A stretch of DNA of 63,921 bases, the filler included. It is 5 parts of 5 records of this genome, joined end to end, with 100 filler letters (N's around TTAATTAATTAA, not from the genome) between each part and the next. Parts side by side here need not be neighbours in the genome. Positions count along the whole stretch, not along the records: positions 34,935 to 51,379 come from DRR723986_4857; 4 more parts are not named here. The stretch is one strand, 5' to 3'. Positions 1 through 63,921 of this stretch are shown here, one piece after another; position 1 is the stretch's first letter; each line of letters opens with the position of its first letter. The notes below the pieces were generated by a model that saw only the letters and a program-made list of their open reading frames with translations, had not been told where the DNA came from and ran no database searches. The translations under genes and the position numbers were made by a program.

Positions 1-54
1 TTCGGCTCAGGCTTTTATAGCCGTTTTGTTTGGCTTTGAGGCTGGAGCCAAAAG

Positions 55-89
55 ACACCAGCTGTTAGCCAGAGGCTCACAGCTGGTGT
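55..89. repeat. Inverted repeat / hairpin in non-coding DNA
   Basis: ACACCAGCTGT-T-AGCC-AGA-GGCT-C-ACAGCTGGTGT: 15 paired positions with one mismatch; followed by CTTTT on the minus strand. Confidence 0.6.
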
Positions 90-375
90 GGAAAACTTTT
101 TGGCTCGAATCTCAGGCGTTAAATCATAAAATCTGCCCGTTGGGAGCCATTCCGAGTGACTTGAGACAAAATGCCTTGGAACCCAAGCCAGAATTACTCC
201 ATGCAATTCAGTCCCGGGTTTCATAGTCTGCGAGTCGAAATTTGGCGGACCCGGTCAATAGCGACATTTAAGATTTCACACGCGCTCAATGCTTTTTTTA
301 GCCTAAAAATCTCAAGAGCGCCGGCATGCGTTCGACTCAGGTATTGCTGATTCTTGGACCTGGCACTGATCCACC

Positions 376-534
376 AGCCTCAAGCCTCCGAGACTTTAAG
401 TTGTCTCGCCGCTGAGCACTTGAGACCCAAGAGCTAAAAGACTTAACATCTCAACGAATGAACTCTCAAGACCCAAGAACAAAAAGACTTAACATCTCAG
501 AGACTGAGTTCTTGAGACCCGGCGACTAACAAGA
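376..534. repeat. Degenerate ~46-bp tandem repeat built from 7-8-bp subunits
   Basis: AGACCCAAGAGCTAAAAGACTTAACATCTCA (423-453) and AGACCCAAGAACAAAAAGACTTAACATCTCA (469-499) match at 29/31; degenerate units start at 376 and 515. Confidence 0.8.
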
Positions 535-679
535 GCATAAAACAAGCCGGAAGTCACTGACGGCGAAGTGCTCATGCCAAATACAGAAACACCTCCGGCA
601 CAAGGCCCAGAATTGCAGCGCATTAACCCTGCCAGCGATTAAACAAACACAACAAGCCGAACAACAATTGGCAGGGATT

Positions 680-724
680 TAAAAGTGCGGAAGCTACTCA
701 TAATAAATTACGAGCAGCTTCCGC
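680..724 (-). terminator. Intrinsic terminator downstream of the T9SS protein gene
   Basis: Minus strand GCGGAAGCTGCTCGTAAT-TT-ATTATGAGTAGCTTCCGC followed by ACTTTTA; the stem mismatches are G-U pairs on this strand. Confidence 0.75.
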
Positions 725-864
725 CGAGACGCAGTTGGATACCACACCTTTTGAAACTTCACTTCCTGTGACCACCACGAGAGGCGCTACTCCGCCCCGC
801 AGGCTCTTGCGGGACCAGTAGCACGGGGGGCATCAGGGTACTTGAAGCATATTTTTAAGCACAC

Positions 865-3237
865 TTACTGCAAAAGAAGCGGCAAGCGCAGAACAACATC
901 GTGAGCACGCACCTGTAAAACGTACATGCCACGCACCAAAGCCGAGACGTCAAAAGACAGAGCGTGCACACCACTATTCAGATTCTGTGATGCAAACGGC
1001 TGCGCCTGACGTCCGTTAAGATCCAGCAACTGCAGGCGCACATTTGCAGCGCTCCTGAGCATTACGTTTAAGTCCAACGCGCGATTAACAACATTACCGC
1101 CCTGCGCCAATGCAACGCTGAAGCCGTCCTGTTCTACAGTCGTTTCGTGCACCGAAGTGCTCGCCTGCATACCCTCACCGCGCAGCGGCAAATCGAGTTC
1201 AGGGCTGTTTGCGGCGTTGCTGTTAATCCGCAGTGTAGAGACGACCTCGCCAAGCGCAGCCGGCGTAAACTCAACTTCTACACGCAGAACCTGGCCCTGC
1301 TCCAGATTCATTGGGAACACAGAAAGCTCCGGAGCCAGGATCTCAAAGCCGAGAGCCTGCGCGTCTGAGTTAACAAACTCAATAGAGTTAATCCGCAGCG
1401 GTGCGGAGCCCTGCGACTCAATGTTAAAGGACAGCGTTTTACTCTCACCTTCAACAACTTCATCAAAGTCCAGCTCAGTGATGTTAAGTTCGACTCTGGA
1501 TTCGCCGCCGGCTTCCACGCCATTGCCAGTCAGGTCGATAATCTCAAATGAACTGGACTCGTCATTGCTTTCAACAGTAATATCACTCAGAACTTCGCCC
1601 AGAGCAGCAGGCGTAAATTCAACTTCGATGTCCAGCGTCTCACCTTTGGCAAGGGAGATTGGCAAACTGTTAACATCCGGCGCAATGATGCGGAATCCTT
1701 TGTCCGCAGCTTCGGGGTCGAAGTGTGAAAGTGCAATTATCTCGAGGTTTTCATCCCCAAGCGATTCGATTGTTAAGGTCTGCATGGCGGGTTCGCCCAC
1801 AGCAACTTCACCGTATTCCAGAATCGTTGTGCTCAACCCCATTGTGGCGGGCAGCACCAGATCCTCCAGCGTAATTTTCCCGACAAAACAACTCAGGAGC
1901 GGGCCGGTATACCCGAATGTGAAGTCGCCAAAACGCAGCGGATTGGAAAAGTAATTGCCAACCAGAAAGACGTCACCCGTGGGGCCAACGCCCATCGCTA
2001 CAAAGTTATCAGCAACACTTCCACCGGCAGTCATTGTCCACTCGGGTGTGCCGTCGGCATCAAACAGTCCGGTAAAAATGTCGGATTCGCCGGCGCTATT
2101 GAGCGTTGTTGTGCCAACTGTCATCTGGCCTGAGAACGAGGACGTCAACCAGAAACTGCCATCGGGACCGGCTTCAACAGCCATGCTCTGCCCAAATCCG
2201 GCAATGCCTTCGACGCCTGTGCCACCAAATGCAAGGGCTGAGTTCAGGCTGCCGTCGCCCGCGAACTGCGCAACGAAGACGTCGGCTTCGCCGCTGTTTT
2301 GCAGAGTCGCTGCGCCTGCTACGCTGCAGTTGCTGCCACGGAAGGATCCGGCGATAACCAGACTGCCGTCCGCACGCGCATCGATACTTTCGGCGAGGTC
2401 TACATCACCGGAGCCAATTGCGTGTGCCCATTCAACATTACCGGAAGCACTGACTTTGGCGATGAACGCATCAACTCCCCCGTTGGAACTCAGTGAGCGA
2501 CCGAAGATATTGGCGCTACCTTCAAAGCTGCCGACCACGTAAGCAGCTCCATCGGCGTCCGTGGCGACGTCATACGCCCAATCTTCGCCGTTGCCGCCGC
2601 CACTTAGTGCCCAGAGCACATCACCATTGGCATTGTACTTGACAATAAAGGCCTCGTTATTGTCACCGTTGCCGTTCAGATTGCGGCTGCCGAAGCTGGC
2701 TGAACCGACGTACTGCCCAACAATCAGGACGTTTCCCTGCGCATCTACAGCGGTTCCATTGGCCCAGTCCAGGCCGACTCCGCCGCCGGCGCGCGCCCAC
2801 TGGACCTCGCCGTCGCTATCGTATTTGACAATCAAAGCATCATTGGAGCCGACCGCATTCAAGGTTTGACTGCCAAGCTGCGAGGTGCCTTCGATTCGAC
2901 CGGCGCAGTAGACATTGCCGGCTGGGTCGCTTGCAATTGCACGTCCGCCTTCCCAGCCTTCGCTGCGGGACTGGCGGCCCCAGATTGCTTCACCGTCCGG
3001 GCCGTATTTGATAATGAACATATCGCCGAGGCCGTTGCCCTGCAGGGTTGTTCCACCCAGCTGAATGGCACCGCCAAAGTAGCCGGTGACGTAGTTGTTG
3101 CCGTTGGCATCGGTATGTGCTCCATTGAGAACCTGACCGCCGCCGGACAGAACTCGCTTGGCCCATTCGATATTTTGCGCCGAGGCATTGATTGTGGCAA
3201 CGCACAGGAGCGCTGCACATAGTAAAACTTGCTTCAT
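865..3237 (-). CDS. Secreted T9SS-type protein: SBBP-like beta-propeller repeats, two Ig-like (ASH/choice-of-anchor D-like) domains, C-terminal sorting domain
   Basis: Signal peptide; repeated D..GN.YV.G.F / D.FI.KY..DG...W units; two LEYGEVAVGE/LDFDEVVEGE...VEFTP Ig repeats; C-terminus LLDLNGR...GMYVLQV. Confidence 0.85.
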   Translation of the reverse strand: MKQVLLCAALLCVATINASAQNIEWAKRVLSGGGQVLNGAHTDANGNNYVTGYFGGAIQLGGTTLQGNGLGDMFIIKYGPDGEAIWGRQSRSEGWEGGRAIASDPAGNVYCAGRIEGTSQLGSQTLNAVGSNDALIVKYDSDGEVQWARAGGGVGLDWANGTAVDAQGNVLIVGQYVGSASFGSRNLNGNGDNNEAFIVKYNANGDVLWALSGGGNGEDWAYDVATDADGAAYVVGSFEGSANIFGRSLSSNGGVDAFIAKVSASGNVEWAHAIGSGDVDLAESIDARADGSLVIAGSFRGSNCSVAGAATLQNSGEADVFVAQFAGDGSLNSALAFGGTGVEGIAGFGQSMAVEAGPDGSFWLTSSFSGQMTVGTTTLNSAGESDIFTGLFDADGTPEWTMTAGGSVADNFVAMGVGPTGDVFLVGNYFSNPLRFGDFTFGYTGPLLSCFVGKITLEDLVLPATMGLSTTILEYGEVAVGEPAMQTLTIESLGDENLEIIALSHFDPEAADKGFRIIAPDVNSLPISLAKGETLDIEVEFTPAALGEVLSDITVESNDESSSFEIIDLTGNGVEAGGESRVELNITELDFDEVVEGESKTLSFNIESQGSAPLRINSIEFVNSDAQALGFEILAPELSVFPMNLEQGQVLRVEVEFTPAALGEVVSTLRINSNAANSPELDLPLRGEGMQASTSVHETTVEQDGFSVALAQGGNVVNRALDLNVMLRSAANVRLQLLDLNGRQAQPFASQNLNSGVHALSFDVSALVRGMYVLQVRAHDVVLRLPLLLQ

Positions 3238-3571
3238 GACTGCACTGTCTCCAAAACTTGACTAATACAAAAGATCAGATTGGCGCTTCCGGCATTGCGT
3301 CCCGGGCTTGCCCTTGTCTGCAGTTCCGTGTGGTTCCGGCAGAAAAGGCATGAGCGGCGGTATCCAGATGCATGTTCATGTTCCGGCCCCGGCGTGTGTA
3401 AACATCACGTTTGCGCGGAGGCGCCTTCTACGATGTGCAATGAGGGACAATTTGAAACTGTGTCACAGGCTAAAAAGGAAACAATTGCGAAGTCGTAAGA
3501 AACCCAAAACTCAACTTTTCCAGAATCTGCACTATATTAGGGCATTAATAGTATGAAATGGTAAGAATCCT

Positions 3572-5356
3572 ATGCAAAAATCAGATAGATTACACGAGCT
3601 GATACACTCGATGTCAAAGGCCGAAAAACGCGCCTTTAAGCTGCGCTCTCAACGTAACACAGAGCGTAACACAGAGCGTAACACAGAGCGTAACGCAGAG
3701 CCTGAGGCAAGTTCCCATCAGACAGCCGGTACGAGTGCGCATTCACTCAAATACAAGGTTGAAAGGAACCGCTACCTTGAGCTGTTTGATGCACTGGCGG
3801 CAATGCCTGTTTACGACGAAGCGCTGCTGCGCAAACAACTGCGCGACCCCGGTACGCTCAAAAATCTACGCCAGAGCAAACACTACCTGAAGTCGGCAAT
3901 TCTGCGCTGCCTCAGTGATCTGCACGCGTACAGCGATGACCTTAAAATGGCGGATACTCTCCTCGGCACGGCTTCGATGCTGCACGAACGCCAGATGCAT
4001 GATCACGAATATGAAATTCTACTGAAAGCCGAAAAGAAGGCACGCACAAACGGCAATGCAATGACCGCACTGCGTAGTCTAATGCTGCAAATGACGGTAC
4101 TGCCGATTATTGAGAGTGACGGCGAGGTCTTACGCACTTCACTGGATGTTAACTATACGCGGATGAAAGCCGACCTGGATCACATTCACACGATGGTTGA
4201 CTACCGCTGGGTGCAGGCGGCAATGGTTATCCTGATGGATACAATTGGCACACCACGCACGGACGCGGAGTTGGAAGAATTTCACAAAGTCGCGCGGCAC
4301 CCGGTGATGATTAAAGCGACACATCTTGACAATCCGCAGTGTGCAATTTTGTTTTATGACAGCGGCTACAACTACCACATGGTCATGCACAATTTCCCCG
4401 CAGCCGAATATTGCGCCAGGAAGATGATGCAAGCCGTCAGTAAAAACGAAGCATACGCAATGTTAAAGTCGCGCTCGCTGCTGCGTTTGGCGCAGATCTA
4501 CTCGAACATGCTCGACCACCACAAATTCAGCGAAGTATGGGAAGAAGCGATGTTGCCCAAGCGCAACGAGCCGCCCAAGCATATGCTGGCTGAGACGGTC
4601 CACTTTTTTAACATTTTTCACATCAAGATGTTAACACATAGCGGACGTTTTAGCGAGGCATATGAGCTGTACAGACGCTCTATCAGTCGTTTTACGGTGG
4701 ACGAACCGACTTTGGGACCGCCGGAGAAGTCGATCTCTATATTCCACTATTTCTACGCCTGTTTTGGCGCCGGCAAATACAACGAAGCGTTTGACTGGCT
4801 GCAACGCATTACGACAAACCCCGAACTTAACACGCGTAGCGACGTTGCCACGTTTGCGCATATCGCCAAGTTAATCACTTTTTATGAGCTGGGTGATTTA
4901 TCGGCAATGGAATATATACTGCGCTCAACTTACCGCTACCTGCGCAACAATAAGGCGATATTTGTGGTAGAATCGCTCGTACTGGACTTTATTAACAACC
5001 TGGGTTCTATACGTGGGCCAGAGGACCTGCAGGAACAGTTTTTAGTGGCACGCGGCAAACTGCTGGCGGCAAAGGACAACCCCGTGGAACAACGCATTCT
5101 GGACCTTTTCCACCTTGACGAGTGGCTCAGATCCAAGATTGAACGCCGACCATTTGCCGAGGTAATAGCGGAGACGGCAGCACACAAACGCCAACAGATG
5201 CAGAGAGAATACACCGAAAATGAGGCCCTTATTCGGCGCGCCGACGGCAGCGTCAGACTATTCGACCATTTGCATGTCAACCCCGGACAGTTTAAACATC
5301 TGGAACACTTAAACAAGGCGCGTGGATCGGCGATTAATCACTCAGAACTTGTTTAA
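3572..5356 (+). CDS. Uncharacterised all-helical (TPR-like) protein, possible regulator
   Basis: 594-aa ORF; N-terminus LHELIHSMSKAEKRAFK and YLELFDAL..M..YDE..L; TPR-like C-terminal half; no signal peptide. Confidence 0.75.
   Translation: MQKSDRLHELIHSMSKAEKRAFKLRSQRNTERNTERNTERNAEPEASSHQTAGTSAHSLKYKVERNRYLELFDALAAMPVYDEALLRKQLRDPGTLKNLRQSKHYLKSAILRCLSDLHAYSDDLKMADTLLGTASMLHERQMHDHEYEILLKAEKKARTNGNAMTALRSLMLQMTVLPIIESDGEVLRTSLDVNYTRMKADLDHIHTMVDYRWVQAAMVILMDTIGTPRTDAELEEFHKVARHPVMIKATHLDNPQCAILFYDSGYNYHMVMHNFPAAEYCARKMMQAVSKNEAYAMLKSRSLLRLAQIYSNMLDHHKFSEVWEEAMLPKRNEPPKHMLAETVHFFNIFHIKMLTHSGRFSEAYELYRRSISRFTVDEPTLGPPEKSISIFHYFYACFGAGKYNEAFDWLQRITTNPELNTRSDVATFAHIAKLITFYELGDLSAMEYILRSTYRYLRNNKAIFVVESLVLDFINNLGSIRGPEDLQEQFLVARGKLLAAKDNPVEQRILDLFHLDEWLRSKIERRPFAEVIAETAAHKRQQMQREYTENEALIRRADGSVRLFDHLHVNPGQFKHLEHLNKARGSAINHSELV
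3653..3700 (+). repeat. In-frame 12-bp VNTR, 4 copies
   Basis: CGTAACACAGAG x3 + CGTAACGCAGAG, encoding RNTE-RNTE-RNTE-RNAE. Confidence 0.95.
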
Positions 5357-5367
5357 GGCAAACCCAG

Positions 5368-5416
5368 AGCGCCGCGCCTCCTCGTTGGCACTCAGCGGCT
5401 AGCTTTTTTCTTTTTT
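5368..5416 (+). terminator. Probable intrinsic terminator
   Basis: AGC-GCCGC...GCGGC-TA-GCT imperfect stem followed by TTTTTTCTTTTTT just after the stop at 5356. Confidence 0.5.
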
Positions 5417-6014
5417 GTTAATCGATGAGTTTGCAGTCTGCATTATTTGAGCCTTGGAGACTGGCTTGACATTTGACGGCTGAGGTGTTTGACAACTGGC
5501 CAGGCGACTTCGGGCTGAGGGCGCAGCGACTAACAAGACAATCAAAAAGCCTGAGGACGGAGCACAGCGACGAACTCAAAGCGGTCATGGGTGTTGTTAA
5601 ATGTGAAGCGCAAAAGTGTGATTGAGAGTGGCGGAGACTAAAGTATTTGAGTCTGGAGCACGTGATCAAAGCCCCGTAGGGGCCCCACCCCGCCTCCAAC
5701 CTTCCAAAAAACTTAAAATCCGGATGCTCAAGACGGACCTCTCCTAGTCCGATATTTAATCCGATTTTTTTTTGGCGAGCCTACCCTGATCGCAGGTAAA
5801 CTCCTTAGCCCTTATACTCTGGGCCGGTACGGCGTGGTCAAACCTTCCGGTGGGTTCGACGCAGACAATATGCAATACCACACGCAGCCCAGCAACCACA
5901 AACTGGTCAACGGCAAGGATACGATGTTAAACGGTCAGTAGAACGCAGGTAAACGGCCGGTAGTCGCCAGTAGAAACGAGGGTTGGCAACACAACATCGC
6001 TTTAATGGGCTATG

Positions 6015-6043
6015 CAATTGCGATCCAATTGCGATCCAATTGC
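6015..6043. repeat. 11-bp tandem repeat, about 2.6 copies
   Basis: CAATTGCGATC CAATTGCGATC CAATTGC. Confidence 0.85.
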
Positions 6044-6073
6044 ACAGAGGGGCAGCGCCACAAAGGGGAGCTT

Positions 6074-6730
6074 CTAGCGCAAATCGATTGTACGTGTTGA
6101 CTCGTTGGGCGTAAAACTAAAAAGTGAGGGATCGAGCGATTCGAGTTTGCGGATGGAAGTGATGCGCCAATGAAACTGTGTGATACCGTCCGTTGCATTA
6201 ACTTCAAAGGGCTGCAGCGAGTTTTCGTCGAGGTGTAAAACAACTTTTTGCAGCGAAGCTGCGGTCTCGTCAGAGCTTTGGGCCTGCCATGTTAAGACCA
6301 ACATACGTGTGCCGTCGGAGGAGGCGCTGCGGCTTAATTCCATGTCCCCTTTTTGTTCAAACAGCCGAAACATTCCGGCGGGTGTAAGGACTCCACGGCC
6401 ACTTTTGAATTTGTTAATAACGACTTTGTTGCCGGTTGAGTCGTAATTCCAGACGGTCTGGCCATCGCAGATTACTACACGGGCGCCGAGGTCCAGACGA
6501 AATTTTTCGCCGTCACCCATGATTAACTCACCGGAGAGCGCGGACATTGCGGCGTCCTGAAACTGGAGAGCCACCTTGCCACCGTCTACGTAGTCCTTGC
6601 GGAATTTGGCATAGACCTCATCGGCTTCAGCGGCGTACAAACTGATTGAAGCAACGCAGACCAGTAGCGTAAAAAGAAGGGTGTGTAAAACACGGGAAAT
6701 TAGCGCGCGAGTGTGGTTTAGGTTGAGCAT
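6074..6730 (-). CDS. lolA: Outer-membrane lipoprotein carrier LolA family protein
   Basis: Signal peptide; KFRLDL...VICDGQTVWNYDS..NKVVI motif; C-terminal LDPSLFSFTP...IDLR. Confidence 0.75.
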   Translation of the reverse strand: MLNLNHTRALISRVLHTLLFTLLVCVASISLYAAEADEVYAKFRKDYVDGGKVALQFQDAAMSALSGELIMGDGEKFRLDLGARVVICDGQTVWNYDSTGNKVVINKFKSGRGVLTPAGMFRLFEQKGDMELSRSASSDGTRMLVLTWQAQSSDETAASLQKVVLHLDENSLQPFEVNATDGITQFHWRITSIRKLESLDPSLFSFTPNESTRTIDLR

Positions 6731-6835
6731 TTGTACGAGTATGTTTCGAGTGCATTAAGAATATTAGACCGGCCGGGGGAGATAGTTCTAAGAACGCAAA
6801 AGAGGTAAAAACCTTGTGCCGGATGTGCGCCGTTG

Positions 6836-6880
6836 TTTAAAACAACAACAGCCGAACAATTTGCATGCACGGCTGTTGTT
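6836..6880 (-). terminator. Probable intrinsic terminator after the OmpA-domain gene
   Basis: AACAACAGCCG (6844-6854) / CGGCTGTTGTT (6870-6880) stem, then GTTTT on the minus strand. Confidence 0.5.
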
Positions 6881-6931
6881 AATTGTCAGGTTCACATTGG
6901 CCAAGGCATTTTAGCCTGGACAACAGATCGA

Positions 6932-7651
6932 TCAGGTTGCAGCAACTACGATGTAGGTTTTGCCGATGTAGCGTTTGCCTTTGGCGCGCTTACGGACGGG
7001 CTGCGGGTTGAGCGGGTCTGTTTTGTCGTTGGCCATGACGCTGATACGATCGGCTTTGACGCCTTTTTTCGTGAGGTAGGACTTGATGGCTTCGCAGCGC
7101 TTCATAGTCAGTTCACGATTGGCGGCGGCACTTTTGCTTTCATCGGGGAAACAGCGGACTTCGATGTCCACGTTCGGGTTGATGAGCAGCAGGCCAACCA
7201 GATCGTCCAGCATTTCATCTGCACCTACTTTGAGCTTGGACTTTTTGAGATCAAAAGGCGAGACCGGCATTGGCAGGCGCGCGCCTTCGCGCAGAGGCTT
7301 GATCAGGAAGTCACGTGAGATTTCGGCATACCGGCCAGTATTAGGCGCTGTGAACGAAAACTCCGTCTGAAAGTAGTTGGGCTTCTCGATTCGGATTTTG
7401 TAGGTATGTCCCGGTTTCAGCGAGGTAACAAGGTAGTTGCCACCGCGATTGGAGACAGAAATGTTGGGGTTGCCGCCCTCGGCGTGCGTGAAGATAACTT
7501 CTGCGCCGTTGACAGGCTCGCGTGTTAGCTCGTCATAGACCAGCCCGGTCACTGAGACCACGGTATTTTGTTGTGCCGAAGCTTCGACCATTACCGCCGT
7601 CAACAGGAGGGCGAGAGCGAGCGTCAGGCTGGATAGCACTTTTCGTTGCAT
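6932..7651 (-). CDS. Carboxypeptidase-regulatory-like domain + OmpA-like peptidoglycan-binding domain protein
   Basis: Signal peptide; VTGLVYDELTREPVNGAEV; FDLKKSKL...ANRELTMKRCEAIKSYLTKKGVKADRI. Confidence 0.75.
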   Translation of the reverse strand: MQRKVLSSLTLALALLLTAVMVEASAQQNTVVSVTGLVYDELTREPVNGAEVIFTHAEGGNPNISVSNRGGNYLVTSLKPGHTYKIRIEKPNYFQTEFSFTAPNTGRYAEISRDFLIKPLREGARLPMPVSPFDLKKSKLKVGADEMLDDLVGLLLINPNVDIEVRCFPDESKSAAANRELTMKRCEAIKSYLTKKGVKADRISVMANDKTDPLNPQPVRKRAKGKRYIGKTYIVVAAT

Positions 7652-7697
7652 TCTCTTAATTCCCTGGAAAGTGTAAATAAAAGCGGAATGATCGGGC

Positions 7698-8690
7698 TTA
7701 GCGACCGCCGGTGCTGGCTTCTTCCGTCATCATACGGACGCTGCCGTCGGCGCACGCCATCACAATAATATTGGCATTGCTTACCAGGTCAACTGACCAG
7801 AGTTCAACTCCAACGTCTTTGGTCATCAGGTTTTCACCGGTTACGACGTCCCAAAGTTTGACGTTTTTGTCCAGGCTGCCACTGGCGAGCGTGCGGTTAT
7901 CGGCCGCAAAGGCCAGATCCTGCACAAGTTCTACGTGTGCGTTGATGCTGCGCTGCAGTTCACCGGAGGGCATGCTCCAGATTTTGATTACGCCATCCTG
8001 ATCGGCAGATGCGAGCAGGTTGGAATCAAAACTGTAGAGTACGGCCAGAACCGGGGCGCTGTGTCCGCGCAGCGTCATAAGAGCTTCTTTGTTATCGAAG
8101 TCTGTGGACCAGATGCGTACTGTGTGGTCGTCACTACCGCTGGCGATGTATTTGCCATCGTAGCTGTAGGCGACGCTGTTCACGCCAAGCAGGTGACCGC
8201 GCAGGGTCTTGACTTCTGACTCGAATTCGCGGTCCCAGAGTTTTACGGTGCCGTCAAAGCTGCCACTGGCAATAAATGCGCTTTCGGCGTCCTGGCTGAA
8301 ATATACGCCCATGACTTCGGCTGTGTGGCCGCGCATAGCGAACATTTGTGAACCATCTTTAACGTTCCAAACGCGAACGGTTCTGTCACTGCTTACGCTG
8401 GCAACCATTTCATCATTTCCGGAAAAGGAAATGTGGTTGACTGGCGCAAGGTGCCCGGAGAGAGTATGGACCAGGTTGCCGTCAGGCAATGACCAGATTT
8501 TGATGGTTTCGTCAAGGCTGCACGTTGCAAACTGCGTATCGCCGTCATTAACGAACACTCCCAGGACTTCGTCATCGTGCGTACCGACCGTCTCGATCTT
8601 GTAATTGCGCTGTTGTGCGAAGGTGGATACCGACGCGGCGACAATACAGAGAACGAGCAGGGTAGGCATTATCGCTCGCGATTTCCTCAT
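7698..8690 (-). CDS. Secreted WD40 repeat protein (start uncertain)
   Basis: About seven GH....V..V.FS......ASGS.D.TVK.WD repeats after a hydrophobic signal peptide. Confidence 0.85.
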   Translation of the reverse strand: MRKSRAIMPTLLVLCIVAASVSTFAQQRNYKIETVGTHDDEVLGVFVNDGDTQFATCSLDETIKIWSLPDGNLVHTLSGHLAPVNHISFSGNDEMVASVSSDRTVRVWNVKDGSQMFAMRGHTAEVMGVYFSQDAESAFIASGSFDGTVKLWDREFESEVKTLRGHLLGVNSVAYSYDGKYIASGSDDHTVRIWSTDFDNKEALMTLRGHSAPVLAVLYSFDSNLLASADQDGVIKIWSMPSGELQRSINAHVELVQDLAFAADNRTLASGSLDKNVKLWDVVTGENLMTKDVGVELWSVDLVSNANIIVMACADGSVRMMTEEASTGGR

Positions 8691-8832
8691 AGACATGCTC
8701 CACTGATGTGTAGTTGAATACCAGAATGAAGGTTGGGTCATTTGCCAAATCCGTGCCGCTGGAGCGGCGCAAACCCTAAAATTGCAACGATTTCAAGGAA
8801 TTACCAAACTAGAGAGCAGAAGTTGGTGGGGC

Positions 8833-9282
8833 TCATGCCAGCTCCGCCAAAACCTCAAGCAAATCAGCACGCACGGCCAGTAAATCGCCGCGGGTCAGCT
8901 CAATTCGGTCTTGGTGGGATGCATCAATTGCAGCGTGTGCAACAGTGGCATCAGGTTCTGCCGTGGCCGTATCGTCAGGCGGCCCGGCTTGCAGTTTTTC
9001 GTCTTCGAGTCCCACCAGCTCACCGCTGGCTGGGTCGAAGTGTTTTTTCATTATGTCCTTGGCACCGTCAATCGTATAGCGATTGTCGCGCAGTAGGCGT
9101 TTTATGGCCTTGATAACCGTGATATCTTTTTGTGTATAGATTCGATTGCCGGCTCTGTTCTTCTGTGGTTTGAGCTGGTCGAACTCAGTTTCCCAGTAGC
9201 GCAGAACGTAATGTTCTTCCTCTACGAGGCGGCTGACTTCGCTAATCGAGTAATACAGCTTTTTAATGTGTAGGTTTTTCAC
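8833..9282 (-). CDS. MerR-family HTH transcriptional regulator
   Basis: KLYYSISEVS...VLRYWETEFDQLKPQKNRAGNRIY...YTIDGAK. Confidence 0.9.
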   Translation of the reverse strand: MKNLHIKKLYYSISEVSRLVEEEHYVLRYWETEFDQLKPQKNRAGNRIYTQKDITVIKAIKRLLRDNRYTIDGAKDIMKKHFDPASGELVGLEDEKLQAGPPDDTATAEPDATVAHAAIDASHQDRIELTRGDLLAVRADLLEVLAELA

Positions 9283-9371
9283 GCCACGATTTTACGTATT
9301 TAACGGCGCTTCCACAAACGAAAAACACCAAAACGGTTTGGCACACGGCCGGCGCGATGTACTCAAAGAGC

Positions 9372-9408
9372 AAAAAAAGGCTGTTTCCACAACAGGGAAA
9401 CAGCCTTT
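9372..9408 (-). terminator. Intrinsic terminator after rpsP
   Basis: AAAGGCTGTTTCC / GGAAACAGCCTTT stem with a T7 run on the minus strand. Confidence 0.85.
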
Positions 9409-9463
9409 AGATCATACTTTGAGCCTCTTTGCGCCGCAGCGCTCAGAGCGGAAGATGCGCAGA

Positions 9464-9916
9464 TTATTCAGCTGGGGTAGCGTCTGCATCAGCAGCAGCT
9501 TCCTCGGCTGTTGGCTCTTCGGCCGCAGCTTCTTCTTCAGCCGGCTCTTCCTTGACTTTGGAAGCAGCTTTTTTCTGTGCTTTGCGTGCCAGGCGCGCAG
9601 CTACAACGGCTTCGTGCTTGGCCAGCTCGTCAGCAACTTCCTGCTCGGATTTGCCTTGGTCCATCAAGTATTTCTTCAGCAAGACACCTTTGTAGCTGAG
9701 CAACTTGCGGACAACATCACTTGGTTGTGCACCAGTGCTCAACCAATAGATGGCGCGGTCACCATCGACGGAGATCGTCGAAGGAGTTGTCATCGGGTCA
9801 AACTGACCGAGTCTTTCCAGATATTTACCATCACGTGCTTTACGGCTATCGGTGGCAACAATATCATAAATTGGAGCTTTTTTGCGTCCGCGGCGGCGCA
9901 ACCTCAACTTAACCAT
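9464..9916 (-). CDS. rpsP: 30S ribosomal protein S16 with acidic Ala-rich C-terminal extension
   Basis: MVKLRLRRRGRKKAPIYDIVATDSRKARDGKYLERLG...WLSTGAQPSDVV. Confidence 0.97.
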   Translation of the reverse strand: MVKLRLRRRGRKKAPIYDIVATDSRKARDGKYLERLGQFDPMTTPSTISVDGDRAIYWLSTGAQPSDVVRKLLSYKGVLLKKYLMDQGKSEQEVADELAKHEAVVAARLARKAQKKAASKVKEEPAEEEAAAEEPTAEEAAADADATPAE

Positions 9917-10019
9917 GAGAGTATCCTCAAAATTGAAACTGAATTGTATCCGTTGTAATCAGAATTTTTCACGTCATTCGGCGCACGATTTCGGCGAAGA
10001 GGCAGATTGACCGCCAACT

Positions 10020-11378
10020 TTAGCGGCGACGGCCGCCGCGTTGTTTGCCGGCGTTGCGTTGCATTTCACGCATCATACCCATTTTGCCACCTTTGCCCTT
10101 GGTCATGCGCTTCATCATTTTCTGCATGTCATCAAACTGCTTGAGCAGCCTGTTGACATCCTGAATGGTTGTTCCGCTACCACGTGCGATACGACGGCGG
10201 CGTGAACCATTGATGAGGCGAACGTTGGAGCGTTCTTTAGGCGTCATGGATTGAATCATGGCCTCTACACGCACCAGAGCTTTTTCATCGACAGAAACGT
10301 TGCGCAATGCGCGGTCCATGCCGGGAAGCATCCCGAGGAGGTCACGCAGCGAGCCCATTTTCTTGATCTGACGAATCTGCTCCAGGAAGTCCTGCAGAGT
10401 AAACTCATTCCGACGAATCTTCTGTTCGAGCTGAACAGCTTCTTTCTCGTCGAATTGTTGCTGCGCCTTCTCAACCAGCGTCAGAACGTCACCCATACCC
10501 AGGATACGCGAGGCGATCCTGTCGGGATAGAACTGCTCCAGGTTGTCGATTTTCTCGCCGGTACCGATAAACTTGATCGGTTTTTCCACGACGGAGCGAA
10601 TCGAGAGGGCGGCACCACCCCGCGTATCACCATCAAGCTTTGTCAGAACAACACCGTCAAAGCTAAGGCGCTCGTTAAAGGCCTTGGCAGTGTTGACGGC
10701 ATCCTGACCTGTCATCGCATCACAGACGAAGAGAATTTCATCCGGCTTGACAGAGCTTTTGATGTTGGCGACCTCGGTCATCATCTCTTCGTCGATCGTT
10801 AAACGACCGGCGGTATCGATGATCACGGTGTCACGTGCAAAGCGGCGCGCATAGTCTACAGCACCTTCAGCAAGAGCGACCGGCTTCTCATCTTCCACCG
10901 AGTGCACGGGGATGTTGATTTGCTCGGCCAGCATCTTGAGCTGCTGGATAGCAGCAGGACGGTAGATGTCAGCGGCGACCAGCATTGGCTGGCGCCCTTT
11001 ATTTTTCAAATATTTTGCCAGTTTCGCACAAAAGGTCGTTTTACCCGAACCTTGCAGACCGGCAACCATAATTACGGTTGGCGGCTGGCTGGCTCGTGCG
11101 ATATCCGTTTTTGACGACCCCATCAGTTCGACGAGTTCATCATGGATAATCTTAACGATCAACTGTCCCGGAGTAATTTTGCCTTTGACCTCCTGGCCAA
11201 CGGCTTTCTCCTTGACGTCATCAATGAATTTTTTGGTGACGTGATAGTTGACGTCGGCATCAAGTAACGCGCGGCGTACCTCGCGCAACCCGTCGGCGAC
11301 GTTCTCTTCGGTGATTTTGGCCTGACCGCGGATCTGTTTGATCGCGGCTTCCAGCTTAGTACTTAGATTCTCAAACAT
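10020..11378 (-). CDS. ffh: Signal recognition particle protein
   Basis: GLQGSGKTT, DIYRPAA, DTAGR, TKLDGDTRGGAALS and a Met-rich M domain. Confidence 0.99.
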   Translation of the reverse strand: MFENLSTKLEAAIKQIRGQAKITEENVADGLREVRRALLDADVNYHVTKKFIDDVKEKAVGQEVKGKITPGQLIVKIIHDELVELMGSSKTDIARASQPPTVIMVAGLQGSGKTTFCAKLAKYLKNKGRQPMLVAADIYRPAAIQQLKMLAEQINIPVHSVEDEKPVALAEGAVDYARRFARDTVIIDTAGRLTIDEEMMTEVANIKSSVKPDEILFVCDAMTGQDAVNTAKAFNERLSFDGVVLTKLDGDTRGGAALSIRSVVEKPIKFIGTGEKIDNLEQFYPDRIASRILGMGDVLTLVEKAQQQFDEKEAVQLEQKIRRNEFTLQDFLEQIRQIKKMGSLRDLLGMLPGMDRALRNVSVDEKALVRVEAMIQSMTPKERSNVRLINGSRRRRIARGSGTTIQDVNRLLKQFDDMQKMMKRMTKGKGGKMGMMREMQRNAGKQRGGRRR

Positions 11379-11560
11379 AGAGATTTAGTGCATTCTAATG
11401 CTCAGGAAAAGACGGCCAAATTACGGTTTAGTCAGCACATATCCAACGATTTCTGTGGAAAATCGACTCGGAACAATTTTTCTTTCTACGCGACGCCATT
11501 ATTAATATTTTGGCGACCGGCTTTCTTACACAATTGTCCCTTGCACATGTCCCAATAGAT

Positions 11561-11863
11561 ATGCATCTACCCAAAGACCCCATCATACTTGAGTTGTTAC
11601 CTGAGTTTCTGGAAGATTGGCTGCATCAGCTTAACACGCAGTTCTCAGCTACGCTGGCAGAAAAGGACGGTAAAGAGTTGTACCGTCTGGGGCACACGCT
11701 CAAAGGCTCGTGTTTTCAGTTTGAACTCAACCACATTGCCGAGAAAGGCATTGAACTGATGGCAGACGCAAATGCGGAACGATGGGAAGATGCAGAAACC
11801 CGCCTTGAGAGCATCAAGGTTGACTTTCTAGAGGCGAAAGATTTCCTGGCATCACAATCATGA
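11561..11863 (+). CDS. Stand-alone Hpt phosphotransfer protein
   Basis: LYRLGHTLKGSC matches the Hpt HxLKGS motif; about 100 aa, helical. Confidence 0.8.
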   Translation: MHLPKDPIILELLPEFLEDWLHQLNTQFSATLAEKDGKELYRLGHTLKGSCFQFELNHIAEKGIELMADANAERWEDAETRLESIKVDFLEAKDFLASQS

Positions 11864-11906
11864 CATGTAATTTGACTACGTGGACAACATTGGCAGACAA
11901 CAACCT

Positions 11907-12446
11907 ATGACAAAAAAAACTCCCCCCTTTTGCGCAGGCAGACGTCGCACTCAGCTCGTTGGATTAGTTCTTGCCGTGGCATGCGTGGCTTTGGCAGACA
12001 TTTCGCAGGCTTTTGCTGTAGAGCGCGTGGCAATTCTGCCATTCCGCAATTACAACGGCAGCTTGGAATTTGCTGAGCCGAGTTACTCGCTGCCGGATTC
12101 GCTGCATTCAATGATGCAGCCCCTAAGCGATGCGGGCAAGATTGAGCTGGTCCCGATTGACTCTGTTGAAATCATTCTGGCCGGACTGAACCTGGACCCC
12201 AACAATCCGCAGTATGAATCGGACATGTGGCGCGCCGTTGAGCTGCTGAATGCAGACAAAGTAGTGACCGGCACCTACAACGTCAGGTACAAAAAGATTT
12301 TCGTCAACGCCTATATCTATGACGTTGCAACCAAAATCCGCGATCCAAAACATCAGGCCGTCAATATTTACAAGAAATACGATAAGGCTCTTGAGTCTGT
12401 TTCCAAGGTCTATAAAGCTCTCGCCAAGTACTTCGATCCCAAATAG
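11907..12446 (+). CDS. Exported protein with FlgO/TolB-N/CsgG-like domain
   Basis: Signal peptide; RVAILPFRN...LNADKVVTGTY...FVNAYIYDVAT pattern. Confidence 0.6.
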   Translation: MTKKTPPFCAGRRRTQLVGLVLAVACVALADISQAFAVERVAILPFRNYNGSLEFAEPSYSLPDSLHSMMQPLSDAGKIELVPIDSVEIILAGLNLDPNNPQYESDMWRAVELLNADKVVTGTYNVRYKKIFVNAYIYDVATKIRDPKHQAVNIYKKYDKALESVSKVYKALAKYFDPK

Positions 12447-12460
12447 ACAAGCAGTAAAAT

Positions 12461-12982
12461 ATGACGCTACGATATGTAGGCAGAATCCAACGCGCTCGTG
12501 GAGTCCACGGCGCGTTTTTGTTGAGTGACCTAATTGATGACTTCCGGCTGCTGCGCCAAGGCGCCACGGTCAAGATTGGTTTTTCGGCAGAGTTCGGTGA
12601 TCCGTACACAGTTGAGAAATGCAGCCGCAGCGGCAAACGCGCAGTTCTTAATGTCCGTGGCATCGACTCACCCGAAGAAGTCAAGGCCTTCCACGAAAAA
12701 GGTGTGTTTGCCGCCGATGACGCCTTTGTAGAGAGTGAGGACGCCGAAAAAGTTTTTGACGACGAGATCATCGGCTGCCAGGTAATTAACAGCGAAGACG
12801 GAAGTACAATCGGCACAATTAGCGATGTATGGCATATGCCTGCAAACAACGTCTGGGCTGTTGATATGGACGGCAAAGAATTACCGCTGCCCGTGATTGA
12901 CGACGTGATCAAAAGTGTGGACGTCAAAAACAAGCGCGTTGAAGTTGTACTGATTCCCGGACTCATTGACCTGGCGGAGTAA
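12461..12982 (+). CDS. rimM: 16S rRNA processing protein RimM
   Basis: [22 protein letters not shown]...IGTISDV...ANNVWAV...[13 protein letters not shown]; adjacent to trmD. Confidence 0.92.
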
Positions 12983-12983
12983 G

Positions 12984-13856
12984 ATGACAACAGAAGACAG
13001 TACGCAGCACAATCTACCTGACGAGCAGGATGCGCGCGCTTCCACGGACGAGGGCGCGGACCATGGAGTCGACAGCGCAGATGATGGCGCAGAAGAAAAT
13101 CGCAAGGCCTGGATGCGTATCGACATTCTTTCGGCCGTACCCGAGAGCATTCGCCCCGTTGTTGAATCCAGCATTGTAGGCCGCGCCGGTCGCGGCGGGG
13201 TTGTTGATATCCACGTCCACAGCCTGCGCGATTATGGGCTGAAGAAGTATCGCCAGATAGACGACACACCCTTTGGCGGCGGCGCCGGCATGATTCTGCG
13301 CTGCGAACCGGTTTTTGCCTGCGTGGAAGCGCTGCAGGCCGAACGCGACTATGACGATATTATCTTCATGACACCCGATGGGGACTTGCTTGACCAGCCG
13401 CTGTGCAACACACTCTCCATGCAGCGCAACCTGATAATTCTGGCCGGCCACTACAAGGGCATCGATCAGCGCATCCGCGATGTGCTCGTGACGCGTGAGA
13501 TTTCAATCGGCAATTACGTGCTGACCGGCGGTGAGCTGCCGGCCTTGATTTTAGCAGATGCAATCGTGCGGCTGCTGCCCGGCGCACTGGGAGATGCAGA
13601 AAGCGCGCTGAGTGATTCTTTTCAGAGCGATGTACTCGACTGTCCGCACTATACGAAACCGGCAGAGTTCCGCGGCCACAGAGTCCCGGATGTTCTGCAG
13701 AGCGGCGACCATGCGGCAATTGAACGATGGCGCGATGAGCAGTCGCTGGAGAAAACACGCCTACGGCGGCCCGAGATGCTGACGGCCGAACAGCTGGAAC
13801 CGGCAAGAAAACCAAAAAAACCACGATTCACCAATAGCGGAAACACTGGGTCATGA
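12984..13856 (+). CDS. trmD: tRNA (guanine37-N1)-methyltransferase; canonical domain starts at 13113
   Basis: [49 protein letters not shown]. Confidence 0.97.
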
Positions 13857-14536
13857 GCAAGGACTACGCCGTAGTGTTAATGAGTGGCGGCATGGATTCG
13901 ACGGTTTGCGCGGCACAGGCGCGGCGCGATGGTTTTGAGCCGGCGGGTTTGCACTTGCGCTATGAGCAACGCACTTCAGCCCGTGAGCTCCAAGCCTTTG
14001 AGGCGGTTTGTGATGCTTTTGATATTCACAAGCGGCTGATTGTGACGACGGAGCACTTTAAACAAATTGGCGGCAGCAGCTTAACAGATTCGGCGATGGA
14101 CGTGCACGATGCGGACTTAACAAGCACTGAGATTCCGAGTTCGTACGTGCCGTTCCGCAATGCCAATATTCTGGCGATGGGCGTGGCCTGGGCTGAGACC
14201 ATAAATGCGCGCGCGCTGTATATTGGGGCTGTGGAAGAAGATTCTTCGGGTTATCCGGATTGCCGCCGCGAATTCTTTGATGCTTTTCAGACTGTGATTG
14301 ACACGGGCACCAAACCGGACACTTCAATCCGGATCAAAACACCACTAATTACCTTAAACAAGTCCGAGATTGTGCAGCTGGGCGTGGATTTGGGCGCACC
14401 GCTGGAAAAGACCTGGAGTTGCTACCGCAACAATGGCTCCGAGGCCTGCGGGACCTGTGACTCCTGCGCTTTGCGTCTGCGAGGTTTTGCGCTGGCAGGC
14501 CGGACTGATCCCTTAAGCTACGCGACAATTAATTAA
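13853..14536 (+). CDS. queC: 7-cyano-7-deazaguanine synthase
   Basis: SGGMDST, YVPFRN, GYPDCR, TWSCY, CGTCDSC..R; ATGA overlap with trmD. Confidence 0.97.
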
Positions 14537-14742
14537 GGTCTGACAGCAAAGACCTGAGACTCTGGGCCACATTTGTTTTAGGCCTGGGCTTAAGTCTTGC
14601 AGGATTGAGACAGGCTCAAAGACTTGGGCATTCCGGCTCAGTGACAAACAAGATGGATTTAAAGAGACCGCAGTGCGGGCGAAATCATGTCCTTTTTAAC
14701 ACCACCACTTCCGCGATTAACATGCCTTACAAATAGCAGCAC

Positions 14743-16212
14743 TTAAACAGCGCGCGACTCCAGGGTAAAACGGAAGGTTGAACCCTCATCGGGGCGAGAC
14801 TCAACGTCAATTGTACTATCGTGCGCCTCTACGATTTTCTTGGTAATTGCCAGGCCCAAACCGGCACCACCGGAAGCCCGCGAACGGCTTTTTTCGACGC
14901 GATAAAAACGATCAAAAATATGCGGCAGTTCGTCCGGCTGAATACCAACTCCCGTATCTTCAACGCTAATGTTAACACCTGCTCCGAGGATGCGAACCGC
15001 GAGGACAACTTCCCCGCCCTCCTCAGTATAACGCACAGCATTTTCGATGAGATTAGTGATTGCGCGGTCTATCATTCCGATATCAGCGTAGACAAAGGGC
15101 AGGTCCTGATCCATGCGTGCGCGCAATGCGATTTGGCGAGCTTCGGCGGCGGGCTGCAGTTTAAGTACAATATCCTGCGCCAACTCCGAAATCGAAAATG
15201 CTTCGCGTTCGGGCTGCTTTTGTTTGGCATCCAGGCGCGAAAGCTCAAAGAGTTCCTCGATCAGTTTACCGAGTGTCGAGACGTTGGCAAATACAGTCGA
15301 AAGAAAACGCACACGCTCGTCCGGCGTCAGCGAGTTATCTTTTAACAATATGGTTTCGATATAACCCTGAATCGAAGCCAGCGGCGTGCGCAAGTCATGC
15401 GACACATTGGCAATCAGGTCGCGACGAATCTGATCGGTCTCTTCAAGTTTGTCGATATTGGACTCAATCGTCGAAGCCATTTTGTTAAACGCCGTTGCCA
15501 ATTCACCGATTTCATCGTTGCGTTCAAGTTCAATACGACGCGCAAGATTACCCTGTTCAAATTCCTGGACACCATTGCGCAATTCCTGAAAAGGGCGCGA
15601 AATTCGGCGAAAGAGGAAGAGCCCCACAATGGCCGTAATTAACACGGAAAGGATAATCCCAACCGTACCCTGACGTGCGATAAACGAGCCCGAAGCCAGG
15701 TCTGAAGCTGAGTCGTAGTTTTCACCACCCAATATCACGTAGAGGAAACCATCGCGTTCGCCGGGCAGTTTTACGGGCGCAACAGAGAACGGCTTAACAA
15801 CCCCGGGGTTGCGCGGGTCATCGCCCAATACAGGGTATGCGGCATCTTTGCTGATGAATGATGCAAAGTCCACCGTGTTAACTTTTTCGAGTTGCACACG
15901 CCCGGGCGGCGCGGCATGTGTGATTATCTTGCCGTCACTTTCGAGCAGATAATATTCCACGCGCGGGTTCATCATCATCATGGTTTCAAAACTGGCGTGA
16001 ATCCCGGCAGCATCGATACTGTCTTTTAGATATTCCGCAAAACTCATGGCCATATTCGTGGCGAGCTTGACGTTGAGTTTCTGTTCAGTTTCCTGCACAA
16101 AAGCCGTGTTAAGCTGGAGTGATACGAGCAACTGAACGGCCCCCATCAGCAGGACCAGGCCCAAAAACACGAGTGAGATACGACCGTACAGACTGTTAAA
16201 ATAGCGTTGCAT
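14743..16212 (-). CDS. HAMP-domain sensor histidine kinase
   Basis: Two TM helices, HAMP (DEIGELATAFNKM), SHDLRTPL H-box, NAVRYT, DTGVGI, GAGLGLAI. Confidence 0.95.
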   Translation of the reverse strand: MQRYFNSLYGRISLVFLGLVLLMGAVQLLVSLQLNTAFVQETEQKLNVKLATNMAMSFAEYLKDSIDAAGIHASFETMMMMNPRVEYYLLESDGKIITHAAPPGRVQLEKVNTVDFASFISKDAAYPVLGDDPRNPGVVKPFSVAPVKLPGERDGFLYVILGGENYDSASDLASGSFIARQGTVGIILSVLITAIVGLFLFRRISRPFQELRNGVQEFEQGNLARRIELERNDEIGELATAFNKMASTIESNIDKLEETDQIRRDLIANVSHDLRTPLASIQGYIETILLKDNSLTPDERVRFLSTVFANVSTLGKLIEELFELSRLDAKQKQPEREAFSISELAQDIVLKLQPAAEARQIALRARMDQDLPFVYADIGMIDRAITNLIENAVRYTEEGGEVVLAVRILGAGVNISVEDTGVGIQPDELPHIFDRFYRVEKSRSRASGGAGLGLAITKKIVEAHDSTIDVESRPDEGSTFRFTLESRAV

Positions 16213-16916
16213 TATAATTCCTCAGCTTCAGCAAATCTGTACCCGACGCCCCAGACAGTTTTAATGAAACGCGGCTCTGACGGGTTTAACTCTATCTTGT
16301 TTCGCAGGCGATTTATGTGTGAATTAACGGTATGTTCGTAACCCTGAAATTGATAACCCCAAATAGTATCGAGCAACTCCTGACGCGAATACGCGCGGCC
16401 CGGATTCCCGGCAAATAGCAAGAGAAGGTCAAACTCTTTGGCAGTTAACTCAATTCCGGTATTACTCAGTGTTACTTTGCGCCGTTCGGGTGAAATTGTC
16501 AGTTCACCAAACGTGAGCTGCCCGTTAACAGTCTGCGCATGATTCTGCACTTCAACACGCCGCACGAGGGCTTTAACACGCGCCGAAAATTCGCGCACTG
16601 AAAAGGGTTTGGTCATATAATCATCGGCACCGATTTCCAGGCCAAGGACTTTATCGACTTCATCACTTTTAGCGGTCAGCATCAATATCGGCGTTAGGCG
16701 ATCTTTTTCACGAATACGCCGGCACACTTCCATGCCACCCAGCCCGGGGAGGTTTAGATCGAGAATAATGAGGACATGTTCGCTCTTGAGCGCACGTTCC
16801 AGGCCGTCGAGGCCATTACTACTGCGTTCCAGCTGGAACCCCAGGTCGTGCAGGTGCAGCTCCACGAGGTCGGCAATATCCTTATCATCTTCTACAATCA
16901 AGACCGAATTCTGCAT
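16212..16916 (-). CDS. OmpR/PhoB-family response regulator
   Basis: LIVEDD, LDLNLP, GADDYMTKPF, LTAKEFDLL, TVNSHINRLR, TVWGVGYRF. Confidence 0.95.
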   Translation of the reverse strand: MQNSVLIVEDDKDIADLVELHLHDLGFQLERSSNGLDGLERALKSEHVLIILDLNLPGLGGMEVCRRIREKDRLTPILMLTAKSDEVDKVLGLEIGADDYMTKPFSVREFSARVKALVRRVEVQNHAQTVNGQLTFGELTISPERRKVTLSNTGIELTAKEFDLLLLFAGNPGRAYSRQELLDTIWGYQFQGYEHTVNSHINRLRNKIELNPSEPRFIKTVWGVGYRFAEAEEL

Positions 16917-17031
16917 AACGTCTTTTCCTCCGTCCGGCTTCAAGGCATTTCCACTCAGCACGTCGCGTCAGCTTGTCACCCAGCGCAGGTTTTCCCAATC
17001 GGGCTTAGTGCATGGGTGCCAATCTAGCCGC

Positions 17032-17051
17032 AAAGTATCATAAAAGTATCA
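17032..17051. promoter_or_regulatory. Putative OmpR-family tandem binding site
   Basis: AAAGTATCA-TA-AAAGTATCA direct repeat (11-bp period) about 115 bp upstream of the response regulator. Confidence 0.55.
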
Positions 17052-17198
17052 CGGCAAAGTAAATAAAGTCGAATACGTCCTGCGAAGGCGCACATGGCTT
17101 GGCCTGGCGGCCCTAATATCGTAACTTGGGCCAAATTGTACGGTTCGGTTTGCGGACCGTTTAGGAACAGCTTTAAAGCATTTTTGGTTTCCCCGCTT

Positions 17199-17987
17199 AT
17201 GTCCACAGTCGAACAGTACCAGGCCGAGTTTGTAGAGTTTCGCTCGCAGTTAACATCTTTCATCTATCGATTTGTGGCAGCCGAAGCAGATGCCGAAGAC
17301 ATTGTGCAGGACGCCTACGAGCGCGCATTCAAGAACCTCGCAGGCTTCCGTGGTGAGGCGAGTTTCAAGACCTGGGTATTCCGAATAGCTACAAATTTGG
17401 CCAAAGACGCTCTTAAACACAAGCAGCGCTGGACGGAAGACTACCAGGCCAACTGCCGCACGGCGACCTATGCTTCACAGGAAATTCAGGCTGAGATGGC
17501 GGATATAGCGCAGAATTCACCGCAGGGCCGCTTTGAGTTAACCGAACATATTAATTACTGTTTTACGTGCATGGCCAAGACCCTGCGGATTGAGGCGCAA
17601 TTGTGTGTGATTCTCAAGGAAGTGTATCAGTTCAAAGTCGACGAGATTATGCACATCACGGGGCTGACGGAAGGTCAGGTTAAACACAACCTGGCTGATG
17701 GCCGCAGGAATTTGACGCGCATATTTGACGGGCGCTGTTCGCTGATCCAGAAAAACGGCGTCTGCCATCAGTGTTCGGAGCTAAGCGGCATGTTTAATCC
17801 ACGCGTGCAGGCCGCCGAGGAGCAGCAGAAGCTGCGCATGGTACGCGAGCGTGAGGCGGGCGACAAGGAACACCTACTCGACCTGCGCATGGAGCTTGTC
17901 AGTCAGGTGGACCCGGTGAATTCAGAAGGTTTTGATTTCCACAATTACATGCTGCGGAATTTGCCGAAGCATTCTGAAGGTGAGTAG
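17199..17987 (+). CDS. ECF sigma-70 factor with Cys-rich region and C-terminal extension
   Basis: DAEDIVQDA, FRGEASFKTWVFRIATN; HINYCFTC; RCSLIQKNGVCHQC. Confidence 0.9.
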   Translation: MSTVEQYQAEFVEFRSQLTSFIYRFVAAEADAEDIVQDAYERAFKNLAGFRGEASFKTWVFRIATNLAKDALKHKQRWTEDYQANCRTATYASQEIQAEMADIAQNSPQGRFELTEHINYCFTCMAKTLRIEAQLCVILKEVYQFKVDEIMHITGLTEGQVKHNLADGRRNLTRIFDGRCSLIQKNGVCHQCSELSGMFNPRVQAAEEQQKLRMVREREAGDKEHLLDLRMELVSQVDPVNSEGFDFHNYMLRNLPKHSEGE

Positions 17988-18104
17988 GATTGGGTCGTGA
18001 GTTTGGGTGGGGTTTCGGATGAGCAGTTTGGAGGATGAGGCTGGGGGCTTGGCGGATGAAGATTTTGGGCGCAGCTTTGCGTGATCAAGGGGACCTCCCA
18101 CGCC

Positions 18105-18204
18105 NNNNNNNNNNNNNNNNNNNNNNNNNNNNNNNNNNNNNNNNNNNNTTAATTAATTAANNNNNNNNNNNNNNNNNNNNNNNNNNNNNNNNNNNNNNNN
18201 NNNN
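18105..18204. other. Artificial contig linker
   Basis: 44 N + TTAATTAATTAA (stops in six frames) + 44 N. Confidence 0.99.
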
Positions 18205-19101
18205 GGCGAAGCGGCCCTTGACGCAGGAATGGCCGCGATTGGCCTTGCCGTGCTTGTAAGGCACCATGCGCACCAGTTCGTCGCCATTGAGTTCAGCCTT
18301 GAACGAGCAACCGACGCCGCAGTAGGCGCAGGTGGTGACGACGGAACGTTCCGGTGTTCCCAGTTCGATGACGGATTTTTCCTGAAGCGTGCCGGTTGGG
18401 CAGGCCTGCACGCAGGCGCCACAGGAAACGCAGTCGGAAGACAGGAAATCGTCGAACGCCGCGCCCGGCGAAACACGGCTTTCAAAACCACGGCCTTCGA
18501 TGGTCAGGGCAAAGGTGCCCTGAACCTCTTCGCAGGCCCTCACACAACGCGAGCAGACGATGCACTTGGCCGGGTCATAAGCGAAATAGGGGTTGGAAAC
18601 GTCCTTCGGGATATACTCCGGGTTCGGCCCAACAGAGGTACGCTGTTCGAAGTGGTTGCGGCCCGGCTCGTAACGGACATCACGCAGGCCGACCATGCCG
18701 GCCATGTCCTGCAGCTCGCAATCGCCATTGGCAGCGCAAGTCAGGCAGTCCAGCGGATGGTCGGAGATGTAGAGTTCCATCACGCCCTTGCGGATTTGCT
18801 TGACCCTGGAGGACTGGGTGTGAACGACCATGCCCGGCGCAACCGGTGTGGTGCATGAGGCGGGTGTGCCGCGCCGGCCCTCGATTTCGACCACGCAGAG
18901 GCGGCAGGAACCGAAGGCGTCAATGCTGTCCGTGGCGCAAAGCTTGGGAACCTGAAGACCGATTTCAGAGGCCGCACGCATCACCGATGTGCCTTCCGGT
19001 ACCGTGACCTCGAAGCCATCGATGGTCAGTGTGACCGGAGCGCCTTCCTTTGCCGGAGTGCCCATGTCGCGATCGTCATGGATGTTGGCGAGATCCGTCA
19101 T
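18205..19101 (-). CDS. fdsA: NAD-dependent formate dehydrogenase alpha subunit, 5' part (cut by contig end)
   Basis: PKLCATD..DAFGSCRLC, HPLDCLTC, CIVCSRC, CVSCGAC, TTCAYCGVGC, HSCVKGRF. Confidence 0.93.
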
Positions 19102-20615
19102 TCGGCGGCCTCCTTCTGGCGGGCAAAATCTTCAGGGAAGTGGGTTAGGGCGCTCATGACCGGATAGGGCGTGAACCCACCAAGGGCACATAGCGAGCCG
19201 TCTTTCATCGTGTCGCAGAGATCCGTCAGCAGGTGGACAGCCCCTGCATCGCCAGCATCGATCCTGTCGATTGTCTCGACACCGCGCACGGCGCCGATCC
19301 GGCACGGTGTGCATTTGCCACAGCTTTCCACAGCGCAGAATTCCATGGCGAAGCGGGCCATCTTCAGCATGTCTGCCCTGTCATCGAAGACGACAATACC
19401 GGCATGTCCTATGAGGCCACCCTGGCCGTCGAATTCTTCATAGCCGAATGGCGTGTTGAACTTGGAGACGGGCATATACGCCCCGAGGGGGCCACCAACC
19501 TGGACAGCCTTGACCGGCCGGCCACTGGCGGTGCCACCGGCAATATCGTTGATCAGCTCACCCAGAGGCATGCCGAAAGCGGTCTCGAAAAGACCGCCGT
19601 AGCGGACATTGCCTGCGATCTGGATCGGCATGGTGCCCTTGGAGCGGCCGAGGCCGAACCCGGCATAGAACTCCGCGCCTTTTTCCATAATGACCGGAAC
19701 AGTTGCCAGCGAGAGCACGTTGTTGACGACGGTCGGCTTGCCGAAGAGGCCTTCAAGCGCCGGCAGCGGCGGCTTGGCCCGCACGATGCCGCGCTTGCCT
19801 TCCAGGCTGTTGAGGAGGGACGTTTCCTCACCGCACACGTATGCGCCTGCGCCAGTGCGAATTTCCAGGTCGAAAGCCTTGCCGGAACCGAGAACGTTTG
19901 TGCCGAGCAGGCCGGCCTTGAGACCGATCCTGACAGCAGCTTCCATGACTGCGATGGCGTCCGGATACTCTGAGCGAATATAGACGAAGCCCTTGGTGGC
20001 GCCTGTGGCGAGGCCGGCGATGATCATGCCTTCGATTATCGTGAAGGGATCGCCTTCCATGAGCATGCGGTCGGCGAAGGTGCCGCTGTCACCTTCGTCC
20101 GCGTTGCAGACAATGTATTTGCGCGCCGAAACTGCCTTGCGGACCGTGTCCCACTTGATCCCCGTGGGAAACCCTGCGCCACCACGGCCGCGCAGGCCGG
20201 AGTTGGTGACTTCCGCAACGATCTCTTCTTCGCCGAGAGCAAGAGCGCGTTTCAGGCCGACAAGTCCGCCATGGGCTTCGTATTCGGCGAGGCTGAGCGG
20301 ATCGATCAGGCCGCAACGGGCAAAAGTCAGCCGGGTCTGGCGGGCGAAAAAGGGGATGTCTTCCACCGTGCCGAGACTTTCCAGCGTGCCATCCAGAAGA
20401 GAAGGAACGTCTTCGGCTGTGACGGCGCCAAAAGCCTTGCGGGTGCCGTCGGCTTCGATTTCGACAAGCGGTTCAAGCCAGACCATGCCACGGCTGCCAT
20501 TACGCACCACGGTGACATCGAGACCGCGGTTGCCGGCTTCGATCTGAATTGCTGCGGCAACTTCATCGGCACCCAGTGCCTTGGCAGCGCTGTCGAGGGG
20601 AACGAAGATCTTCAT
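19098..20615 (-). CDS. fdsB: Formate dehydrogenase beta subunit (NuoF-like)
   Basis: SGLRGRGGAGFPTG, NADEGDSGTF, GAGAYVCGEETS, ESCGKCTPCR; ATGA coupling on both sides. Confidence 0.93.
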   Translation of the reverse strand: MKIFVPLDSAAKALGADEVAAAIQIEAGNRGLDVTVVRNGSRGMVWLEPLVEIEADGTRKAFGAVTAEDVPSLLDGTLESLGTVEDIPFFARQTRLTFARCGLIDPLSLAEYEAHGGLVGLKRALALGEEEIVAEVTNSGLRGRGGAGFPTGIKWDTVRKAVSARKYIVCNADEGDSGTFADRMLMEGDPFTIIEGMIIAGLATGATKGFVYIRSEYPDAIAVMEAAVRIGLKAGLLGTNVLGSGKAFDLEIRTGAGAYVCGEETSLLNSLEGKRGIVRAKPPLPALEGLFGKPTVVNNVLSLATVPVIMEKGAEFYAGFGLGRSKGTMPIQIAGNVRYGGLFETAFGMPLGELINDIAGGTASGRPVKAVQVGGPLGAYMPVSKFNTPFGYEEFDGQGGLIGHAGIVVFDDRADMLKMARFAMEFCAVESCGKCTPCRIGAVRGVETIDRIDAGDAGAVHLLTDLCDTMKDGSLCALGGFTPYPVMSALTHFPEDFARQKEAAE

Positions 20616-21088
20616 GCACCGGCCTCCTGGAGGATACGTGTCATGCGATCTTCGGTGACACGGCCGATGACCTTGCCGTCGACAATCGCGGCAGGGGCGC
20701 AGGCACACAGGCCGAGGCAGTAGACAGGTTCGAGAGTGACGGCACCGTTGCGGGTTGTGCCGTGCCAGTCCAGGCCGAGCTTCGCCAGAACCGCCTCGCC
20801 AAGTGCTTCGCCGCCGACGGCCTGGCAGGCCTCTGCCCGGCAGATCTTGACGACGTGGCGCCCGGCGGGGGCCTTGCGGAAATCATGGTAGAAGGAGATG
20901 ACGCCGTGAACTTCCGCCTTGGACAGATTGAGCGCCTCTGCAATCAGCTCGACCGCTGCCTGGGGCACATAGCCGAATTCCGCCTGCAAGCCGTGCAGCA
21001 TGGGCAGAAGTGGACCTTCCAAGGTAATAAAATCTTCCATCACGGCCGAGATCTCTTCGGCCGTGGGCTCTCCCGTCGCATACGGCAT
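20612..21088 (-). CDS. fdsG: Formate dehydrogenase gamma subunit (NuoE-like)
   Basis: AEVHGVISFYHDF, CRAEACQAVG, VYCLGLCACAP; GGGAGG RBS. Confidence 0.93.
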   Translation of the reverse strand: MPYATGEPTAEEISAVMEDFITLEGPLLPMLHGLQAEFGYVPQAAVELIAEALNLSKAEVHGVISFYHDFRKAPAGRHVVKICRAEACQAVGGEALGEAVLAKLGLDWHGTTRNGAVTLEPVYCLGLCACAPAAIVDGKVIGRVTEDRMTRILQEAGA

Positions 21089-21215
21089 GCGCGTCCTCCC
21101 GTATATTTCGAGGCGCATCACACCATTAAGTTTGATTTGATATCAATAATGATTTTCCGTTGATCGATTGGAAATCATGATCGAACATCATTTGACCGTT
21201 TCGGCTAACTTCCGG

Positions 21216-22100
21216 TCAGACCTCGGAAATACGCCTTGCTTCGGACAGAAGAGCGCGCAAAACCGGGGTGTGCGGTTCGCGATAGGGGGCCACGAGGCCG
21301 ACAGTATGACCGGTGTGGACGCCGACAAGAGGGATCGTCTTCAAGGGTTTTCCGGCTGTCAGAAATTCTGCGAGATCCGCTGGCAGGACGGTTATCCAGC
21401 CGCCGTCCAGCACATTTGCCACCAGCACGACCGTGGAATTGGACTCGATCCGGGCTTCCGGCATGATTCCGGCTTCGCCGAAATGACGGTTGATGATCCG
21501 CCGGTTCTGCATGTCGGGCGTCAGAAGGCAGATCCGTTCCTCGGCCAGCTCCTTCCATTTGACCGACTTTCTGCCAGCGAAGGACGATGCTTCATTGCAA
21601 ACCAGCATATAGCTTTCATTGTAGAGCGGCTCGGTGCTGACCCTGCCGGTCGGTTCGTTGTCGAGGTAGGAAATGCCGGCATCGATATCGAGGTTCTCCA
21701 GCATCGACAGGATCTCCATCGAATTTCGCGACAAGATGGTGAAACGCACGTTCGGGTGCTTGTTGCCGAACCATGTCGTCAATTTGGCTGCCCAGGTGAG
21801 GGCGGTCGGGATGACGGCTATGCGCAATTGTCCCGTCAGGCCGTCGCGGGAGAACCGCATCTCCTCGCGCAACTGGCGGGCATCCCCCACGATCTGACGA
21901 GCCCAGACCAGGGCACGCTGGCCTTCCGGTGTCAGACCGCCGAACCGGGAGCCTCTGAAAAACAGCTGAACACCAAGCTGATCCTCAAGCTGCTTGATGC
22001 CTGTCGAGAGCGTCGGCTGGGCGATGCCGAGGCTTTCGGCCGCACGGCCGAAATGTTCTTCCCGGGCCACGGCGAGAAACATCTCCAGCTTTTCGATCAT
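21216..22100 (-). CDS. LysR-family regulator, probably FdsR-like
   Basis: HFGRAAESLGIAQPTLSTGIKQLE HTH; lies directly upstream of fdsGBA. Confidence 0.9.
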   Translation of the reverse strand: MIEKLEMFLAVAREEHFGRAAESLGIAQPTLSTGIKQLEDQLGVQLFFRGSRFGGLTPEGQRALVWARQIVGDARQLREEMRFSRDGLTGQLRIAVIPTALTWAAKLTTWFGNKHPNVRFTILSRNSMEILSMLENLDIDAGISYLDNEPTGRVSTEPLYNESYMLVCNEASSFAGRKSVKWKELAEERICLLTPDMQNRRIINRHFGEAGIMPEARIESNSTVVLVANVLDGGWITVLPADLAEFLTAGKPLKTIPLVGVHTGHTVGLVAPYREPHTPVLRALLSEARRISEV

Positions 22101-22272
22101 CACAAAGGCTCCGAACCGGTCAGTAATGGGTAGGTCCATGCTTCATGACATTTGATCAGGAGAATTGAAAGTGGTGTTTTCAATAAGAATTTTCGATCGA
22201 TATATACTTGCAGCTGCTTACGCCAGGTTGAACAATCTCGCTTGAGCTGCCGCCACCTGCTAAAGGTTGGCC

Positions 22273-22935
22273 ATGAGTGGCACCGTCAGATTTGAAAAAT
22301 GGCATCACCGGATCGACACAGCGGAAAATGCGCTGATCTTTCCGGATGGCTGCCGGGATGTGCTGGTGGTGCGTGAGCAGGGCAAGCGGGAAAAGGTTCT
22401 GCTGACGGACCTCGATTTCCAGCCGCGCATCGCTGAACTCGCGGCCGGGACGCATATCACGGGGTTCCGGTTGCGCCCGGGTGGCGTCGTTGAGGACGAC
22501 GTTCTTCAGGCCATTGAACGCGACTGCGAACGAGTGGAAGACATCCTCGGCAACGCACTTGACGAGACCAATGACCTGGATGACGTGATCGTTGCCCTGA
22601 CGTTGCCACAGTCGACCGTCGAGCGGGCATCGAAACAGGCAGGCGTGTCGGTGAGAACGTTGCAGAGGCGGTTTCGGGAGCAGGGCCTGCCACCACCGGA
22701 ATATTGGCGCTTGCTCGCGCGAGCGCGCAGGGCTGCAGGACTGCTGACGGCGGAAGTGCCGCTGGTGGAGATCGCCGCTGTGTGCGGCTTCAGCGATCAG
22801 GCCCATATGACGCGCGACCTGCAGCGCTGGTTCGGACGGTCACCGGCGCAATTGCGCCGGGACCCTGATAGCCTGTCGCTGTTGTCTCAACCAGCACTGG
22901 GCAACTGGATCGGCGAGCAGATCTCCACGAGGTAG
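22273..22935 (+). CDS. AraC-family transcriptional regulator
   Basis: IFPDGCRDV; VSVRTLQRRF; CGFSDQAHMTRDLQRWFGRSP. Confidence 0.88.
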   Translation: MSGTVRFEKWHHRIDTAENALIFPDGCRDVLVVREQGKREKVLLTDLDFQPRIAELAAGTHITGFRLRPGGVVEDDVLQAIERDCERVEDILGNALDETNDLDDVIVALTLPQSTVERASKQAGVSVRTLQRRFREQGLPPPEYWRLLARARRAAGLLTAEVPLVEIAAVCGFSDQAHMTRDLQRWFGRSPAQLRRDPDSLSLLSQPALGNWIGEQISTR

Positions 22936-23282
22936 CCGAAAGGATCGCTCACATAGGATGTGATCTGCCCCCAGGGTTCCTCGCGAGCATCCTGCAACTT
23001 GTTTGCACCGGCGGCGACTGCACGGGCAAGGGAGGCTGCAACGTCATCCGTCTCGAACGCCAGTTCGAACACAGGTGACTTCGGTTCGGGGGTGCCGGGT
23101 GTCTTTCCGAGCTGGTTCATCAGCGTTTTGGATGAGAACGCGAGCTTTGTCTCGCCCGTTGCGAGTTCGCCGTAGTCTCCGGATTCATGAAGGAACAGAC
23201 GTTCCAGTCCGAAGGCCTTCTCGTAGAAGTCGAGAGCGGCGGCGACATTCTCAACGTAGAGGATGGTGTATCTCAGAATCAC
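22887..23282 (-). CDS. VOC/glyoxalase family protein
   Basis: YTILYVENVAAALDFYEKAFG...EEPWGQITSYVSDPFGYLVEI; GTG start with GGGAGA RBS. Confidence 0.88.
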   Translation of the reverse strand: MILRYTILYVENVAAALDFYEKAFGLERLFLHESGDYGELATGETKLAFSSKTLMNQLGKTPGTPEPKSPVFELAFETDDVAASLARAVAAGANKLQDAREEPWGQITSYVSDPFGYLVEICSPIQLPSAG

Positions 23283-23369
23283 TTGGGTCTCCCGGTCGGT
23301 TGGTTTGGCGCCAGCCATAGAAGGTTGGTGCAAGGCCGTCTTGAAGGATCACGACATCAGGGCCGATTG

Positions 23370-23978
23370 TCAGTCTGCCAGGATGCCGGCCAATAGCTTG
23401 CGGGTCGCCGCTTCATACGCTCTTCTGTCGCCGCCATTTGCGATTGCCAGCGCCGCGCGGTCGAACGCGGAAGAGAGCAGGTCCGCCAAAGGCTCCAGGG
23501 GAATATCTTTCAGTGCACCGTGATTGGCTGCATGCCGCAGGCCTTCCAGAAGCGTGGCACCGCCGGTCTGGCGATCGATCTCCGCCATTTCCGACAGGCC
23601 GAGCACTGTCGGTCCTTCCAGCAGCATGATCCTTGCCCGGCCCGCAACGGACATGGCCGAGAAATAGGCGCTGGCGCCGGACATGAAGGCGTCGAGCGGT
23701 GTCTGGCCCGTGTTCGTCTGGCTGTTGATCTCCGCCGCGATCGCTTCCGATTCCTGGTGAACCAGCGCCCGCATCAGGTCTGCCTTGTCGGCGAAGTGAT
23801 GATAGAGCGCGCCGCGGGTGACGTCTGCCGCCTTGACGATCTCAGGTGTTCCGGTTTCCGCATAGCCCTTTTCAACGATCAGCGCCCTTGCCGCATCCAG
23901 CAGGGCCTTGCGCGTTTCCGCGCGCCTTTCCGCCTGTGTACGGCGTTCGCCTGACTTCTCGGGGTTTTTGTCTTGCAT
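23370..23978 (-). CDS. TetR-family transcriptional regulator
   Basis: TRKALLDAA...KGYAET...IVKAADVTRGALYHHFADK. Confidence 0.92.
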   Translation of the reverse strand: MQDKNPEKSGERRTQAERRAETRKALLDAARALIVEKGYAETGTPEIVKAADVTRGALYHHFADKADLMRALVHQESEAIAAEINSQTNTGQTPLDAFMSGASAYFSAMSVAGRARIMLLEGPTVLGLSEMAEIDRQTGGATLLEGLRHAANHGALKDIPLEPLADLLSSAFDRAALAIANGGDRRAYEAATRKLLAGILAD

Positions 23979-24024
23979 ACATGCAGCCTGTATGTTAGTT
24001 GAAAAATACATACAGACTGTATGT
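23979..24024. promoter_or_regulatory. Paired palindromic TetR operators
   Basis: ACATGCAG-C-CTGTATGT (23979-23995) and the perfect ACATACAG-A-CTGTATGT (24008-24024) between divergent tetR and VOC genes. Confidence 0.85.
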
Positions 24025-24118
24025 CTTTTTGTTGTGATTGGAAAGCCTCGGAAACAGCCGGAAGCCGGATGGCACTGGCAATCCACATCGGAAACTGGCG
24101 AGGAACAGGAGAAAAACG

Positions 24119-24547
24119 ATGAAATGCACCCAGTATTATCCGGTCCTCATGACCAACAAAGTCGCGGAGACTGCCCGGTTCTATTCGAAAAATTTCCGCT
24201 TCAAGCCGATGTTTGAAGCAGACTGGTACGTGCACCTGCAGTCGGAGGAGGACGAAAGCGTCAATCTCGCGATCCTCGACCAGAACCACGAAACCATTCC
24301 GGAAGCCGGTCGTGGCCGGGGCGCAGGAGGACTTCTGCTGAATTTCGAGGTTGAGGATGTTGATGCGGTTTATGAGGCCGCCCAGGCGAACAGGTTACCC
24401 ATTCTGCAGGTGCTGCGGGACGAGGCCTTTGGCCAGCGCCATTTCATCACGTGTGATCCGAACGGAGTGCTGATCGACGTGATCAAGCCAATCCCGCCCA
24501 GCGAAGAGTTCCTGAAGCAGTTTGCCGCTGAAGCTGTGCCTGCCTGA
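24119..24547 (+). CDS. VOC/glyoxalase family protein
   Basis: [15 protein letters not shown]...[12 protein letters not shown]...[33 protein letters not shown]. Confidence 0.9.
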
Positions 24548-24629
24548 CGGGGTGCAGTCATGCTGGTGAATGCGTCCGGAGTGAGGGAAGTCTCCCACTG
24601 CTGTGATCCGCTTCGGAGTAGGCCGGCAT

Positions 24630-24663
24630 GAAAGAGGCGTGGCCGGAAACCCGGCCACGCCTC
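24630..24663 (-). terminator. Intrinsic terminator between convergent genes
   Basis: Perfect 13-bp stem GAGGCGTGGCCGG-AAAC-CCGGCCACGCCTC, then TTTC on the minus strand. Confidence 0.7.
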
Positions 24664-24691
24664 GTCATTTTCAAGACTGACTGTTGATGCG

Positions 24692-25186
24692 TCAGGAGGA
24701 AACCGGCGGACAGGAGCTACCCTGTTCAGCGCGCGATTTCAGACCTTGGAGGCTCTGCATCGTGTTCGGGTTGCCCGGCAGAACGAAGCTCTGCTCAAGC
24801 GCCGTGCGCACGTTGTTGATCACGGCAAGATCCTGAACAGCCAGCGTCTGGCAAGGCGTTCCGGTAAAGCGAACCCGGATGCGGATCACGCGCTGGCCGT
24901 TGTCGGATGGGCCGAATTCGGAATCGAGCGCCGGGTTCGCGCCGGTCATCGGCCGTTCCAGAACCACCATGTTCGGCTGGTCCTGCAGTACGACGGTGCC
25001 GCGTTCCTGGGCACTGGAGACCAGTGCGGACCGCACGCTTGCCGGATCGGCTGCGATATTTACCGATTGCGCGCCGGCCGGCACGTCCAGCCTTGGCTGG
25101 TCCGGCTGTGTGGGGCGCTGAGAGGACCCGGACTGGCAGGCGGCAAGAGCAAGAGCGCAAAAAGCGGATAAAACGATACGTCGCAT
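24692..25186 (-). CDS. Hypothetical lipoprotein
   Basis: MRRIVLSAFCALALAAC lipobox; two further Cys. Confidence 0.7.
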   Translation of the reverse strand: MRRIVLSAFCALALAACQSGSSQRPTQPDQPRLDVPAGAQSVNIAADPASVRSALVSSAQERGTVVLQDQPNMVVLERPMTGANPALDSEFGPSDNGQRVIRIRVRFTGTPCQTLAVQDLAVINNVRTALEQSFVLPGNPNTMQSLQGLKSRAEQGSSCPPVSS

Positions 25187-25355
25187 GGGCAGTCCCAAGG
25201 TTAAAATGGTCAACTTAAGAGCCGGTCTAGAACACGTCTTCACAAAGCACAAGAAAACTGCATGTGACCGCCACCATCTTCTGCCAGTAAACTGACATAA
25301 CACTCCTAACGAAGCCTTGTGGCTTCACGGGGGCAGGGATTTCAATCGGTGAAGG

Positions 25356-26822
25356 TCAGAATGTATCGCCTGTCTTGAAACCGCCACCACCAAAACTTCC
25401 ACCGCCTTTGAAACCACCACCGCCGAAGCCGCCACTGCTACCGGACCGTTTGCCGGAACTTCCGCCAAAGCCGCCACCGAAGCCTCCCATGGACTTGGGA
25501 AGACCCGAACCGTTGGGGAACGCGACCTGGCGTCCCTTCGGTTTGCGGCGCTTGTGCGAACGCTCCGCGCGGGCCCAGTATTCGGCACCGGTAATCGCAC
25601 CCTTGACCAACTCGCCCAACAGGACGGTTGTCAGCTTCTCGTCGGAGAAGGTGGACTCCCAGCTGCCATAGCCGCTGGAACGGAAACGCTTGATGACGTC
25701 TGCAAGTTCCGCACGGCGTCGGCCAATATCGCGTTGCAGTTCCCTGTCCTGACGGATCTCGCGTGTAACCTGGTCGATGCGCTCCTTCAGATCCTCGATC
25801 CGCTGAACGATTTTCTCGTCTTCGGGCGAGGGGGTATCGAGCGCGGCGCGCCACAAATCCTTGAGGTCATCCGCCTGCAGAGAAACGGACAGGTGTTCCT
25901 CCGCCTTCTGGAAGTCGGTGTCTTCCCCGCTGGAAAATTCGGCGAGGGCCGAAGACAGCGTTTCGATCCGCCTGTCCAGATTGTCGAGTTCTCCGTCGAT
26001 ACGGTCGATGTCCGCGCTCAGGGTTTCGATGGTGCCGACAAGATCCGTTCCGGCAGCGTCGGTCATCGCATTGCGGCTGAACTCCGCGAGCTTGTCCTGT
26101 TCTTCCAGTGCGATTTCGGCACAGCGCTCCGCATGGCGCGCCATACGGTCCGGAATGCTGGTCAGCATGGCAAAATTGGCGCGGGCGTCGTTGAAGCCGA
26201 CAAGGCCGGCCACCCATCTGTCGAGCGAGCGCACAAGACCGCGGTGCGGGTACGCCGGTGTTCCGAAACCGCGTTGCCACAGATACATGAACAGCGGATC
26301 GGCCTCATAGGCCTTGCCTTTTTCCTTTCGGTCCTTTTCGGACGTAGCCGCCTTGGAGGCGGCTGCCTCCGCAGTCGCCAGAGCGGCTTCTGTCTTCTCG
26401 CGCTGTGCCTGATAACCGGCATCGCCTTCCAGACGGCCGTCGACAGCCTCCATCAACTCGTCCATCTGGTTTTCGGCGGCATCACGGGCGCTATCGAGCT
26501 CGACGCGCTTCTTCTGCAACTGGCTGCGGTCGCTTTCGCACTGGCGCAACTGGTCGGTCAGGACCTTGTAGTCCGCATTGCGCTTGTCGAGAAGCTTGCG
26601 GGCTTCCCGTGCGGCGCTGTCGAGGCGTGTGTTGAGTGCTCCGGCACTGTCGGTATCCAGTCGGAACCGGGCAAGGTCCCGGTAGGCTTCACTCTGGCGT
26701 TCCTGCAGGTCCGTCAAAGCGCGGGTCGAACGCTCGATCCGCTTGCTCAGCTCGGCTTCTTCACGGCGCAAATCGGCAAGCGACTGCTCGATGGTGCCCA
26801 GGGTCTGGCGTCCCGTCAGCAT
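25356..26822 (-). CDS. Long coiled-coil protein with Gly/Phe-rich C-terminal tail
   Basis: Heptad-rich 488 aa; KGKAYEADPLFMYLWQRGFGT motif; tail GGFGGGGFKGGGSFGGGGFKTGDTF. Confidence 0.85.
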   Translation of the reverse strand: MLTGRQTLGTIEQSLADLRREEAELSKRIERSTRALTDLQERQSEAYRDLARFRLDTDSAGALNTRLDSAAREARKLLDKRNADYKVLTDQLRQCESDRSQLQKKRVELDSARDAAENQMDELMEAVDGRLEGDAGYQAQREKTEAALATAEAAASKAATSEKDRKEKGKAYEADPLFMYLWQRGFGTPAYPHRGLVRSLDRWVAGLVGFNDARANFAMLTSIPDRMARHAERCAEIALEEQDKLAEFSRNAMTDAAGTDLVGTIETLSADIDRIDGELDNLDRRIETLSSALAEFSSGEDTDFQKAEEHLSVSLQADDLKDLWRAALDTPSPEDEKIVQRIEDLKERIDQVTREIRQDRELQRDIGRRRAELADVIKRFRSSGYGSWESTFSDEKLTTVLLGELVKGAITGAEYWARAERSHKRRKPKGRQVAFPNGSGLPKSMGGFGGGFGGSSGKRSGSSGGFGGGGFKGGGSFGGGGFKTGDTF

Positions 26823-26859
26823 GCCGGAGCCTCCCGGTGAGGCGGTGCAATCCTAACCG

Positions 26860-27786
26860 CTACCATTTCGTAATTGCTCCGTCCTGAACGCCGCTGCGCC
26901 ATTTGATATCCAGCTCTCCGCGCCGCTTCTGCCCCAGGACGCCTTTCTGCACAATGCCGTCTTCCATCTTGTCGCGGCGAACGGCGTTGTAGATGGTTTC
27001 CGAAACGCGCTGGCCCCATTTGTCGACAAGTTCGACCTTGCTGCTCTCCTCCGACACGATCCTGCGCTCCAGGATCTTGCCGTCCGCGTCCACGGCTTCG
27101 ACAACGATGTAGTAGTTCTCGGTGTCTGGATTGGATTCGGGAATGCGGGAAACGCCGGTCGGCACGCCTTCGCGGGAAATGATCCGAACCTCGAACACTT
27201 CCTGCAGCCGTCCGGCAAGATCGCGCAAGTCGGCCTCCGCCTTGAAGGCTGCCTCGTTGTTGCCGTCCGAAAGGGCAAGGTTGCCGTCGGTGGCCAGACG
27301 TGCGGCGTTGGCTTCGATTTCGGTATTTTCGGTCAGGGAATCGATCCGCCCGACCAATTCGGTGTAGGTCGCGGGCAGGGCCTGAAGCCTTGCCAGCAGG
27401 TCCGCTTCCGCACGTTGTGCCGGCAGCTTGACGATGAAGTACCAGGCCGCAATGCAAACGATGACGACTGCAACGACCGCCGCCAGCCATTTTGACCAGG
27501 TGCTGCGCGAGATGTAGATCATCGCCAGCGTGCGCTGGAAGCCTGCGGAAGGTGGAGAATAGACGAAGCGGTCGCGCTTCAGGTCCTCGACACCCGCCTT
27601 CAGGATATGGTCCGGAACATCGATGCCCTGGGACGCATAGACCTGACGCAGCCGCTCGACCATGGCGGCATCGCGTTCATCGGTCTTCAGCTCGCGGGCC
27701 ACCTGACCTTCTTCATGACGCAGCGTGTCGACCACGTCCATCGCCATCATCAGATCGTCAAGCGGGGCGTCGGATTTGCTTGCCAT
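26860..27786 (-). CDS. DUF6384-like single-pass membrane protein
   Basis: LDDLMMAMDVVDTLRH N-terminus; one TM helix; C-terminal NYYIVVEAVD...WGQRV...DKMEDGIVQ. Confidence 0.75.
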   Translation of the reverse strand: MASKSDAPLDDLMMAMDVVDTLRHEEGQVARELKTDERDAAMVERLRQVYASQGIDVPDHILKAGVEDLKRDRFVYSPPSAGFQRTLAMIYISRSTWSKWLAAVVAVVIVCIAAWYFIVKLPAQRAEADLLARLQALPATYTELVGRIDSLTENTEIEANAARLATDGNLALSDGNNEAAFKAEADLRDLAGRLQEVFEVRIISREGVPTGVSRIPESNPDTENYYIVVEAVDADGKILERRIVSEESSKVELVDKWGQRVSETIYNAVRRDKMEDGIVQKGVLGQKRRGELDIKWRSGVQDGAITKW

Positions 27787-27802
27787 GAATGCATGTCTTC
27801 TT

Positions 27803-27834
27803 GAAAAAGGGCGGGCCGGAGGGTCCGGCCTGCC
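27803..27834 (-). terminator. Intra-operonic terminator/attenuator hairpin
   Basis: Minus strand GGCAGGCCGGA-CCC-TCCGGCCCGCC followed by CTTTTTC. Confidence 0.7.
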
Positions 27835-27848
27835 GGATTATCGTCAGA

Positions 27849-29054
27849 TCAAAGGGCCTTGCCCTGGGCGGTCAGCTTGGCAAGCCGCCGCTTGCCGTCT
27901 TCCACGGCGTTGCGGATTTCCTCGGAATTCTTGGTCGACATCTCGCGCATTTCGTCGATGATTTCACGCGACTGGACCTGGAAGTTGACGACGGAGTCGA
28001 CCAGCTTTTTCACCGAGGCTGCGGCAACGGTCGGTCCATAGCCGGCTTCGAGTGCCTTTTTCTGCACTTCGTCGCCGATGTCCGCCAGCGTTTCCAGGCT
28101 CTTGTTGATGCCGTCCTTCATGGCATTCAGCGTCTCGGTGCTTTCGTGCAGGCCCTGCAGGCCGGTGAACGAGGCGTTGAGTGCGGTGAGAACGGATTCA
28201 TTGGTGGAGAAGAAACTGACCGACTGGGCGTAAACGCGCTCCTTGGCGTTGGTTGTCTGGACCAGGCGCGCCATGATGACCTCTGACGTGTTGTAGCCGA
28301 TCGTCAGGTTGTCGGAGAGGTCCTTGGCGATCTGATACCGCTTTTCCTCGTCCTGCATTTCACGCAGCTTCTCGTCGCGTGCCAGTTCTAGGCGTGCCTT
28401 CTGCGCCGGGTCGTCACCGGTGTAGGCTTCGACTTCGCCGGAGGCAGCTTCAAGGGCACCCTTGGCAGCGTCCAGTTTGCCGGTTGCGATATTCAGCAGT
28501 TCCAGTGCGGTGACTTCCGCCTGTTTCAAGGCACCGCGGAAATCGCGATAGGCTTCAAGAATGGTCTGTTCCCGCTCGATCTGGTCCTTGGTTGCCTTTG
28601 CAACGTCCTTGTAGGTACCCCGGATATCATCGAAACGATCGGAAATGGTCCCGCGGCGGAAGTCGCGCCACTTGTTGGACAGGTTCTCGGTGAAGGAGAT
28701 CTTGCCGTCGGCAAGCTGATCGACCAGCGCCTTCGCGTCATCGCGGATGGAATTGAACGCCTCGGTGATCTGCTCGTAGCGTTCGCCGATATCCATCTGC
28801 TGCACCTGCGAGCGAACAACCTCGTTGAAATTGGAAGCCTGGGCCAGGGTCCGGGTGATGATCAGCACCTTGTCGGGAGAAAGATCGGTGATCTGTTCCA
28901 GAAGGGCGTTGATCGGTGCATCCTGCTCGCTTTCCGGCGTGATGCCGATGTCGCGGAGGGTCGACAGCGCTCGGTCGAGGTACTGAAGCGGGGAAATGCT
29001 TCCCGCCGGAGCCGTTGCAGTCTGCGGGTTTTCAGGGGTTGCCGCGTCTGTCAT
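27849..29054 (-). CDS. Uncharacterised all-helical coiled-coil protein (TelA-like by inference)
   Basis: 401 aa, no signal peptide or TM helix, long amphipathic helices; strong AAGGAGG RBS. Confidence 0.8.
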   Translation of the reverse strand: MTDAATPENPQTATAPAGSISPLQYLDRALSTLRDIGITPESEQDAPINALLEQITDLSPDKVLIITRTLAQASNFNEVVRSQVQQMDIGERYEQITEAFNSIRDDAKALVDQLADGKISFTENLSNKWRDFRRGTISDRFDDIRGTYKDVAKATKDQIEREQTILEAYRDFRGALKQAEVTALELLNIATGKLDAAKGALEAASGEVEAYTGDDPAQKARLELARDEKLREMQDEEKRYQIAKDLSDNLTIGYNTSEVIMARLVQTTNAKERVYAQSVSFFSTNESVLTALNASFTGLQGLHESTETLNAMKDGINKSLETLADIGDEVQKKALEAGYGPTVAAASVKKLVDSVVNFQVQSREIIDEMREMSTKNSEEIRNAVEDGKRRLAKLTAQGKAL

Positions 29055-29404
29055 GTCTGACCTCCTTGAAGGACGCGGCTTGTTTTCAGGTATTTTGCCG
29101 CAACGTCCTGTTAACGTCATAATTTCGCATGTTAGGGCAGGCTTACGCCACTCTGTCAACGGCTTGGCACGCATTTCGGGCCAAAGCCGGGCAGCCTTGA
29201 AACCTGCCAGAGCCTTTCCTTAGGCCCGTTTTGCGACAAATGTGTTTCCATGGTGAAAGATCTGCCGAAATTCGCGCATAAGCTGATTGTTCGAATCGGA
29301 CCGCGGATGGATGCATAAGCCTTGAAGCCCACCTGGCTTCCCTGGCGAAGCGATCGGACTGCGAACCGGAACCGGGGCCTTGTCCCAAAAGTGATGGCGT
29401 CTTC

Positions 29405-31831
29405 ATGAAGTTTCTCAAGTGTATCGTGCTGGTTCTGGCCTTATCCATCACTTTTTCCGGCGGTATGCCGGCCGGAACGCTGCTTGCCCAGGAGGCCGGG
29501 CAGGTTCCGCCGGAGCCCATCGCGCGGTCGACCGAATTGTTCAACCGGGCGGCAACGGCGCTCGAAGAAAGAAGCGTTTCTCCAAAGACCCTCGATCAGC
29601 TCAGGTCTCAGCTCGTCGAGGTTCGGGACGCCAGTGCGGCGGTCATCGATCGCGGGAACATTCGGGCCAGCGCCCTGCAAGCCCAACTGAACAGCCTCGG
29701 TGCACCGCCCGCAGACGGGCAGAAGGAAGCTGACGAAGTTGCCGCAAGACGTCTCGAGCTTACCAATGCGCTGGCGGCCGCAAATGCACCGGTCCGAGTG
29801 GCCGGTGAAATCAACAATCAGGCTATCTTCTACATTCGCCAGGTCGACAGGCAGCTTCGCGCACGGCAACTTTCGACACTGCTGGACAGGTATCCTTCGC
29901 CGCTTGCGCCGTCGACCTGGGCCGCGGGCTTTCAGGAAATAGGGGAATTCATAAAGCGGTTCGAACGCGGTGTGCAGAACGAGCTGGCCCGCCCAAGCGT
30001 CTCGAAGAAACTGCATGAGACGGTGCCGCTTTCCCTCGGTCTGGCAATTTTCGGGATCTTGTTCCTGACGGTTCTGCAGCATCCGATTTCGCGAGCACTG
30101 AAGCTCTATTGCGAAAAGCCGGCCACCGGTGCAAAGGCGTTGATGCTGGCGGTGCTCTACAATGCCAGCTTTATCGTGCTGCCGACCATCGGTGCCGCCG
30201 CTCTGATCTCCATATTTCCCATTCTCGACATCTATCCGAACTCGGTCCGCACGGCAGTGATCGCCGTGCCGGTGATGGCTCTCGTGATGATCATAGCGAA
30301 CTGGCTGGGGCACACGATCTTTGCCCCCGGGCAGGATCGTTGGCGTCTGCTGGAGCTGGGGGACCGGGAAGCAAAACTCGGGTTGCGTCTCTGCCAGGGA
30401 CTGGGAGTCTTCATGGCCCTTGAAGTGGCGGTCGAGGCATTCGAACTCGATAACGCCTTCGGTACGGCAGCGATTTCGGTGCTTTCGGCTCCCCCCATTG
30501 CGATGGCGGCGGTACTGCTTTGGTCTCTGGCCAGCGTCATCAGATCCAACAAGTCCGTTGAGAGCAATGCCGTGGAGAGCGAGCAGACAGCGGAAGAACC
30601 CGAAGAGGCATCAGTAAAACCCCAGGAATCTGGCTTTCTGCTGTTCTTGTCGCTGCTCATGAAGACATCCGCCGTTCTTGCCGTCTGCGTAACGCTGGTC
30701 GGTTATGTCCAGCTTGCCCGGGTTGCGATCCTGCCGGTAATCATGACGGTTGCGGAGCTCGGTTTCGGCTTCATGCTTTACCATCTCATTCTCGTTGTCG
30801 TGAAAACGGCTATCGGCAAGCGGGAAGACGAGCCCGCTCCGGTCCTCGTTGCCTTTGGGCTGATCTGTGTTCTGACACTGATTTTCGCGCCCCTGATCGC
30901 CATGACTTGGGGCGCACGCGGAACGGATATCGTCGAGGTCTGGTATCTGCTCACAAACGGGGTACAGCTGGGCGACATTCACCTGTCGCTGGACTCCTTC
31001 ATCGTCCTGGTTGCCATTTTCGGCATTGGCGTTGTTGTGACGCGTTGGCTGCAGAACCTGCTGAAGGCGACCGTGCTGCCACAAACGCGGATGGACAGTG
31101 GCGCTCAGAATGCTGTTGTGACGGGCACAGGCTATGTCGGGCTTACGCTGGCGGCTTTGATTGCGATTTCCACCGCCGGATTGAACCTGTCCAGTCTTGC
31201 GGTCGTGGCCGGTGCCCTTTCGGTCGGTATCGGTTTTGGTCTTCAGACCATCGTTTCCAACTTCGTTTCCGGCATCATCCTGCTCATCGAACGGCCGATC
31301 AAGGAAGGGGACTGGATAGAAGTATCCGGGCAATCCGGATATGTCCGCAAGATCTCTGTCCGTTCAACGCGCATCGAAACCTTCGACCGCCATGACGTCA
31401 TCATTCCGAATTCGGAGCTGATTGCCGGCACGGTCAAGAACATGACGCTGACCAGCAAGTCGGGCCGGCTTATCCTGCCGGTTGGCGTTGCTTATGGCAG
31501 TGATCTGGAAAAGGTGAAATCGATCCTGTTCGATGCAGCGCGCGGGCACAGCACGATCGCGCGTTATCCGACGCCGCAGGTTCTTTTCATCGGGCTGGGC
31601 GACAGCTCTCTGAATTTCGAACTGAGATGTTTCCTGAAAGACATCGGCAATGTGATGATTACCAAGTCGGACCTTTACTTTACGGTCTACAACGAGCTTG
31701 GCAAGGCGGGTATCGAGATACCGTTCCCGCAGCGGGACCTGCATTTCAAGGATATCGACCGGTTGGCGGCGGCGCTTGAGCGCCGTCAGGCGCCGGAAGT
31801 GCCTCAACCGGTGGAAGACAAACCGTCCTGA
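29405..31831 (+). CDS. MscS-family mechanosensitive channel with periplasmic helical N-terminal (DUF3772-like) domain
   Basis: GALSVGIGFGLQTIVSNFVSGIILLIERPIKEGDWI; IPNSELI; VGVAYGSD; IEIPFPQRDL. Confidence 0.93.
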   Translation: MKFLKCIVLVLALSITFSGGMPAGTLLAQEAGQVPPEPIARSTELFNRAATALEERSVSPKTLDQLRSQLVEVRDASAAVIDRGNIRASALQAQLNSLGAPPADGQKEADEVAARRLELTNALAAANAPVRVAGEINNQAIFYIRQVDRQLRARQLSTLLDRYPSPLAPSTWAAGFQEIGEFIKRFERGVQNELARPSVSKKLHETVPLSLGLAIFGILFLTVLQHPISRALKLYCEKPATGAKALMLAVLYNASFIVLPTIGAAALISIFPILDIYPNSVRTAVIAVPVMALVMIIANWLGHTIFAPGQDRWRLLELGDREAKLGLRLCQGLGVFMALEVAVEAFELDNAFGTAAISVLSAPPIAMAAVLLWSLASVIRSNKSVESNAVESEQTAEEPEEASVKPQESGFLLFLSLLMKTSAVLAVCVTLVGYVQLARVAILPVIMTVAELGFGFMLYHLILVVVKTAIGKREDEPAPVLVAFGLICVLTLIFAPLIAMTWGARGTDIVEVWYLLTNGVQLGDIHLSLDSFIVLVAIFGIGVVVTRWLQNLLKATVLPQTRMDSGAQNAVVTGTGYVGLTLAALIAISTAGLNLSSLAVVAGALSVGIGFGLQTIVSNFVSGIILLIERPIKEGDWIEVSGQSGYVRKISVRSTRIETFDRHDVIIPNSELIAGTVKNMTLTSKSGRLILPVGVAYGSDLEKVKSILFDAARGHSTIARYPTPQVLFIGLGDSSLNFELRCFLKDIGNVMITKSDLYFTVYNELGKAGIEIPFPQRDLHFKDIDRLAAALERRQAPEVPQPVEDKPS

Positions 31832-31915
31832 CAAGTCTGCCGGGCTTTCAATCCGATTGAAGTGAAAGCCCGACGAATTTTTGGGGTCCAGTTGGTTTCT
31901 CGAGAAAATGTGCCG

Positions 31916-32848
31916 TCAGACCAGTTCAGCAGCAATACGCGCGGCCAGGCGGGCATTGTTACGCACCAGCGCGATGTTGGTGTCGAGGCTGCGGCCGCCG
32001 GTCAGCTCCAGGATGGCGCCGAGAACGAACGGGGTCACGTCCTTGCCGCGAACACCCTTCGCAGTGGCATCCGCGATAGCTGCATCGATGTAGCCGGTCA
32101 TTTCATCCCGCGGGATCTGGTCGGCTTCCGGTACCGGGTTGGCGATCAGGACACCGCCATGATCCGGGAAACGGGACCGCATCTTCAGGAGCGAACCGAT
32201 TTCGGCGGCCGAATTCAGGGAGTAGGGGGCCGTGAGACCACTGGCCCGCGACCAGAATGCCGGCAGTTCTTCCGTGCCGAAAGCAATGACGGGAACGCCC
32301 TTGGTCTCCAGAACTTCCAGGGTCTTGGGAATGTCGAGCAATGCCTTGGCACCGGCGGACACCACACAGACCGGCGTGCGGCCAAGCTCGTCCAGGTCGG
32401 CGGAAATGTCGAAGCTTTCTTCCGCGCCCTTGTGAACGCCGCCGATGCCGCCCGTGGCAAAAACCTTCAGGCCCGCCGCATGCGCCGCCATCATCGTGGC
32501 GGCGACGGTTGTCGCGCCGTAGCGTCCGGTGGCAAGTGCGAAGGTCATGTCGGCACGTGAACACTTCATCACGTCCTTGGCCTGTGCCAGGCGGTCGAGA
32601 TCCTCATCGGAAAGGCCCACCATGATCTTGCCGTCCATCAGCGCGATGGTGGCCGGAACGGCGCCTTCCGCGCGAATATCGGCTTCCACCTCACGGGCGG
32701 TCTCAACATTCTTCGGAAAAGGCATGCCATGGGTGATGATGGTCGATTCCAGCGCAACGACCGGCTTGCCGTTCGCAAGTGCCTCGCGCACTTCATCGCT
32801 GTAAACGATCAGATCCTTGATGGCGGAGGGCGTTGTCGGAGTGGTCAC
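31916..32848 (-). CDS. psuG: Pseudouridine-5'-phosphate glycosidase
   Basis: VVALESTIITHGMPFPKN, GATTVAATM, ATGGIGGVH, DISADLDEL, GKDVTPFVL. Confidence 0.95.
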   Translation of the reverse strand: MTTPTTPSAIKDLIVYSDEVREALANGKPVVALESTIITHGMPFPKNVETAREVEADIRAEGAVPATIALMDGKIMVGLSDEDLDRLAQAKDVMKCSRADMTFALATGRYGATTVAATMMAAHAAGLKVFATGGIGGVHKGAEESFDISADLDELGRTPVCVVSAGAKALLDIPKTLEVLETKGVPVIAFGTEELPAFWSRASGLTAPYSLNSAAEIGSLLKMRSRFPDHGGVLIANPVPEADQIPRDEMTGYIDAAIADATAKGVRGKDVTPFVLGAILELTGGRSLDTNIALVRNNARLAARIAAELV

Positions 32849-32953
32849 GGCGTGTGCCTTTCTGTTTTCGTCCGGCTGCTCGGGCCGGGTCAATTCTGCG
32901 GGTCTTATAGGCGCAAGGCGGAGCAGCGCCAAGATTGAAATTTGTCCATATGG

Positions 32954-33877
32954 TCAAAAGTTGGCGAGGGCATCCCAGGAGAGCTCTTCCGCGAGGGCGC
33001 CGGTGCTGCGCAAGGTCAGGGCTGCAGCTGCAAGGCCAAGAGGGACTGCTTGCTTCAGGCCATAGCCTCTGGCGAGCGCCGCGACTGTTCCGGCAGTTAA
33101 TGCATCGCCAGCCCCGGTGACATCGACGATATCTGTTTGAAGCGGTGCGAACCGGTGAAGTTTCCCGCTTTCGAGCACCAGCACATCAGATGCTGCGCTG
33201 GTCAGGACAAAACTCTTGAGGCCGGTCTGCGACAAGGCCGCCGCCAGGTCTTCGGAAGACGTGCCGCGGGAAAGCCCGGTAAGCGTGACCGCTTCGCCGC
33301 GGTTCAGCATCAGGCAATCCAGTTTGCCGAGAACCCCACGCAGCCGGATTGCCTTGGCATCCGAAACGGCATTGGCAACAAGACGCCCGGGCAAGGCACG
33401 CCCCGTCAACCGGACCAGCATTGCAGCGGGCAGGTTTGCATCCAGAAACCAGATCGTATCGTCCGTCGCGTTTGCTGCAAGATCCGCGACGATACCGTCG
33501 AAGAGATCCTCCGGAGCTTCGGACAGAACACGGTCGTCAACGCAGGCGGCCGCAAGATCACCTGCCGGATTATGCAACGCGAGGTACTGGCCCGTTGCGA
33601 AACCCTTCCGGGCCTTCACATGCAGCACGAGCCCTTCCTGGCTGAGCTGGCGGGAAAGCATGTCGGCAGCGCCGTCTTCTCCAACTGCTCCCACGAGGCG
33701 TGTTCCAACCCCGAGCCGAACCAGCGCACGGGCAATGTTCGTGGCAACGCCGCCCGGCTTTGCGTTCAGCCTCGATGGTGTGGAGGTCTCGGGGCGGATC
33801 GGCTCGCTGGCATGGGCGATCGTATCGTAATGTATCGCACCGATTGCGATGACTGGGGAGGAGATGGCTGAAGTCAC
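32954..33877 (-). CDS. psuK: PfkB-family kinase, probable pseudouridine kinase
   Basis: PGGVATNIA; DVTGAGDAL; co-oriented upstream of psuG. Confidence 0.8.
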   Translation of the reverse strand: MTSAISSPVIAIGAIHYDTIAHASEPIRPETSTPSRLNAKPGGVATNIARALVRLGVGTRLVGAVGEDGAADMLSRQLSQEGLVLHVKARKGFATGQYLALHNPAGDLAAACVDDRVLSEAPEDLFDGIVADLAANATDDTIWFLDANLPAAMLVRLTGRALPGRLVANAVSDAKAIRLRGVLGKLDCLMLNRGEAVTLTGLSRGTSSEDLAAALSQTGLKSFVLTSAASDVLVLESGKLHRFAPLQTDIVDVTGAGDALTAGTVAALARGYGLKQAVPLGLAAAALTLRSTGALAEELSWDALANF

Positions 33878-34083
33878 GTTCTGGACTGTCTCATGAAAAG
33901 CCGGGATCAGAACAGAAGCGTTCGATGCGCCGGTACTGGCAACCGTTAAAGTGGCGGGCTAGCAGATTAAGGCCGGGGCGGCAACCGGCGGCAGGCAAGC
34001 GCCGGTGATTCTGCCCGATCGCGGAATCACGGGATGTTCCGATCAATAGATTACGCTAGGTAAGTTCTAAAATCGATAAGTGA

Positions 34084-34165
34084 GAACATATTGGAAACAA
34101 ACAGCCATTTTCATTTTAATACCAATCGGTTTTGCCGACTTGTCAAATGAGAACAAAATGTGTAC
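34084..34165 (+). promoter_or_regulatory. Alphaproteobacterial LexA (SOS) boxes upstream of recA
   Basis: GAAC-N7-GTAC at 34151-34165 and GAAC-N7-AAAC at 34084-34098. Confidence 0.75.
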
Positions 34166-34216
34166 AAAGGCTCTCATTGAAACGGCGCGTCCATCGTGGA
34201 ATAAGGAGCGTAAGCC

Positions 34217-34834
34217 ATGTCGCAAAGTACACTTCGTCTCGTAGAAAGCAGCCAGATGGATAAGACAAAAGCGCTGGACGCAGCGCTCAGCCAAATCGAA
34301 CGCGCCTTCGGCAAAGGCTCCATCATGAAGATGGGTCAGGGCCAAGTGGTTGAGGTGCAAGCCGTCTCGACCGGGTCGCTCGGACTTGATATCGCGCTCG
34401 GGATCGGCGGTCTGCCGCGCGGCCGTATCGTCGAGATCTACGGGCCGGAGTCTTCGGGTAAAACCACACTTGCCCTGCATGCGGTTGCCGAAGCCCAGAA
34501 GACCGGTGGTATCTGCGCCTTTGTCGATGCGGAGCACGCGCTGGATCCGATCTATGCGCGCAAGCTTGGCGTCGATATCGACAATCTGTTGATCTCCCAG
34601 CCGGACGCCGGTGAACAGGCACTGGAAATTGCTGATACGCTGGTGCGCTCCGGCGCCATTGATGTTCTGGTCATCGACTCGGTCGCGGCACTAACGCCGA
34701 AGGCCGAACTCGAAGGCGAGATGGGCGACAGCCTGCCGGGCATGCAGGCCCGTCTGATGAGCCAGGCTCTTCGCAAACTGACCGCGTCGATTTCCAAGTC
34801 GAAGTGCATGGTGATCTTCATCAACCAGATCCGC
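34217..34834 (+). CDS. recA: Recombinase A, 5' part (cut by contig end)
   Basis: [56 protein letters not shown]. Confidence 0.99.
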
Positions 34835-34934
34835 NNNNNNNNNNNNNNNNNNNNNNNNNNNNNNNNNNNNNNNNNNNNTTAATTAATTAANNNNNNNNNN
34901 NNNNNNNNNNNNNNNNNNNNNNNNNNNNNNNNNN
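34835..34934. other. Artificial contig linker
   Basis: 44 N + TTAATTAATTAA + 44 N. Confidence 0.99.
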
Positions 34935-34935
34935 A

Positions 34936-34962
34936 GTCACCATCGGCGGCTGCGGCGGCTAA
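34936..34962 (+). CDS. soxY: Sulfur carrier SoxY, last codons only
   Basis: GTC ACC ATC GGC GGC TGC GGC GGC TAA = VTIGGCGG-stop, directly upstream of soxZ. Confidence 0.93.
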   Translation, partial: VTIGGCGG

Positions 34963-35059
34963 TCCGCAACAGCGCAAGCGGCTTGTCCGCAGGACCGGCA
35001 CCGGCCTTTAGCCGAAACGCCGCCCGGCAAGCAGATCAGGGATACGAAGGAACCAAATC

Positions 35060-35386
35060 ATGGCAGATCCGAAACCGCGCGTGAAAGTGCCCAAGAAGGC
35101 AGCTGCGGGCGAAGTCATCACCATCAAGACGCTTATCAGCCACCCGATGGAATCCGGTCAGCGCAAGGACAAGGAGGGCAACCTCGTTCCGCGCCAGATC
35201 ATCAACAAGTTCACCTGCGAGTTCAACGGACAGGTGGTGTTTTCCTGTGACATGGACCCGGCCGTCTCGGCGAACCCCTACATGGAGTTCAGCGCCAAGG
35301 TGAATGAAACCGGCACGTTCAAGTTCACCTGGGTCGATGACGACGGCAGCGTCTACGAATCCGAGAACAAGATCACTGTTGAATAG
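35060..35386 (+). CDS. soxZ: Thiosulfate oxidation carrier SoxZ
   Basis: IKTLISHPMESGQRKD...AVSANPY...FKFTWVDD. Confidence 0.96.
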   Translation: MADPKPRVKVPKKAAAGEVITIKTLISHPMESGQRKDKEGNLVPRQIINKFTCEFNGQVVFSCDMDPAVSANPYMEFSAKVNETGTFKFTWVDDDGSVYESENKITVE

Positions 35387-35528
35387 GCGGCAGCCCTGCA
35401 TCTGCGGCTGTGACGTCCGCACGGACTGAAAAGCCCGGGACGGGTGCATCGAGAGTGTCGGGACATCGTATCTGCAGTCGGTTGAAGGCAGGATGTTCCA
35501 GGGATCGCTCAAATCGGGAGGAGACGAT

Positions 35529-36389
35529 TTGGCCAATAGAACGAAACGCATAGCCACCATGTTCGCAGTAACGATGGTCGGCACAAGCGCAAGCCTGGCC
35601 GGGGGGCCGGTTGACGAAAAGCTCGTTATCGACGGGGAAGTGGAGATCATGACCCGTGTACCGGCGCCGGAAGGGCACCCGTTCGATGAACTGATCTCGG
35701 GCTGGCACTACCGCACGGAAGAAACGCGTGATCTGGAGGCCGACAGCTTCCAGAACCCGGGTATGCTCTATGTGGAGCGCGGCGAGGAAATCTGGAACAC
35801 CGTGGACGGTGCCGCGGGCAAGTCCTGCGCCTCCTGTCACGAGGATTCCGAGGAGTTCCTCAAGGGTCTCGGCGCCAGCTATCCCAAGTGGAATGAGGAC
35901 GCCGGCAAGCCTTTCAACATCGAGCTTCAGATCAACCAGTGCCGTGAACAGAACATGCAGGCAGAGCCCTACAAGTTCGACGCGGCCGATCAGAAGGCTC
36001 TGACGACCTACATCAAGCACCAGTCGCTCGGCATGCCGATGAAAGTCGATCTGAGCGAAGGCGAGATGCAGACCTGGTGGGACAAGGGCAAGGAGCTCTA
36101 CTACACCCGCACGGGTCAGCTGAACCTGTCCTGTGCCACCTGCCACGAGAACTACAACGGCAACTACATCCGGGCTGACCACCTCAGCCAGGGCAGCGTC
36201 AACGGGTTCCCGACCTATCGTCTGAAGCAGGCCGACCTTGTCTCCCTGCACAACCGCTTCCGCGGATGTATCCGCGATACGCGGGCAGCCTTCCCGGCAG
36301 CCTTCTCCGACGAGCTGATGGCTCTGGAGGTCTATGTGACCTGGCGCGGCTCGGGGCTCGGCATCGAAACCCCGGCGGTTCGCCAGTAG
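35529..36389 (+). CDS. soxA: Diheme cytochrome c SoxA
   Basis: CASCH and CATCH heme motifs, GFPTYRL, RFRGCIRDTR; TTG start after GGAGGAG. Confidence 0.95.
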   Translation: MANRTKRIATMFAVTMVGTSASLAGGPVDEKLVIDGEVEIMTRVPAPEGHPFDELISGWHYRTEETRDLEADSFQNPGMLYVERGEEIWNTVDGAAGKSCASCHEDSEEFLKGLGASYPKWNEDAGKPFNIELQINQCREQNMQAEPYKFDAADQKALTTYIKHQSLGMPMKVDLSEGEMQTWWDKGKELYYTRTGQLNLSCATCHENYNGNYIRADHLSQGSVNGFPTYRLKQADLVSLHNRFRGCIRDTRAAFPAAFSDELMALEVYVTWRGSGLGIETPAVRQ

Positions 36390-36405
36390 GCTGACCGTTT
36401 AACCT

Positions 36406-36439
36406 CCGGCGCGGTCGCAGCCACCGCGCCGGTTTCTTT
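36406..36439 (+). terminator. Terminator-like hairpin between soxA and soxB
   Basis: CCGGCGCGGT-CGCAGCC-ACCGCGCCGG-TTTCTTT. Confidence 0.7.
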
Positions 36440-36601
36440 CCTGTCGCCGGCGAATTCCCGCCCGGCCAGCAGGCGGAAACAAAGGGCTGAAAACATCAAT
36501 GTCCCGAACGTGGGATAACCGGGGTGCACGGCGTCGTCGTGCCTCAACGGGAAAACTGTGCAACCGGCCGGGCATCGGCCGTTGGTTTGGAGTAACTGAG
36601 G

Positions 36602-38296
36602 ATGTTCTCAAGACGTGAGTTCCTGATGGCGGCAACCGCGACAAGTGCCTTGCTCGGATCGGGCATGGCAGGATCGTGGTCGCGGCTGATGGCCCAGCAA
36701 GCCCTGACGGAAGACCAGCTCCTGGGGATGGACCCGAAAGGCAAGCTCACGTTGGTGCATATCACCGACATCCACGCCCAGCTGAAGCCGATCTACTTTC
36801 GCGAACCGTCCATCAACCTGGGTATCGGCGACGTCAACGGCAAACCTCCACACGTGACCGGTGCCGATTTCCTGAAGCTCTACAACATCGAAGCCGGGTC
36901 GCCGGATGCCTATGCGCTGACCTCGGAAGACTTCGTCTCCCTGGCGAGGAGCTACGGCAAGATGGGCGGCATGGACCGGGTCGCGACCGTGATCAAGCGC
37001 ATTCGCGCCGAACGCGGCGCCAACAACGTTCTCCTGCTGGATGGCGGCGACACCTGGCAGGGCAGCTACACATCCAACGTCACCCAGGGCGAAGACATGA
37101 TCACGATCATGAACTCGCTCGAGCCCGACGCCATGACCGGGCACTGGGAATTCACCTACGGCACCGACCGGGTTCAGGAAGTCATCGACAGTCTGCCCTT
37201 CGCCTTCCTCGGCTCCAACATCTACGACAACGAATGGGACGAGCCCGCCTTCGAAGCCTGGAAGATGTTCGAGCGTGGCGGATCCAAGGTCGCCGTCATC
37301 GGTCAGGCTTTCCCGTATACGCCGATTGCCAACCCGCGCTGGATGATCCCCGGTTGGTCCTTCGGCATCCGCGAGGAAGACATTGCCAAACATGTGACCG
37401 AAGCTCGCGACGAGGGCGCTGAAATCGTCGTGCTGCTGTCGCACAACGGCTTTGACGTCGACCGGAAGCTCGCCTCGCGCGTTGACGGTATCGACGTCAT
37501 CCTGACGGGCCACACGCACGACGCCCTGCCGGAACCGGTCATCGTCAATGACACGCTGGTGATTGCCTCCGGCTCCAACGGCAAGTTTGTCTCCCGGGTC
37601 GATCTCGACGTTCAGGACGGCAAGCTGGCCGGGTATGCCTATCGCCTGATCCCGATCTTCTCCGACGTCATCACGCCAGATGCGGACATGGCTGCGCTCA
37701 TCGATGAGGTTCGCGCGCCTTACGAGGCGGACCTCGCCCGCGTTCTCGGCAAGACCGAGAACCTTCTCTACCGGCGCGGCAACTTCAACGGCACCTTCGA
37801 CGATCTGATCTGCCAGGCACTTCTGACCGAACGCGACGCCGAAATTGCCCTCTCACCCGGCTTCCGCTGGGGGACATCGCTTCTGCCGGGCCAGGACATC
37901 ACCTTCGAGGATGTCCATAACGCCTGCGCCATGACCTATCCGACGGCTTACCGTTCATCGATGACGGGCCAGATGCTGAAGGACATTCTGGAGGATGTCG
38001 GCGACAACCTCTTCAACAAGGACCCCTACTACCAGCAGGGTGGTGACATGGTCCGCGTTGGCGGCATGGGCTACACCATCGATCCCGGCAAGGAAATCGG
38101 CGAGCGCATCTCGGGCATGACCCTGCTCGCCACCGGAGAAGCCATCGACCCCGCCAGGGAATATGTCGTTGCCGGCTGGGCTTCGGTCAACGAGGGCACG
38201 GAAGGCCCGCCCATCTCCGAAGTCGTTGAAGCCTATCTCACAAGCAATCCCGTGGTCAGTCTGCCGGACAACCAGTCCGTCAAGCTGGCAGGATGA
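36602..38296 (+). CDS. soxB: Thiosulfohydrolase SoxB
   Basis: Tat motif SRREFL; DIHAQLKPIYFREPS, DGGDTWQG, HWEFT, LSHNG, GHTHD, YQQGGDM. Confidence 0.97.
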   Translation: MFSRREFLMAATATSALLGSGMAGSWSRLMAQQALTEDQLLGMDPKGKLTLVHITDIHAQLKPIYFREPSINLGIGDVNGKPPHVTGADFLKLYNIEAGSPDAYALTSEDFVSLARSYGKMGGMDRVATVIKRIRAERGANNVLLLDGGDTWQGSYTSNVTQGEDMITIMNSLEPDAMTGHWEFTYGTDRVQEVIDSLPFAFLGSNIYDNEWDEPAFEAWKMFERGGSKVAVIGQAFPYTPIANPRWMIPGWSFGIREEDIAKHVTEARDEGAEIVVLLSHNGFDVDRKLASRVDGIDVILTGHTHDALPEPVIVNDTLVIASGSNGKFVSRVDLDVQDGKLAGYAYRLIPIFSDVITPDADMAALIDEVRAPYEADLARVLGKTENLLYRRGNFNGTFDDLICQALLTERDAEIALSPGFRWGTSLLPGQDITFEDVHNACAMTYPTAYRSSMTGQMLKDILEDVGDNLFNKDPYYQQGGDMVRVGGMGYTIDPGKEIGERISGMTLLATGEAIDPAREYVVAGWASVNEGTEGPPISEVVEAYLTSNPVVSLPDNQSVKLAG

Positions 38297-38329
38297 CGCC
38301 TTTTCTTCAGAGATCCTGAGGACACGATC

Positions 38330-39604
38330 ATGACTGACAAAACCAACTCCAAGACGCCGGGTCTTTCCAGGCGTTCCCTCTTGAAAGCAGGCTTCGCCGC
38401 AGGCGCCGTTGCTGGCACGGCAGGTGCCGCGCGCGCGGCCGGCGATCCATTGATCACCGAGATACAGGACTGGAACCGATACCTCGGTGACGGTGTGCAG
38501 GCGCGCCCTTATGGCACGCCGTCGGAATACGAGGCCCATGTGGTCCGCCGCGACGTGGAGTGGCTGACGGCCTCCACCGAGAGTTCGGTGAACTTCACAC
38601 CGCTGCACGAGCTGGACGGCATCATCACGCCCAATGGCCTGTGTTTCGAGCGCCACCACGGCGGCATTGCCGACATCAATCCTGCAGATCATCGGTTGAT
38701 GATCAACGGTCTGGTCGACAGCCCCCTCGTCTTCACCATGGAAGACCTGAAGCGCTTCCCGCGCGAGAACCGGGTCTACTTCCTGGAATGTGCCGCCAAC
38801 TCCGGCATGGAGTGGCGTGGCTCCCAGCTCAACGGCTGTCAGTACACCCACGGCATGGTTCACTGCGTGATGTACACCGGCGTGCCGCTGAAACTGATCC
38901 TGGAAGAGGCTGGCCTGAAGACCAACGCCAAATGGGTGATGCCGGAAGGCGCCGATGCCTCGGCCATGACCCGGTCCATCCCGATGGAAAAGGCCCTCGA
39001 CGACTGCCTGGTCGCCTTCAAGATGAACGGCGAGGCTCTGCGTCCCGAACAGGGTTATCCGCTGCGCCTGGTCGTGCCCGGCTGGGAAGGCAACATGTGG
39101 GTGAAATGGCTGCGCCGGATCGAAGTCGGCGACGAACCCTGGCACCAGCGCGAGGAAACGTCCAAATACACGGACCTTCTGGAGAACGGCAAGGCCCGCC
39201 GCTTCACCTGGGTGATGGATCCCAAGTCCGTCATCACCTCGCCGAGCCCGCAGGCCCCGATCAGCCACGGCAAGGGACCGATGGTCATCTCCGGTGTCGC
39301 CTGGTCTGGCAACGGACGGATCAAGCGGGTGGATGTGTCGCTTGATGGCGGCCGGAACTGGAAAACCGCCCGCCTCGACGGCCCAAGCCTGTCGAAAGCC
39401 ATGCACCGCTTCTACCTCGACATCGACTGGGACGGCTCGGACATGCTGATCCAGTCCCGCGCGATGGACGAGCACGGCTTCTTCCAGCCGACCAAGAACG
39501 AGCTGCGTGCCGCCCGCGGCGAAAACTCGATCTACCACAACAACGGCATCCAGACCTGGTATGTCAAAGCAGACGGAATGGTGGAAAATGTCGAAGTTTC
39601 TTAA
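38330..39604 (+). CDS. soxC: Sulfane dehydrogenase molybdoprotein SoxC
   Basis: Tat motif SRRSLL; FERHHGG, LECAANS, EQGYPLRLVVPGWEG, YHNNGIQ. Confidence 0.96.
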   Translation: MTDKTNSKTPGLSRRSLLKAGFAAGAVAGTAGAARAAGDPLITEIQDWNRYLGDGVQARPYGTPSEYEAHVVRRDVEWLTASTESSVNFTPLHELDGIITPNGLCFERHHGGIADINPADHRLMINGLVDSPLVFTMEDLKRFPRENRVYFLECAANSGMEWRGSQLNGCQYTHGMVHCVMYTGVPLKLILEEAGLKTNAKWVMPEGADASAMTRSIPMEKALDDCLVAFKMNGEALRPEQGYPLRLVVPGWEGNMWVKWLRRIEVGDEPWHQREETSKYTDLLENGKARRFTWVMDPKSVITSPSPQAPISHGKGPMVISGVAWSGNGRIKRVDVSLDGGRNWKTARLDGPSLSKAMHRFYLDIDWDGSDMLIQSRAMDEHGFFQPTKNELRAARGENSIYHNNGIQTWYVKADGMVENVEVS

Positions 39605-40709
39605 AGCCCTCAGCCTTGGAACCATCATTGCCACCCTGCCCCTGCTCGCCGCAACGGCCCATGCGGGCGATGCCGAAAAGGGCGAAAAGGTCTTCAAGAA
39701 ATGCGCGGCCTGCCACGCGGTCGGGGAAGGTGCGAAGAACAAGGTCGGTCCGGAACTGAACGAGATTTTCGGCCGTACCGCAGGATCGCTTGAGGACTAC
39801 AAGTATTCCAAGGCAATGATCGAGGCCGGTGGTGGCGGGCTCGTCTGGGACGAGGCAACACTGACGACCTATCTGACCAAGCCCAAGGACATGGTCAAGG
39901 GCACCAAGATGGCCTTTGCCGGTCTGAAGAAGCAGGAAGACCTGGACAACGTGATTGCCTATCTGGCCACCTTCTCCAGTGCTGCTGCTCCCGCCGACCA
40001 GCAGGGCGCCGCAGAACCTGTGGCCACTGAAACGGAAACCGCCAGCGCCGACACGGCAGCGAAGGCTCCAGCCGTACCAGTGTCCGAAGTCCGTGAAGGT
40101 GGCATCTTCGGCCTTGGCCGTGTGGCGACGGAAGACGAGGTCGCCGCTTGGGACATCGACGTTCGCCCAGACGGCAGCGGCTTGCCGGAGGGCTCCGGTA
40201 CGGTGGCCGATGGCGAAGTGCTGTTCACGGACAACTGCGCCGTCTGTCACGGCGATTTTGGCGAAGGTGTCGGCCGCTGGCCGGTTCTGGCCGGTGGCCA
40301 GGACACCCTGACCGAGGAACGCCCGGAAAAGACCATCGGCTCCTACTGGCCGTATCTGTCCACGGTCTACGATTATGTCCGCCGCGCCATGCCCTACGGC
40401 AACGCCCGTTCCCTGTCGGATGACGACGTTTACGCGTTGACGGCCTATCTCCTTTACCTGAACGACATCGTCGAGGATGAGGACTTCGAATTGTCGAAAG
40501 ACAACTTCCTGGAGATCCGTCTTCCCAACGAGGAAAACTTCATCGCTGACGATCGCGCCGAAGAGCCGCATTATGCTGCCAAGGCCGAACCCTGCATGAG
40601 CGACTGCAAGGACAGCGCGGTCGAGATCACCATGCGCGCCCGTATTCTCGACGTGACCCCGGGATCCGTCGACGACGACGAGGCCTCCGGCATGGGAGGC
40701 GTCGACTGA
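39588..40709 (+). CDS. soxD: Diheme cytochrome SoxD (c2-like domain N-terminal, SoxD core C-terminal)
   Basis: CAACH and CAVCH; FGLGR....EVAAWDIDVRPDG, KTIGSYWPY, PCMSDC; 17-nt overlap with soxC. Confidence 0.9.
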   Translation: MSKFLKALSLGTIIATLPLLAATAHAGDAEKGEKVFKKCAACHAVGEGAKNKVGPELNEIFGRTAGSLEDYKYSKAMIEAGGGGLVWDEATLTTYLTKPKDMVKGTKMAFAGLKKQEDLDNVIAYLATFSSAAAPADQQGAAEPVATETETASADTAAKAPAVPVSEVREGGIFGLGRVATEDEVAAWDIDVRPDGSGLPEGSGTVADGEVLFTDNCAVCHGDFGEGVGRWPVLAGGQDTLTEERPEKTIGSYWPYLSTVYDYVRRAMPYGNARSLSDDDVYALTAYLLYLNDIVEDEDFELSKDNFLEIRLPNEENFIADDRAEEPHYAAKAEPCMSDCKDSAVEITMRARILDVTPGSVDDDEASGMGGVD

Positions 40710-40796
40710 CATCGTTTTGCGGCAGCGGCCCGTGAAAGAAAGGCCGCCCGCGCAAGGTCGCCGCAGGATATCCTGCGGCGTTAGGAGGAGGAAACG

Positions 40797-41240
40797 ATGG
40801 GAATGTTTTCAAGACTGGCAGTGGCCGCTTCGGCCCTGCTGATGTTTGGCTCTGCCGTATTGGCAGGCGACGGCATCCACAAGCTTGCCCTGCAGATCAG
40901 CGACAATGATCCGCAGAAGATGAACACAGTGTTGAACGTCGCGTCCAATGTGGCGCGCCACTACTCTGAAATCGGCGAGGAGGCCGATATCAAGATTGTT
41001 GCCTTCAATGCGGGCCTGCACATGTTCCGGGCGGATACGTCTCCCGTTTCGGACCGCATGAAATCCTTCGTGGAAAGCATGCCGAATGTCGCCTTCGAGG
41101 CCTGCGACAACACCCGCCAGGCCATGGCCAGGAAGGAAGGCAAGGACATCGAGTTTCTGGAAGGTGTCGAAGTCGTTCCCGCTGGTGCCGTCACTCTGAT
41201 GGAGCTGGACGAAGACGGCTACACCATCCTGCGGCCCTAG
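40797..41240 (+). CDS. Periplasmic DsrE-family protein
   Basis: Signal peptide; LALQISDNDP..MNTVLN; FEACDNT; VVPAGAVTLMEL..DGY.ILRP. Confidence 0.8.
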   Translation: MGMFSRLAVAASALLMFGSAVLAGDGIHKLALQISDNDPQKMNTVLNVASNVARHYSEIGEEADIKIVAFNAGLHMFRADTSPVSDRMKSFVESMPNVAFEACDNTRQAMARKEGKDIEFLEGVEVVPAGAVTLMELDEDGYTILRP

Positions 41241-41435
41241 ACAGTCACAAGACCCGCCGTGCGGACAGTTACAAGGTCCGTACGGCTTCGTCCCTTTCGG
41301 CATGTAGCCCGCCGGAACGCCCGGTTTTTGCATTTCCGCAATCAATTGTCAGCCGTTGCAGGTCTTTCTTTTGCACGAAGCATTCGCGTCCGGCATCGGA
41401 CGGACTTGCTTTCCCACACCCTTCTGCCTCAAATG

Positions 41436-41460
41436 GGAACCAGCAGCAGTTCTAGGCGTT
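41436..41460 (+). promoter_or_regulatory. EcfG-dependent promoter of the Crp/Fnr gene
   Basis: GGAAC-N16-CGTT. Confidence 0.8.
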
Positions 41461-41491
41461 TTGATGGATTGCCAATGGAGATGCCATTTGA

Positions 41492-42238
41492 ATGACCGAA
41501 ACAGTCCCGTTTCAAACCAATTGCCAAACCTGCCCCCTGAGACGGAAATCCGTTTTCCGCTCGCTGGAAGACAAGGAACTGGACTTCATTTCGGATTTCA
41601 AGACCGGTGAACTGACGGTCGAAGCCGGAGCAACCATTGTTCAGGAAGAGAACAAGAGCCCGCATCTTTACACCATTCTGGATGGCTGGGCCTTTCGGCA
41701 CAAGGCTCTGGCGGACGGCCGAAGGCAGGTATTGAACTTTGCCCTTCCGGGCGATCTTGTCGGCCTTCAGCTTGCCGTCCTGAACGAGATGCAGCACACG
41801 GTCACCGCCCTTACCGACACCACTTTGTGCGTCTTTCAGCGCGACAGGGTCTGGTCGATCTTCAAGGACTACCCGAGCCTGGCCTTTTCAATGACCTGGA
41901 TCGCAGCCCGTGAGGAACAGATCCTGGACGGGCACATCATCAGCCTCGGTCAACGTTCTGCCCTGGAACGGCTCGCCTATCTCATCCTGCATCTTTACGA
42001 CCGCGCAGAGACCATCGGCTATGCGAGCAATCAGGCGCTGGATGCACCGTTTTCCCAAAGTCACCTGTCAGATGCGCTTGGCATCACACCGGTTCACACC
42101 AGCCGTACGCTCCGCAAGCTTCAGGAAAAGGGGCTGATCAGCTGGGCCAAGGACCGCATCCGGATCCTGGACAGGGATGCTCTGGAAAAACTTGCCTCAT
42201 ACGAGAGCATGGCCGATGAGTGCCGCCCGCTCATCTGA
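41492..42238 (+). CDS. Crp/Fnr-family transcriptional regulator
   Basis: N-terminal CQTC; DGRRQVLNFALPGD; SLGQRSALERLAY; LSDALGITPVHTSRTL HTH. Confidence 0.92.
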   Translation: MTETVPFQTNCQTCPLRRKSVFRSLEDKELDFISDFKTGELTVEAGATIVQEENKSPHLYTILDGWAFRHKALADGRRQVLNFALPGDLVGLQLAVLNEMQHTVTALTDTTLCVFQRDRVWSIFKDYPSLAFSMTWIAAREEQILDGHIISLGQRSALERLAYLILHLYDRAETIGYASNQALDAPFSQSHLSDALGITPVHTSRTLRKLQEKGLISWAKDRIRILDRDALEKLASYESMADECRPLI

Positions 42239-42296
42239 GCGGCGGCCGACATCTTCACGTTTGCTTGAAAGGCATCTTCCAGCGAAAACGAGCGCG

Positions 42297-42701
42297 TCAG
42301 ATCAGGGCGCCGATCTGCGCTTTTGTGTAGGGCTTGCTCAGGACCACCTGCCCCTCGAACGCCGTGGGCAGCGGGTCGAGATCGCTGTAACCGCTGGCGA
42401 AGATGAACTTCGTCCCCTTTTCCAGCAGCTGGCTGGCGAAAGCCAGGCTGGTATCGTCGCCGATCTTCACATCCAGAATAGCAAAGCTGAACAGCTGAGC
42501 TGCCAGTGTTTCCGCCGCTTCCGCAAGATTTGCGAGCGTCTGTACCGGCGAGAACCCGAGCTCTTCCAGCATCATCTGCGTATCGAGCGCGATGATCGGG
42601 TTGTCTTCGACAACCAAGGCAGGGCCGCGCGGCACTGGCGCGGTGATGTGGGTTTCCGTTGTCACGAGGGTTCTCATCGTCAGACTGTTGACCATCTGCA
42701 C
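42297..42701 (-). CDS. Single-domain response regulator, SdrG/MrrA-like (start uncertain)
   Basis: LVVEDNPIIA, AILDV, FIFASGY (FATGY-type motif), LSKPY. Confidence 0.85.
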   Translation of the reverse strand: MQMVNSLTMRTLVTTETHITAPVPRGPALVVEDNPIIALDTQMMLEELGFSPVQTLANLAEAAETLAAQLFSFAILDVKIGDDTSLAFASQLLEKGTKFIFASGYSDLDPLPTAFEGQVVLSKPYTKAQIGALI

Positions 42702-42844
42702 GATGACACGAAATCAAATGCCCCGCATTAACATAAGTTATCGGGTCGATTGATTTTCCACTTTGATGTCAGCCTCTTCTGTTGTCGCAAACAAACGTGA
42801 AACCTTTTCTTAACTCGGGAGTTTACTAGGCGGAGGTAGACACC

Positions 42845-43150
42845 ATGTTCACGCATCGCAAACGAATTCCGACCAACGCCCCTACGGCAATCGCCATTGC
42901 CGCCCTTCTGGCTTCCAGCCTGATTGTGGCAGAACCCCTTTTCACCAATGAAGCGGGTGCGGAAACCGCTCACAACAGCAACACGCCCGCGCCGGTAGAA
43001 GTCGAACAGAAGGCCGCTCCCAAAGGCGACCTGAAGGTTGAGCTTGCCGACGTGCATGGCCGCCCGATGCGCTGTGTTTCCGGCACGCGCGTAACCACCT
43101 GTACCGGCTGGCCGATCTCCCACGGCATGCTGGCATTCAATTCCGAGTAA
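42845..43150 (+). CDS. Small exported hypothetical protein
   Basis: GGAGGT RBS; hydrophobic N-terminus; PKGDL motif; two Cys; terminator follows; GAAAC-N16-AGTT upstream. Confidence 0.65.
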   Translation: MFTHRKRIPTNAPTAIAIAALLASSLIVAEPLFTNEAGAETAHNSNTPAPVEVEQKAAPKGDLKVELADVHGRPMRCVSGTRVTTCTGWPISHGMLAFNSE

Positions 43151-43174
43151 AGAGTTCATGACGCACAATCGTTG

Positions 43175-43206
43175 AAAAGCCGCCTTTCCCAGGCGGCTTT
43201 TATTTT
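43175..43206. terminator. Bidirectional intrinsic terminator
   Basis: AAAAGCCGCCT-TTCCC-AGGCGGCTTTT-ATTTT. Confidence 0.8.
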
Positions 43207-43470
43207 GCCTTGATCCATGACGAGCGACACTACGCCGCTGGAATGGCCCCAACCGGCAAGCATTCTGGCAACTGACAAATTGTCCGTTTGGCCTGATAAG
43301 AACCTAGAACCGGCGCCACCCTCACCCACGACATAGGCCAATTGCGTCCTGGAATGTCACCTCCACCCGCTCCTGAAAGAGGAACACGGCCACAACCTTA
43401 ATCCCGCGGGTATCAGGGCGCCGGCATGGGTAGCATTTGTCATCTTCGGGGTTCGCAAGGCGTGCGATTG

Positions 43471-44619
43471 TCAGTGAGATGCGCCGGGCTCGGGCTCGGG
43501 CTCGGGCTCAGGTTCGGAACGCCCCGGCTCTTCGGACTGAGCTGTGTTGTTGATGATCTCCAACACACTGACCACAACCAGCAGCAACGGCACGGCTATG
43601 AATCCGCCGATCGGTCCCCACAGCCAGATCCAGAAGGCAATTGCCAGGAAAACCGCAAAGGGGTTCAGCGTCATCGTCCGGCCGAGAACGGTTGGTGTGA
43701 CGAACTGCGCTTCGATCAGGTTGAGAACCAGATAGGCCAGCGGCGGCGTCAGGATCTCCACAGGCGTGTACCCCGTCGCAAGTCCGATACCGCTCATCAC
43801 CAGGACCATGATCGCCGGCCCCAGATAGACGACGTAGTTCAAGACGCCGGCCAGCATTCCCCACAACAGCGGCGAGGGAACATCGAGCAGCCACATGGTC
43901 AGCGCCACGGCCACGCCGAGCCCCGCGTTGATGACGCTGATGGAGATGAGATAGGTGGAAAGGCGCGCTTCGATCGTCCGAAACGCGGTCACGATGCAGC
44001 GCCTGCCTTCACTGTCGGGAGACAACTGGAGCGCAGCCCTGCGCAGATGCGGGCGTGTCAGCAGAAAGAAATAGAGACTTGCCAGGAACAGGACCACCTG
44101 GGCCATGAAGGCCGGTGCGAAATAGAAAACGCTTTCTACCGCGGAATTGTCGTCGACACTCACCTGCATGCCGCCCTTCTGGCCCATGGCACTGCGAAGG
44201 TCTTCCTGCAGGCTCGCGACAGACGAAAAGAACCCCTGCCAACTGACCAGCTGCGCCTGCAGCCGTGACCAGATGAGCGGAAGCCTGTCGAGCCAGTCCG
44301 ACAGCGGTACGACGAAAGCCGCCCCGGCGGTCAGGATCAGCGCGATAAAGACGAGCACCATCCCCCCTGCAGAGAGCCAACTCGGCACGCCCAGGCGAGA
44401 CAATCTTTCCATGGGAAGTCCGAAGATCGTGCCGACAACCACCGACAGGAAAACCGGTGCGAAAAACACTTGGGCAAGATCAAGGGAAGCAATCACCACG
44501 ATGCCACACAGGATGGCCGCCGAGTAGCGGACAACCGGGTCCGATCTGACAACCTCGCCCACTGTTACGGGGGGAACAAGTCCTGTTACTGCGGGTCGGT
44601 CTGGCTGCGCTGTCATCAC
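43471..44619 (-). CDS. AI-2E family transporter
   Basis: Multi-TM; LNYVVYLGP, IEAQFVTPTVLGRTMTLNP..VFLAIAFWIWLWGPIGGFIAVP; EP tail from a GGGCTC x4 repeat. Confidence 0.9.
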   Translation of the reverse strand: MMTAQPDRPAVTGLVPPVTVGEVVRSDPVVRYSAAILCGIVVIASLDLAQVFFAPVFLSVVVGTIFGLPMERLSRLGVPSWLSAGGMVLVFIALILTAGAAFVVPLSDWLDRLPLIWSRLQAQLVSWQGFFSSVASLQEDLRSAMGQKGGMQVSVDDNSAVESVFYFAPAFMAQVVLFLASLYFFLLTRPHLRRAALQLSPDSEGRRCIVTAFRTIEARLSTYLISISVINAGLGVAVALTMWLLDVPSPLLWGMLAGVLNYVVYLGPAIMVLVMSGIGLATGYTPVEILTPPLAYLVLNLIEAQFVTPTVLGRTMTLNPFAVFLAIAFWIWLWGPIGGFIAVPLLLVVVSVLEIINNTAQSEEPGRSEPEPEPEPEPGASH

Positions 44620-44658
44620 TGTTTGCTCCGGTGGCCGGCAAGAAGGCGCGGCAATGGG

Positions 44659-45087
44659 TTAGCCGCGCTCTTCGTCACCTCGTGCCTGCGCTGCCAGAAA
44701 GGCCAGACCGCCCAATGCGGCGGTGATCATCAGGCCTTTTGATTTTGTGAGCTGTGGCAGAACGGAAATGGCAGCGGCCAGGCCCAGTCGCTGCGCGGCC
44801 TGACTATGCGCCTTGCGTCTTCGGTCCTTGTGCTTCAGGAAACTGAGCACCGCCACGAATACCAGTCCCGTTACGGCCATGAAGACGGCAATCAGCAAAG
44901 CCGCCATCGCAGGGCCGAACACCGGCGCCAGAAAGGCGCCGGCTGCCACCACGCCGGCCACATAGGCTGTCGCGAAACAGACTGCCGCAATGCCGCCCAA
45001 CACGGCATTGCGCTTGGCACGGTGAACCATGCCATTGAAGTCTCGCGAAACAGCCCCGAAGGCCAGCGGTAGGGCGCGCAGGAGCAT
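44659..45087 (-). CDS. Small membrane protein (holin-like/YqjE-like)
   Basis: Two TM helices; translationally coupled to the DUF883 gene. Confidence 0.7.
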   Translation of the reverse strand: MLLRALPLAFGAVSRDFNGMVHRAKRNAVLGGIAAVCFATAYVAGVVAAGAFLAPVFGPAMAALLIAVFMAVTGLVFVAVLSFLKHKDRRRKAHSQAAQRLGLAAAISVLPQLTKSKGLMITAALGGLAFLAAQARGDEERG

Positions 45088-45431
45088 CAGCGGCGCACCA
45101 GCGCTGCAATCAGGAAGCCGACACCGGCGGCAATGCCGATCGACTGCAGCGGACGACGGCGCACTTCAGCAACGAAGGCGCGTTCGTAATTCTGCAGCTC
45201 AGCAGACAGATCGCTCAAGGCGTCCTGGGACAATTTGGTCAGATCCTGCCCTGCTTCGGCGGCCTTGGTCTTGTATTCATCCGTCTTGCCGGCGCCGTAC
45301 TTCTTCAAGGAGCCGGCGAGAGAGGCAATATCGCCGCGAATGCGTTCGATGTTTTCCTCGATCTCACGAGCGCTAACGGTGTCATTGGCAGGATTGGCGG
45401 TCGATGCCGTGGCAGTCTTCGCAGTTGCCAT
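45087..45431 (-). CDS. DUF883 / ElaB-YqjD family tail-anchored protein
   Basis: C-terminal VRRRPLQSIGIAAGVGFLIAALVRR. Confidence 0.88.
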   Translation of the reverse strand: MATAKTATASTANPANDTVSAREIEENIERIRGDIASLAGSLKKYGAGKTDEYKTKAAEAGQDLTKLSQDALSDLSAELQNYERAFVAEVRRRPLQSIGIAAGVGFLIAALVRR

Positions 45432-45559
45432 CTTGTCGCTCCTGTTTTCAATCGCGTGAAGCCCTGATGACGGGCGACACGCATCGCGTGAATGGGATCA
45501 AGCCCGGAATTCGGACACTTGGACACCGCGCTGAACCAAATTGCGCGGTCTGGCTTGTA

Positions 45560-45584
45560 AACGGCCTTGCGCTCATTTGGTTCC
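45560..45584 (-). promoter_or_regulatory. EcfG-dependent promoter of the DUF883 operon
   Basis: Minus strand GGAAC-N16-CGTT. Confidence 0.8.
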
Positions 45585-45631
45585 AGACAACACAGCATGA
45601 ATTGTTGCAGCGGCGTCTTCACGGCTGTCCG

Positions 45632-45892
45632 TCAGCCGCGCAAAGCCTCGATCAGATCGGATTTGTTCATTGAAGACCTGCCGCTGATGTCGAGCTCCTG
45701 TGCCCTTTCATAAAGCGCATCCCTGGTCCAGGCTTCATAAGGTGCGGCCTTGCCACCCTTGCGCGACGGCGCTTGGTGGTCGTTTGCCTGCGCATTGGCA
45801 ATTCTCGCCGACTTTTCCTTGCTGTAGCCCTTGTCGCGCAGGGCGTCGTAGGTGTCTTCCTTCTTGATGCTGGAGCTGTTTTTGGAAGCCAT
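45632..45892 (-). CDS. Small basic stress protein with Rho-N-like C-terminal motif
   Basis: YDALRDKGYSKEKSARIANA; YEAWTRDALYERAQELDISGRSSMNKSDLIEALR. Confidence 0.85.
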   Translation of the reverse strand: MASKNSSSIKKEDTYDALRDKGYSKEKSARIANAQANDHQAPSRKGGKAAPYEAWTRDALYERAQELDISGRSSMNKSDLIEALRG

Positions 45893-45948
45893 GCCCGTGT
45901 CCTTTCATTTGCTGTTCCGCTGTTTTCAAAAAACAACCTCAAATGAAA

Positions 45949-45974
45949 AACGCCGTCTCGCGCGGGATCGTTCC
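45949..45974 (-). promoter_or_regulatory. EcfG-dependent promoter
   Basis: Minus strand GGAAC-N17-CGTT. Confidence 0.75.
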
Positions 45975-46251
45975 AATATCTTTTCGATGAAAGGACTGGA
46001 TAGAGAACTTTATAATGACGTGATAAAAATGAACTATGCCGCCCGGAAGCTCAGACTTATGAAAAATACAAATGCTATTCTTGAAATAATTTCAGATCAC
46101 ATTTTCCATACTGTCAAAAATCGAAATATTTTCAAAAACATGGAACTGAGGACGAGCTGAAGACTTTTCCTATCGAACGTCCGGGCCACGCTCTTGTCAG
46201 CAGCACACCCGGACACATCGATCGCCAATCGAAAGCACGAAAGGAAGAACT

Positions 46252-46767
46252 ATGTCGACGTCTCAGGTTCTGAACATCGAAACCCCGAAGGTCGACCCGA
46301 TCAAGACGGGTGTTTCTGCCGAGGTGCGCGAACAACTGGCGAAGCATCTCTCGGTCATTCTGGCCGAAACCTACATGCTCACGGTGAAATCGCACCTTTA
46401 TCACTGGAACGTTGTTGGACCGCTGTTCAAGTCGATCCATGACCTCACCGAAGAGCACTATGAAAATCTCTTTGCCGCGACAGACGACCTTGCCGAGCGC
46501 ATTCGTGCCCTTGGACACCGGGCGCCGGTGAATGTCGACGAAGGCAAATTGAACCTGACCGTCAGCCTGCCGGCCGGCGGTATGCCCAATGCCTTCGAAA
46601 TGATCGAGGATCTGGTTCGCAGTCATGAAATGATCGCTGCCGAAATGCGCGACATGGCAGCCTACGCCGGTGACAATAGCGACCCGGTGACGGAGGATCT
46701 TCTGACCCAGCGCATCACGTTCCACGACAAGGCAGCCTGGATGCTGAGGGCCGTCATTACCGAATGA
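46252..46767 (+). CDS. dps: DNA protection during starvation protein
   Basis: HLYHWNVVGPLFKSIHDLTEEHY...DDLAERIRALG...HDKAAWMLRA. Confidence 0.95.
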   Translation: MSTSQVLNIETPKVDPIKTGVSAEVREQLAKHLSVILAETYMLTVKSHLYHWNVVGPLFKSIHDLTEEHYENLFAATDDLAERIRALGHRAPVNVDEGKLNLTVSLPAGGMPNAFEMIEDLVRSHEMIAAEMRDMAAYAGDNSDPVTEDLLTQRITFHDKAAWMLRAVITE

Positions 46768-46879
46768 CCGTTCCTCACCGGCATCCCGGATAACTTGCAA
46801 GACGACAAAGGTCCGTCTGCCGCGAGACGGCAGGCGGCCTTTGGCGTATGCACCAACTCAGTTTCAACCGTGTGATACC

Positions 46880-47113
46880 ATGATCAGCGTATCGAAACGA
46901 TTTGCCGGGTTCCGGACGCCTGCAAGCGTCCTGGAAGACCGGCACCTGTCGAATGAGCAAAAGCGGACAGCCTTGCTGGCCTGGCGGGCCAGCCTGCGCA
47001 AGGCACCTCGGGCAATTTCTCGGGACGGCCGGTCTCCTGCCGAACTGATCGAAGAAATCGACGAGGCCCTGAAGGCGCTTCGCCGCGAAAAGACTTCGCT
47101 CGGCAAAGGGTGA
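46880..47113 (+). CDS. Small hypothetical protein
   Basis: FRTPASVLEDRHLSNEQKRTALLAW...EIDEALKAL, resembling small proteins seen in stress islands. Confidence 0.55.
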   Translation: MISVSKRFAGFRTPASVLEDRHLSNEQKRTALLAWRASLRKAPRAISRDGRSPAELIEEIDEALKALRREKTSLGKG

Positions 47114-47181
47114 TAAAGCTTCGTCGTCGCAGGACATAAAGCACCTCTCCCGGCCCTGCCTGCAGTAAACGGCATGGGCGC

Positions 47182-48984
47182 CTAAGAAGTTGTCTTCCTG
47201 ACAGGAAACTCGATGACGCAACTCACGCCTTCGGGAGCGAAGTCGATGTTGACGTCGCCGTCGAGCGCCGGCCCCACCAAACGTTCCAGCAGCATTCGCC
47301 CGAAACCGTTGCGCCTTGGCGGCACAACTTCCGGACCGCCACGTTCCTTCCAGACCAGCCTGATCCTTCCGTCTACGGTCGTCCACGACACCGACAGTTT
47401 CCCCCCGAGCACTGACAAGGCGCCATATTTGGCGGCATTGGTCGTCAGCTCATGCAGTGCAAGACCAAGGTTCTGGGCCGCATCCGCCGTAATCGAATGC
47501 GGATCGCCCTCAATCTCGATCTGGGGGCTCCCCGGGTCGATCGATTGCGCCAGATGCGCCAGCACGAGTTCTTTCAGGTCAGCGCCGTACCAGGACTGCG
47601 ACACCAGAAGATCATGACTGGCCGCCATCGCCTGGAGCCGTGCGGCAAAACTTTCGACAAAATCCTCGGTGTTGTCCGAACGCGCCGCTGTCTGGCGTGC
47701 CATGGCCTGAATGACTGCAAGCAGGTTCTTGGAGCGATGCGTCAGTTCCCGCATGACGAGATGCATCTGGCGTTCGTTTTCCCGCTTGTGGGTCAGGTCG
47801 ATGGAGATGCCGATCAGGCCGGTGGTCCGACCTTCCTTGTCGCGCGAAGGCTCCATGCGCATGTTGTAGCTGCGATTGACCCCGTTCATGTCCATGTCGA
47901 ATTCGATGACGGCGCTTTCGCCTGTCTCGAGGACCTTCTTCTTAACCGGAATGAGTTTCAGCTGATCTTCTTCCGGAAACAGCTCATCATCGCTTTTGCC
48001 GATGAAGAAATCCGGTTTGAAACCGGGCGACGGATTGACGACATGAATATATTTCAGGTCCAGGTCCTGTTCGAACACGGTTGTAAGCGAACCGTCGAGC
48101 GCCTTTTCAAAACGCCGGTTCGCCTCCGCGAGCTGACTTGCCAGCGAGGCGAGCCGGATCTCATAGAGGTTCTTCTCGGTCATATCGATGGCCGTGCACA
48201 GCACACCGTCAATTTCGCCACTGCTGTCGCGTGTAGGATGCACGATCAGGTCCAGCGAAATCGTTCCCGTCTCCTCACTGTCGAGCGCGAAGAAGGTAGA
48301 TGCCGTCTCGCCGGTTTCCAGCACCTGGCGCTTGACCGGCTCCAGTTCCGCCGCGGTCTCTTCCGGCAGCAGATCCTGATCGGTACACCCGATGACGTCA
48401 TCGGCTTCCTTGCCGAACCGCGGATTGTGGATCCACGTGTAGCGCAGATCCTTGTCCTGGGTGAAAACGGAGATGTTGGATCCGGTCAACGCGGTCTCGA
48501 ACCGCTCGTTGATCCGCCTTATCTCCCGCCGCGATCTGCCGACCTTGTCGGAAAGCTGGAGATTTTCAGCCTTCAGCATATCGTTGGCCCGCTCCAGATC
48601 CTTGAGCGATGGAATGGCCAGCAGCATCGGCCGCACCCGCCAGACAACCACTGCTGTTGCCACCGAGACAAGGGCTGTTACCAGCTTGATCAGACCTTGT
48701 GCGCCGTAGATCGGCCACCAGAGCGTTACCAGGGCTGTCAGATGGGTCAGCGCACACGCCAGAATGAAGGCGATGAACAGGTAACCGATCTTGCGGGAAT
48801 TGCCTTGAATGTCCGGACGCTTGCGCAGAAACCCGAAGATCATAAGGGGAATGGCAATATAGGCCAGCGCAATCAGGGCATCGGAGATCGCATGAATCGC
48901 CACGAGATCCGGACGCCAGAGCAGGCAGTATCCATGCGGCATGAAGGAGGCCGCACCAAACAGATAGGACACGATTTCAGACAT
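47182..48984 (-). CDS. HWE histidine kinase with N-terminal ETR1-like ethylene-binding domain and two PAS domains
   Basis: MPHGYCLLW, ISDALIALAYIAIP, FILACALTH, IKLVTALVSVATA; two QD.DL.Y PAS repeats; ELTHRSKN, LHELTTNAAKYG, WKERGGP. Confidence 0.92.
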   Translation of the reverse strand: MSEIVSYLFGAASFMPHGYCLLWRPDLVAIHAISDALIALAYIAIPLMIFGFLRKRPDIQGNSRKIGYLFIAFILACALTHLTALVTLWWPIYGAQGLIKLVTALVSVATAVVVWRVRPMLLAIPSLKDLERANDMLKAENLQLSDKVGRSRREIRRINERFETALTGSNISVFTQDKDLRYTWIHNPRFGKEADDVIGCTDQDLLPEETAAELEPVKRQVLETGETASTFFALDSEETGTISLDLIVHPTRDSSGEIDGVLCTAIDMTEKNLYEIRLASLASQLAEANRRFEKALDGSLTTVFEQDLDLKYIHVVNPSPGFKPDFFIGKSDDELFPEEDQLKLIPVKKKVLETGESAVIEFDMDMNGVNRSYNMRMEPSRDKEGRTTGLIGISIDLTHKRENERQMHLVMRELTHRSKNLLAVIQAMARQTAARSDNTEDFVESFAARLQAMAASHDLLVSQSWYGADLKELVLAHLAQSIDPGSPQIEIEGDPHSITADAAQNLGLALHELTTNAAKYGALSVLGGKLSVSWTTVDGRIRLVWKERGGPEVVPPRRNGFGRMLLERLVGPALDGDVNIDFAPEGVSCVIEFPVRKTTS

Positions 48985-49103
48985 TTCGAATTTGCTCCGT
49001 CATCCGGGCATGTAAACTTTCGCGGCCGTCCCGCATCGGAAAAGCCGCTCCCGCGCCGATGCGCCAGCAAACAGTCGAAGCTGGCAGCAACCGCAATTCA
49101 TTC

Positions 49104-49128
49104 GGAACCTTTGACCTCAGGAACCGTT
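49104..49128 (+). promoter_or_regulatory. EcfG-dependent promoter of csbD
   Basis: GGAAC-N16-CGTT. Confidence 0.85.
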
Positions 49129-49163
49129 TTCCAGATGTCAGAAAGACAAGGAGAAAACGACCG

Positions 49164-49361
49164 ATGAATTGGGACCGGATTGAAGGAAACTGGAAAGAAT
49201 TCAAAGGCAAGGCCATCACCCAATGGGGCAGGCTGACCGACGATGATGTGGATCGTGTTGCCGGCAAACGGACCGAATTCGCAGGTCTGATCCAGCAGAA
49301 ATACGGCAAGACCCGTGAAGAAGCCGAGCGGGAAATCGATACCTGGATCTCGCGGCACTGA
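49164..49361 (+). CDS. csbD: CsbD-family stress protein
   Basis: MNWDRIEGNWKEFKGK...WGRLTDDD...IQQKYG.TREEAEREI; AAGGAG RBS. Confidence 0.93.
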   Translation: MNWDRIEGNWKEFKGKAITQWGRLTDDDVDRVAGKRTEFAGLIQQKYGKTREEAEREIDTWISRH

Positions 49362-49516
49362 TGGAAGAAGGCGGGCAGTGCCCGCCTCTTCCTCCCGCCT
49401 TGGGATCTGTCGTTATCGCGCACCGAAGGGCAGATGCCGAAACCGGCATCTTGCTTCGCTCTCGTGGAACGAATGCAGTGGAACACGCCCCCCGTGCTCA
49501 TCGCGCAGCGCTGCCC

Positions 49517-50323
49517 TCAGGCAGCGGCCACCTCTTCCGCCCCTTTGAAGAACAGCGCCTGGCTGATCCCCGCCTTCACCGTATTCGGATTGAACGGCTT
49601 GGTGATAAGGAACGTCGGCTCCGGCCGTTCGCCTGTCAGAAGACGCTCGGGGAACGACGTGATGAAGATGACCGGAACGGACATTTCGGCAAGGATATCC
49701 TTGACCGCATCAATGCCGGACGATCCGTCTGCAAGCTGAATATCAGCAAGCACAAGACCCGGGGTCTGCGCCTTTGCAGCTGCGATGGCATCGCTCGCTG
49801 TCCGGGCAACGCAGGTAACGCCGTGACCGAGCGACTCCACGATCTGGATCAGATCCATGGAAATAAGCGGTTCGTCCTCGATGATCAGCACATCCGTCTT
49901 GGTCTGCCTGTCAATTTCCGCGATCGCATCCTGGACGAGCTGGGTCACTTCATTTTCGCTACGCTCGATGATGAGGGCGGTTTCGGGAAGCGAAAACCCT
50001 TCCAGTGTGGACAGCAACAGGGTCTGCCGGCTTTCGGCCGCCATGGTTGCCAGCCGCTGCTGAGCGGTCTGCTCGAAGATGGAAACCGTCCCGTCATTCG
50101 CGATGGGCGGAACGACGCTCGCGTTCCAAAGGACATGGAAAAGCCGGTACAGACCGATTTTCACGCCATGAGATGTATCGATAATGGTCTGATCTGCCAC
50201 CAGCGCCTGCAGGCAGGCCCTGACATAGGCATCGCCACTTTTCTGACTTCCCGCCAGTGCTCTTGCATATCTACGCAGATACGGCAGGAGCGGCGCGATT
50301 TCTTCCGAAAGGCTCACGGACAT
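49517..50323 (-). CDS. phyR: Anti-anti-sigma response regulator PhyR
   Basis: LPYLRRYARALAGSQKSGDAYV sigma-like domain + receiver (IIEDEPLI, ADIQLADGSSG, LLTGERPEPTFLITKPF). Confidence 0.96.
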   Translation of the reverse strand: MSVSLSEEIAPLLPYLRRYARALAGSQKSGDAYVRACLQALVADQTIIDTSHGVKIGLYRLFHVLWNASVVPPIANDGTVSIFEQTAQQRLATMAAESRQTLLLSTLEGFSLPETALIIERSENEVTQLVQDAIAEIDRQTKTDVLIIEDEPLISMDLIQIVESLGHGVTCVARTASDAIAAAKAQTPGLVLADIQLADGSSGIDAVKDILAEMSVPVIFITSFPERLLTGERPEPTFLITKPFNPNTVKAGISQALFFKGAEEVAAA

Positions 50324-50394
50324 AAATTAGTTCCTCAATAGTTGCCGTCTGAAAGCGGTCGACGGGCCCGCGTCAAGCGCACCCATAAGCTGGA

Positions 50395-50452
50395 AATGCA
50401 TTCGGCAAAAAAAAGTTCCATACTCGAGGAACTTTTTTTTTGCCGCCGCGTT
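50395..50452. promoter_or_regulatory. Back-to-back EcfG promoters for phyR and nepR-ecfG
   Basis: Plus GGAAC-N16-CGTT (50428-50452); minus GGAAC-N16-CATT (50419-50395). Confidence 0.85.
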
Positions 50453-50502
50453 TACGTCGCAAATCAGCCTATCGTCGAAGACGCAAATATCGGGAATCTG
50501 CC

Positions 50503-50709
50503 ATGGCAAGCAAGCTTAACCCAAGTCGGCCCAACGCCGGATTTGGTGTAATAACACCGGCCGCCGGAGCCAAGTCCAAAGAAGACTGGATCGGCAACCA
50601 GCTCAAGAAGGTTTACGACGAGGCCCTATCGGAAGACATACCGGATGACATGATGGACCTGCTGTCCGCCTTGGACGACAGAGGCTCTGACGAGGAGGCC
50701 GCCGAATGA
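50503..50709 (+). CDS. nepR: Anti-sigma factor NepR
   Basis: IGNQLKKVYDEALSEDIPDDMMDLLSALD; ATGA overlap with ecfG. Confidence 0.92.
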   Translation: MASKLNPSRPNAGFGVITPAAGAKSKEDWIGNQLKKVYDEALSEDIPDDMMDLLSALDDRGSDEEAAE

Positions 50710-51260
50710 ACGTCGCAAAGTTCAAGAAGGATCTGGTCGACGCCATACCGCGATTGCGCGCCTTTGCCAGATCGATCAGTGGTGACCGCGACCGTGCGGA
50801 CGATCTGGTCCAGGAAACCTTGGCAAAGGCGATCGCCAATAAAGACAAGTTCACCGAAGGTACCAACCTCACCGCCTGGCTGATTACCATTCTCCGTAAC
50901 CAGTATTACTCCGTTGGCCGGAAGATGCAGCGCGAGGTCGCCGACCCTGACGGTGAACACGCCGCCAGCCTGGAAAGCAAACCGCAACAGGCAGGTCATC
51001 TGGAACTGAAGGATTTCCTGAGCGCCCTTCAGGTTCTTCCGGACGACCAGCGTGAAGCCCTTATCCTGATCGGTGCCAGCGGCTTTTCCTATGAAGAAGC
51101 AGCCGACATCCTCGGCGTGAAGGTCGGCACGGTCAAAAGCCGCGTCTCCCGTGCACGCCTTCGTCTGGATGACCTCATGAACGGGACCGAGAAATTTGAA
51201 CGGTCCGAAATCGCCGCCGCCGAATCCGCCTCCCTGATCAGGGACGCTCTGTCCGTCTGA
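50706..51260 (+). CDS. ecfG: General stress response sigma factor EcfG (ECF15)
   Basis: IPRLRAFARS, ADDLVQETL, GTNLTAWLITILRN, ASGFSYEEAA, GTVKSRVSRAR; phyR-nepR synteny. Confidence 0.95.
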   Translation: MNVAKFKKDLVDAIPRLRAFARSISGDRDRADDLVQETLAKAIANKDKFTEGTNLTAWLITILRNQYYSVGRKMQREVADPDGEHAASLESKPQQAGHLELKDFLSALQVLPDDQREALILIGASGFSYEEAADILGVKVGTVKSRVSRARLRLDDLMNGTEKFERSEIAAAESASLIRDALSV

Positions 51261-51277
51261 TCATTCTCATCTACACC

Positions 51278-51303
51278 GGAACCTTTCCGCTTCTGCGTCC
51301 GTT
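51278..51303 (+). promoter_or_regulatory. EcfG-dependent promoter for a gene beyond the contig end
   Basis: GGAAC-N17-CGTT. Confidence 0.7.
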
Positions 51304-51379
51304 ACAGGCCGGCGCACTGCATCCGGTGTGATCAGGCAAGCCGGTTGGCGCACGACAGCTAACAATGACCGGCAGGGGG

Positions 51380-51479
51380 NNNNNNNNNNNNNNNNNNNNN
51401 NNNNNNNNNNNNNNNNNNNNNNNTTAATTAATTAANNNNNNNNNNNNNNNNNNNNNNNNNNNNNNNNNNNNNNNNNNNN
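51380..51479. other. Artificial contig linker
   Basis: 44 N + TTAATTAATTAA + 44 N. Confidence 0.99.
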
Positions 51480-52196
51480 CATCCACTGCATGCGCACGTA
51501 ATCCTTGGCATGGCCCCAGTCCCGCAGCGCGTCGATGTTGCCCATATAAAGACACTCTTCGAGGCCCTGACCGATGTTGGCCAGACCGCGGGTAATCTTG
51601 CGGGTCACAAATGTCTCACCACGGCGCGGGCTCTCGTGATTGAATAAGATGCCGTTGCAGGCATACATACCATAAGCCTCGCGGTAGTTCACCGTGATCC
51701 AATAGGCGTACATCTTGGCCACCGCATAGGGGCTGCGCGGATGAAACGGGGTCTTTTCCGTCTGTGGCGTTTCCTGCACCAAACCATACAATTCCGACGT
51801 CGAGGCCTGATAAAACCGGGTTTTCTTTTCCAACCCTAGAAAGCGGATCGCTTCGAGCAATCTGAGCGTGCCCATGGCATCTACATCCGCCGTATATTCG
51901 GGCGCTTCAAAGCTGACGGCCACGTGGGATTGCGCGCCAAGGTTGTAAACCTCGTCAGGTTGCACCTCTTGCAAAATGCGCGTCAGGTTCGACGTATCTG
52001 TCAAATCGCCATAATGCAGTTTGAATTTGGCATGGTCGGTATGGGGATCTTCGTAGATGTGATCGACCCGTTGCGTGTTGAACAGGGAGGAGCGGCGTTT
52101 GATGCCATGCACCTCATAGCCCTTTTCCAGCAAAAACTCTGCCAGATATGATCCGTCTTGTCCGGTGACCCCAGTGATAAGTGCGGTTTTTGCCAT
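51480..52196 (-). CDS. gmd: GDP-mannose 4,6-dehydratase, 5' part (cut by contig end)
   Basis: [58 protein letters not shown]. Confidence 0.98.
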
Positions 52197-52310
52197 GTGA
52201 TCCAACCCGTTCTATGCGCGTGCTTCGTCTTTGAGACCCTGCTCAGACTCCGGTCATACCGGTTGCCTCAACCCTGAGGCAACCGGCAATACGGAATCGT
52301 TGATGCAGAC

Positions 52311-52342
52311 AAAGAAAAACAGGCCCACACCGGGGCCTGTTT
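52311..52342 (-). terminator. Intrinsic terminator after the yjbE-like gene
   Basis: Minus strand AAACAGGCCC-CGGTGT-GGGCCTGTTTTTCTTT. Confidence 0.75.
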
Positions 52343-52370
52343 CAAATCACTCTCTAAGAGTCAAAAACGC

Positions 52371-52724
52371 TTAGTTGCTTGCTGTTGTGGTGGTGGTGAC
52401 GGTTTCGTCATCGTCGCTCAACACAGCTGCCAGCAAGAGAACACCAGCACCGGCTGCAACTGCAGCACCGGTTCCGCCCAAACCAGGCAGAGCTGCTACA
52501 TCATCATCCGAACATTGAACGTAAAGTGTGTTTACGCCGTTGTGAATCTTGTATTCGGCGCTTACCAAAACACTCAAGATTTTGTTGTTGTCTTTGCCGT
52601 ATTTTTCACAGATCTGTCTGTCGCGTGCATCCTGCATCGCCTGCGAGTCTGCTTGAGCGAAAGCAAACGTTGTGGAAGACACGAGCATTGCAGCGCTGAC
52701 GCATGCGGTAATTACATTTTTCAT
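52371..52724 (-). CDS. Small exported protein with Gly/Ala helix and Thr tail (YjbE/GfcA-like)
   Basis: Signal peptide; GLGGTGAAVAAGAGVLLLAAVL; ends TVTTTTTASN; downstream of yjbH-yjbF. Confidence 0.7.
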   Translation of the reverse strand: MKNVITACVSAAMLVSSTTFAFAQADSQAMQDARDRQICEKYGKDNNKILSVLVSAEYKIHNGVNTLYVQCSDDDVAALPGLGGTGAAVAAGAGVLLLAAVLSDDDETVTTTTTASN

Positions 52725-52835
52725 AATCAAACCCCTTTTGGCTGAACTTGGTCGAAGAGTAGCCTAAAGCATATCTACTTTCAACTTGGTCTATAAGGTA
52801 TCAGCCTTCAAAGCAACGGGCTGAAAAGAACATTC

Positions 52836-53516
52836 TTACTTGGTTAAGCGTCGAAAGCGCAGGTATCCGACAAAAGGCCCAGCCCATTGCCGAGACTGCC
52901 AGATTGTACCACCATTTGTGCCGATCCAATAGTCATTAACCACCTGTCCGCTATTGGCGGCGCATTGTTGCTGCAAATGGCGTGTCGCATACTTGTATTC
53001 AAGAACTTCAATGGTCTCAATACCCAGATCCACAACATCACATCCAAATGCAAAACGGACTTCGCGATCATCCAAACCGCGAATCACATGGACCATCTCT
53101 CCTTGGGACGGCCCCAGCCGCGAATTCGAAACCTGTACTGAGCTGGATTGAAGGTCGCCACCAAATCCACGAGTGGAAATCAACACGCCATTGCGCATGC
53201 TCAGACTGATATTATCTGCCGTACGCCAGACATTGACACGTCCGGGCAGGGTATCATTCTGCTCTGCGTTCAAGGTGACATAGCCCACGATATCACGGTC
53301 TTCGATTGAAACGTCCATAATCGTCAAATTCAGAGATTCGATCTGAGCCCGATTCAAAGTCGCAGGCTTGGCAGCTTTTTCAGCGCGCTTGGCCGCAACC
53401 GTCTCTTGCCCGGCGCGAAACAACTCGACCTGCAGAGGCGCAACTTCGTTGCCGCCGGCACATCCCATCAGCACCAGCATGGGTACCAATGCCCATTTCC
53501 ACATCTGCCGCGTCAT
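52836..53516 (-). CDS. yjbF: YjbF/GfcB-family lipoprotein
   Basis: Lipobox LMGC; WRTADNISLSMRNGVLISTRGFGGDL; NDYW...IWQSRQW. Confidence 0.85.
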   Translation of the reverse strand: MTRQMWKWALVPMLVLMGCAGGNEVAPLQVELFRAGQETVAAKRAEKAAKPATLNRAQIESLNLTIMDVSIEDRDIVGYVTLNAEQNDTLPGRVNVWRTADNISLSMRNGVLISTRGFGGDLQSSSVQVSNSRLGPSQGEMVHVIRGLDDREVRFAFGCDVVDLGIETIEVLEYKYATRHLQQQCAANSGQVVNDYWIGTNGGTIWQSRQWAGPFVGYLRFRRLTK

Positions 53517-55690
53517 TCCCAGAACCTCGTCCATTGATCGCTCAGCGCTTTGCGATGCGCATTTCGAACCGGCCCATACAGACGCCCCGGTACACTCACA
53601 CGCGCGCCGCCATCTCTCTGGATCGGGCGAATAACCGTACCCATCGATTTGCGGCTGGGCTTGCCCAAGAACCAGCGCACCGGAATGGAAAAGCGAATGC
53701 CCTTGTCAAAGGAGCCTTCGCCAAAATCCTCGGCGGACACATTGGTCAGAGTAAAGAAACCACCAACCGACCATCCATTATTAAAGACCCGGTCCAACGA
53801 GAAGGTCGCACCATAGTCACCGGCCAGATAACGCCCCACATCCAATTGCGCAGCAAAGCCATTGTTCATATCCAGATAGGCCGAGGCATGACCTGTGAAA
53901 ACCCTGTAATCCTGGAACCCAAGGCGCTGGTCATAATCCCGTTTGATCGCATAGTTCGCCTCAACCCCCAACGCCAACTGGCTGCTGACGGGTTTCCACA
54001 ACACTTCGGTCGATAGACCGCCATAGCCATATTCGAAATAGCCCCCCGTCACCCGGGCATAGAGATCCCGCCCCGGGCGCCAGTAACGCGCAAGGTAGAG
54101 TTGGTTCAAAGTCGTATCATACTGTGCATACAGCACCTGATCTGTCCGCACAGGTGGCAAGTTGGACGGCGCTAGACGCCCATCGGCCAAGTTGCCGGCA
54201 ATGCGTTGACGCACCCTGCCAGAGAGCACCCAGCCCGGGGTCGGTTGATAGGTTCCACCGACCTCGACTCCGGCATCAATCCGAAAGGGTTGATCCGGGT
54301 CAAAATAACCTGGCGTGAAATAAGGGGATACCGACCAGCTGAAGTCAGGATAGACATCCTTGCCCTCGACAGCCCGAGAGGACAGAGGCTTTGCATCTTC
54401 AAAGCCCGCCAGTGCCAGCAGCGCCTGACTGTTGTTGGGCGCGTGTTCCAGTGCTTCAAGATCTGATCGCCGGATCACAACCGTTGACAGGGGCAGGCTC
54501 CGAACCACAGGCACCAGCCTGAAAGTTTCGATCGAGGCGGGCAGAATCCGCGCCATCCAGCGTGCCGCGCGCCCGATGGCAACAGCATTCGAGCGATATC
54601 GCTGATTGCGGAATCGCAATTCGGCGCTGTGGGCGCTGACGTCCAGCGCTTCGAGCAACAGGCCGTCGTTTTCCAATACCGGAGACAGCTCATCACGCAG
54701 CGTTGCTGGCGCACCTGTGCTTGCCGTCCAGGTCGTTGCCCAGGCTTCGGGGTTTGTGTTGCGGCTCGGGCGTGCCTTTACCGGATAGGGGGCAGGTGTG
54801 ACTGGCTCCGCCTGCGGGAAATAGGGGCTCAGCTGAATCTGCGCACTGATCCCAAACTCAGATCCATACAGATAATACGCCCCGACCCGGGTGCGCGGGG
54901 TGGCCTGATATTCGACCCCGAAGTTGAGCGAGGATTTCCGTTCAAACACCGAACTGCTTTGGGTTTCCAGTTCATAAGCATCCGAAGAGTATTCCAGCTT
55001 GAACCCAAGCTTATCTGTGGCCAGCCATTCAATCCCGCCAAAGGGGGCTATGGGGCCCCGGAACCACTGGTCATAAGACAGCTCGCCCCCGGTATCGCCC
55101 CCGACAAAATTCGGTCGCGTTCCAATGCCACCAAACCCGCCATGCGTCCCCAGACGTCCCCAGCCAAGACCGCCGGTCAGTTTGAGACGACCAGGCAGAC
55201 TTGACCCGAATACGGGAGGGGTTTCAAACGTCTTGGTGGCGACGATGTATTCCCCAGCATAAACACCGGTACCCGCGAAATCCTGCAACCCAACAACGAT
55301 AGAAGGAAAGCGCCGCTTTTCCTTGAACAGGCGAAACCGAACATCAAAACCTCGGTCATAATAAGTGGAAAACCCGAATAGGTTCAGATCCCGGATACCA
55401 ATATATCGAAAGGTCGCCGAGAGCCATTCCGTGGGTTGAAAAGCCAGGTTGATCCGGCCTTGCCCACCAAAATAGGATATCGTCTGTGAGAATTGTCCTT
55501 CAGGCATCATCTCACCCGACGGCATGTCAATCAAACCCGGTGCCCCGTAAAAATTCAACGACGGCGGCGGTAAAGGTCGTAAGACCGGGGCCTGGGTTGG
55601 ATCATCGGGGACTGTTGTATAGACCTGCTCAGCATGGCTGGCCCCACTCAACAAAGCCGCTATACATCCGATTGCAATCAAGAGGCGCAT
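53513..55690 (-). CDS. yjbH: YjbH/GfcD-family outer-membrane beta-barrel protein
   Basis: NFYGAPGLIDMPS, YYDRGFD, GRYLAGDYGAT, FGEGSFDKG. Confidence 0.9.
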   Translation of the reverse strand: MRLLIAIGCIAALLSGASHAEQVYTTVPDDPTQAPVLRPLPPPSLNFYGAPGLIDMPSGEMMPEGQFSQTISYFGGQGRINLAFQPTEWLSATFRYIGIRDLNLFGFSTYYDRGFDVRFRLFKEKRRFPSIVVGLQDFAGTGVYAGEYIVATKTFETPPVFGSSLPGRLKLTGGLGWGRLGTHGGFGGIGTRPNFVGGDTGGELSYDQWFRGPIAPFGGIEWLATDKLGFKLEYSSDAYELETQSSSVFERKSSLNFGVEYQATPRTRVGAYYLYGSEFGISAQIQLSPYFPQAEPVTPAPYPVKARPSRNTNPEAWATTWTASTGAPATLRDELSPVLENDGLLLEALDVSAHSAELRFRNQRYRSNAVAIGRAARWMARILPASIETFRLVPVVRSLPLSTVVIRRSDLEALEHAPNNSQALLALAGFEDAKPLSSRAVEGKDVYPDFSWSVSPYFTPGYFDPDQPFRIDAGVEVGGTYQPTPGWVLSGRVRQRIAGNLADGRLAPSNLPPVRTDQVLYAQYDTTLNQLYLARYWRPGRDLYARVTGGYFEYGYGGLSTEVLWKPVSSQLALGVEANYAIKRDYDQRLGFQDYRVFTGHASAYLDMNNGFAAQLDVGRYLAGDYGATFSLDRVFNNGWSVGGFFTLTNVSAEDFGEGSFDKGIRFSIPVRWFLGKPSRKSMGTVIRPIQRDGGARVSVPGRLYGPVRNAHRKALSDQWTRFWE

Positions 55691-55862
55691 GAAGTTCCTG
55701 CTTTCACCGGTCAAGCGCAGGTCGAAATTGACATCGCCATAATAGGTTTTCTAATTTTTTGGTTAAATCACAAACGGCAGACATCAATCAACGGGCACAT
55801 AGGGCTTTCGCCGCCCTGTGATAAAAATGTAGAGGCCAAACAGACTGCGGGACCCCTTGTTT

Positions 55863-57740
55863 TTAGGATTGCTTTCGCTCGGGTTGCGTATCTGTACCGC
55901 CCCCTTCAACCCAGCGGGTCAATTGAGATCGGGCCGCATCAATATCATTGGTCGCAAGCGCCTGGCGCAGCCCCCGCAGCATGGCAGCGACTTCGATCTC
56001 CGACAGTTTGGCCTCTTGCGCACAAAAGATTTTCTGGTGTCGGGTGGCAATCAACCCCGGGCTCAGAGTCAGCTCTTCTTCCAGTTTCTCACCTGGGCGC
56101 AGACCAATAAATTCGATTTCGATATCCCCATCCGGAGTGGCGTCATCCCGCACGGAATACCCAGCACTCTGAATGACCTGACGTGCCAACTTCAGGATGG
56201 GCACCAATTCACCCATATCAAGCACAAACACTTCGCCGCCGCGGGCATCTGCCCCCGCGCGCAAAACCAATTGCACCGCTTCTTGAATGGTCATGAAAAA
56301 GCGTTTGACCCGAGGGTCCGTAACAGTCACCGGACCACCCCGGCTAATTTGTTCCTGAAACAGTGGCACCACTGACCCTGAGGACCCCAACACATTGCCA
56401 AACCGAACCATGGCAAAAACCGTGTCTGAATGACGTGTTGCTAAGTCCTGGATCACCAGCTCTGCCAACCGCTTCGAGGCCCCCATCACATTGGTCGGGC
56501 GCACGGCCTTGTCCGAAGAAATCAGAATAAACCGCTCAACCCCGGCCACGGCTGCCTCATGCGCCAAAGTCTGTGTGCCAAATACATTGTTGGCCAGCCC
56601 CGGCAGCGGATTGGCCTCCACCAGGGGCACATGTTTGTAGGCCGCGGCATGAAGCACGACCTGAACTTCATATTCAGCCAGTACCTGCCGCACCTGTCGT
56701 GGATCCGTGACCGATCCCAGGATCGGAACGATTGCAATTTCAGTGCCTTCTGTCAGCTGCGTCAATTCCTGATGGACGGTATAGAGGGCCAGCTCGTTCA
56801 GCTCATACAGAACCAACCGGGCGGGACGGCAGGACAGCACCTGACGGCACAGTTCTGAGCCGATCGACCCGCCTGCCCCAGAAACCAGCACAGTGCGCCC
56901 GGCATAACTGTCACACGATTGTGCCAATTCCATATTGCGCGTCGCCCGCCCTAAAAAGCTCTGCGGGGCGACTGGAGTCAGCTTATCAACCAGAGCCTCT
57001 TCTCCGATGAGCTGGGCAAACGATGGCAGGGCCTGCACCTCAAGCCCTTTGGTTTGCAGCTGCTTGATGATCTGAGCCTGCTTGGGCTGGCTTTGGGACG
57101 GCATCGCCAACAGCACGCGTTTCACATTGCGCGCTTCAACGATTTCAGTCAGGCGCGCAGGGGGATAAACCGGCAACCCCATCAGGCTCATGCCCTGCAA
57201 GGAGGTGTTGTCATCAACAAAAGCCACCGGCTCGATCCGATCATGCGTTTTGAGCGCCTGCGCCAACTGGGTTCCGGTGGTGCCAGCACCATAAATCAAC
57301 ACAGGTCGACGGGGTTGCGCCCGGCGATAGATTCCCATCACCATCTGATGCAAGACGACCCGTGTCGCCGCGATGAACAGGAAATAAACGATGGCGAACA
57401 TCACATGCGTGCCCGGTGGCAGTGGAATTCCATGCGCGGCCACCAATGCGGCCAAGGTTACCGCCAACAAAACGGACAGCAGCGCACTGCGCCCAATTGC
57501 ATGGCGCTCAAACGCGTTCAATTGAATGTAAGGTAAACCCAGCCAGATCGACAGACCTGCACTGACGGCCATCAGATAAGGCAAGACTGGAAACGTCAGC
57601 CACAACTTCTCAAAAGGCATCGCCGGCATAGTCTGAACGGTATAGGTAAATAAAAGCGCTAAAGGGATTAACGCCATATCAAGAGCCATGAAAACGTAAG
57701 CTTTTTGATTGCGATTCATCGCACTGATCAATTGGAACAT
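55863..57740 (-). CDS. Membrane-bound UDP-sugar 4,6-dehydratase (CapD/WbpM/PglF family)
   Basis: N-terminal TM helices; GAGGSIGSELC, HAAAYKHVP, SSDKAVRPTNVMGASK, VRFGNVLGSSGSV, GLRPGEKL. Confidence 0.93.
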   Translation of the reverse strand: MFQLISAMNRNQKAYVFMALDMALIPLALLFTYTVQTMPAMPFEKLWLTFPVLPYLMAVSAGLSIWLGLPYIQLNAFERHAIGRSALLSVLLAVTLAALVAAHGIPLPPGTHVMFAIVYFLFIAATRVVLHQMVMGIYRRAQPRRPVLIYGAGTTGTQLAQALKTHDRIEPVAFVDDNTSLQGMSLMGLPVYPPARLTEIVEARNVKRVLLAMPSQSQPKQAQIIKQLQTKGLEVQALPSFAQLIGEEALVDKLTPVAPQSFLGRATRNMELAQSCDSYAGRTVLVSGAGGSIGSELCRQVLSCRPARLVLYELNELALYTVHQELTQLTEGTEIAIVPILGSVTDPRQVRQVLAEYEVQVVLHAAAYKHVPLVEANPLPGLANNVFGTQTLAHEAAVAGVERFILISSDKAVRPTNVMGASKRLAELVIQDLATRHSDTVFAMVRFGNVLGSSGSVVPLFQEQISRGGPVTVTDPRVKRFFMTIQEAVQLVLRAGADARGGEVFVLDMGELVPILKLARQVIQSAGYSVRDDATPDGDIEIEFIGLRPGEKLEEELTLSPGLIATRHQKIFCAQEAKLSEIEVAAMLRGLRQALATNDIDAARSQLTRWVEGGGTDTQPERKQS

Positions 57741-57971
57741 CGAAATGTCGCCCCACTAAAGTATTCTACGTGCGCATCCACCTGTAACAAAACGCGCCAA
57801 AGCTTACTGCTCAATACAACTTTGCCCGGTGAACTCAGTCACCTACTTGCTGAAAATTATTAACGAGACCTTACCGTAGTTTCAAAAAAAGACCAACCTT
57901 TCAATAAACCTGTGGTCCCCCCTGAGGAATACTGAGCGAATCCCCGCTAAATCCAAGCGTCATCTTACGGA

Positions 57972-58565
57972 TTACTGGGCCGCATTTGCACTTTGGGCAA
58001 TTTCACTCAAGTACCGGCTCAGATCATCACGCAGATCATCCCGTGCCAACGCAAACGCCACAGTAGCCTGCAAAAAACCTGCCTTTGAGCCGCAGTCAAA
58101 CCGCTGCCCGCGGAAGCGATAGCCATAGACCGGGGTTTCTTGGCGGATATCTTCGGCAATGGCATCGGTCAGCTGAATTTCGCCACCTGCGCCCTGTTTC
58201 ATCTTGTTGAGGTTCTTCAACACCGATGGTGCCAGCACATATCGCCCGATGACCGCCAGATTCGAGGGCGCCTCTTCGGGTTTGGGTTTTTCGACCATTC
58301 CTTTGACCGACACAACCGATCCCATGTCCTCGGCCACATCCAGAACCCCATAGGCGCTGGCTTGTTCCGGCGGCACTTCCATCGCGGCAACCATGTTGCC
58401 GCCGGTTTCTGCGTAGGCTTCGATCATCTGCTTCAGGCAGGGCTTCTCAGCTGCGATCACATCATCGGGTAAAATCACCGCAAAAGGTTCATTGCCGATC
58501 AGACGCCGTGCACACCACACCGCATGCCCCAGACCTAGCGCCTTGTGTTGGCGAATATAGGCAAT
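57972..58565 (-). CDS. galU: UTP--glucose-1-phosphate uridylyltransferase, 3' part (cut by contig end)
   Basis: IRQHKALGLGHAVWC, EPFAVILPDD, VEKP, GAGGEIQLTDAI, RFDCGSKAG. Confidence 0.95.
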   Translation of the reverse strand: MAYIRQHKALGLGHAVWCARRLIGNEPFAVILPDDVIAAEKPCLKQMIEAYAETGGNMVAAMEVPPEQASAYGVLDVAEDMGSVVSVKGMVEKPKPEEAPSNLAVIGRYVLAPSVLKNLNKMKQGAGGEIQLTDAIAEDIRQETPVYGYRFRGQRFDCGSKAGFLQATVAFALARDDLRDDLSRYLSEIAQSANAAQ

Positions 58566-58566
58566 G

Positions 58567-58666
58567 NNNNNNNNNNNNNNNNNNNNNNNNNNNNNNNNNN
58601 NNNNNNNNNNTTAATTAATTAANNNNNNNNNNNNNNNNNNNNNNNNNNNNNNNNNNNNNNNNNNNN
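58567..58666. other. Artificial contig linker
   Basis: 44 N + TTAATTAATTAA + 44 N. Confidence 0.99.
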
Positions 58667-58694
58667 GCGCGTCTACCAATTCCGCCACGACCGC
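58667..58694 (-). tRNA. tRNA-Leu, 5' 28 nt only (anticodon not visible)
   Basis: Minus strand GCGGTCGTGGCGGAATTGGTAGACGCGC: acceptor strand and Leu-type D arm, cut by contig end. Confidence 0.8.
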
Positions 58695-58802
58695 ACGTGA
58701 TCAGGTAGTGCGCGGCTGTTTAGCCGAGCCTTGCGGGGATGCGCAAGGGGGATTCGTCACCTCTTTCCACTTCGTCGGGGCCGTAGAATCCCGCGTATGC
58801 GG

Positions 58803-58834
58803 AAAAGGCCGCCCGGGGGTCCGGGCGGCCTTTT
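58803..58834. terminator. Bidirectional intrinsic terminator
   Basis: AAAAGGCCGCCCGG-GGGT-CCGGGCGGCCTTTT. Confidence 0.85.
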
Positions 58835-58858
58835 ATCAATCAGGGGCGGGATGCCCGA

Positions 58859-59458
58859 TTACTTGTTCGCGGTTGCGGGCTGCGGCGCTGGCACGATCAC
58901 GGTTTGCGCCGGGGGCTGCGCCACGACCTGCGGGACCGGCGGAACCGGGGCCGGGGCGGGAACCACGACCACCTGCGGCTGCTGCGGGGCCACCAGCGCG
59001 TTGCGATAGGCGATCAGCAACGGCTGGCCGACCAGACCGGTCTGCGCCGAGCCACCATTGATGGCCCAGTAATAGGCCTGCATCAGCTGGTCATACTGGT
59101 AAGTGGCATATTCGCGGCCATTGACAGGATAGCCCATCACCAGCTGGTAACGCTCGATCGCCTGGCGGGTGCCATTGCCGATCTGGCCATCGACAGCACC
59201 GGCCTGAAAGCCAAAATAGTTCAGCGCGGTCTGGGTGTCGCGGCCCATCTGCGATGCGGGAATTCCGCCGCCGCCGCCACCACTGCTGGTGGTGCCGCGG
59301 TTGCCGCCACCATTATTGCCGTTGGCAATGGCGGCGCCAATCAGGCCGCCGACGATCAGGCCACCCACGATATCGCCTGCATCGGCGCGGGCTTCCTGGG
59401 CGGGAACGGCCGCAAGCGCGAAGGCAAAAGTCGCGGCGGTCAGGGATTTAATAAGCAT
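58859..59458 (-). CDS. Exported peptidoglycan-binding domain protein
   Basis: Signal peptide; glycine zipper; QTALNYFGFQAGAVDGQIGNGTRQAIERYQ; Pro-rich tail. Confidence 0.85.
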   Translation of the reverse strand: MLIKSLTAATFAFALAAVPAQEARADAGDIVGGLIVGGLIGAAIANGNNGGGNRGTTSSGGGGGGIPASQMGRDTQTALNYFGFQAGAVDGQIGNGTRQAIERYQLVMGYPVNGREYATYQYDQLMQAYYWAINGGSAQTGLVGQPLLIAYRNALVAPQQPQVVVVPAPAPVPPVPQVVAQPPAQTVIVPAPQPATANK

Positions 59459-59610
59459 GGCATCCTCCAATTCGGTGTCTCAACTGTTGGTCGCAGACTA
59501 GCACGTTTCGGTTCAATTCGAAGTCCGAAAACCTATAGCTTTTGGGGTAAGCCTCGTACAAAAAGCGGAAAAAAGCCGACAATTCCCAGCACATCGGCCC
59601 GCCTCCGGGA

Positions 59611-60108
59611 TCAGGCGGCCGAGCGATTCGCCCCTTTGCTGCGCACCCCTCGTCGCACCAACACGAGCACAGCGATCGCGGCCAGGGCCCAGAATCCCTC
59701 GGTCCCGTGGGGGCCGAAGACCATGTCATTCATCATCCGCCCCGGCAGAAAAGACAGCATCCCCGCCACCCCCAATCCGCCAAAGGCCAACCCGCGCATA
59801 TGGTCTCGATGGGTGGTCTGCTGGCCTCGGATTGCGGCACGCACCCCCATGAACAACCCCCACAGCACATAGACCGAGATCAGGTGGATGGGTCCGAACG
59901 GGCCGACAAGCGCCAGCCCGTGGATGAAGAAAGAGCTGAGCGCCGCCAGTCCCATGGCCCCGACCCAGGCGTAACCCGCCATCCGGTGCACCCGGTCCCG
60001 GCGTCTCCGCCACAGGGTCAGGGGCAGTAACAAGATGGCAAGACCGACACCGGCCACATGCAACTGAACCGCAAGCGGTGCGTTGAAAAGAGGAGCAAGG
60101 GCTGTCAT
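59611..60108 (-). CDS. DUF2306-family membrane protein
   Basis: VQLHV...HRMAGYAWV..M...ALSSFFI...FGPIHLIS...HRDHM...FLPGRMM. Confidence 0.85.
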   Translation of the reverse strand: MTALAPLFNAPLAVQLHVAGVGLAILLLPLTLWRRRRDRVHRMAGYAWVGAMGLAALSSFFIHGLALVGPFGPIHLISVYVLWGLFMGVRAAIRGQQTTHRDHMRGLAFGGLGVAGMLSFLPGRMMNDMVFGPHGTEGFWALAAIAVLVLVRRGVRSKGANRSAA

Positions 60109-60204
60109 GTGAAGACCTCATTGACGAAACAAACCATGGACACCGCCTGCCATGGCGACACATCCGGGCACGAGCCCGGATACGCAAACCGAACGAGGCC
60201 CTTC

Positions 60205-60981
60205 GTGAACGACAGCCCCCTTCATTCCGCGAAGCGTGAATTGCACGCCCTTCTGACGGACCGGAGAGTGCTTGTGGGCGTGGCAGCGGCAGGCATCATC
60301 GCCGGGATCGCCGGACCATTTGGAACGGCAGAGCATCTGCGGCTTTTGCCCCGAATTCTGTATTGGCTGGTCCTCTGCTTTGGCACCTATCTGACCGGTG
60401 CGGCCCTGATCGGCCCGATCATCCAGGCGCTGACACGGCGCGGGCTTGCCATTTGGGGTGCCGCGCTGCTCGCCGCGGCAGTGGCGGGTTTGGTCGTTGC
60501 TGCCGAGGTTGCCGCGTTGAACTGGGCGGTGTTCGCCTTGCCCCCGATAGGGGCGCGTTATCTTGGCGAACTTGCGCTGAACGGCATCGTCATTTCCGCA
60601 ATCATCACCATTGCATCTCTGGTGCTGGATCATCCCGCCGAAGCCGCCGACGACTCACCGGCCCCGGTCCCGCTGCTCGACCGGCTGCCGCTGGACAAGC
60701 GCGGGCCGCTGATCTCGCTTTCGGTGCAGGATCATTATGTTGAGGTCACGACCGGCCTGGGCCGGGAATTGCTGCTGATGCGCCTCTCCAATGCAATCCG
60801 GGAAACCGTGCCGGTCGCAGGGCTTCAGGTGCATCGGTCGCATTGGGTGGCCCTGTCACAGGTCACGGCAGCCCGGCGCGACGGTGCCCGCGCGGTCTTG
60901 ACGATGTCGGACGGACGCGACATTCCCGTAAGTCGGTCAAATATCGCAGCCGTCAGGGAGGCCGGGCTTCTGCCCGGGTAG
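60205..60981 (+). CDS. Membrane-anchored LytTR DNA-binding regulator
   Basis: Four TM helices (AGPFGT motif); LSVQDHYVEV, LLLMRLSNAI, GLQVHRSHWV, IPVSRS. Confidence 0.9.
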   Translation: MNDSPLHSAKRELHALLTDRRVLVGVAAAGIIAGIAGPFGTAEHLRLLPRILYWLVLCFGTYLTGAALIGPIIQALTRRGLAIWGAALLAAAVAGLVVAAEVAALNWAVFALPPIGARYLGELALNGIVISAIITIASLVLDHPAEAADDSPAPVPLLDRLPLDKRGPLISLSVQDHYVEVTTGLGRELLLMRLSNAIRETVPVAGLQVHRSHWVALSQVTAARRDGARAVLTMSDGRDIPVSRSNIAAVREAGLLPG

Positions 60982-60984
60982 CAC

Positions 60985-61665
60985 ATGGTCGAATGGATCC
61001 GCTCGGACGAACTGGTGCCATATGAGGACGCGGTGGCCTGGATGGAAGCCCGCGCCGCCGCCATTGCGCGGGGCGAGGCGGACGAGGCGATCTGGCTGCT
61101 GGAACACCCCGCGCTCTATACGGCCGGAACCTCGGCCAAACCCACCGACCTGACCGACCCCGACCGGTTCCCTGTCCATGACACCAAGCGCGGCGGGCAA
61201 TACACCTATCACGGGCCGGGGCAGCGGGTGGCCTATGTGCTGCTGGATGTCGCGGCACGCGGCCATGACGTCCGGCGTTTCGTCCAACAGATGGAAGACT
61301 GGGTCATCGCCACGCTGGCCGAGTTCAACCTGTGCGGTGAAAAGCGGGATGGGCGCGTCGGTGTCTGGGTCGCCCGACCCGACAAGCCGCCGCTGCCAGA
61401 TGGCACCGGGCACGAAGACAAGATCGCCGCGCTCGGTGTGCGGCTGACCAAATGGGTCAGCTACCATGGCCTGTCGATCAATGTGGAACCGGATCTGAGC
61501 CATTTCGACGGCATCGTACCATGCGGCATCACCGGCCATGGCGTGACCTCGCTGGTCGATCTCGGGCTGCCGGTGACGATGGATGATGTGGACGTCGCGC
61601 TGGAAAAGAGCTTCACGCAGGTTTTCGGCACCGATCGCGTGCCCCGGCGCAGCCCGTCAACCTAG
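60985..61665 (+). CDS. lipB: Octanoyltransferase LipB
   Basis: [47 protein letters not shown]. Confidence 0.97.
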
Positions 61666-61775
61666 GCGGAAAACGCAATAATTCCATGCATAGGTCGTGA
61701 ATCCTTCGGGCTGTCGCCACAATTCTCGGACAATCTGTCTGAAATTCTTGTGAGGTTCAGGGAGAGGAGCGAAAT

Positions 61776-62447
61776 ATGCCCTGTTCGACCAAAGACATAG
61801 AGAAGTTTGTTTTCGATGAATCCGGCGCGGTTACGGTTGACTGGGTGGTTCTGACAGGTGGGCTGGTGGGGCTTGGCCTTGCCGCGACCGCTGTTGTGTC
61901 CGTCGGTGTCGAACACCAGGCCAGAGAAGTCGCCGATTTGTCGGGCCAAAGCATCACCGGATTGCACCGGTGGGGCCAGAACCGGCTGGCGAACGGGTCA
62001 TTCGAGGATATCGAAGGCATGATCGCCGCAGGCTGGGGTTTCTACTCGGCAGGCGCGATGAACGGCTGGTCGCTGCTGGACGATCCCCGCGCGGAAGTGG
62101 TCTGGAGCGGCTATCACGGCGTCAACGCGACCGACGGCGGCTATATGCTGGATCTCGACGCCAGCCCCGGCAACATGAGCCTCGGGCAGGTGCTGAACGA
62201 CGCGGTCGACGGCCAGACTTACACGGTGTCCTTCGATGCCGCGGATCCGCGCATGAACAATGGCGTGGCGGTTTATTGGGGCGGCGAACTTGTGGGCACC
62301 GCCGATCCGCAGGGATCGTCGATGACCAGCTATCAATTCGAAATCACCGGCGGATCTGGCGACGGATCGAACCTGCTGATGATCGGCGGCACCGGCCCAG
62401 AAGACAATGTCGGCGCCTATATCGACAATGTCAGCGTCGAAAGCTGA
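61776..62447 (+). CDS. Flp-type prepilin fused to a jelly-roll carbohydrate-binding-like domain, copy 1
   Basis: FVFDESG|AVTVDWVVLTGGLVGLGL; NRLANGSFE...GQTYTVSF...GAYIDNVSV. Confidence 0.8.
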   Translation: MPCSTKDIEKFVFDESGAVTVDWVVLTGGLVGLGLAATAVVSVGVEHQAREVADLSGQSITGLHRWGQNRLANGSFEDIEGMIAAGWGFYSAGAMNGWSLLDDPRAEVVWSGYHGVNATDGGYMLDLDASPGNMSLGQVLNDAVDGQTYTVSFDAADPRMNNGVAVYWGGELVGTADPQGSSMTSYQFEITGGSGDGSNLLMIGGTGPEDNVGAYIDNVSVES

Positions 62448-62498
62448 CCTTTGAACAGGCAATTAAATCCAAAAGACATTGAGGAAAGATTTACGAGC

Positions 62499-63179
62499 AT
62501 GAGTGTGAGCAGATTTTCAAAAACGGTCCGTGACTTCGCCAAGGAAGACTCCGGCGCGGTCACCGTCGATTGGGTGGTTCTGACCGGTGGACTTGTCGGC
62601 CTGGGCCTTGCTGCAACGGCGGTTGTGTCTGCCGGGGCTGAATACCAGGCCAGGGAAATCGCCGACCTGTCCGGTCAGAGCATCACCGGCCTGCACCGGT
62701 GGGGCGTCAACCGGATCGCCAACGGATCATTCGAGGATATCGAAGGCATGATCGCGGCCGGTTGGGGTTTCTACCATGCCGACGGATCTCTGGCGGGCTG
62801 GCTCAATCTCGACGATCTGCGCCTGGAAGTTCATCATGACGGGTATCACGGCGTGTCCGCGACCCATGGCGACTTCATGCTCGACCTCGACGCCAGCCCC
62901 GGCAATATCAGCATGGGGCAGGTGCTGAACGACGCCGTGGACGGCCAGACCTACACGCTCAGCTTCGACGCGGCAGACCCGCGCATGAACAACGGCGTCG
63001 ATGTCTATTGGGGGGGTGAGGTCATTGCCTCGGTCAACCCCGAGGGTTCTTCGATGCAGACCTACACGTTCGAGATCGAAGGCGGCGCAGGCGATGGATC
63101 GAACCTGCTGATGATCCCGGGCACCGGCCCGCAGGACAATGTCGGCGCATATATCGACAGCGTCAGCATCGAAAGCTGA
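62499..63179 (+). CDS. Flp-type prepilin fused to a jelly-roll carbohydrate-binding-like domain, copy 2
   Basis: FAKEDSG|AVTVDWVVLTGGLVGLGL; NRIANGSFE...GQTYTLSF...GAYIDSVSI; close tandem paralog of copy 1. Confidence 0.8.
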   Translation: MSVSRFSKTVRDFAKEDSGAVTVDWVVLTGGLVGLGLAATAVVSAGAEYQAREIADLSGQSITGLHRWGVNRIANGSFEDIEGMIAAGWGFYHADGSLAGWLNLDDLRLEVHHDGYHGVSATHGDFMLDLDASPGNISMGQVLNDAVDGQTYTLSFDAADPRMNNGVDVYWGGEVIASVNPEGSSMQTYTFEIEGGAGDGSNLLMIPGTGPQDNVGAYIDSVSIES

Positions 63180-63424
63180 GCCCGTGAAACGAACTGTTTC
63201 CGGCCACACGGTCGGGCAGTCATGATTTCGCCAGATTTCCCCGGCAGTCTGGCAGAATATGTCCAGAGCCCTGCTGCAATTGCGCGACAAGGCGGATGAC
63301 GTTTGACCCGCGCCGAAAGTGAACGAGACGCGCGGGCGTGAAGAACAGGTTCGGCCCTATTGCGTGAACCGGACCCCTTATCGAGTAGTACGCCCTCTGC
63401 GGGGGGCACCAAAAGGATTGCGTC

Positions 63425-63655
63425 GTGCCAAAAGCAACCGACCACGAACGGAACGACCGGATCGAAGCAAGCGTCATGATGGCAGCACTCGCCACGCTTG
63501 GCCTTTTGGTTGCGCTTGCGGTTTCTACCTCCATGACCGCATTGACTGGCCCCGACCTTCATGCAACCGCCCCGGAAGTATCCCCGGAAACCGCCAGCGA
63601 CAGCGGTGGAATCGTGGGCTCCGATGCTCAGCTTCAGGGCAGCGAACTGCGCTGA
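63425..63655 (+). CDS. Small single-TM hypothetical protein (possibly pilin-derived)
   Basis: GTG start after AAGGA; hydrophobic VMMAALATLGLLVALAV; low-complexity tail. Confidence 0.45.
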   Translation: MPKATDHERNDRIEASVMMAALATLGLLVALAVSTSMTALTGPDLHATAPEVSPETASDSGGIVGSDAQLQGSELR

Positions 63656-63870
63656 TCGCAATCCCGGGCATCACAACGCCCGGTTGAGGCATACTGCCAT
63701 ACAGCGCCCTGCCGCGCCAAAAAGGCGAATCCTGAGGCATTTTTTCCCACCCTGACGCCGCCAAACACGTTGCGCACCCCCGACCTGCAAACTAGAACAT
63801 CCGGCAGGGAATAGGGCGCGTGGAACAGGACAGTCTTGGTCTGCGTGCTTCTTTGGAACAGGAGACGTCC

Positions 63871-63921
63871 ATGGCTGATGCTGCCATTTCGGGACATGAC
63901 CACGAAAAGCCCGGGTTCTTC
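63871..63921 (+). CDS. ctaD: Cytochrome c oxidase subunit I, first 17 codons
   Basis: AGGAG RBS; MADAAISGHDHEKPGFF resembles the rhodobacteral CtaD N-terminus. Confidence 0.7.
   Translation, partial: MADAAISGHDHEKPGFF

Follow-up and report, generated by a model that had tools for sequence, protein, structure and literature searches.

Bacterial ethylene receptors and HWE-family stress kinases are each known separately. AzoEtr1 of Azospirillum brasilense, a membrane kinase of an alphaproteobacterium, has at its N-terminus an ethylene-binding domain of three helices, after which come one PAS domain and a histidine kinase (525 aa in all); it is preceded by a putative RpoN site, lies immediately upstream of a 135-aa response regulator of its own, the stop and start codons overlapping, and influences biofilm, colonisation of roots, and carbon/nitrogen metabolism (PMC11819568). 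The excerpted text of the same paper reports ethylene binding by AzoEtr1 residues 1-130, as well as by Azospirillum proteins having an ethylene-binding domain with the same seven binding residues, and describes the D35A and C75A variants used in complementation as predicted non-binding (PMC11819568). The words PhyR, EcfG, and HWE are absent from the AzoEtr1 paper (PMC11819568).

SynEtr1 (Slr1212) of Synechocystis and AtETR1 likewise possess an ETR1_N-family domain, a Cu-dependent ethylene site whose Cys and His lie on helix 2, and a two-component-type output. Their downstream domains are different, and both lack an HWE core as well as any partner-switch sigma system; SynEtr1 is described as sensing light in addition to ethylene and has a response regulator of its own plus a small RNA, while AtETR1 signals through CTR1 and contains GAF, HisKA, and receiver domains.

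The HWE/HisKA_2 kinases that serve the alphaproteobacterial general stress response (GSR), i.e., the Sphingomonas Pak kinases and PhyT as well as Caulobacter PhyK and LovK, are genomically tied to phyR-nepR-ecfG with a single-domain receiver nearby; in Caulobacter, phyK adjoins phyR. Their input domains, which include LOV and periplasmic types, differ from that described here, and none with an ethylene-binding domain was found in the searched literature. In model species, a single-domain receiver and a phosphotransferase lead to PhyR, according to the cited portions of two papers (PMC5898713, PMC5964349).

Herein, we describe a kinase from marine Roseibium (Labrenzia) aggregatum (named as in the sources) that shares its domain order and its seven binding residues with AzoEtr1, and its kinase family and gene neighbourhood with the GSR kinases. 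A preliminary description of this DNA knew of no account of such a link, and our full-text literature searches agree, returning no description of an ethylene receptor combined with an HWE kinase or the GSR. In the reading we favour, at roughly even odds (about 0.5), the kinase would sense ethylene in a Cu(I)-dependent manner and feed PhyR-NepR-EcfG, either directly or via a single-domain receiver.

Results

Kinase architecture and the membrane input domain

Positions (Table 1) are counted along the whole window, i.e., the 63,921 nt of five joined parts that were analysed, in which 34,935-51,379 correspond to DRR723986_4857. The assigned kinase start codon appears right because the N-terminus is kept across orthologues. 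Pfam matches and translated motifs bear out the preliminary outline of an ETR domain, two PAS domains, and an HWE kinase, with PF25487 scoring 107.2 bits (cut-off 27) and PAS_4 matching in two stretches, of which residues 170-271 are the best. The HRSKN (416), HELTTN (511), WKE (545), and GFG (560) catalytic and ATP-binding motifs are all intact, such that the protein would be kinase-competent. Residues 367-594 align to NF052306 at a score below that model's cut-off. The name "blue-light-activated histidine kinase", given to orthologues in some sources, is unsupported, since the LOV blue-light kinase model (150.6 bits, cut-off 450) and the NCBIfam PhyK model (24.7 bits, cut-off 750) both score below their cut-offs.

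Table 1. Features of the kinase locus, in window positions.
Feature	Position	Strand	Details
Sensor kinase gene	47182..48984	(-)	ORF; 600 aa, running from the ethylene-binding domain through a linker and two PAS domains to the HWE kinase core
ETR1_N ethylene-binding domain	48613..48906	(-)	residues 27-124; PF25487, E 5.3e-31
N-terminal motif H17-G18-x-C20-x-x-W23	48916..48936	(-)	outside Pfam model
PAS domain 1	48172..48477	(-)	residues 170-271; PAS_4 E 1.5e-25
PAS domain 2	47791..48024	(-)	residues about 321-398; PAS_9 at 321-398 and second PAS_4 stretch
HWE_HK phospho-acceptor domain	47503..47748	(-)	residues 413-494, H416 within HRSKN; PF07536 E 6.1e-25
ATP-binding part of kinase core	47203..47496	(-)	residues 497-594; HATPase_c_2
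csbD, small stress protein	49164..49361	(+)	PF05532 E 1.3e-17; divergent from kinase gene
phyR, anti-anti-sigma response regulator	49517..50323	(-)	NF006623 358.7 bits, cut-off 240
nepR, anti-sigma factor	50503..50709	(+)	PF18557 E 8.5e-12; 68 aa from ATG
ecfG, ECF sigma factor	50706..51260	(+)	Sigma70_r2, Sigma70_r4_2, PhyR_sigma2; NF009199 220.8 bits, cut-off 219
Conserved small ORF, 77 aa	46880..47113	(+)	convergent with kinase gene; tblastn
Single-domain receiver, candidate SdrG/MrrA-like relay	42297..42701	(-)	Response_reg only
DUF883 stress gene	45087-45431	(-)	Pfam; conserved in 19/23 linked loci
DUF7218 stress gene	45632-45892	(-)	Pfam; conserved in 13/23 linked loci
Dps (Dps/ferritin-like) stress gene	46252-46767	(+)	Pfam; conserved in 21/23 linked loci
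EcfG-type promoter, csbD	49104..49128	(+)	exact GGAAC-N16-CGTT; end 36 nt before csbD start codon
EcfG-type promoter, nepR-ecfG	50428..50452	(+)	exact match
EcfG-type promoter, DUF883	45560-45584	(-)	exact match
EcfG-type promoter, DUF7218	45949-45974	(-)	exact match
Promoter-like site, phyR	50395..50419	(-)	GGAAC-N16-CATT, one mismatch; such matches as a class no commoner than chance

An HMM comparison, as had been proposed, returned the ETR1_N family. The three transmembrane helices and the eight residues D35, Y42, I45, P46, I74, C77, H81, and K100 named in the preliminary description are likewise recovered: the kinase has only three hydrophobic segments (centres near residues 35-46, 74-83, and 104-115), and an AlphaFold2 model of residues 1-135 contains long helices at 25-55, 62-89, and 93-122 (mean pLDDT 87.4), with low confidence at the N-terminal motif (pLDDT under 50 at residues 16-18). 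Among 151 related domains, each of the seven binding residues, as well as K100, is found in 147 to 151, a match far beyond chance, with all seven jointly present in 140; an alignment of 37 sequences shows no variation at D35, Y42, P46, I74, C77, H81, or K100. Equivalence to AtETR1 D25/C65/H69/K91 derives from the Pfam match and from the numbering in the AzoEtr1 paper, the excerpted text of which lists D35/C75/H79/K98 as counterparts (PMC11819568). D35 has the identical number, and the interval from D35 to C77 is two residues longer than in that numbering. Judging from its sequence, we take the input module to be a genuine copper-type ethylene-binding domain that would bind Cu and ethylene.

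The kinase could also feed the GSR while its membrane Cu(I)/Cys/His site senses a signal other than ethylene, candidates being copper status, CO (which weakly mimics ethylene at plant receptors), a larger alkene, or oxidants that act on Cu(I) or on C20/C77. The H17-G18-x-C20-x-x-W23 motif is kept in 148-149 of the 151 related bacterial domains and is missing from the same orthologues that lack C77 or H81, which suggests a metal or redox site larger than C77 and H81 together; a Dps/ferritin-like gene is also present in the island. Moreover, the GSR usually answers to stress and not to hormones (cited portions of PMC5898713, PMC5964349), and ethylene in seawater is described as very low (an excerpt of PMC4036023). 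Against this, the equivalents of the non-ligand ethylene-binding residues of AtETR1 (Y42, I45, P46, and I74) are as conserved as the ligands, and bacterial domains having these residues bind ethylene (excerpted text of PMC11819568). Furthermore, a cyanobacterial response is reported at only 1-8 nL/L ethylene, with an estimated Kd of 127 nL/L for the isolated SynEtr1 domain (available part of PMC6682694). We thus consider a non-ethylene signal possible, though unlikely.

Gene neighbourhood, promoters, and the route to PhyR

In a family sample of 101 genomes with 32 places bearing an ethylene-binding domain, the kinase is encoded 0.5-2.2 kb from phyR at 23 (the linked loci); in one genome of another family, it lies in a rearranged order between two ecfG-type genes, adjoining nepR and phyR. 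The survey of ETR-HWE fusions near phyR suggested at the outset thus yields 23 loci plus this one. Within the window, Pfam and NCBIfam matches confirm the neighbours initially listed (csbD, phyR, nepR, ecfG, and a receiver). PhyR contains PhyR_sigma2, PhyR_sigma-like, and Response_reg domains, the nepR stop codon overlaps the ecfG start, and csbD is located between phyR and the kinase gene in 22/23 linked loci. The small ORF has a tblastn match in all 23 linked loci and none in L088, in L035/L036, or in loci without the ethylene-binding domain; it matches no Pfam family. No response-regulator gene other than phyR lies next to the kinase gene.

Exact EcfG-type promoter matches number nine in the window vs 2.2 expected (0/100 shuffles reaching nine), with five falling between 45.5 and 51.3 kb; the region upstream of the kinase gene has none by exact pattern search. 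An RNA contig of run X3 starts at 50471, near the nepR-ecfG promoter, and a contig of this run stops at 50384, near the phyR promoter-like site. Short marine metatranscriptome contigs (99% or more identical) span the kinase gene, csbD, phyR, and nepR-ecfG, providing a hint of expression as opposed to proof of transcription or of its level.

The receiver has the PhyR receiver region as its top NCBIfam match, and a single-domain receiver is present within 8 kb in 15/23 linked loci. This would suit a kinase serving as a PhyK/PhyT-like gate instead of a primary kinase, passing phosphate from the receiver to PhyR, or removing it, under modulation by the membrane domain. Such a role is described for Caulobacter PhyK (the proposed PhyR kinase), a phosphotransferase fed by MrrA, and for Sphingomonas PhyT with SdrG, in the cited portions of PMC5898713 and PMC5964349. 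Two further HWE proteins in the genome could then be the true kinases; the nearest genome examined has only three HWE_HK genes overall, a small number that also speaks for a link between this kinase and the GSR. However, the fully intact HWE motifs and the low PhyK-model score argue against a gate, which we deem somewhat less probable still than a non-ethylene signal.

Distribution and co-inheritance with PhyR

Within the genus, the ethylene-binding domain occurs in 18/21 PhyR-positive vs 0/20 PhyR-negative genomes, and among 18 genomes of a second genus the sole PhyR-bearing genome is the sole one with an ethylene-binding-domain kinase; across three genera, kinase presence/absence follows PhyR, with these counts coming from related, and thus not independent, genomes. 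PhyRs from linked loci in two genera group together in a single clade (SH-aLRT 100), apart from PhyRs that belong to these genera but come without the kinase; i.e., the lineage of a linked PhyR goes with the kinase and not with the genus.

At 9/10 sister loci without an ethylene-binding-domain kinase, other HWE kinases are encoded a few kb from phyR. Five have CHASE-HWE kinases, which occupy the same place beyond csbD and are also membrane HWE proteins (about 555 aa), but have an extracytoplasmic CHASE sensor and cores that separate from those of the ethylene-binding-domain kinases in the tree. The nearest genome examined has both kinds; there, phyR is separated by about 1.6 Mb from glnB and glnA, next to which both the CHASE-HWE kinase and a soluble HWE protein are encoded. 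Ethylene-binding domains in bacteria comprise 8022 clusters at 50% identity, and 24 of the 80 nearest such proteins are HWE/HisKA_2 fusions; as domain and fusion are both common, only the GSR context is unusual.

Adjacency to phyR could instead reflect inherited gene order without coupling, with the kinase signalling to another, unlinked regulator, much as AzoEtr1 appears to signal to its own adjacent response regulator (PMC11819568). Class-wide, most ethylene-binding-domain kinases do not lie near phyR; outside the family, only 1/7 of the HWE/HisKA_2 type is beside it (401-genome class sample). Most linked loci are supplied by one clade, and the synteny is therefore partly one event. In addition, two genomes without PhyR retain a kinase copy whose PAS and kinase parts have diverged but whose binding residues are intact, and the kinase can therefore have another partner. 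Nonetheless, the branch bearing these copies is long (1.59), as a change of partner would lead one to expect, and uncoupled adjacency would not readily account for the lack of another adjoining response-regulator gene, the co-occurrence with PhyR in three genera, or the same partners in a different order in a second family. This explanation is hence rated slightly below the gate.

Orthologues with a degenerate copper site

In 6/23 linked orthologues, the Cu ligands C77 and/or H81 are lost along with other binding residues, while the PAS domains, kinase core, and synteny are retained; the locus can therefore work without a Cu site. The remaining 17/23, as well as the window protein, keep every binding residue. 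Relative to the L039 orthologue, identity is 77% in the ethylene-binding domain vs 65% in the PAS region, and in most orthologues domain conservation equals that of the PAS region; in those without ligands, it falls to 33-38%, with PAS near 55%. This pattern points to selection on the binding site wherever it is retained, making it very improbable that the membrane domain is a mere anchor and dimerisation module with the real signal entering via the PAS domains, as the six degenerate copies alone might suggest. Taken together, the preliminary reading is partly upheld: the domains and the phyR adjacency are confirmed, the co-occurrence with PhyR adds support, and the common fusions, the Cu-ligand losses, and the PhyR-less copies qualify it.

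Discussion

In our favoured reading, that of a Cu(I)-dependent ethylene sensor feeding the GSR, the protein would be an HWE-family sensor histidine kinase of the inner membrane, encoded in a compact co-inherited cassette (ecfG-nepR, phyR, csbD, kinase, small ORF). Its three transmembrane helices would hold Cu(I) through C77 and H81, with D35 and K100 acting as a coupling pair. Ethylene, or a close chemical relative, would bind Cu(I) in the membrane domain and shift helix packing, with this change passing through the linker and both PAS domains to the kinase core (H416) so as to alter phosphate flow to PhyR. Given the route through a receiver and a phosphotransferase in model species, phosphate could reach PhyR in either of two ways, directly or with the receiver and another HWE protein as relay, as in Sphingomonas and Caulobacter. 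Phospho-PhyR would then capture NepR, and the freed EcfG would use GGAAC-N16/17-CGTT promoters to transcribe its own operon along with csbD, DUF883, and DUF7218. Our inferences concern the binding of Cu and ethylene, the partner in phosphotransfer, and the direction of the response; for the last, it is a weak guess, by analogy with plant receptors, that ligand binding might lower kinase output.

Sunlit seawater gives rise to ethylene, and algae produce it as well (PMC6682694, PMC4036023), rendering its sensing by a seawater bacterium ecologically plausible. Ultimately, as the kinase is co-inherited with the master switch of the GSR, this bacterium's stress response may count ethylene, or a gas like it, among its signals.

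Domain architecture and predicted binding site of the kinase

The sensor kinase, for which the preliminary description had proposed an ethylene-binding domain (EBD), two PAS domains, and an HWE core, has this architecture by Pfam, and the profile comparison with ETR1 suggested there as a check returned an ETR1_N match above its cut-off (see table). Beyond the HWE_HK profile match, the translation contains an H-box histidine (HRSKN, 416), an N-box with the conserved glutamate (HELTTN, 511), a W-x-E motif (WKE, 545), and a G-box (GFG, 560), as these motifs are defined in the HWE literature. Three hydrophobic segments, and no more, are found in the protein, and an AlphaFold2 model of residues 1-135 (37-sequence alignment; mean pLDDT 87.4) places long helices at 25-55, 62-89, and 93-122; together these give the three N-terminal transmembrane helices of an ETR1_N domain, likewise as first described.

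Features of the kinase, its cassette, and compared loci (window positions unless a locus or genome is named)
Feature	Location	Strand	Details
Sensor kinase	47182-48984	-	ORF, 600 residues
ETR1_N, PF25487	kinase residues 27-124		profile positions 2-97 of 97; E 5.3e-31; 107.2 bits, cut-off 27
PAS domains, two	kinase residues 170-271 and about 321-398		Pfam
HWE_HK, PF07536	kinase residues 413-494		E 6.1e-25; 88.2 bits, cut-off 22.8
H-G-x-C-x-x-W motif	48916-48936 (kinase residues 17-23)	-	AlphaFold2 model unsure here
csbD	49164-49361	+	adjoins kinase gene
phyR	49517-50323	-	NF006623, 358.7 bits, cut-off 240
nepR	50503-50709	+	PF18557, 44.9 bits, cut-off 25.7
ecfG	50706-51260	+	NF009199, 220.8 bits, cut-off 219
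Exact EcfG-type motif	41436-41460	+	precedes ORF 41492-42238, CRP/FNR-like by reading its translation
Exact EcfG-type motif	51278-51303	+	just after ecfG; no ORF of at least 60 aa follows on that strand
Single-domain receiver	42297-42701	-	best NCBIfam match, PhyR receiver region
Small ORF, 77 aa	46880-47113	+	no Pfam family; convergent with kinase gene
Split ORF	51432-52205		looks like GDP-mannose dehydratase by its translation
CHASE-HWE kinases	L096:4381-6036, L097:9226-10911, L099:9163-10857, L100:4680-6347, L102:10840-12516, L103:3168-4859; L104:5904-7526		examined loci of the family
Kinase copy without PhyR	L035:7875-9749		genome G058
Split phyR	G040:C42:105957-106730		several reading frames

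The residues and kinase motifs named in the preliminary description are all in the translation. When the window's domain was aligned with its 150 nearest representatives, D35 was kept in 148 of the 151 domains, Y42 in 150, I45 in 148, P46 in 147, I74 in 149, C77 and H81 in 151 each, and K100 in 149; the seven binding residues, i.e., all but K100, are identical in 140/151. Ahead of helix 1, and outside the Pfam ETR1_N model, lies a further motif, H17-G18-x-C20-x-x-W23, which is present in 148-149 of these domains. As in the preliminary description, Y42, I45, P46, and I74 are taken to be the counterparts of Y32, I35, P36, and I62 of Arabidopsis ETR1 (AtETR1). The full set would thereby correspond to the seven positions on which ethylene binding by AtETR1 depends (D25, Y32, I35, P36, I62, C65, and H69) and to K91, an equivalence reached indirectly, through the Pfam match and the numbering of the Azospirillum brasilense receptor AzoEtr1. 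In the AzoEtr1 study, AtETR1 D25/C65/H69/K91 align with AzoEtr1 D35/C75/H79/K98, ethylene is bound by AzoEtr1 residues 1-130, and the predicted non-binders D35A and C75A are used in complementation tests (PMC11819568). Compared with AzoEtr1, D35 has the same number in the window's kinase, whereas the spacing from D35 to C77 is two residues longer. No solved structure in the PDB matched the EBD by sequence or by profile; xanthorhodopsin, raised by the profile search, is a chance match (E 0.4). A 525-aa EBD-PAS-HWE protein with the numbering D35/C75/H79/K98 (P0152) was considered as AzoEtr1 and set aside, its sources bearing no Azospirillum name; a genome scan (4 unrelated loci), a protein search, and a plasmid search gave no Azospirillum for it.

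Proteins 98-100% identical to the kinase carry the source names Roseibium aggregatum or Labrenzia species, while relatives at 47-79% identity come from Roseibium, Stappia, and Pseudovibrio, nearly all among the matches listed having both PF25487 and PF07536. Some orthologues are named "blue-light-activated histidine kinase" at source, which is unsupported, since the match to the LOV blue-light kinase model (NF052306) reaches just 150.6 of the required 450 bits and covers residues 367-594 alone, i.e., the end of the second PAS domain and the kinase core. The kinase is not PhyK either (NCBIfam equivalog NF051872, 24.7 bits vs. 750, with the alignment limited to the core). Searched by itself among 1.84 billion representatives, the EBD matches 8022 clusters (50% identity) at E ≤ 0.001 and 5303 at E ≤ 1e-10. 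The 80 nearest clusters all contain PF25487, combined with HWE_HK or HisKA_2 in 24, with GGDEF/EAL in 7, and with HisKA/HATPase_c in most others. Bacterial EBDs and their fusions to HWE-type kinases are thus common, and the unusual feature of the window's protein is its phyR context alone, not the EBD or the EBD-HWE fusion.

Gene neighbourhood, promoters, and transcripts

The phyR, nepR, and ecfG genes first reported beside the kinase each score above the cut-off of their respective models, with the start of ecfG overlapping the stop of nepR. The components of the partner switch are all present: a PhyR with sigma-like domain and receiver, NepR, an EcfG-type sigma factor, and GGAAC-N16/17-CGTT promoters. 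The window contains nine exact GGAAC-N15-18-CGTT sites (2.2 expected; a count of nine was reached in 0 of 100 shuffles). Five fall at 45.5-51.3 kb: one closely follows ecfG, and the others precede csbD, nepR-ecfG, DUF883, and DUF7218. With one mismatch allowed, the pattern has 18 matches vs. 17 expected in the window, and exact matches alone were therefore used; by that measure, no EcfG-type promoter was found in the window upstream of the kinase gene. As for RNA, three runs (X1, X6, and X10) consist of single contigs of 5-76 kb that span everything and are uninformative on transcription, so the short contigs of a marine metatranscriptome (X3) were used instead. At ≥99% identity these cover the kinase gene, csbD, phyR, and nepR-ecfG, and two contig ends (50384 and 50471) adjoin the predicted phyR and nepR promoters, a weak hint of transcription.

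The 77-aa ORF convergent with the kinase gene is in all 23 loci of the family in which such a kinase lies beside phyR (hereafter, linked loci); no copy was found in the L088 or L035/L036 loci treated below, or in loci without an EBD kinase. The window also contains eight 44-N runs (352 bases) in four pairs (18104-18204, 34834-34934, 51379-51479, and 58566-58666), one of which splits ORF 51432-52205. This ORF has no match in the 23 linked loci, that of the near-identical genome G001 included, from which we take the DNA right of ecfG to be strain-specific; G+C is lower there (0.52-0.54).

Linkage to phyR and co-inheritance within the Stappiaceae

Of the genomes compared, G001 is nearest, with 44% of the words sampled from the window and a cassette at 98-99% identity. 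Across the 101 family genomes, PF25487 is found in 31, and the survey for EBD-HWE fusions near phyR that had been proposed at the outset covered 32 EBD places with 8 kb on each side. At 23 of these, the distance between phyR and an EBD-PAS-PAS-HWE kinase gene is 0.5-2.2 kb, with ecfG further along; NepR was detected in 22/23, and 22/23 have csbD in the interval from phyR to the kinase gene. PhyR exceeds its curated cut-off in 53 genomes, such that 23 genomes have the linked kinase, 30 have PhyR without it, and 48 lack an intact PhyR, counts that are not independent events since the genomes are related. Any EBD occurs in just 3 of those 48: G058 and G067, with a divergent EBD-PAS-HWE kinase each, and G040, in which phyR and the EBD gene are both broken. 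Within the window's genus, an EBD is found in 18/21 PhyR-positive and 0/20 PhyR-negative genomes; in another genus, the sole PhyR genome of 18 is also the sole kinase genome, and the two genes are adjacent.

PhyR is missing from 20/41 genomes of the window's genus and 17/18 of another, nearly all at least 94% complete. The system has been described as near-universal in free-living Alphaproteobacteria, and its detection in just over half of the family is thus unexpected. The kinase copies of G058 and G067 (L035 and L036) have intact binding residues and a fast-evolving core; their neighbours are an extensin-like gene and an ABC transporter, and neither copy adjoins a response regulator gene. 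G040 has its EBD gene (L057, G040:C2) and its phyR each broken across several frames; these could be true pseudogenes or assembly errors.

In the PhyR tree, a long-stemmed clade (SH-aLRT 100) unites the window's PhyR with 22 linked PhyRs from two genera and excludes the PhyRs that these genera have without the kinase; the PhyR of L055, from the third genus, falls elsewhere, on a long branch. In the kinase-core tree (quick IQ-TREE search, SH-aLRT support), the linked kinases make up a single clade (99) within a wider set of EBD-HWE kinases, and the two copies from PhyR-less genomes fall inside this clade on a branch of 1.59. By these two trees, the cassette appears to be acquired or lost in its entirety, as a single unit.

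Other kinases at this position and EBD proteins outside the family

HWE kinases lie within a few kb of phyR in 9/10 PhyR-positive loci without an EBD kinase. The typical sister locus has a soluble PAS-HWE protein of about 340 aa directly after phyR, and five have a CHASE-HWE kinase of about 555 aa beyond csbD, the place held by the EBD kinase in the window; where a CHASE-HWE kinase is near phyR, it is thus situated in 5/6 cases. These kinases fall apart from the linked EBD kinases in the kinase-core tree, and the NCBIfam PhyK model does not match them. Plant cytokinin receptors likewise sense through a CHASE fold; two sensor domains of plant-hormone-receptor type are thus found at one position in one bacterial family. 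G001 has a soluble HWE and CHASE-HWE pair elsewhere, adjoining glnB and glnA. With three HWE_HK genes in all (and one further HisKA_2 match) in that genome, the EBD kinase is one of very few candidate PhyR inputs in the organism.

In a class sample of 401 genomes, EBDs were found in 30 genomes at 33 places, of which 31 were examined and 30 proteins typed: 2 HWE, 5 HisKA_2, 19 HisKA or HATPase_c, 1 GGDEF, and 3 stand-alone domains. A single one of these EBD proteins lies beside phyR (L088, in genome G289 of another family), in a gene order that differs from the window's (ecfG-like gene, PRC-barrel gene, kinase, ecfG, nepR, phyR); this rearranged locus is found in 1/33 genomes of that family, G289 itself.

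Orthologues lacking the predicted copper ligands

The seven binding residues, K100, and the HGxC motif are all retained in 17/23 linked orthologues. The remaining six are changed as follows: (i) L056 has H17R, Y42C, and C77Y; (ii) L052 and L054 have H17L, G18D, C20Y, C77G, and H81Q; (iii) L058 and L059 have lost HGxC and have Y42L, I45L, P46S, I74M, and C77N; and (iv) L055 has lost HGxC and has Y42F, I74T, H81K, and K100S. The PAS domains, kinase core, and synteny are kept in all six; in L058/L059, identity is 33-38% in the membrane domain, near 55% in the PAS region, and near 70% in the core. From this pattern, selection acts on the predicted binding site wherever it is retained, the window's protein included, and the place of the kinase in the cassette is independent of that predicted site. 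The H-G-x-C-x-x-W motif is lost in exactly those orthologues without C77 or H81, and this joint loss of H17/C20 with the two ligands suggests a single metal site to which the N-terminal motif also contributes.

Discussion

On the best-supported reading of these sequences, the kinase would detect ethylene, or a ligand related to it, in a Cu(I)-dependent manner and would thereby control phosphate flow to PhyR. Synteny, co-occurrence, and joint phylogeny make it a candidate PhyR-pathway kinase. Phosphate might pass through the single-domain receiver, which is present in 15/23 linked loci, with one of the other HWE proteins acting as the transferase onward to PhyR. Such a relay would be analogous to the routes of Sphingomonas (Pak to SdrG to PhyT to PhyR) and Caulobacter (kinases to MrrA to PhyK to PhyR), as given in two reports (PMC5898713, PMC5964349). 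Direct transfer from the kinase to PhyR may equally be the route.

Ethylene is a plausible ligand in this marine habitat. According to two papers, it is formed in seawater photochemically from dissolved organic matter and is also an algal product (PMC6682694, PMC4036023); the former reports a cyanobacterial response at 1-8 nL/L (PMC6682694). We tentatively propose, at a probability of roughly one in three (0.35), that the general stress response of marine Stappiaceae has a dissolved gas as a dedicated chemical input, either ethylene from algae or from the action of sunlight on organic matter, or some other small ligand of Cu(I). The receptor would be a plant-type copper site on a kinase that moves, together with a PhyR, NepR, and EcfG of its own, as one mobile cassette. 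As part of the same proposal, the bacterial site would be larger than that of plants, with the N-terminal His-Gly-x-Cys taking part in copper binding or loading, and in lineages where all four ligands have been lost, the kinase would amount to a naturally occurring "blind" allele of this switch.

The sensor domain and the kinase class are both known; what appears new is their combination in a conserved, co-inherited stress-response cassette. Among the matches listed, full-text searches (in which subscription journals are thinly covered) returned no paper naming both an ethylene receptor and PhyR and none naming an ethylene receptor in connection with Labrenzia, Roseibium, or Stappia, and those for a bacterial ethylene receptor with an HWE histidine kinase gave matches on phytochromes alone. 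Titles and abstract openings of the EcfG papers listed likewise name no ethylene sensor. These searches agree with the initial statement that no description of the link was known.

The signals of the many HWE/HisKA_2 kinases in alphaproteobacterial general stress responses are largely undefined; the main input defined for such kinases is light, via LOV domains. If the proposal is true, the field would gain such a kinase with a well-understood, chemically addressable sensor, and thus a clean on/off handle, since ethylene, 1-MCP, copper, and Cys/His point mutants are at hand as tools; the six orthologues without copper ligands are ready-made natural controls. Bacterial ethylene perception would then extend beyond a cyanobacterium and a root coloniser to marine heterotrophs, free-living and algae-associated, and would acquire a new output, i.e., a sigma-factor partner switch.
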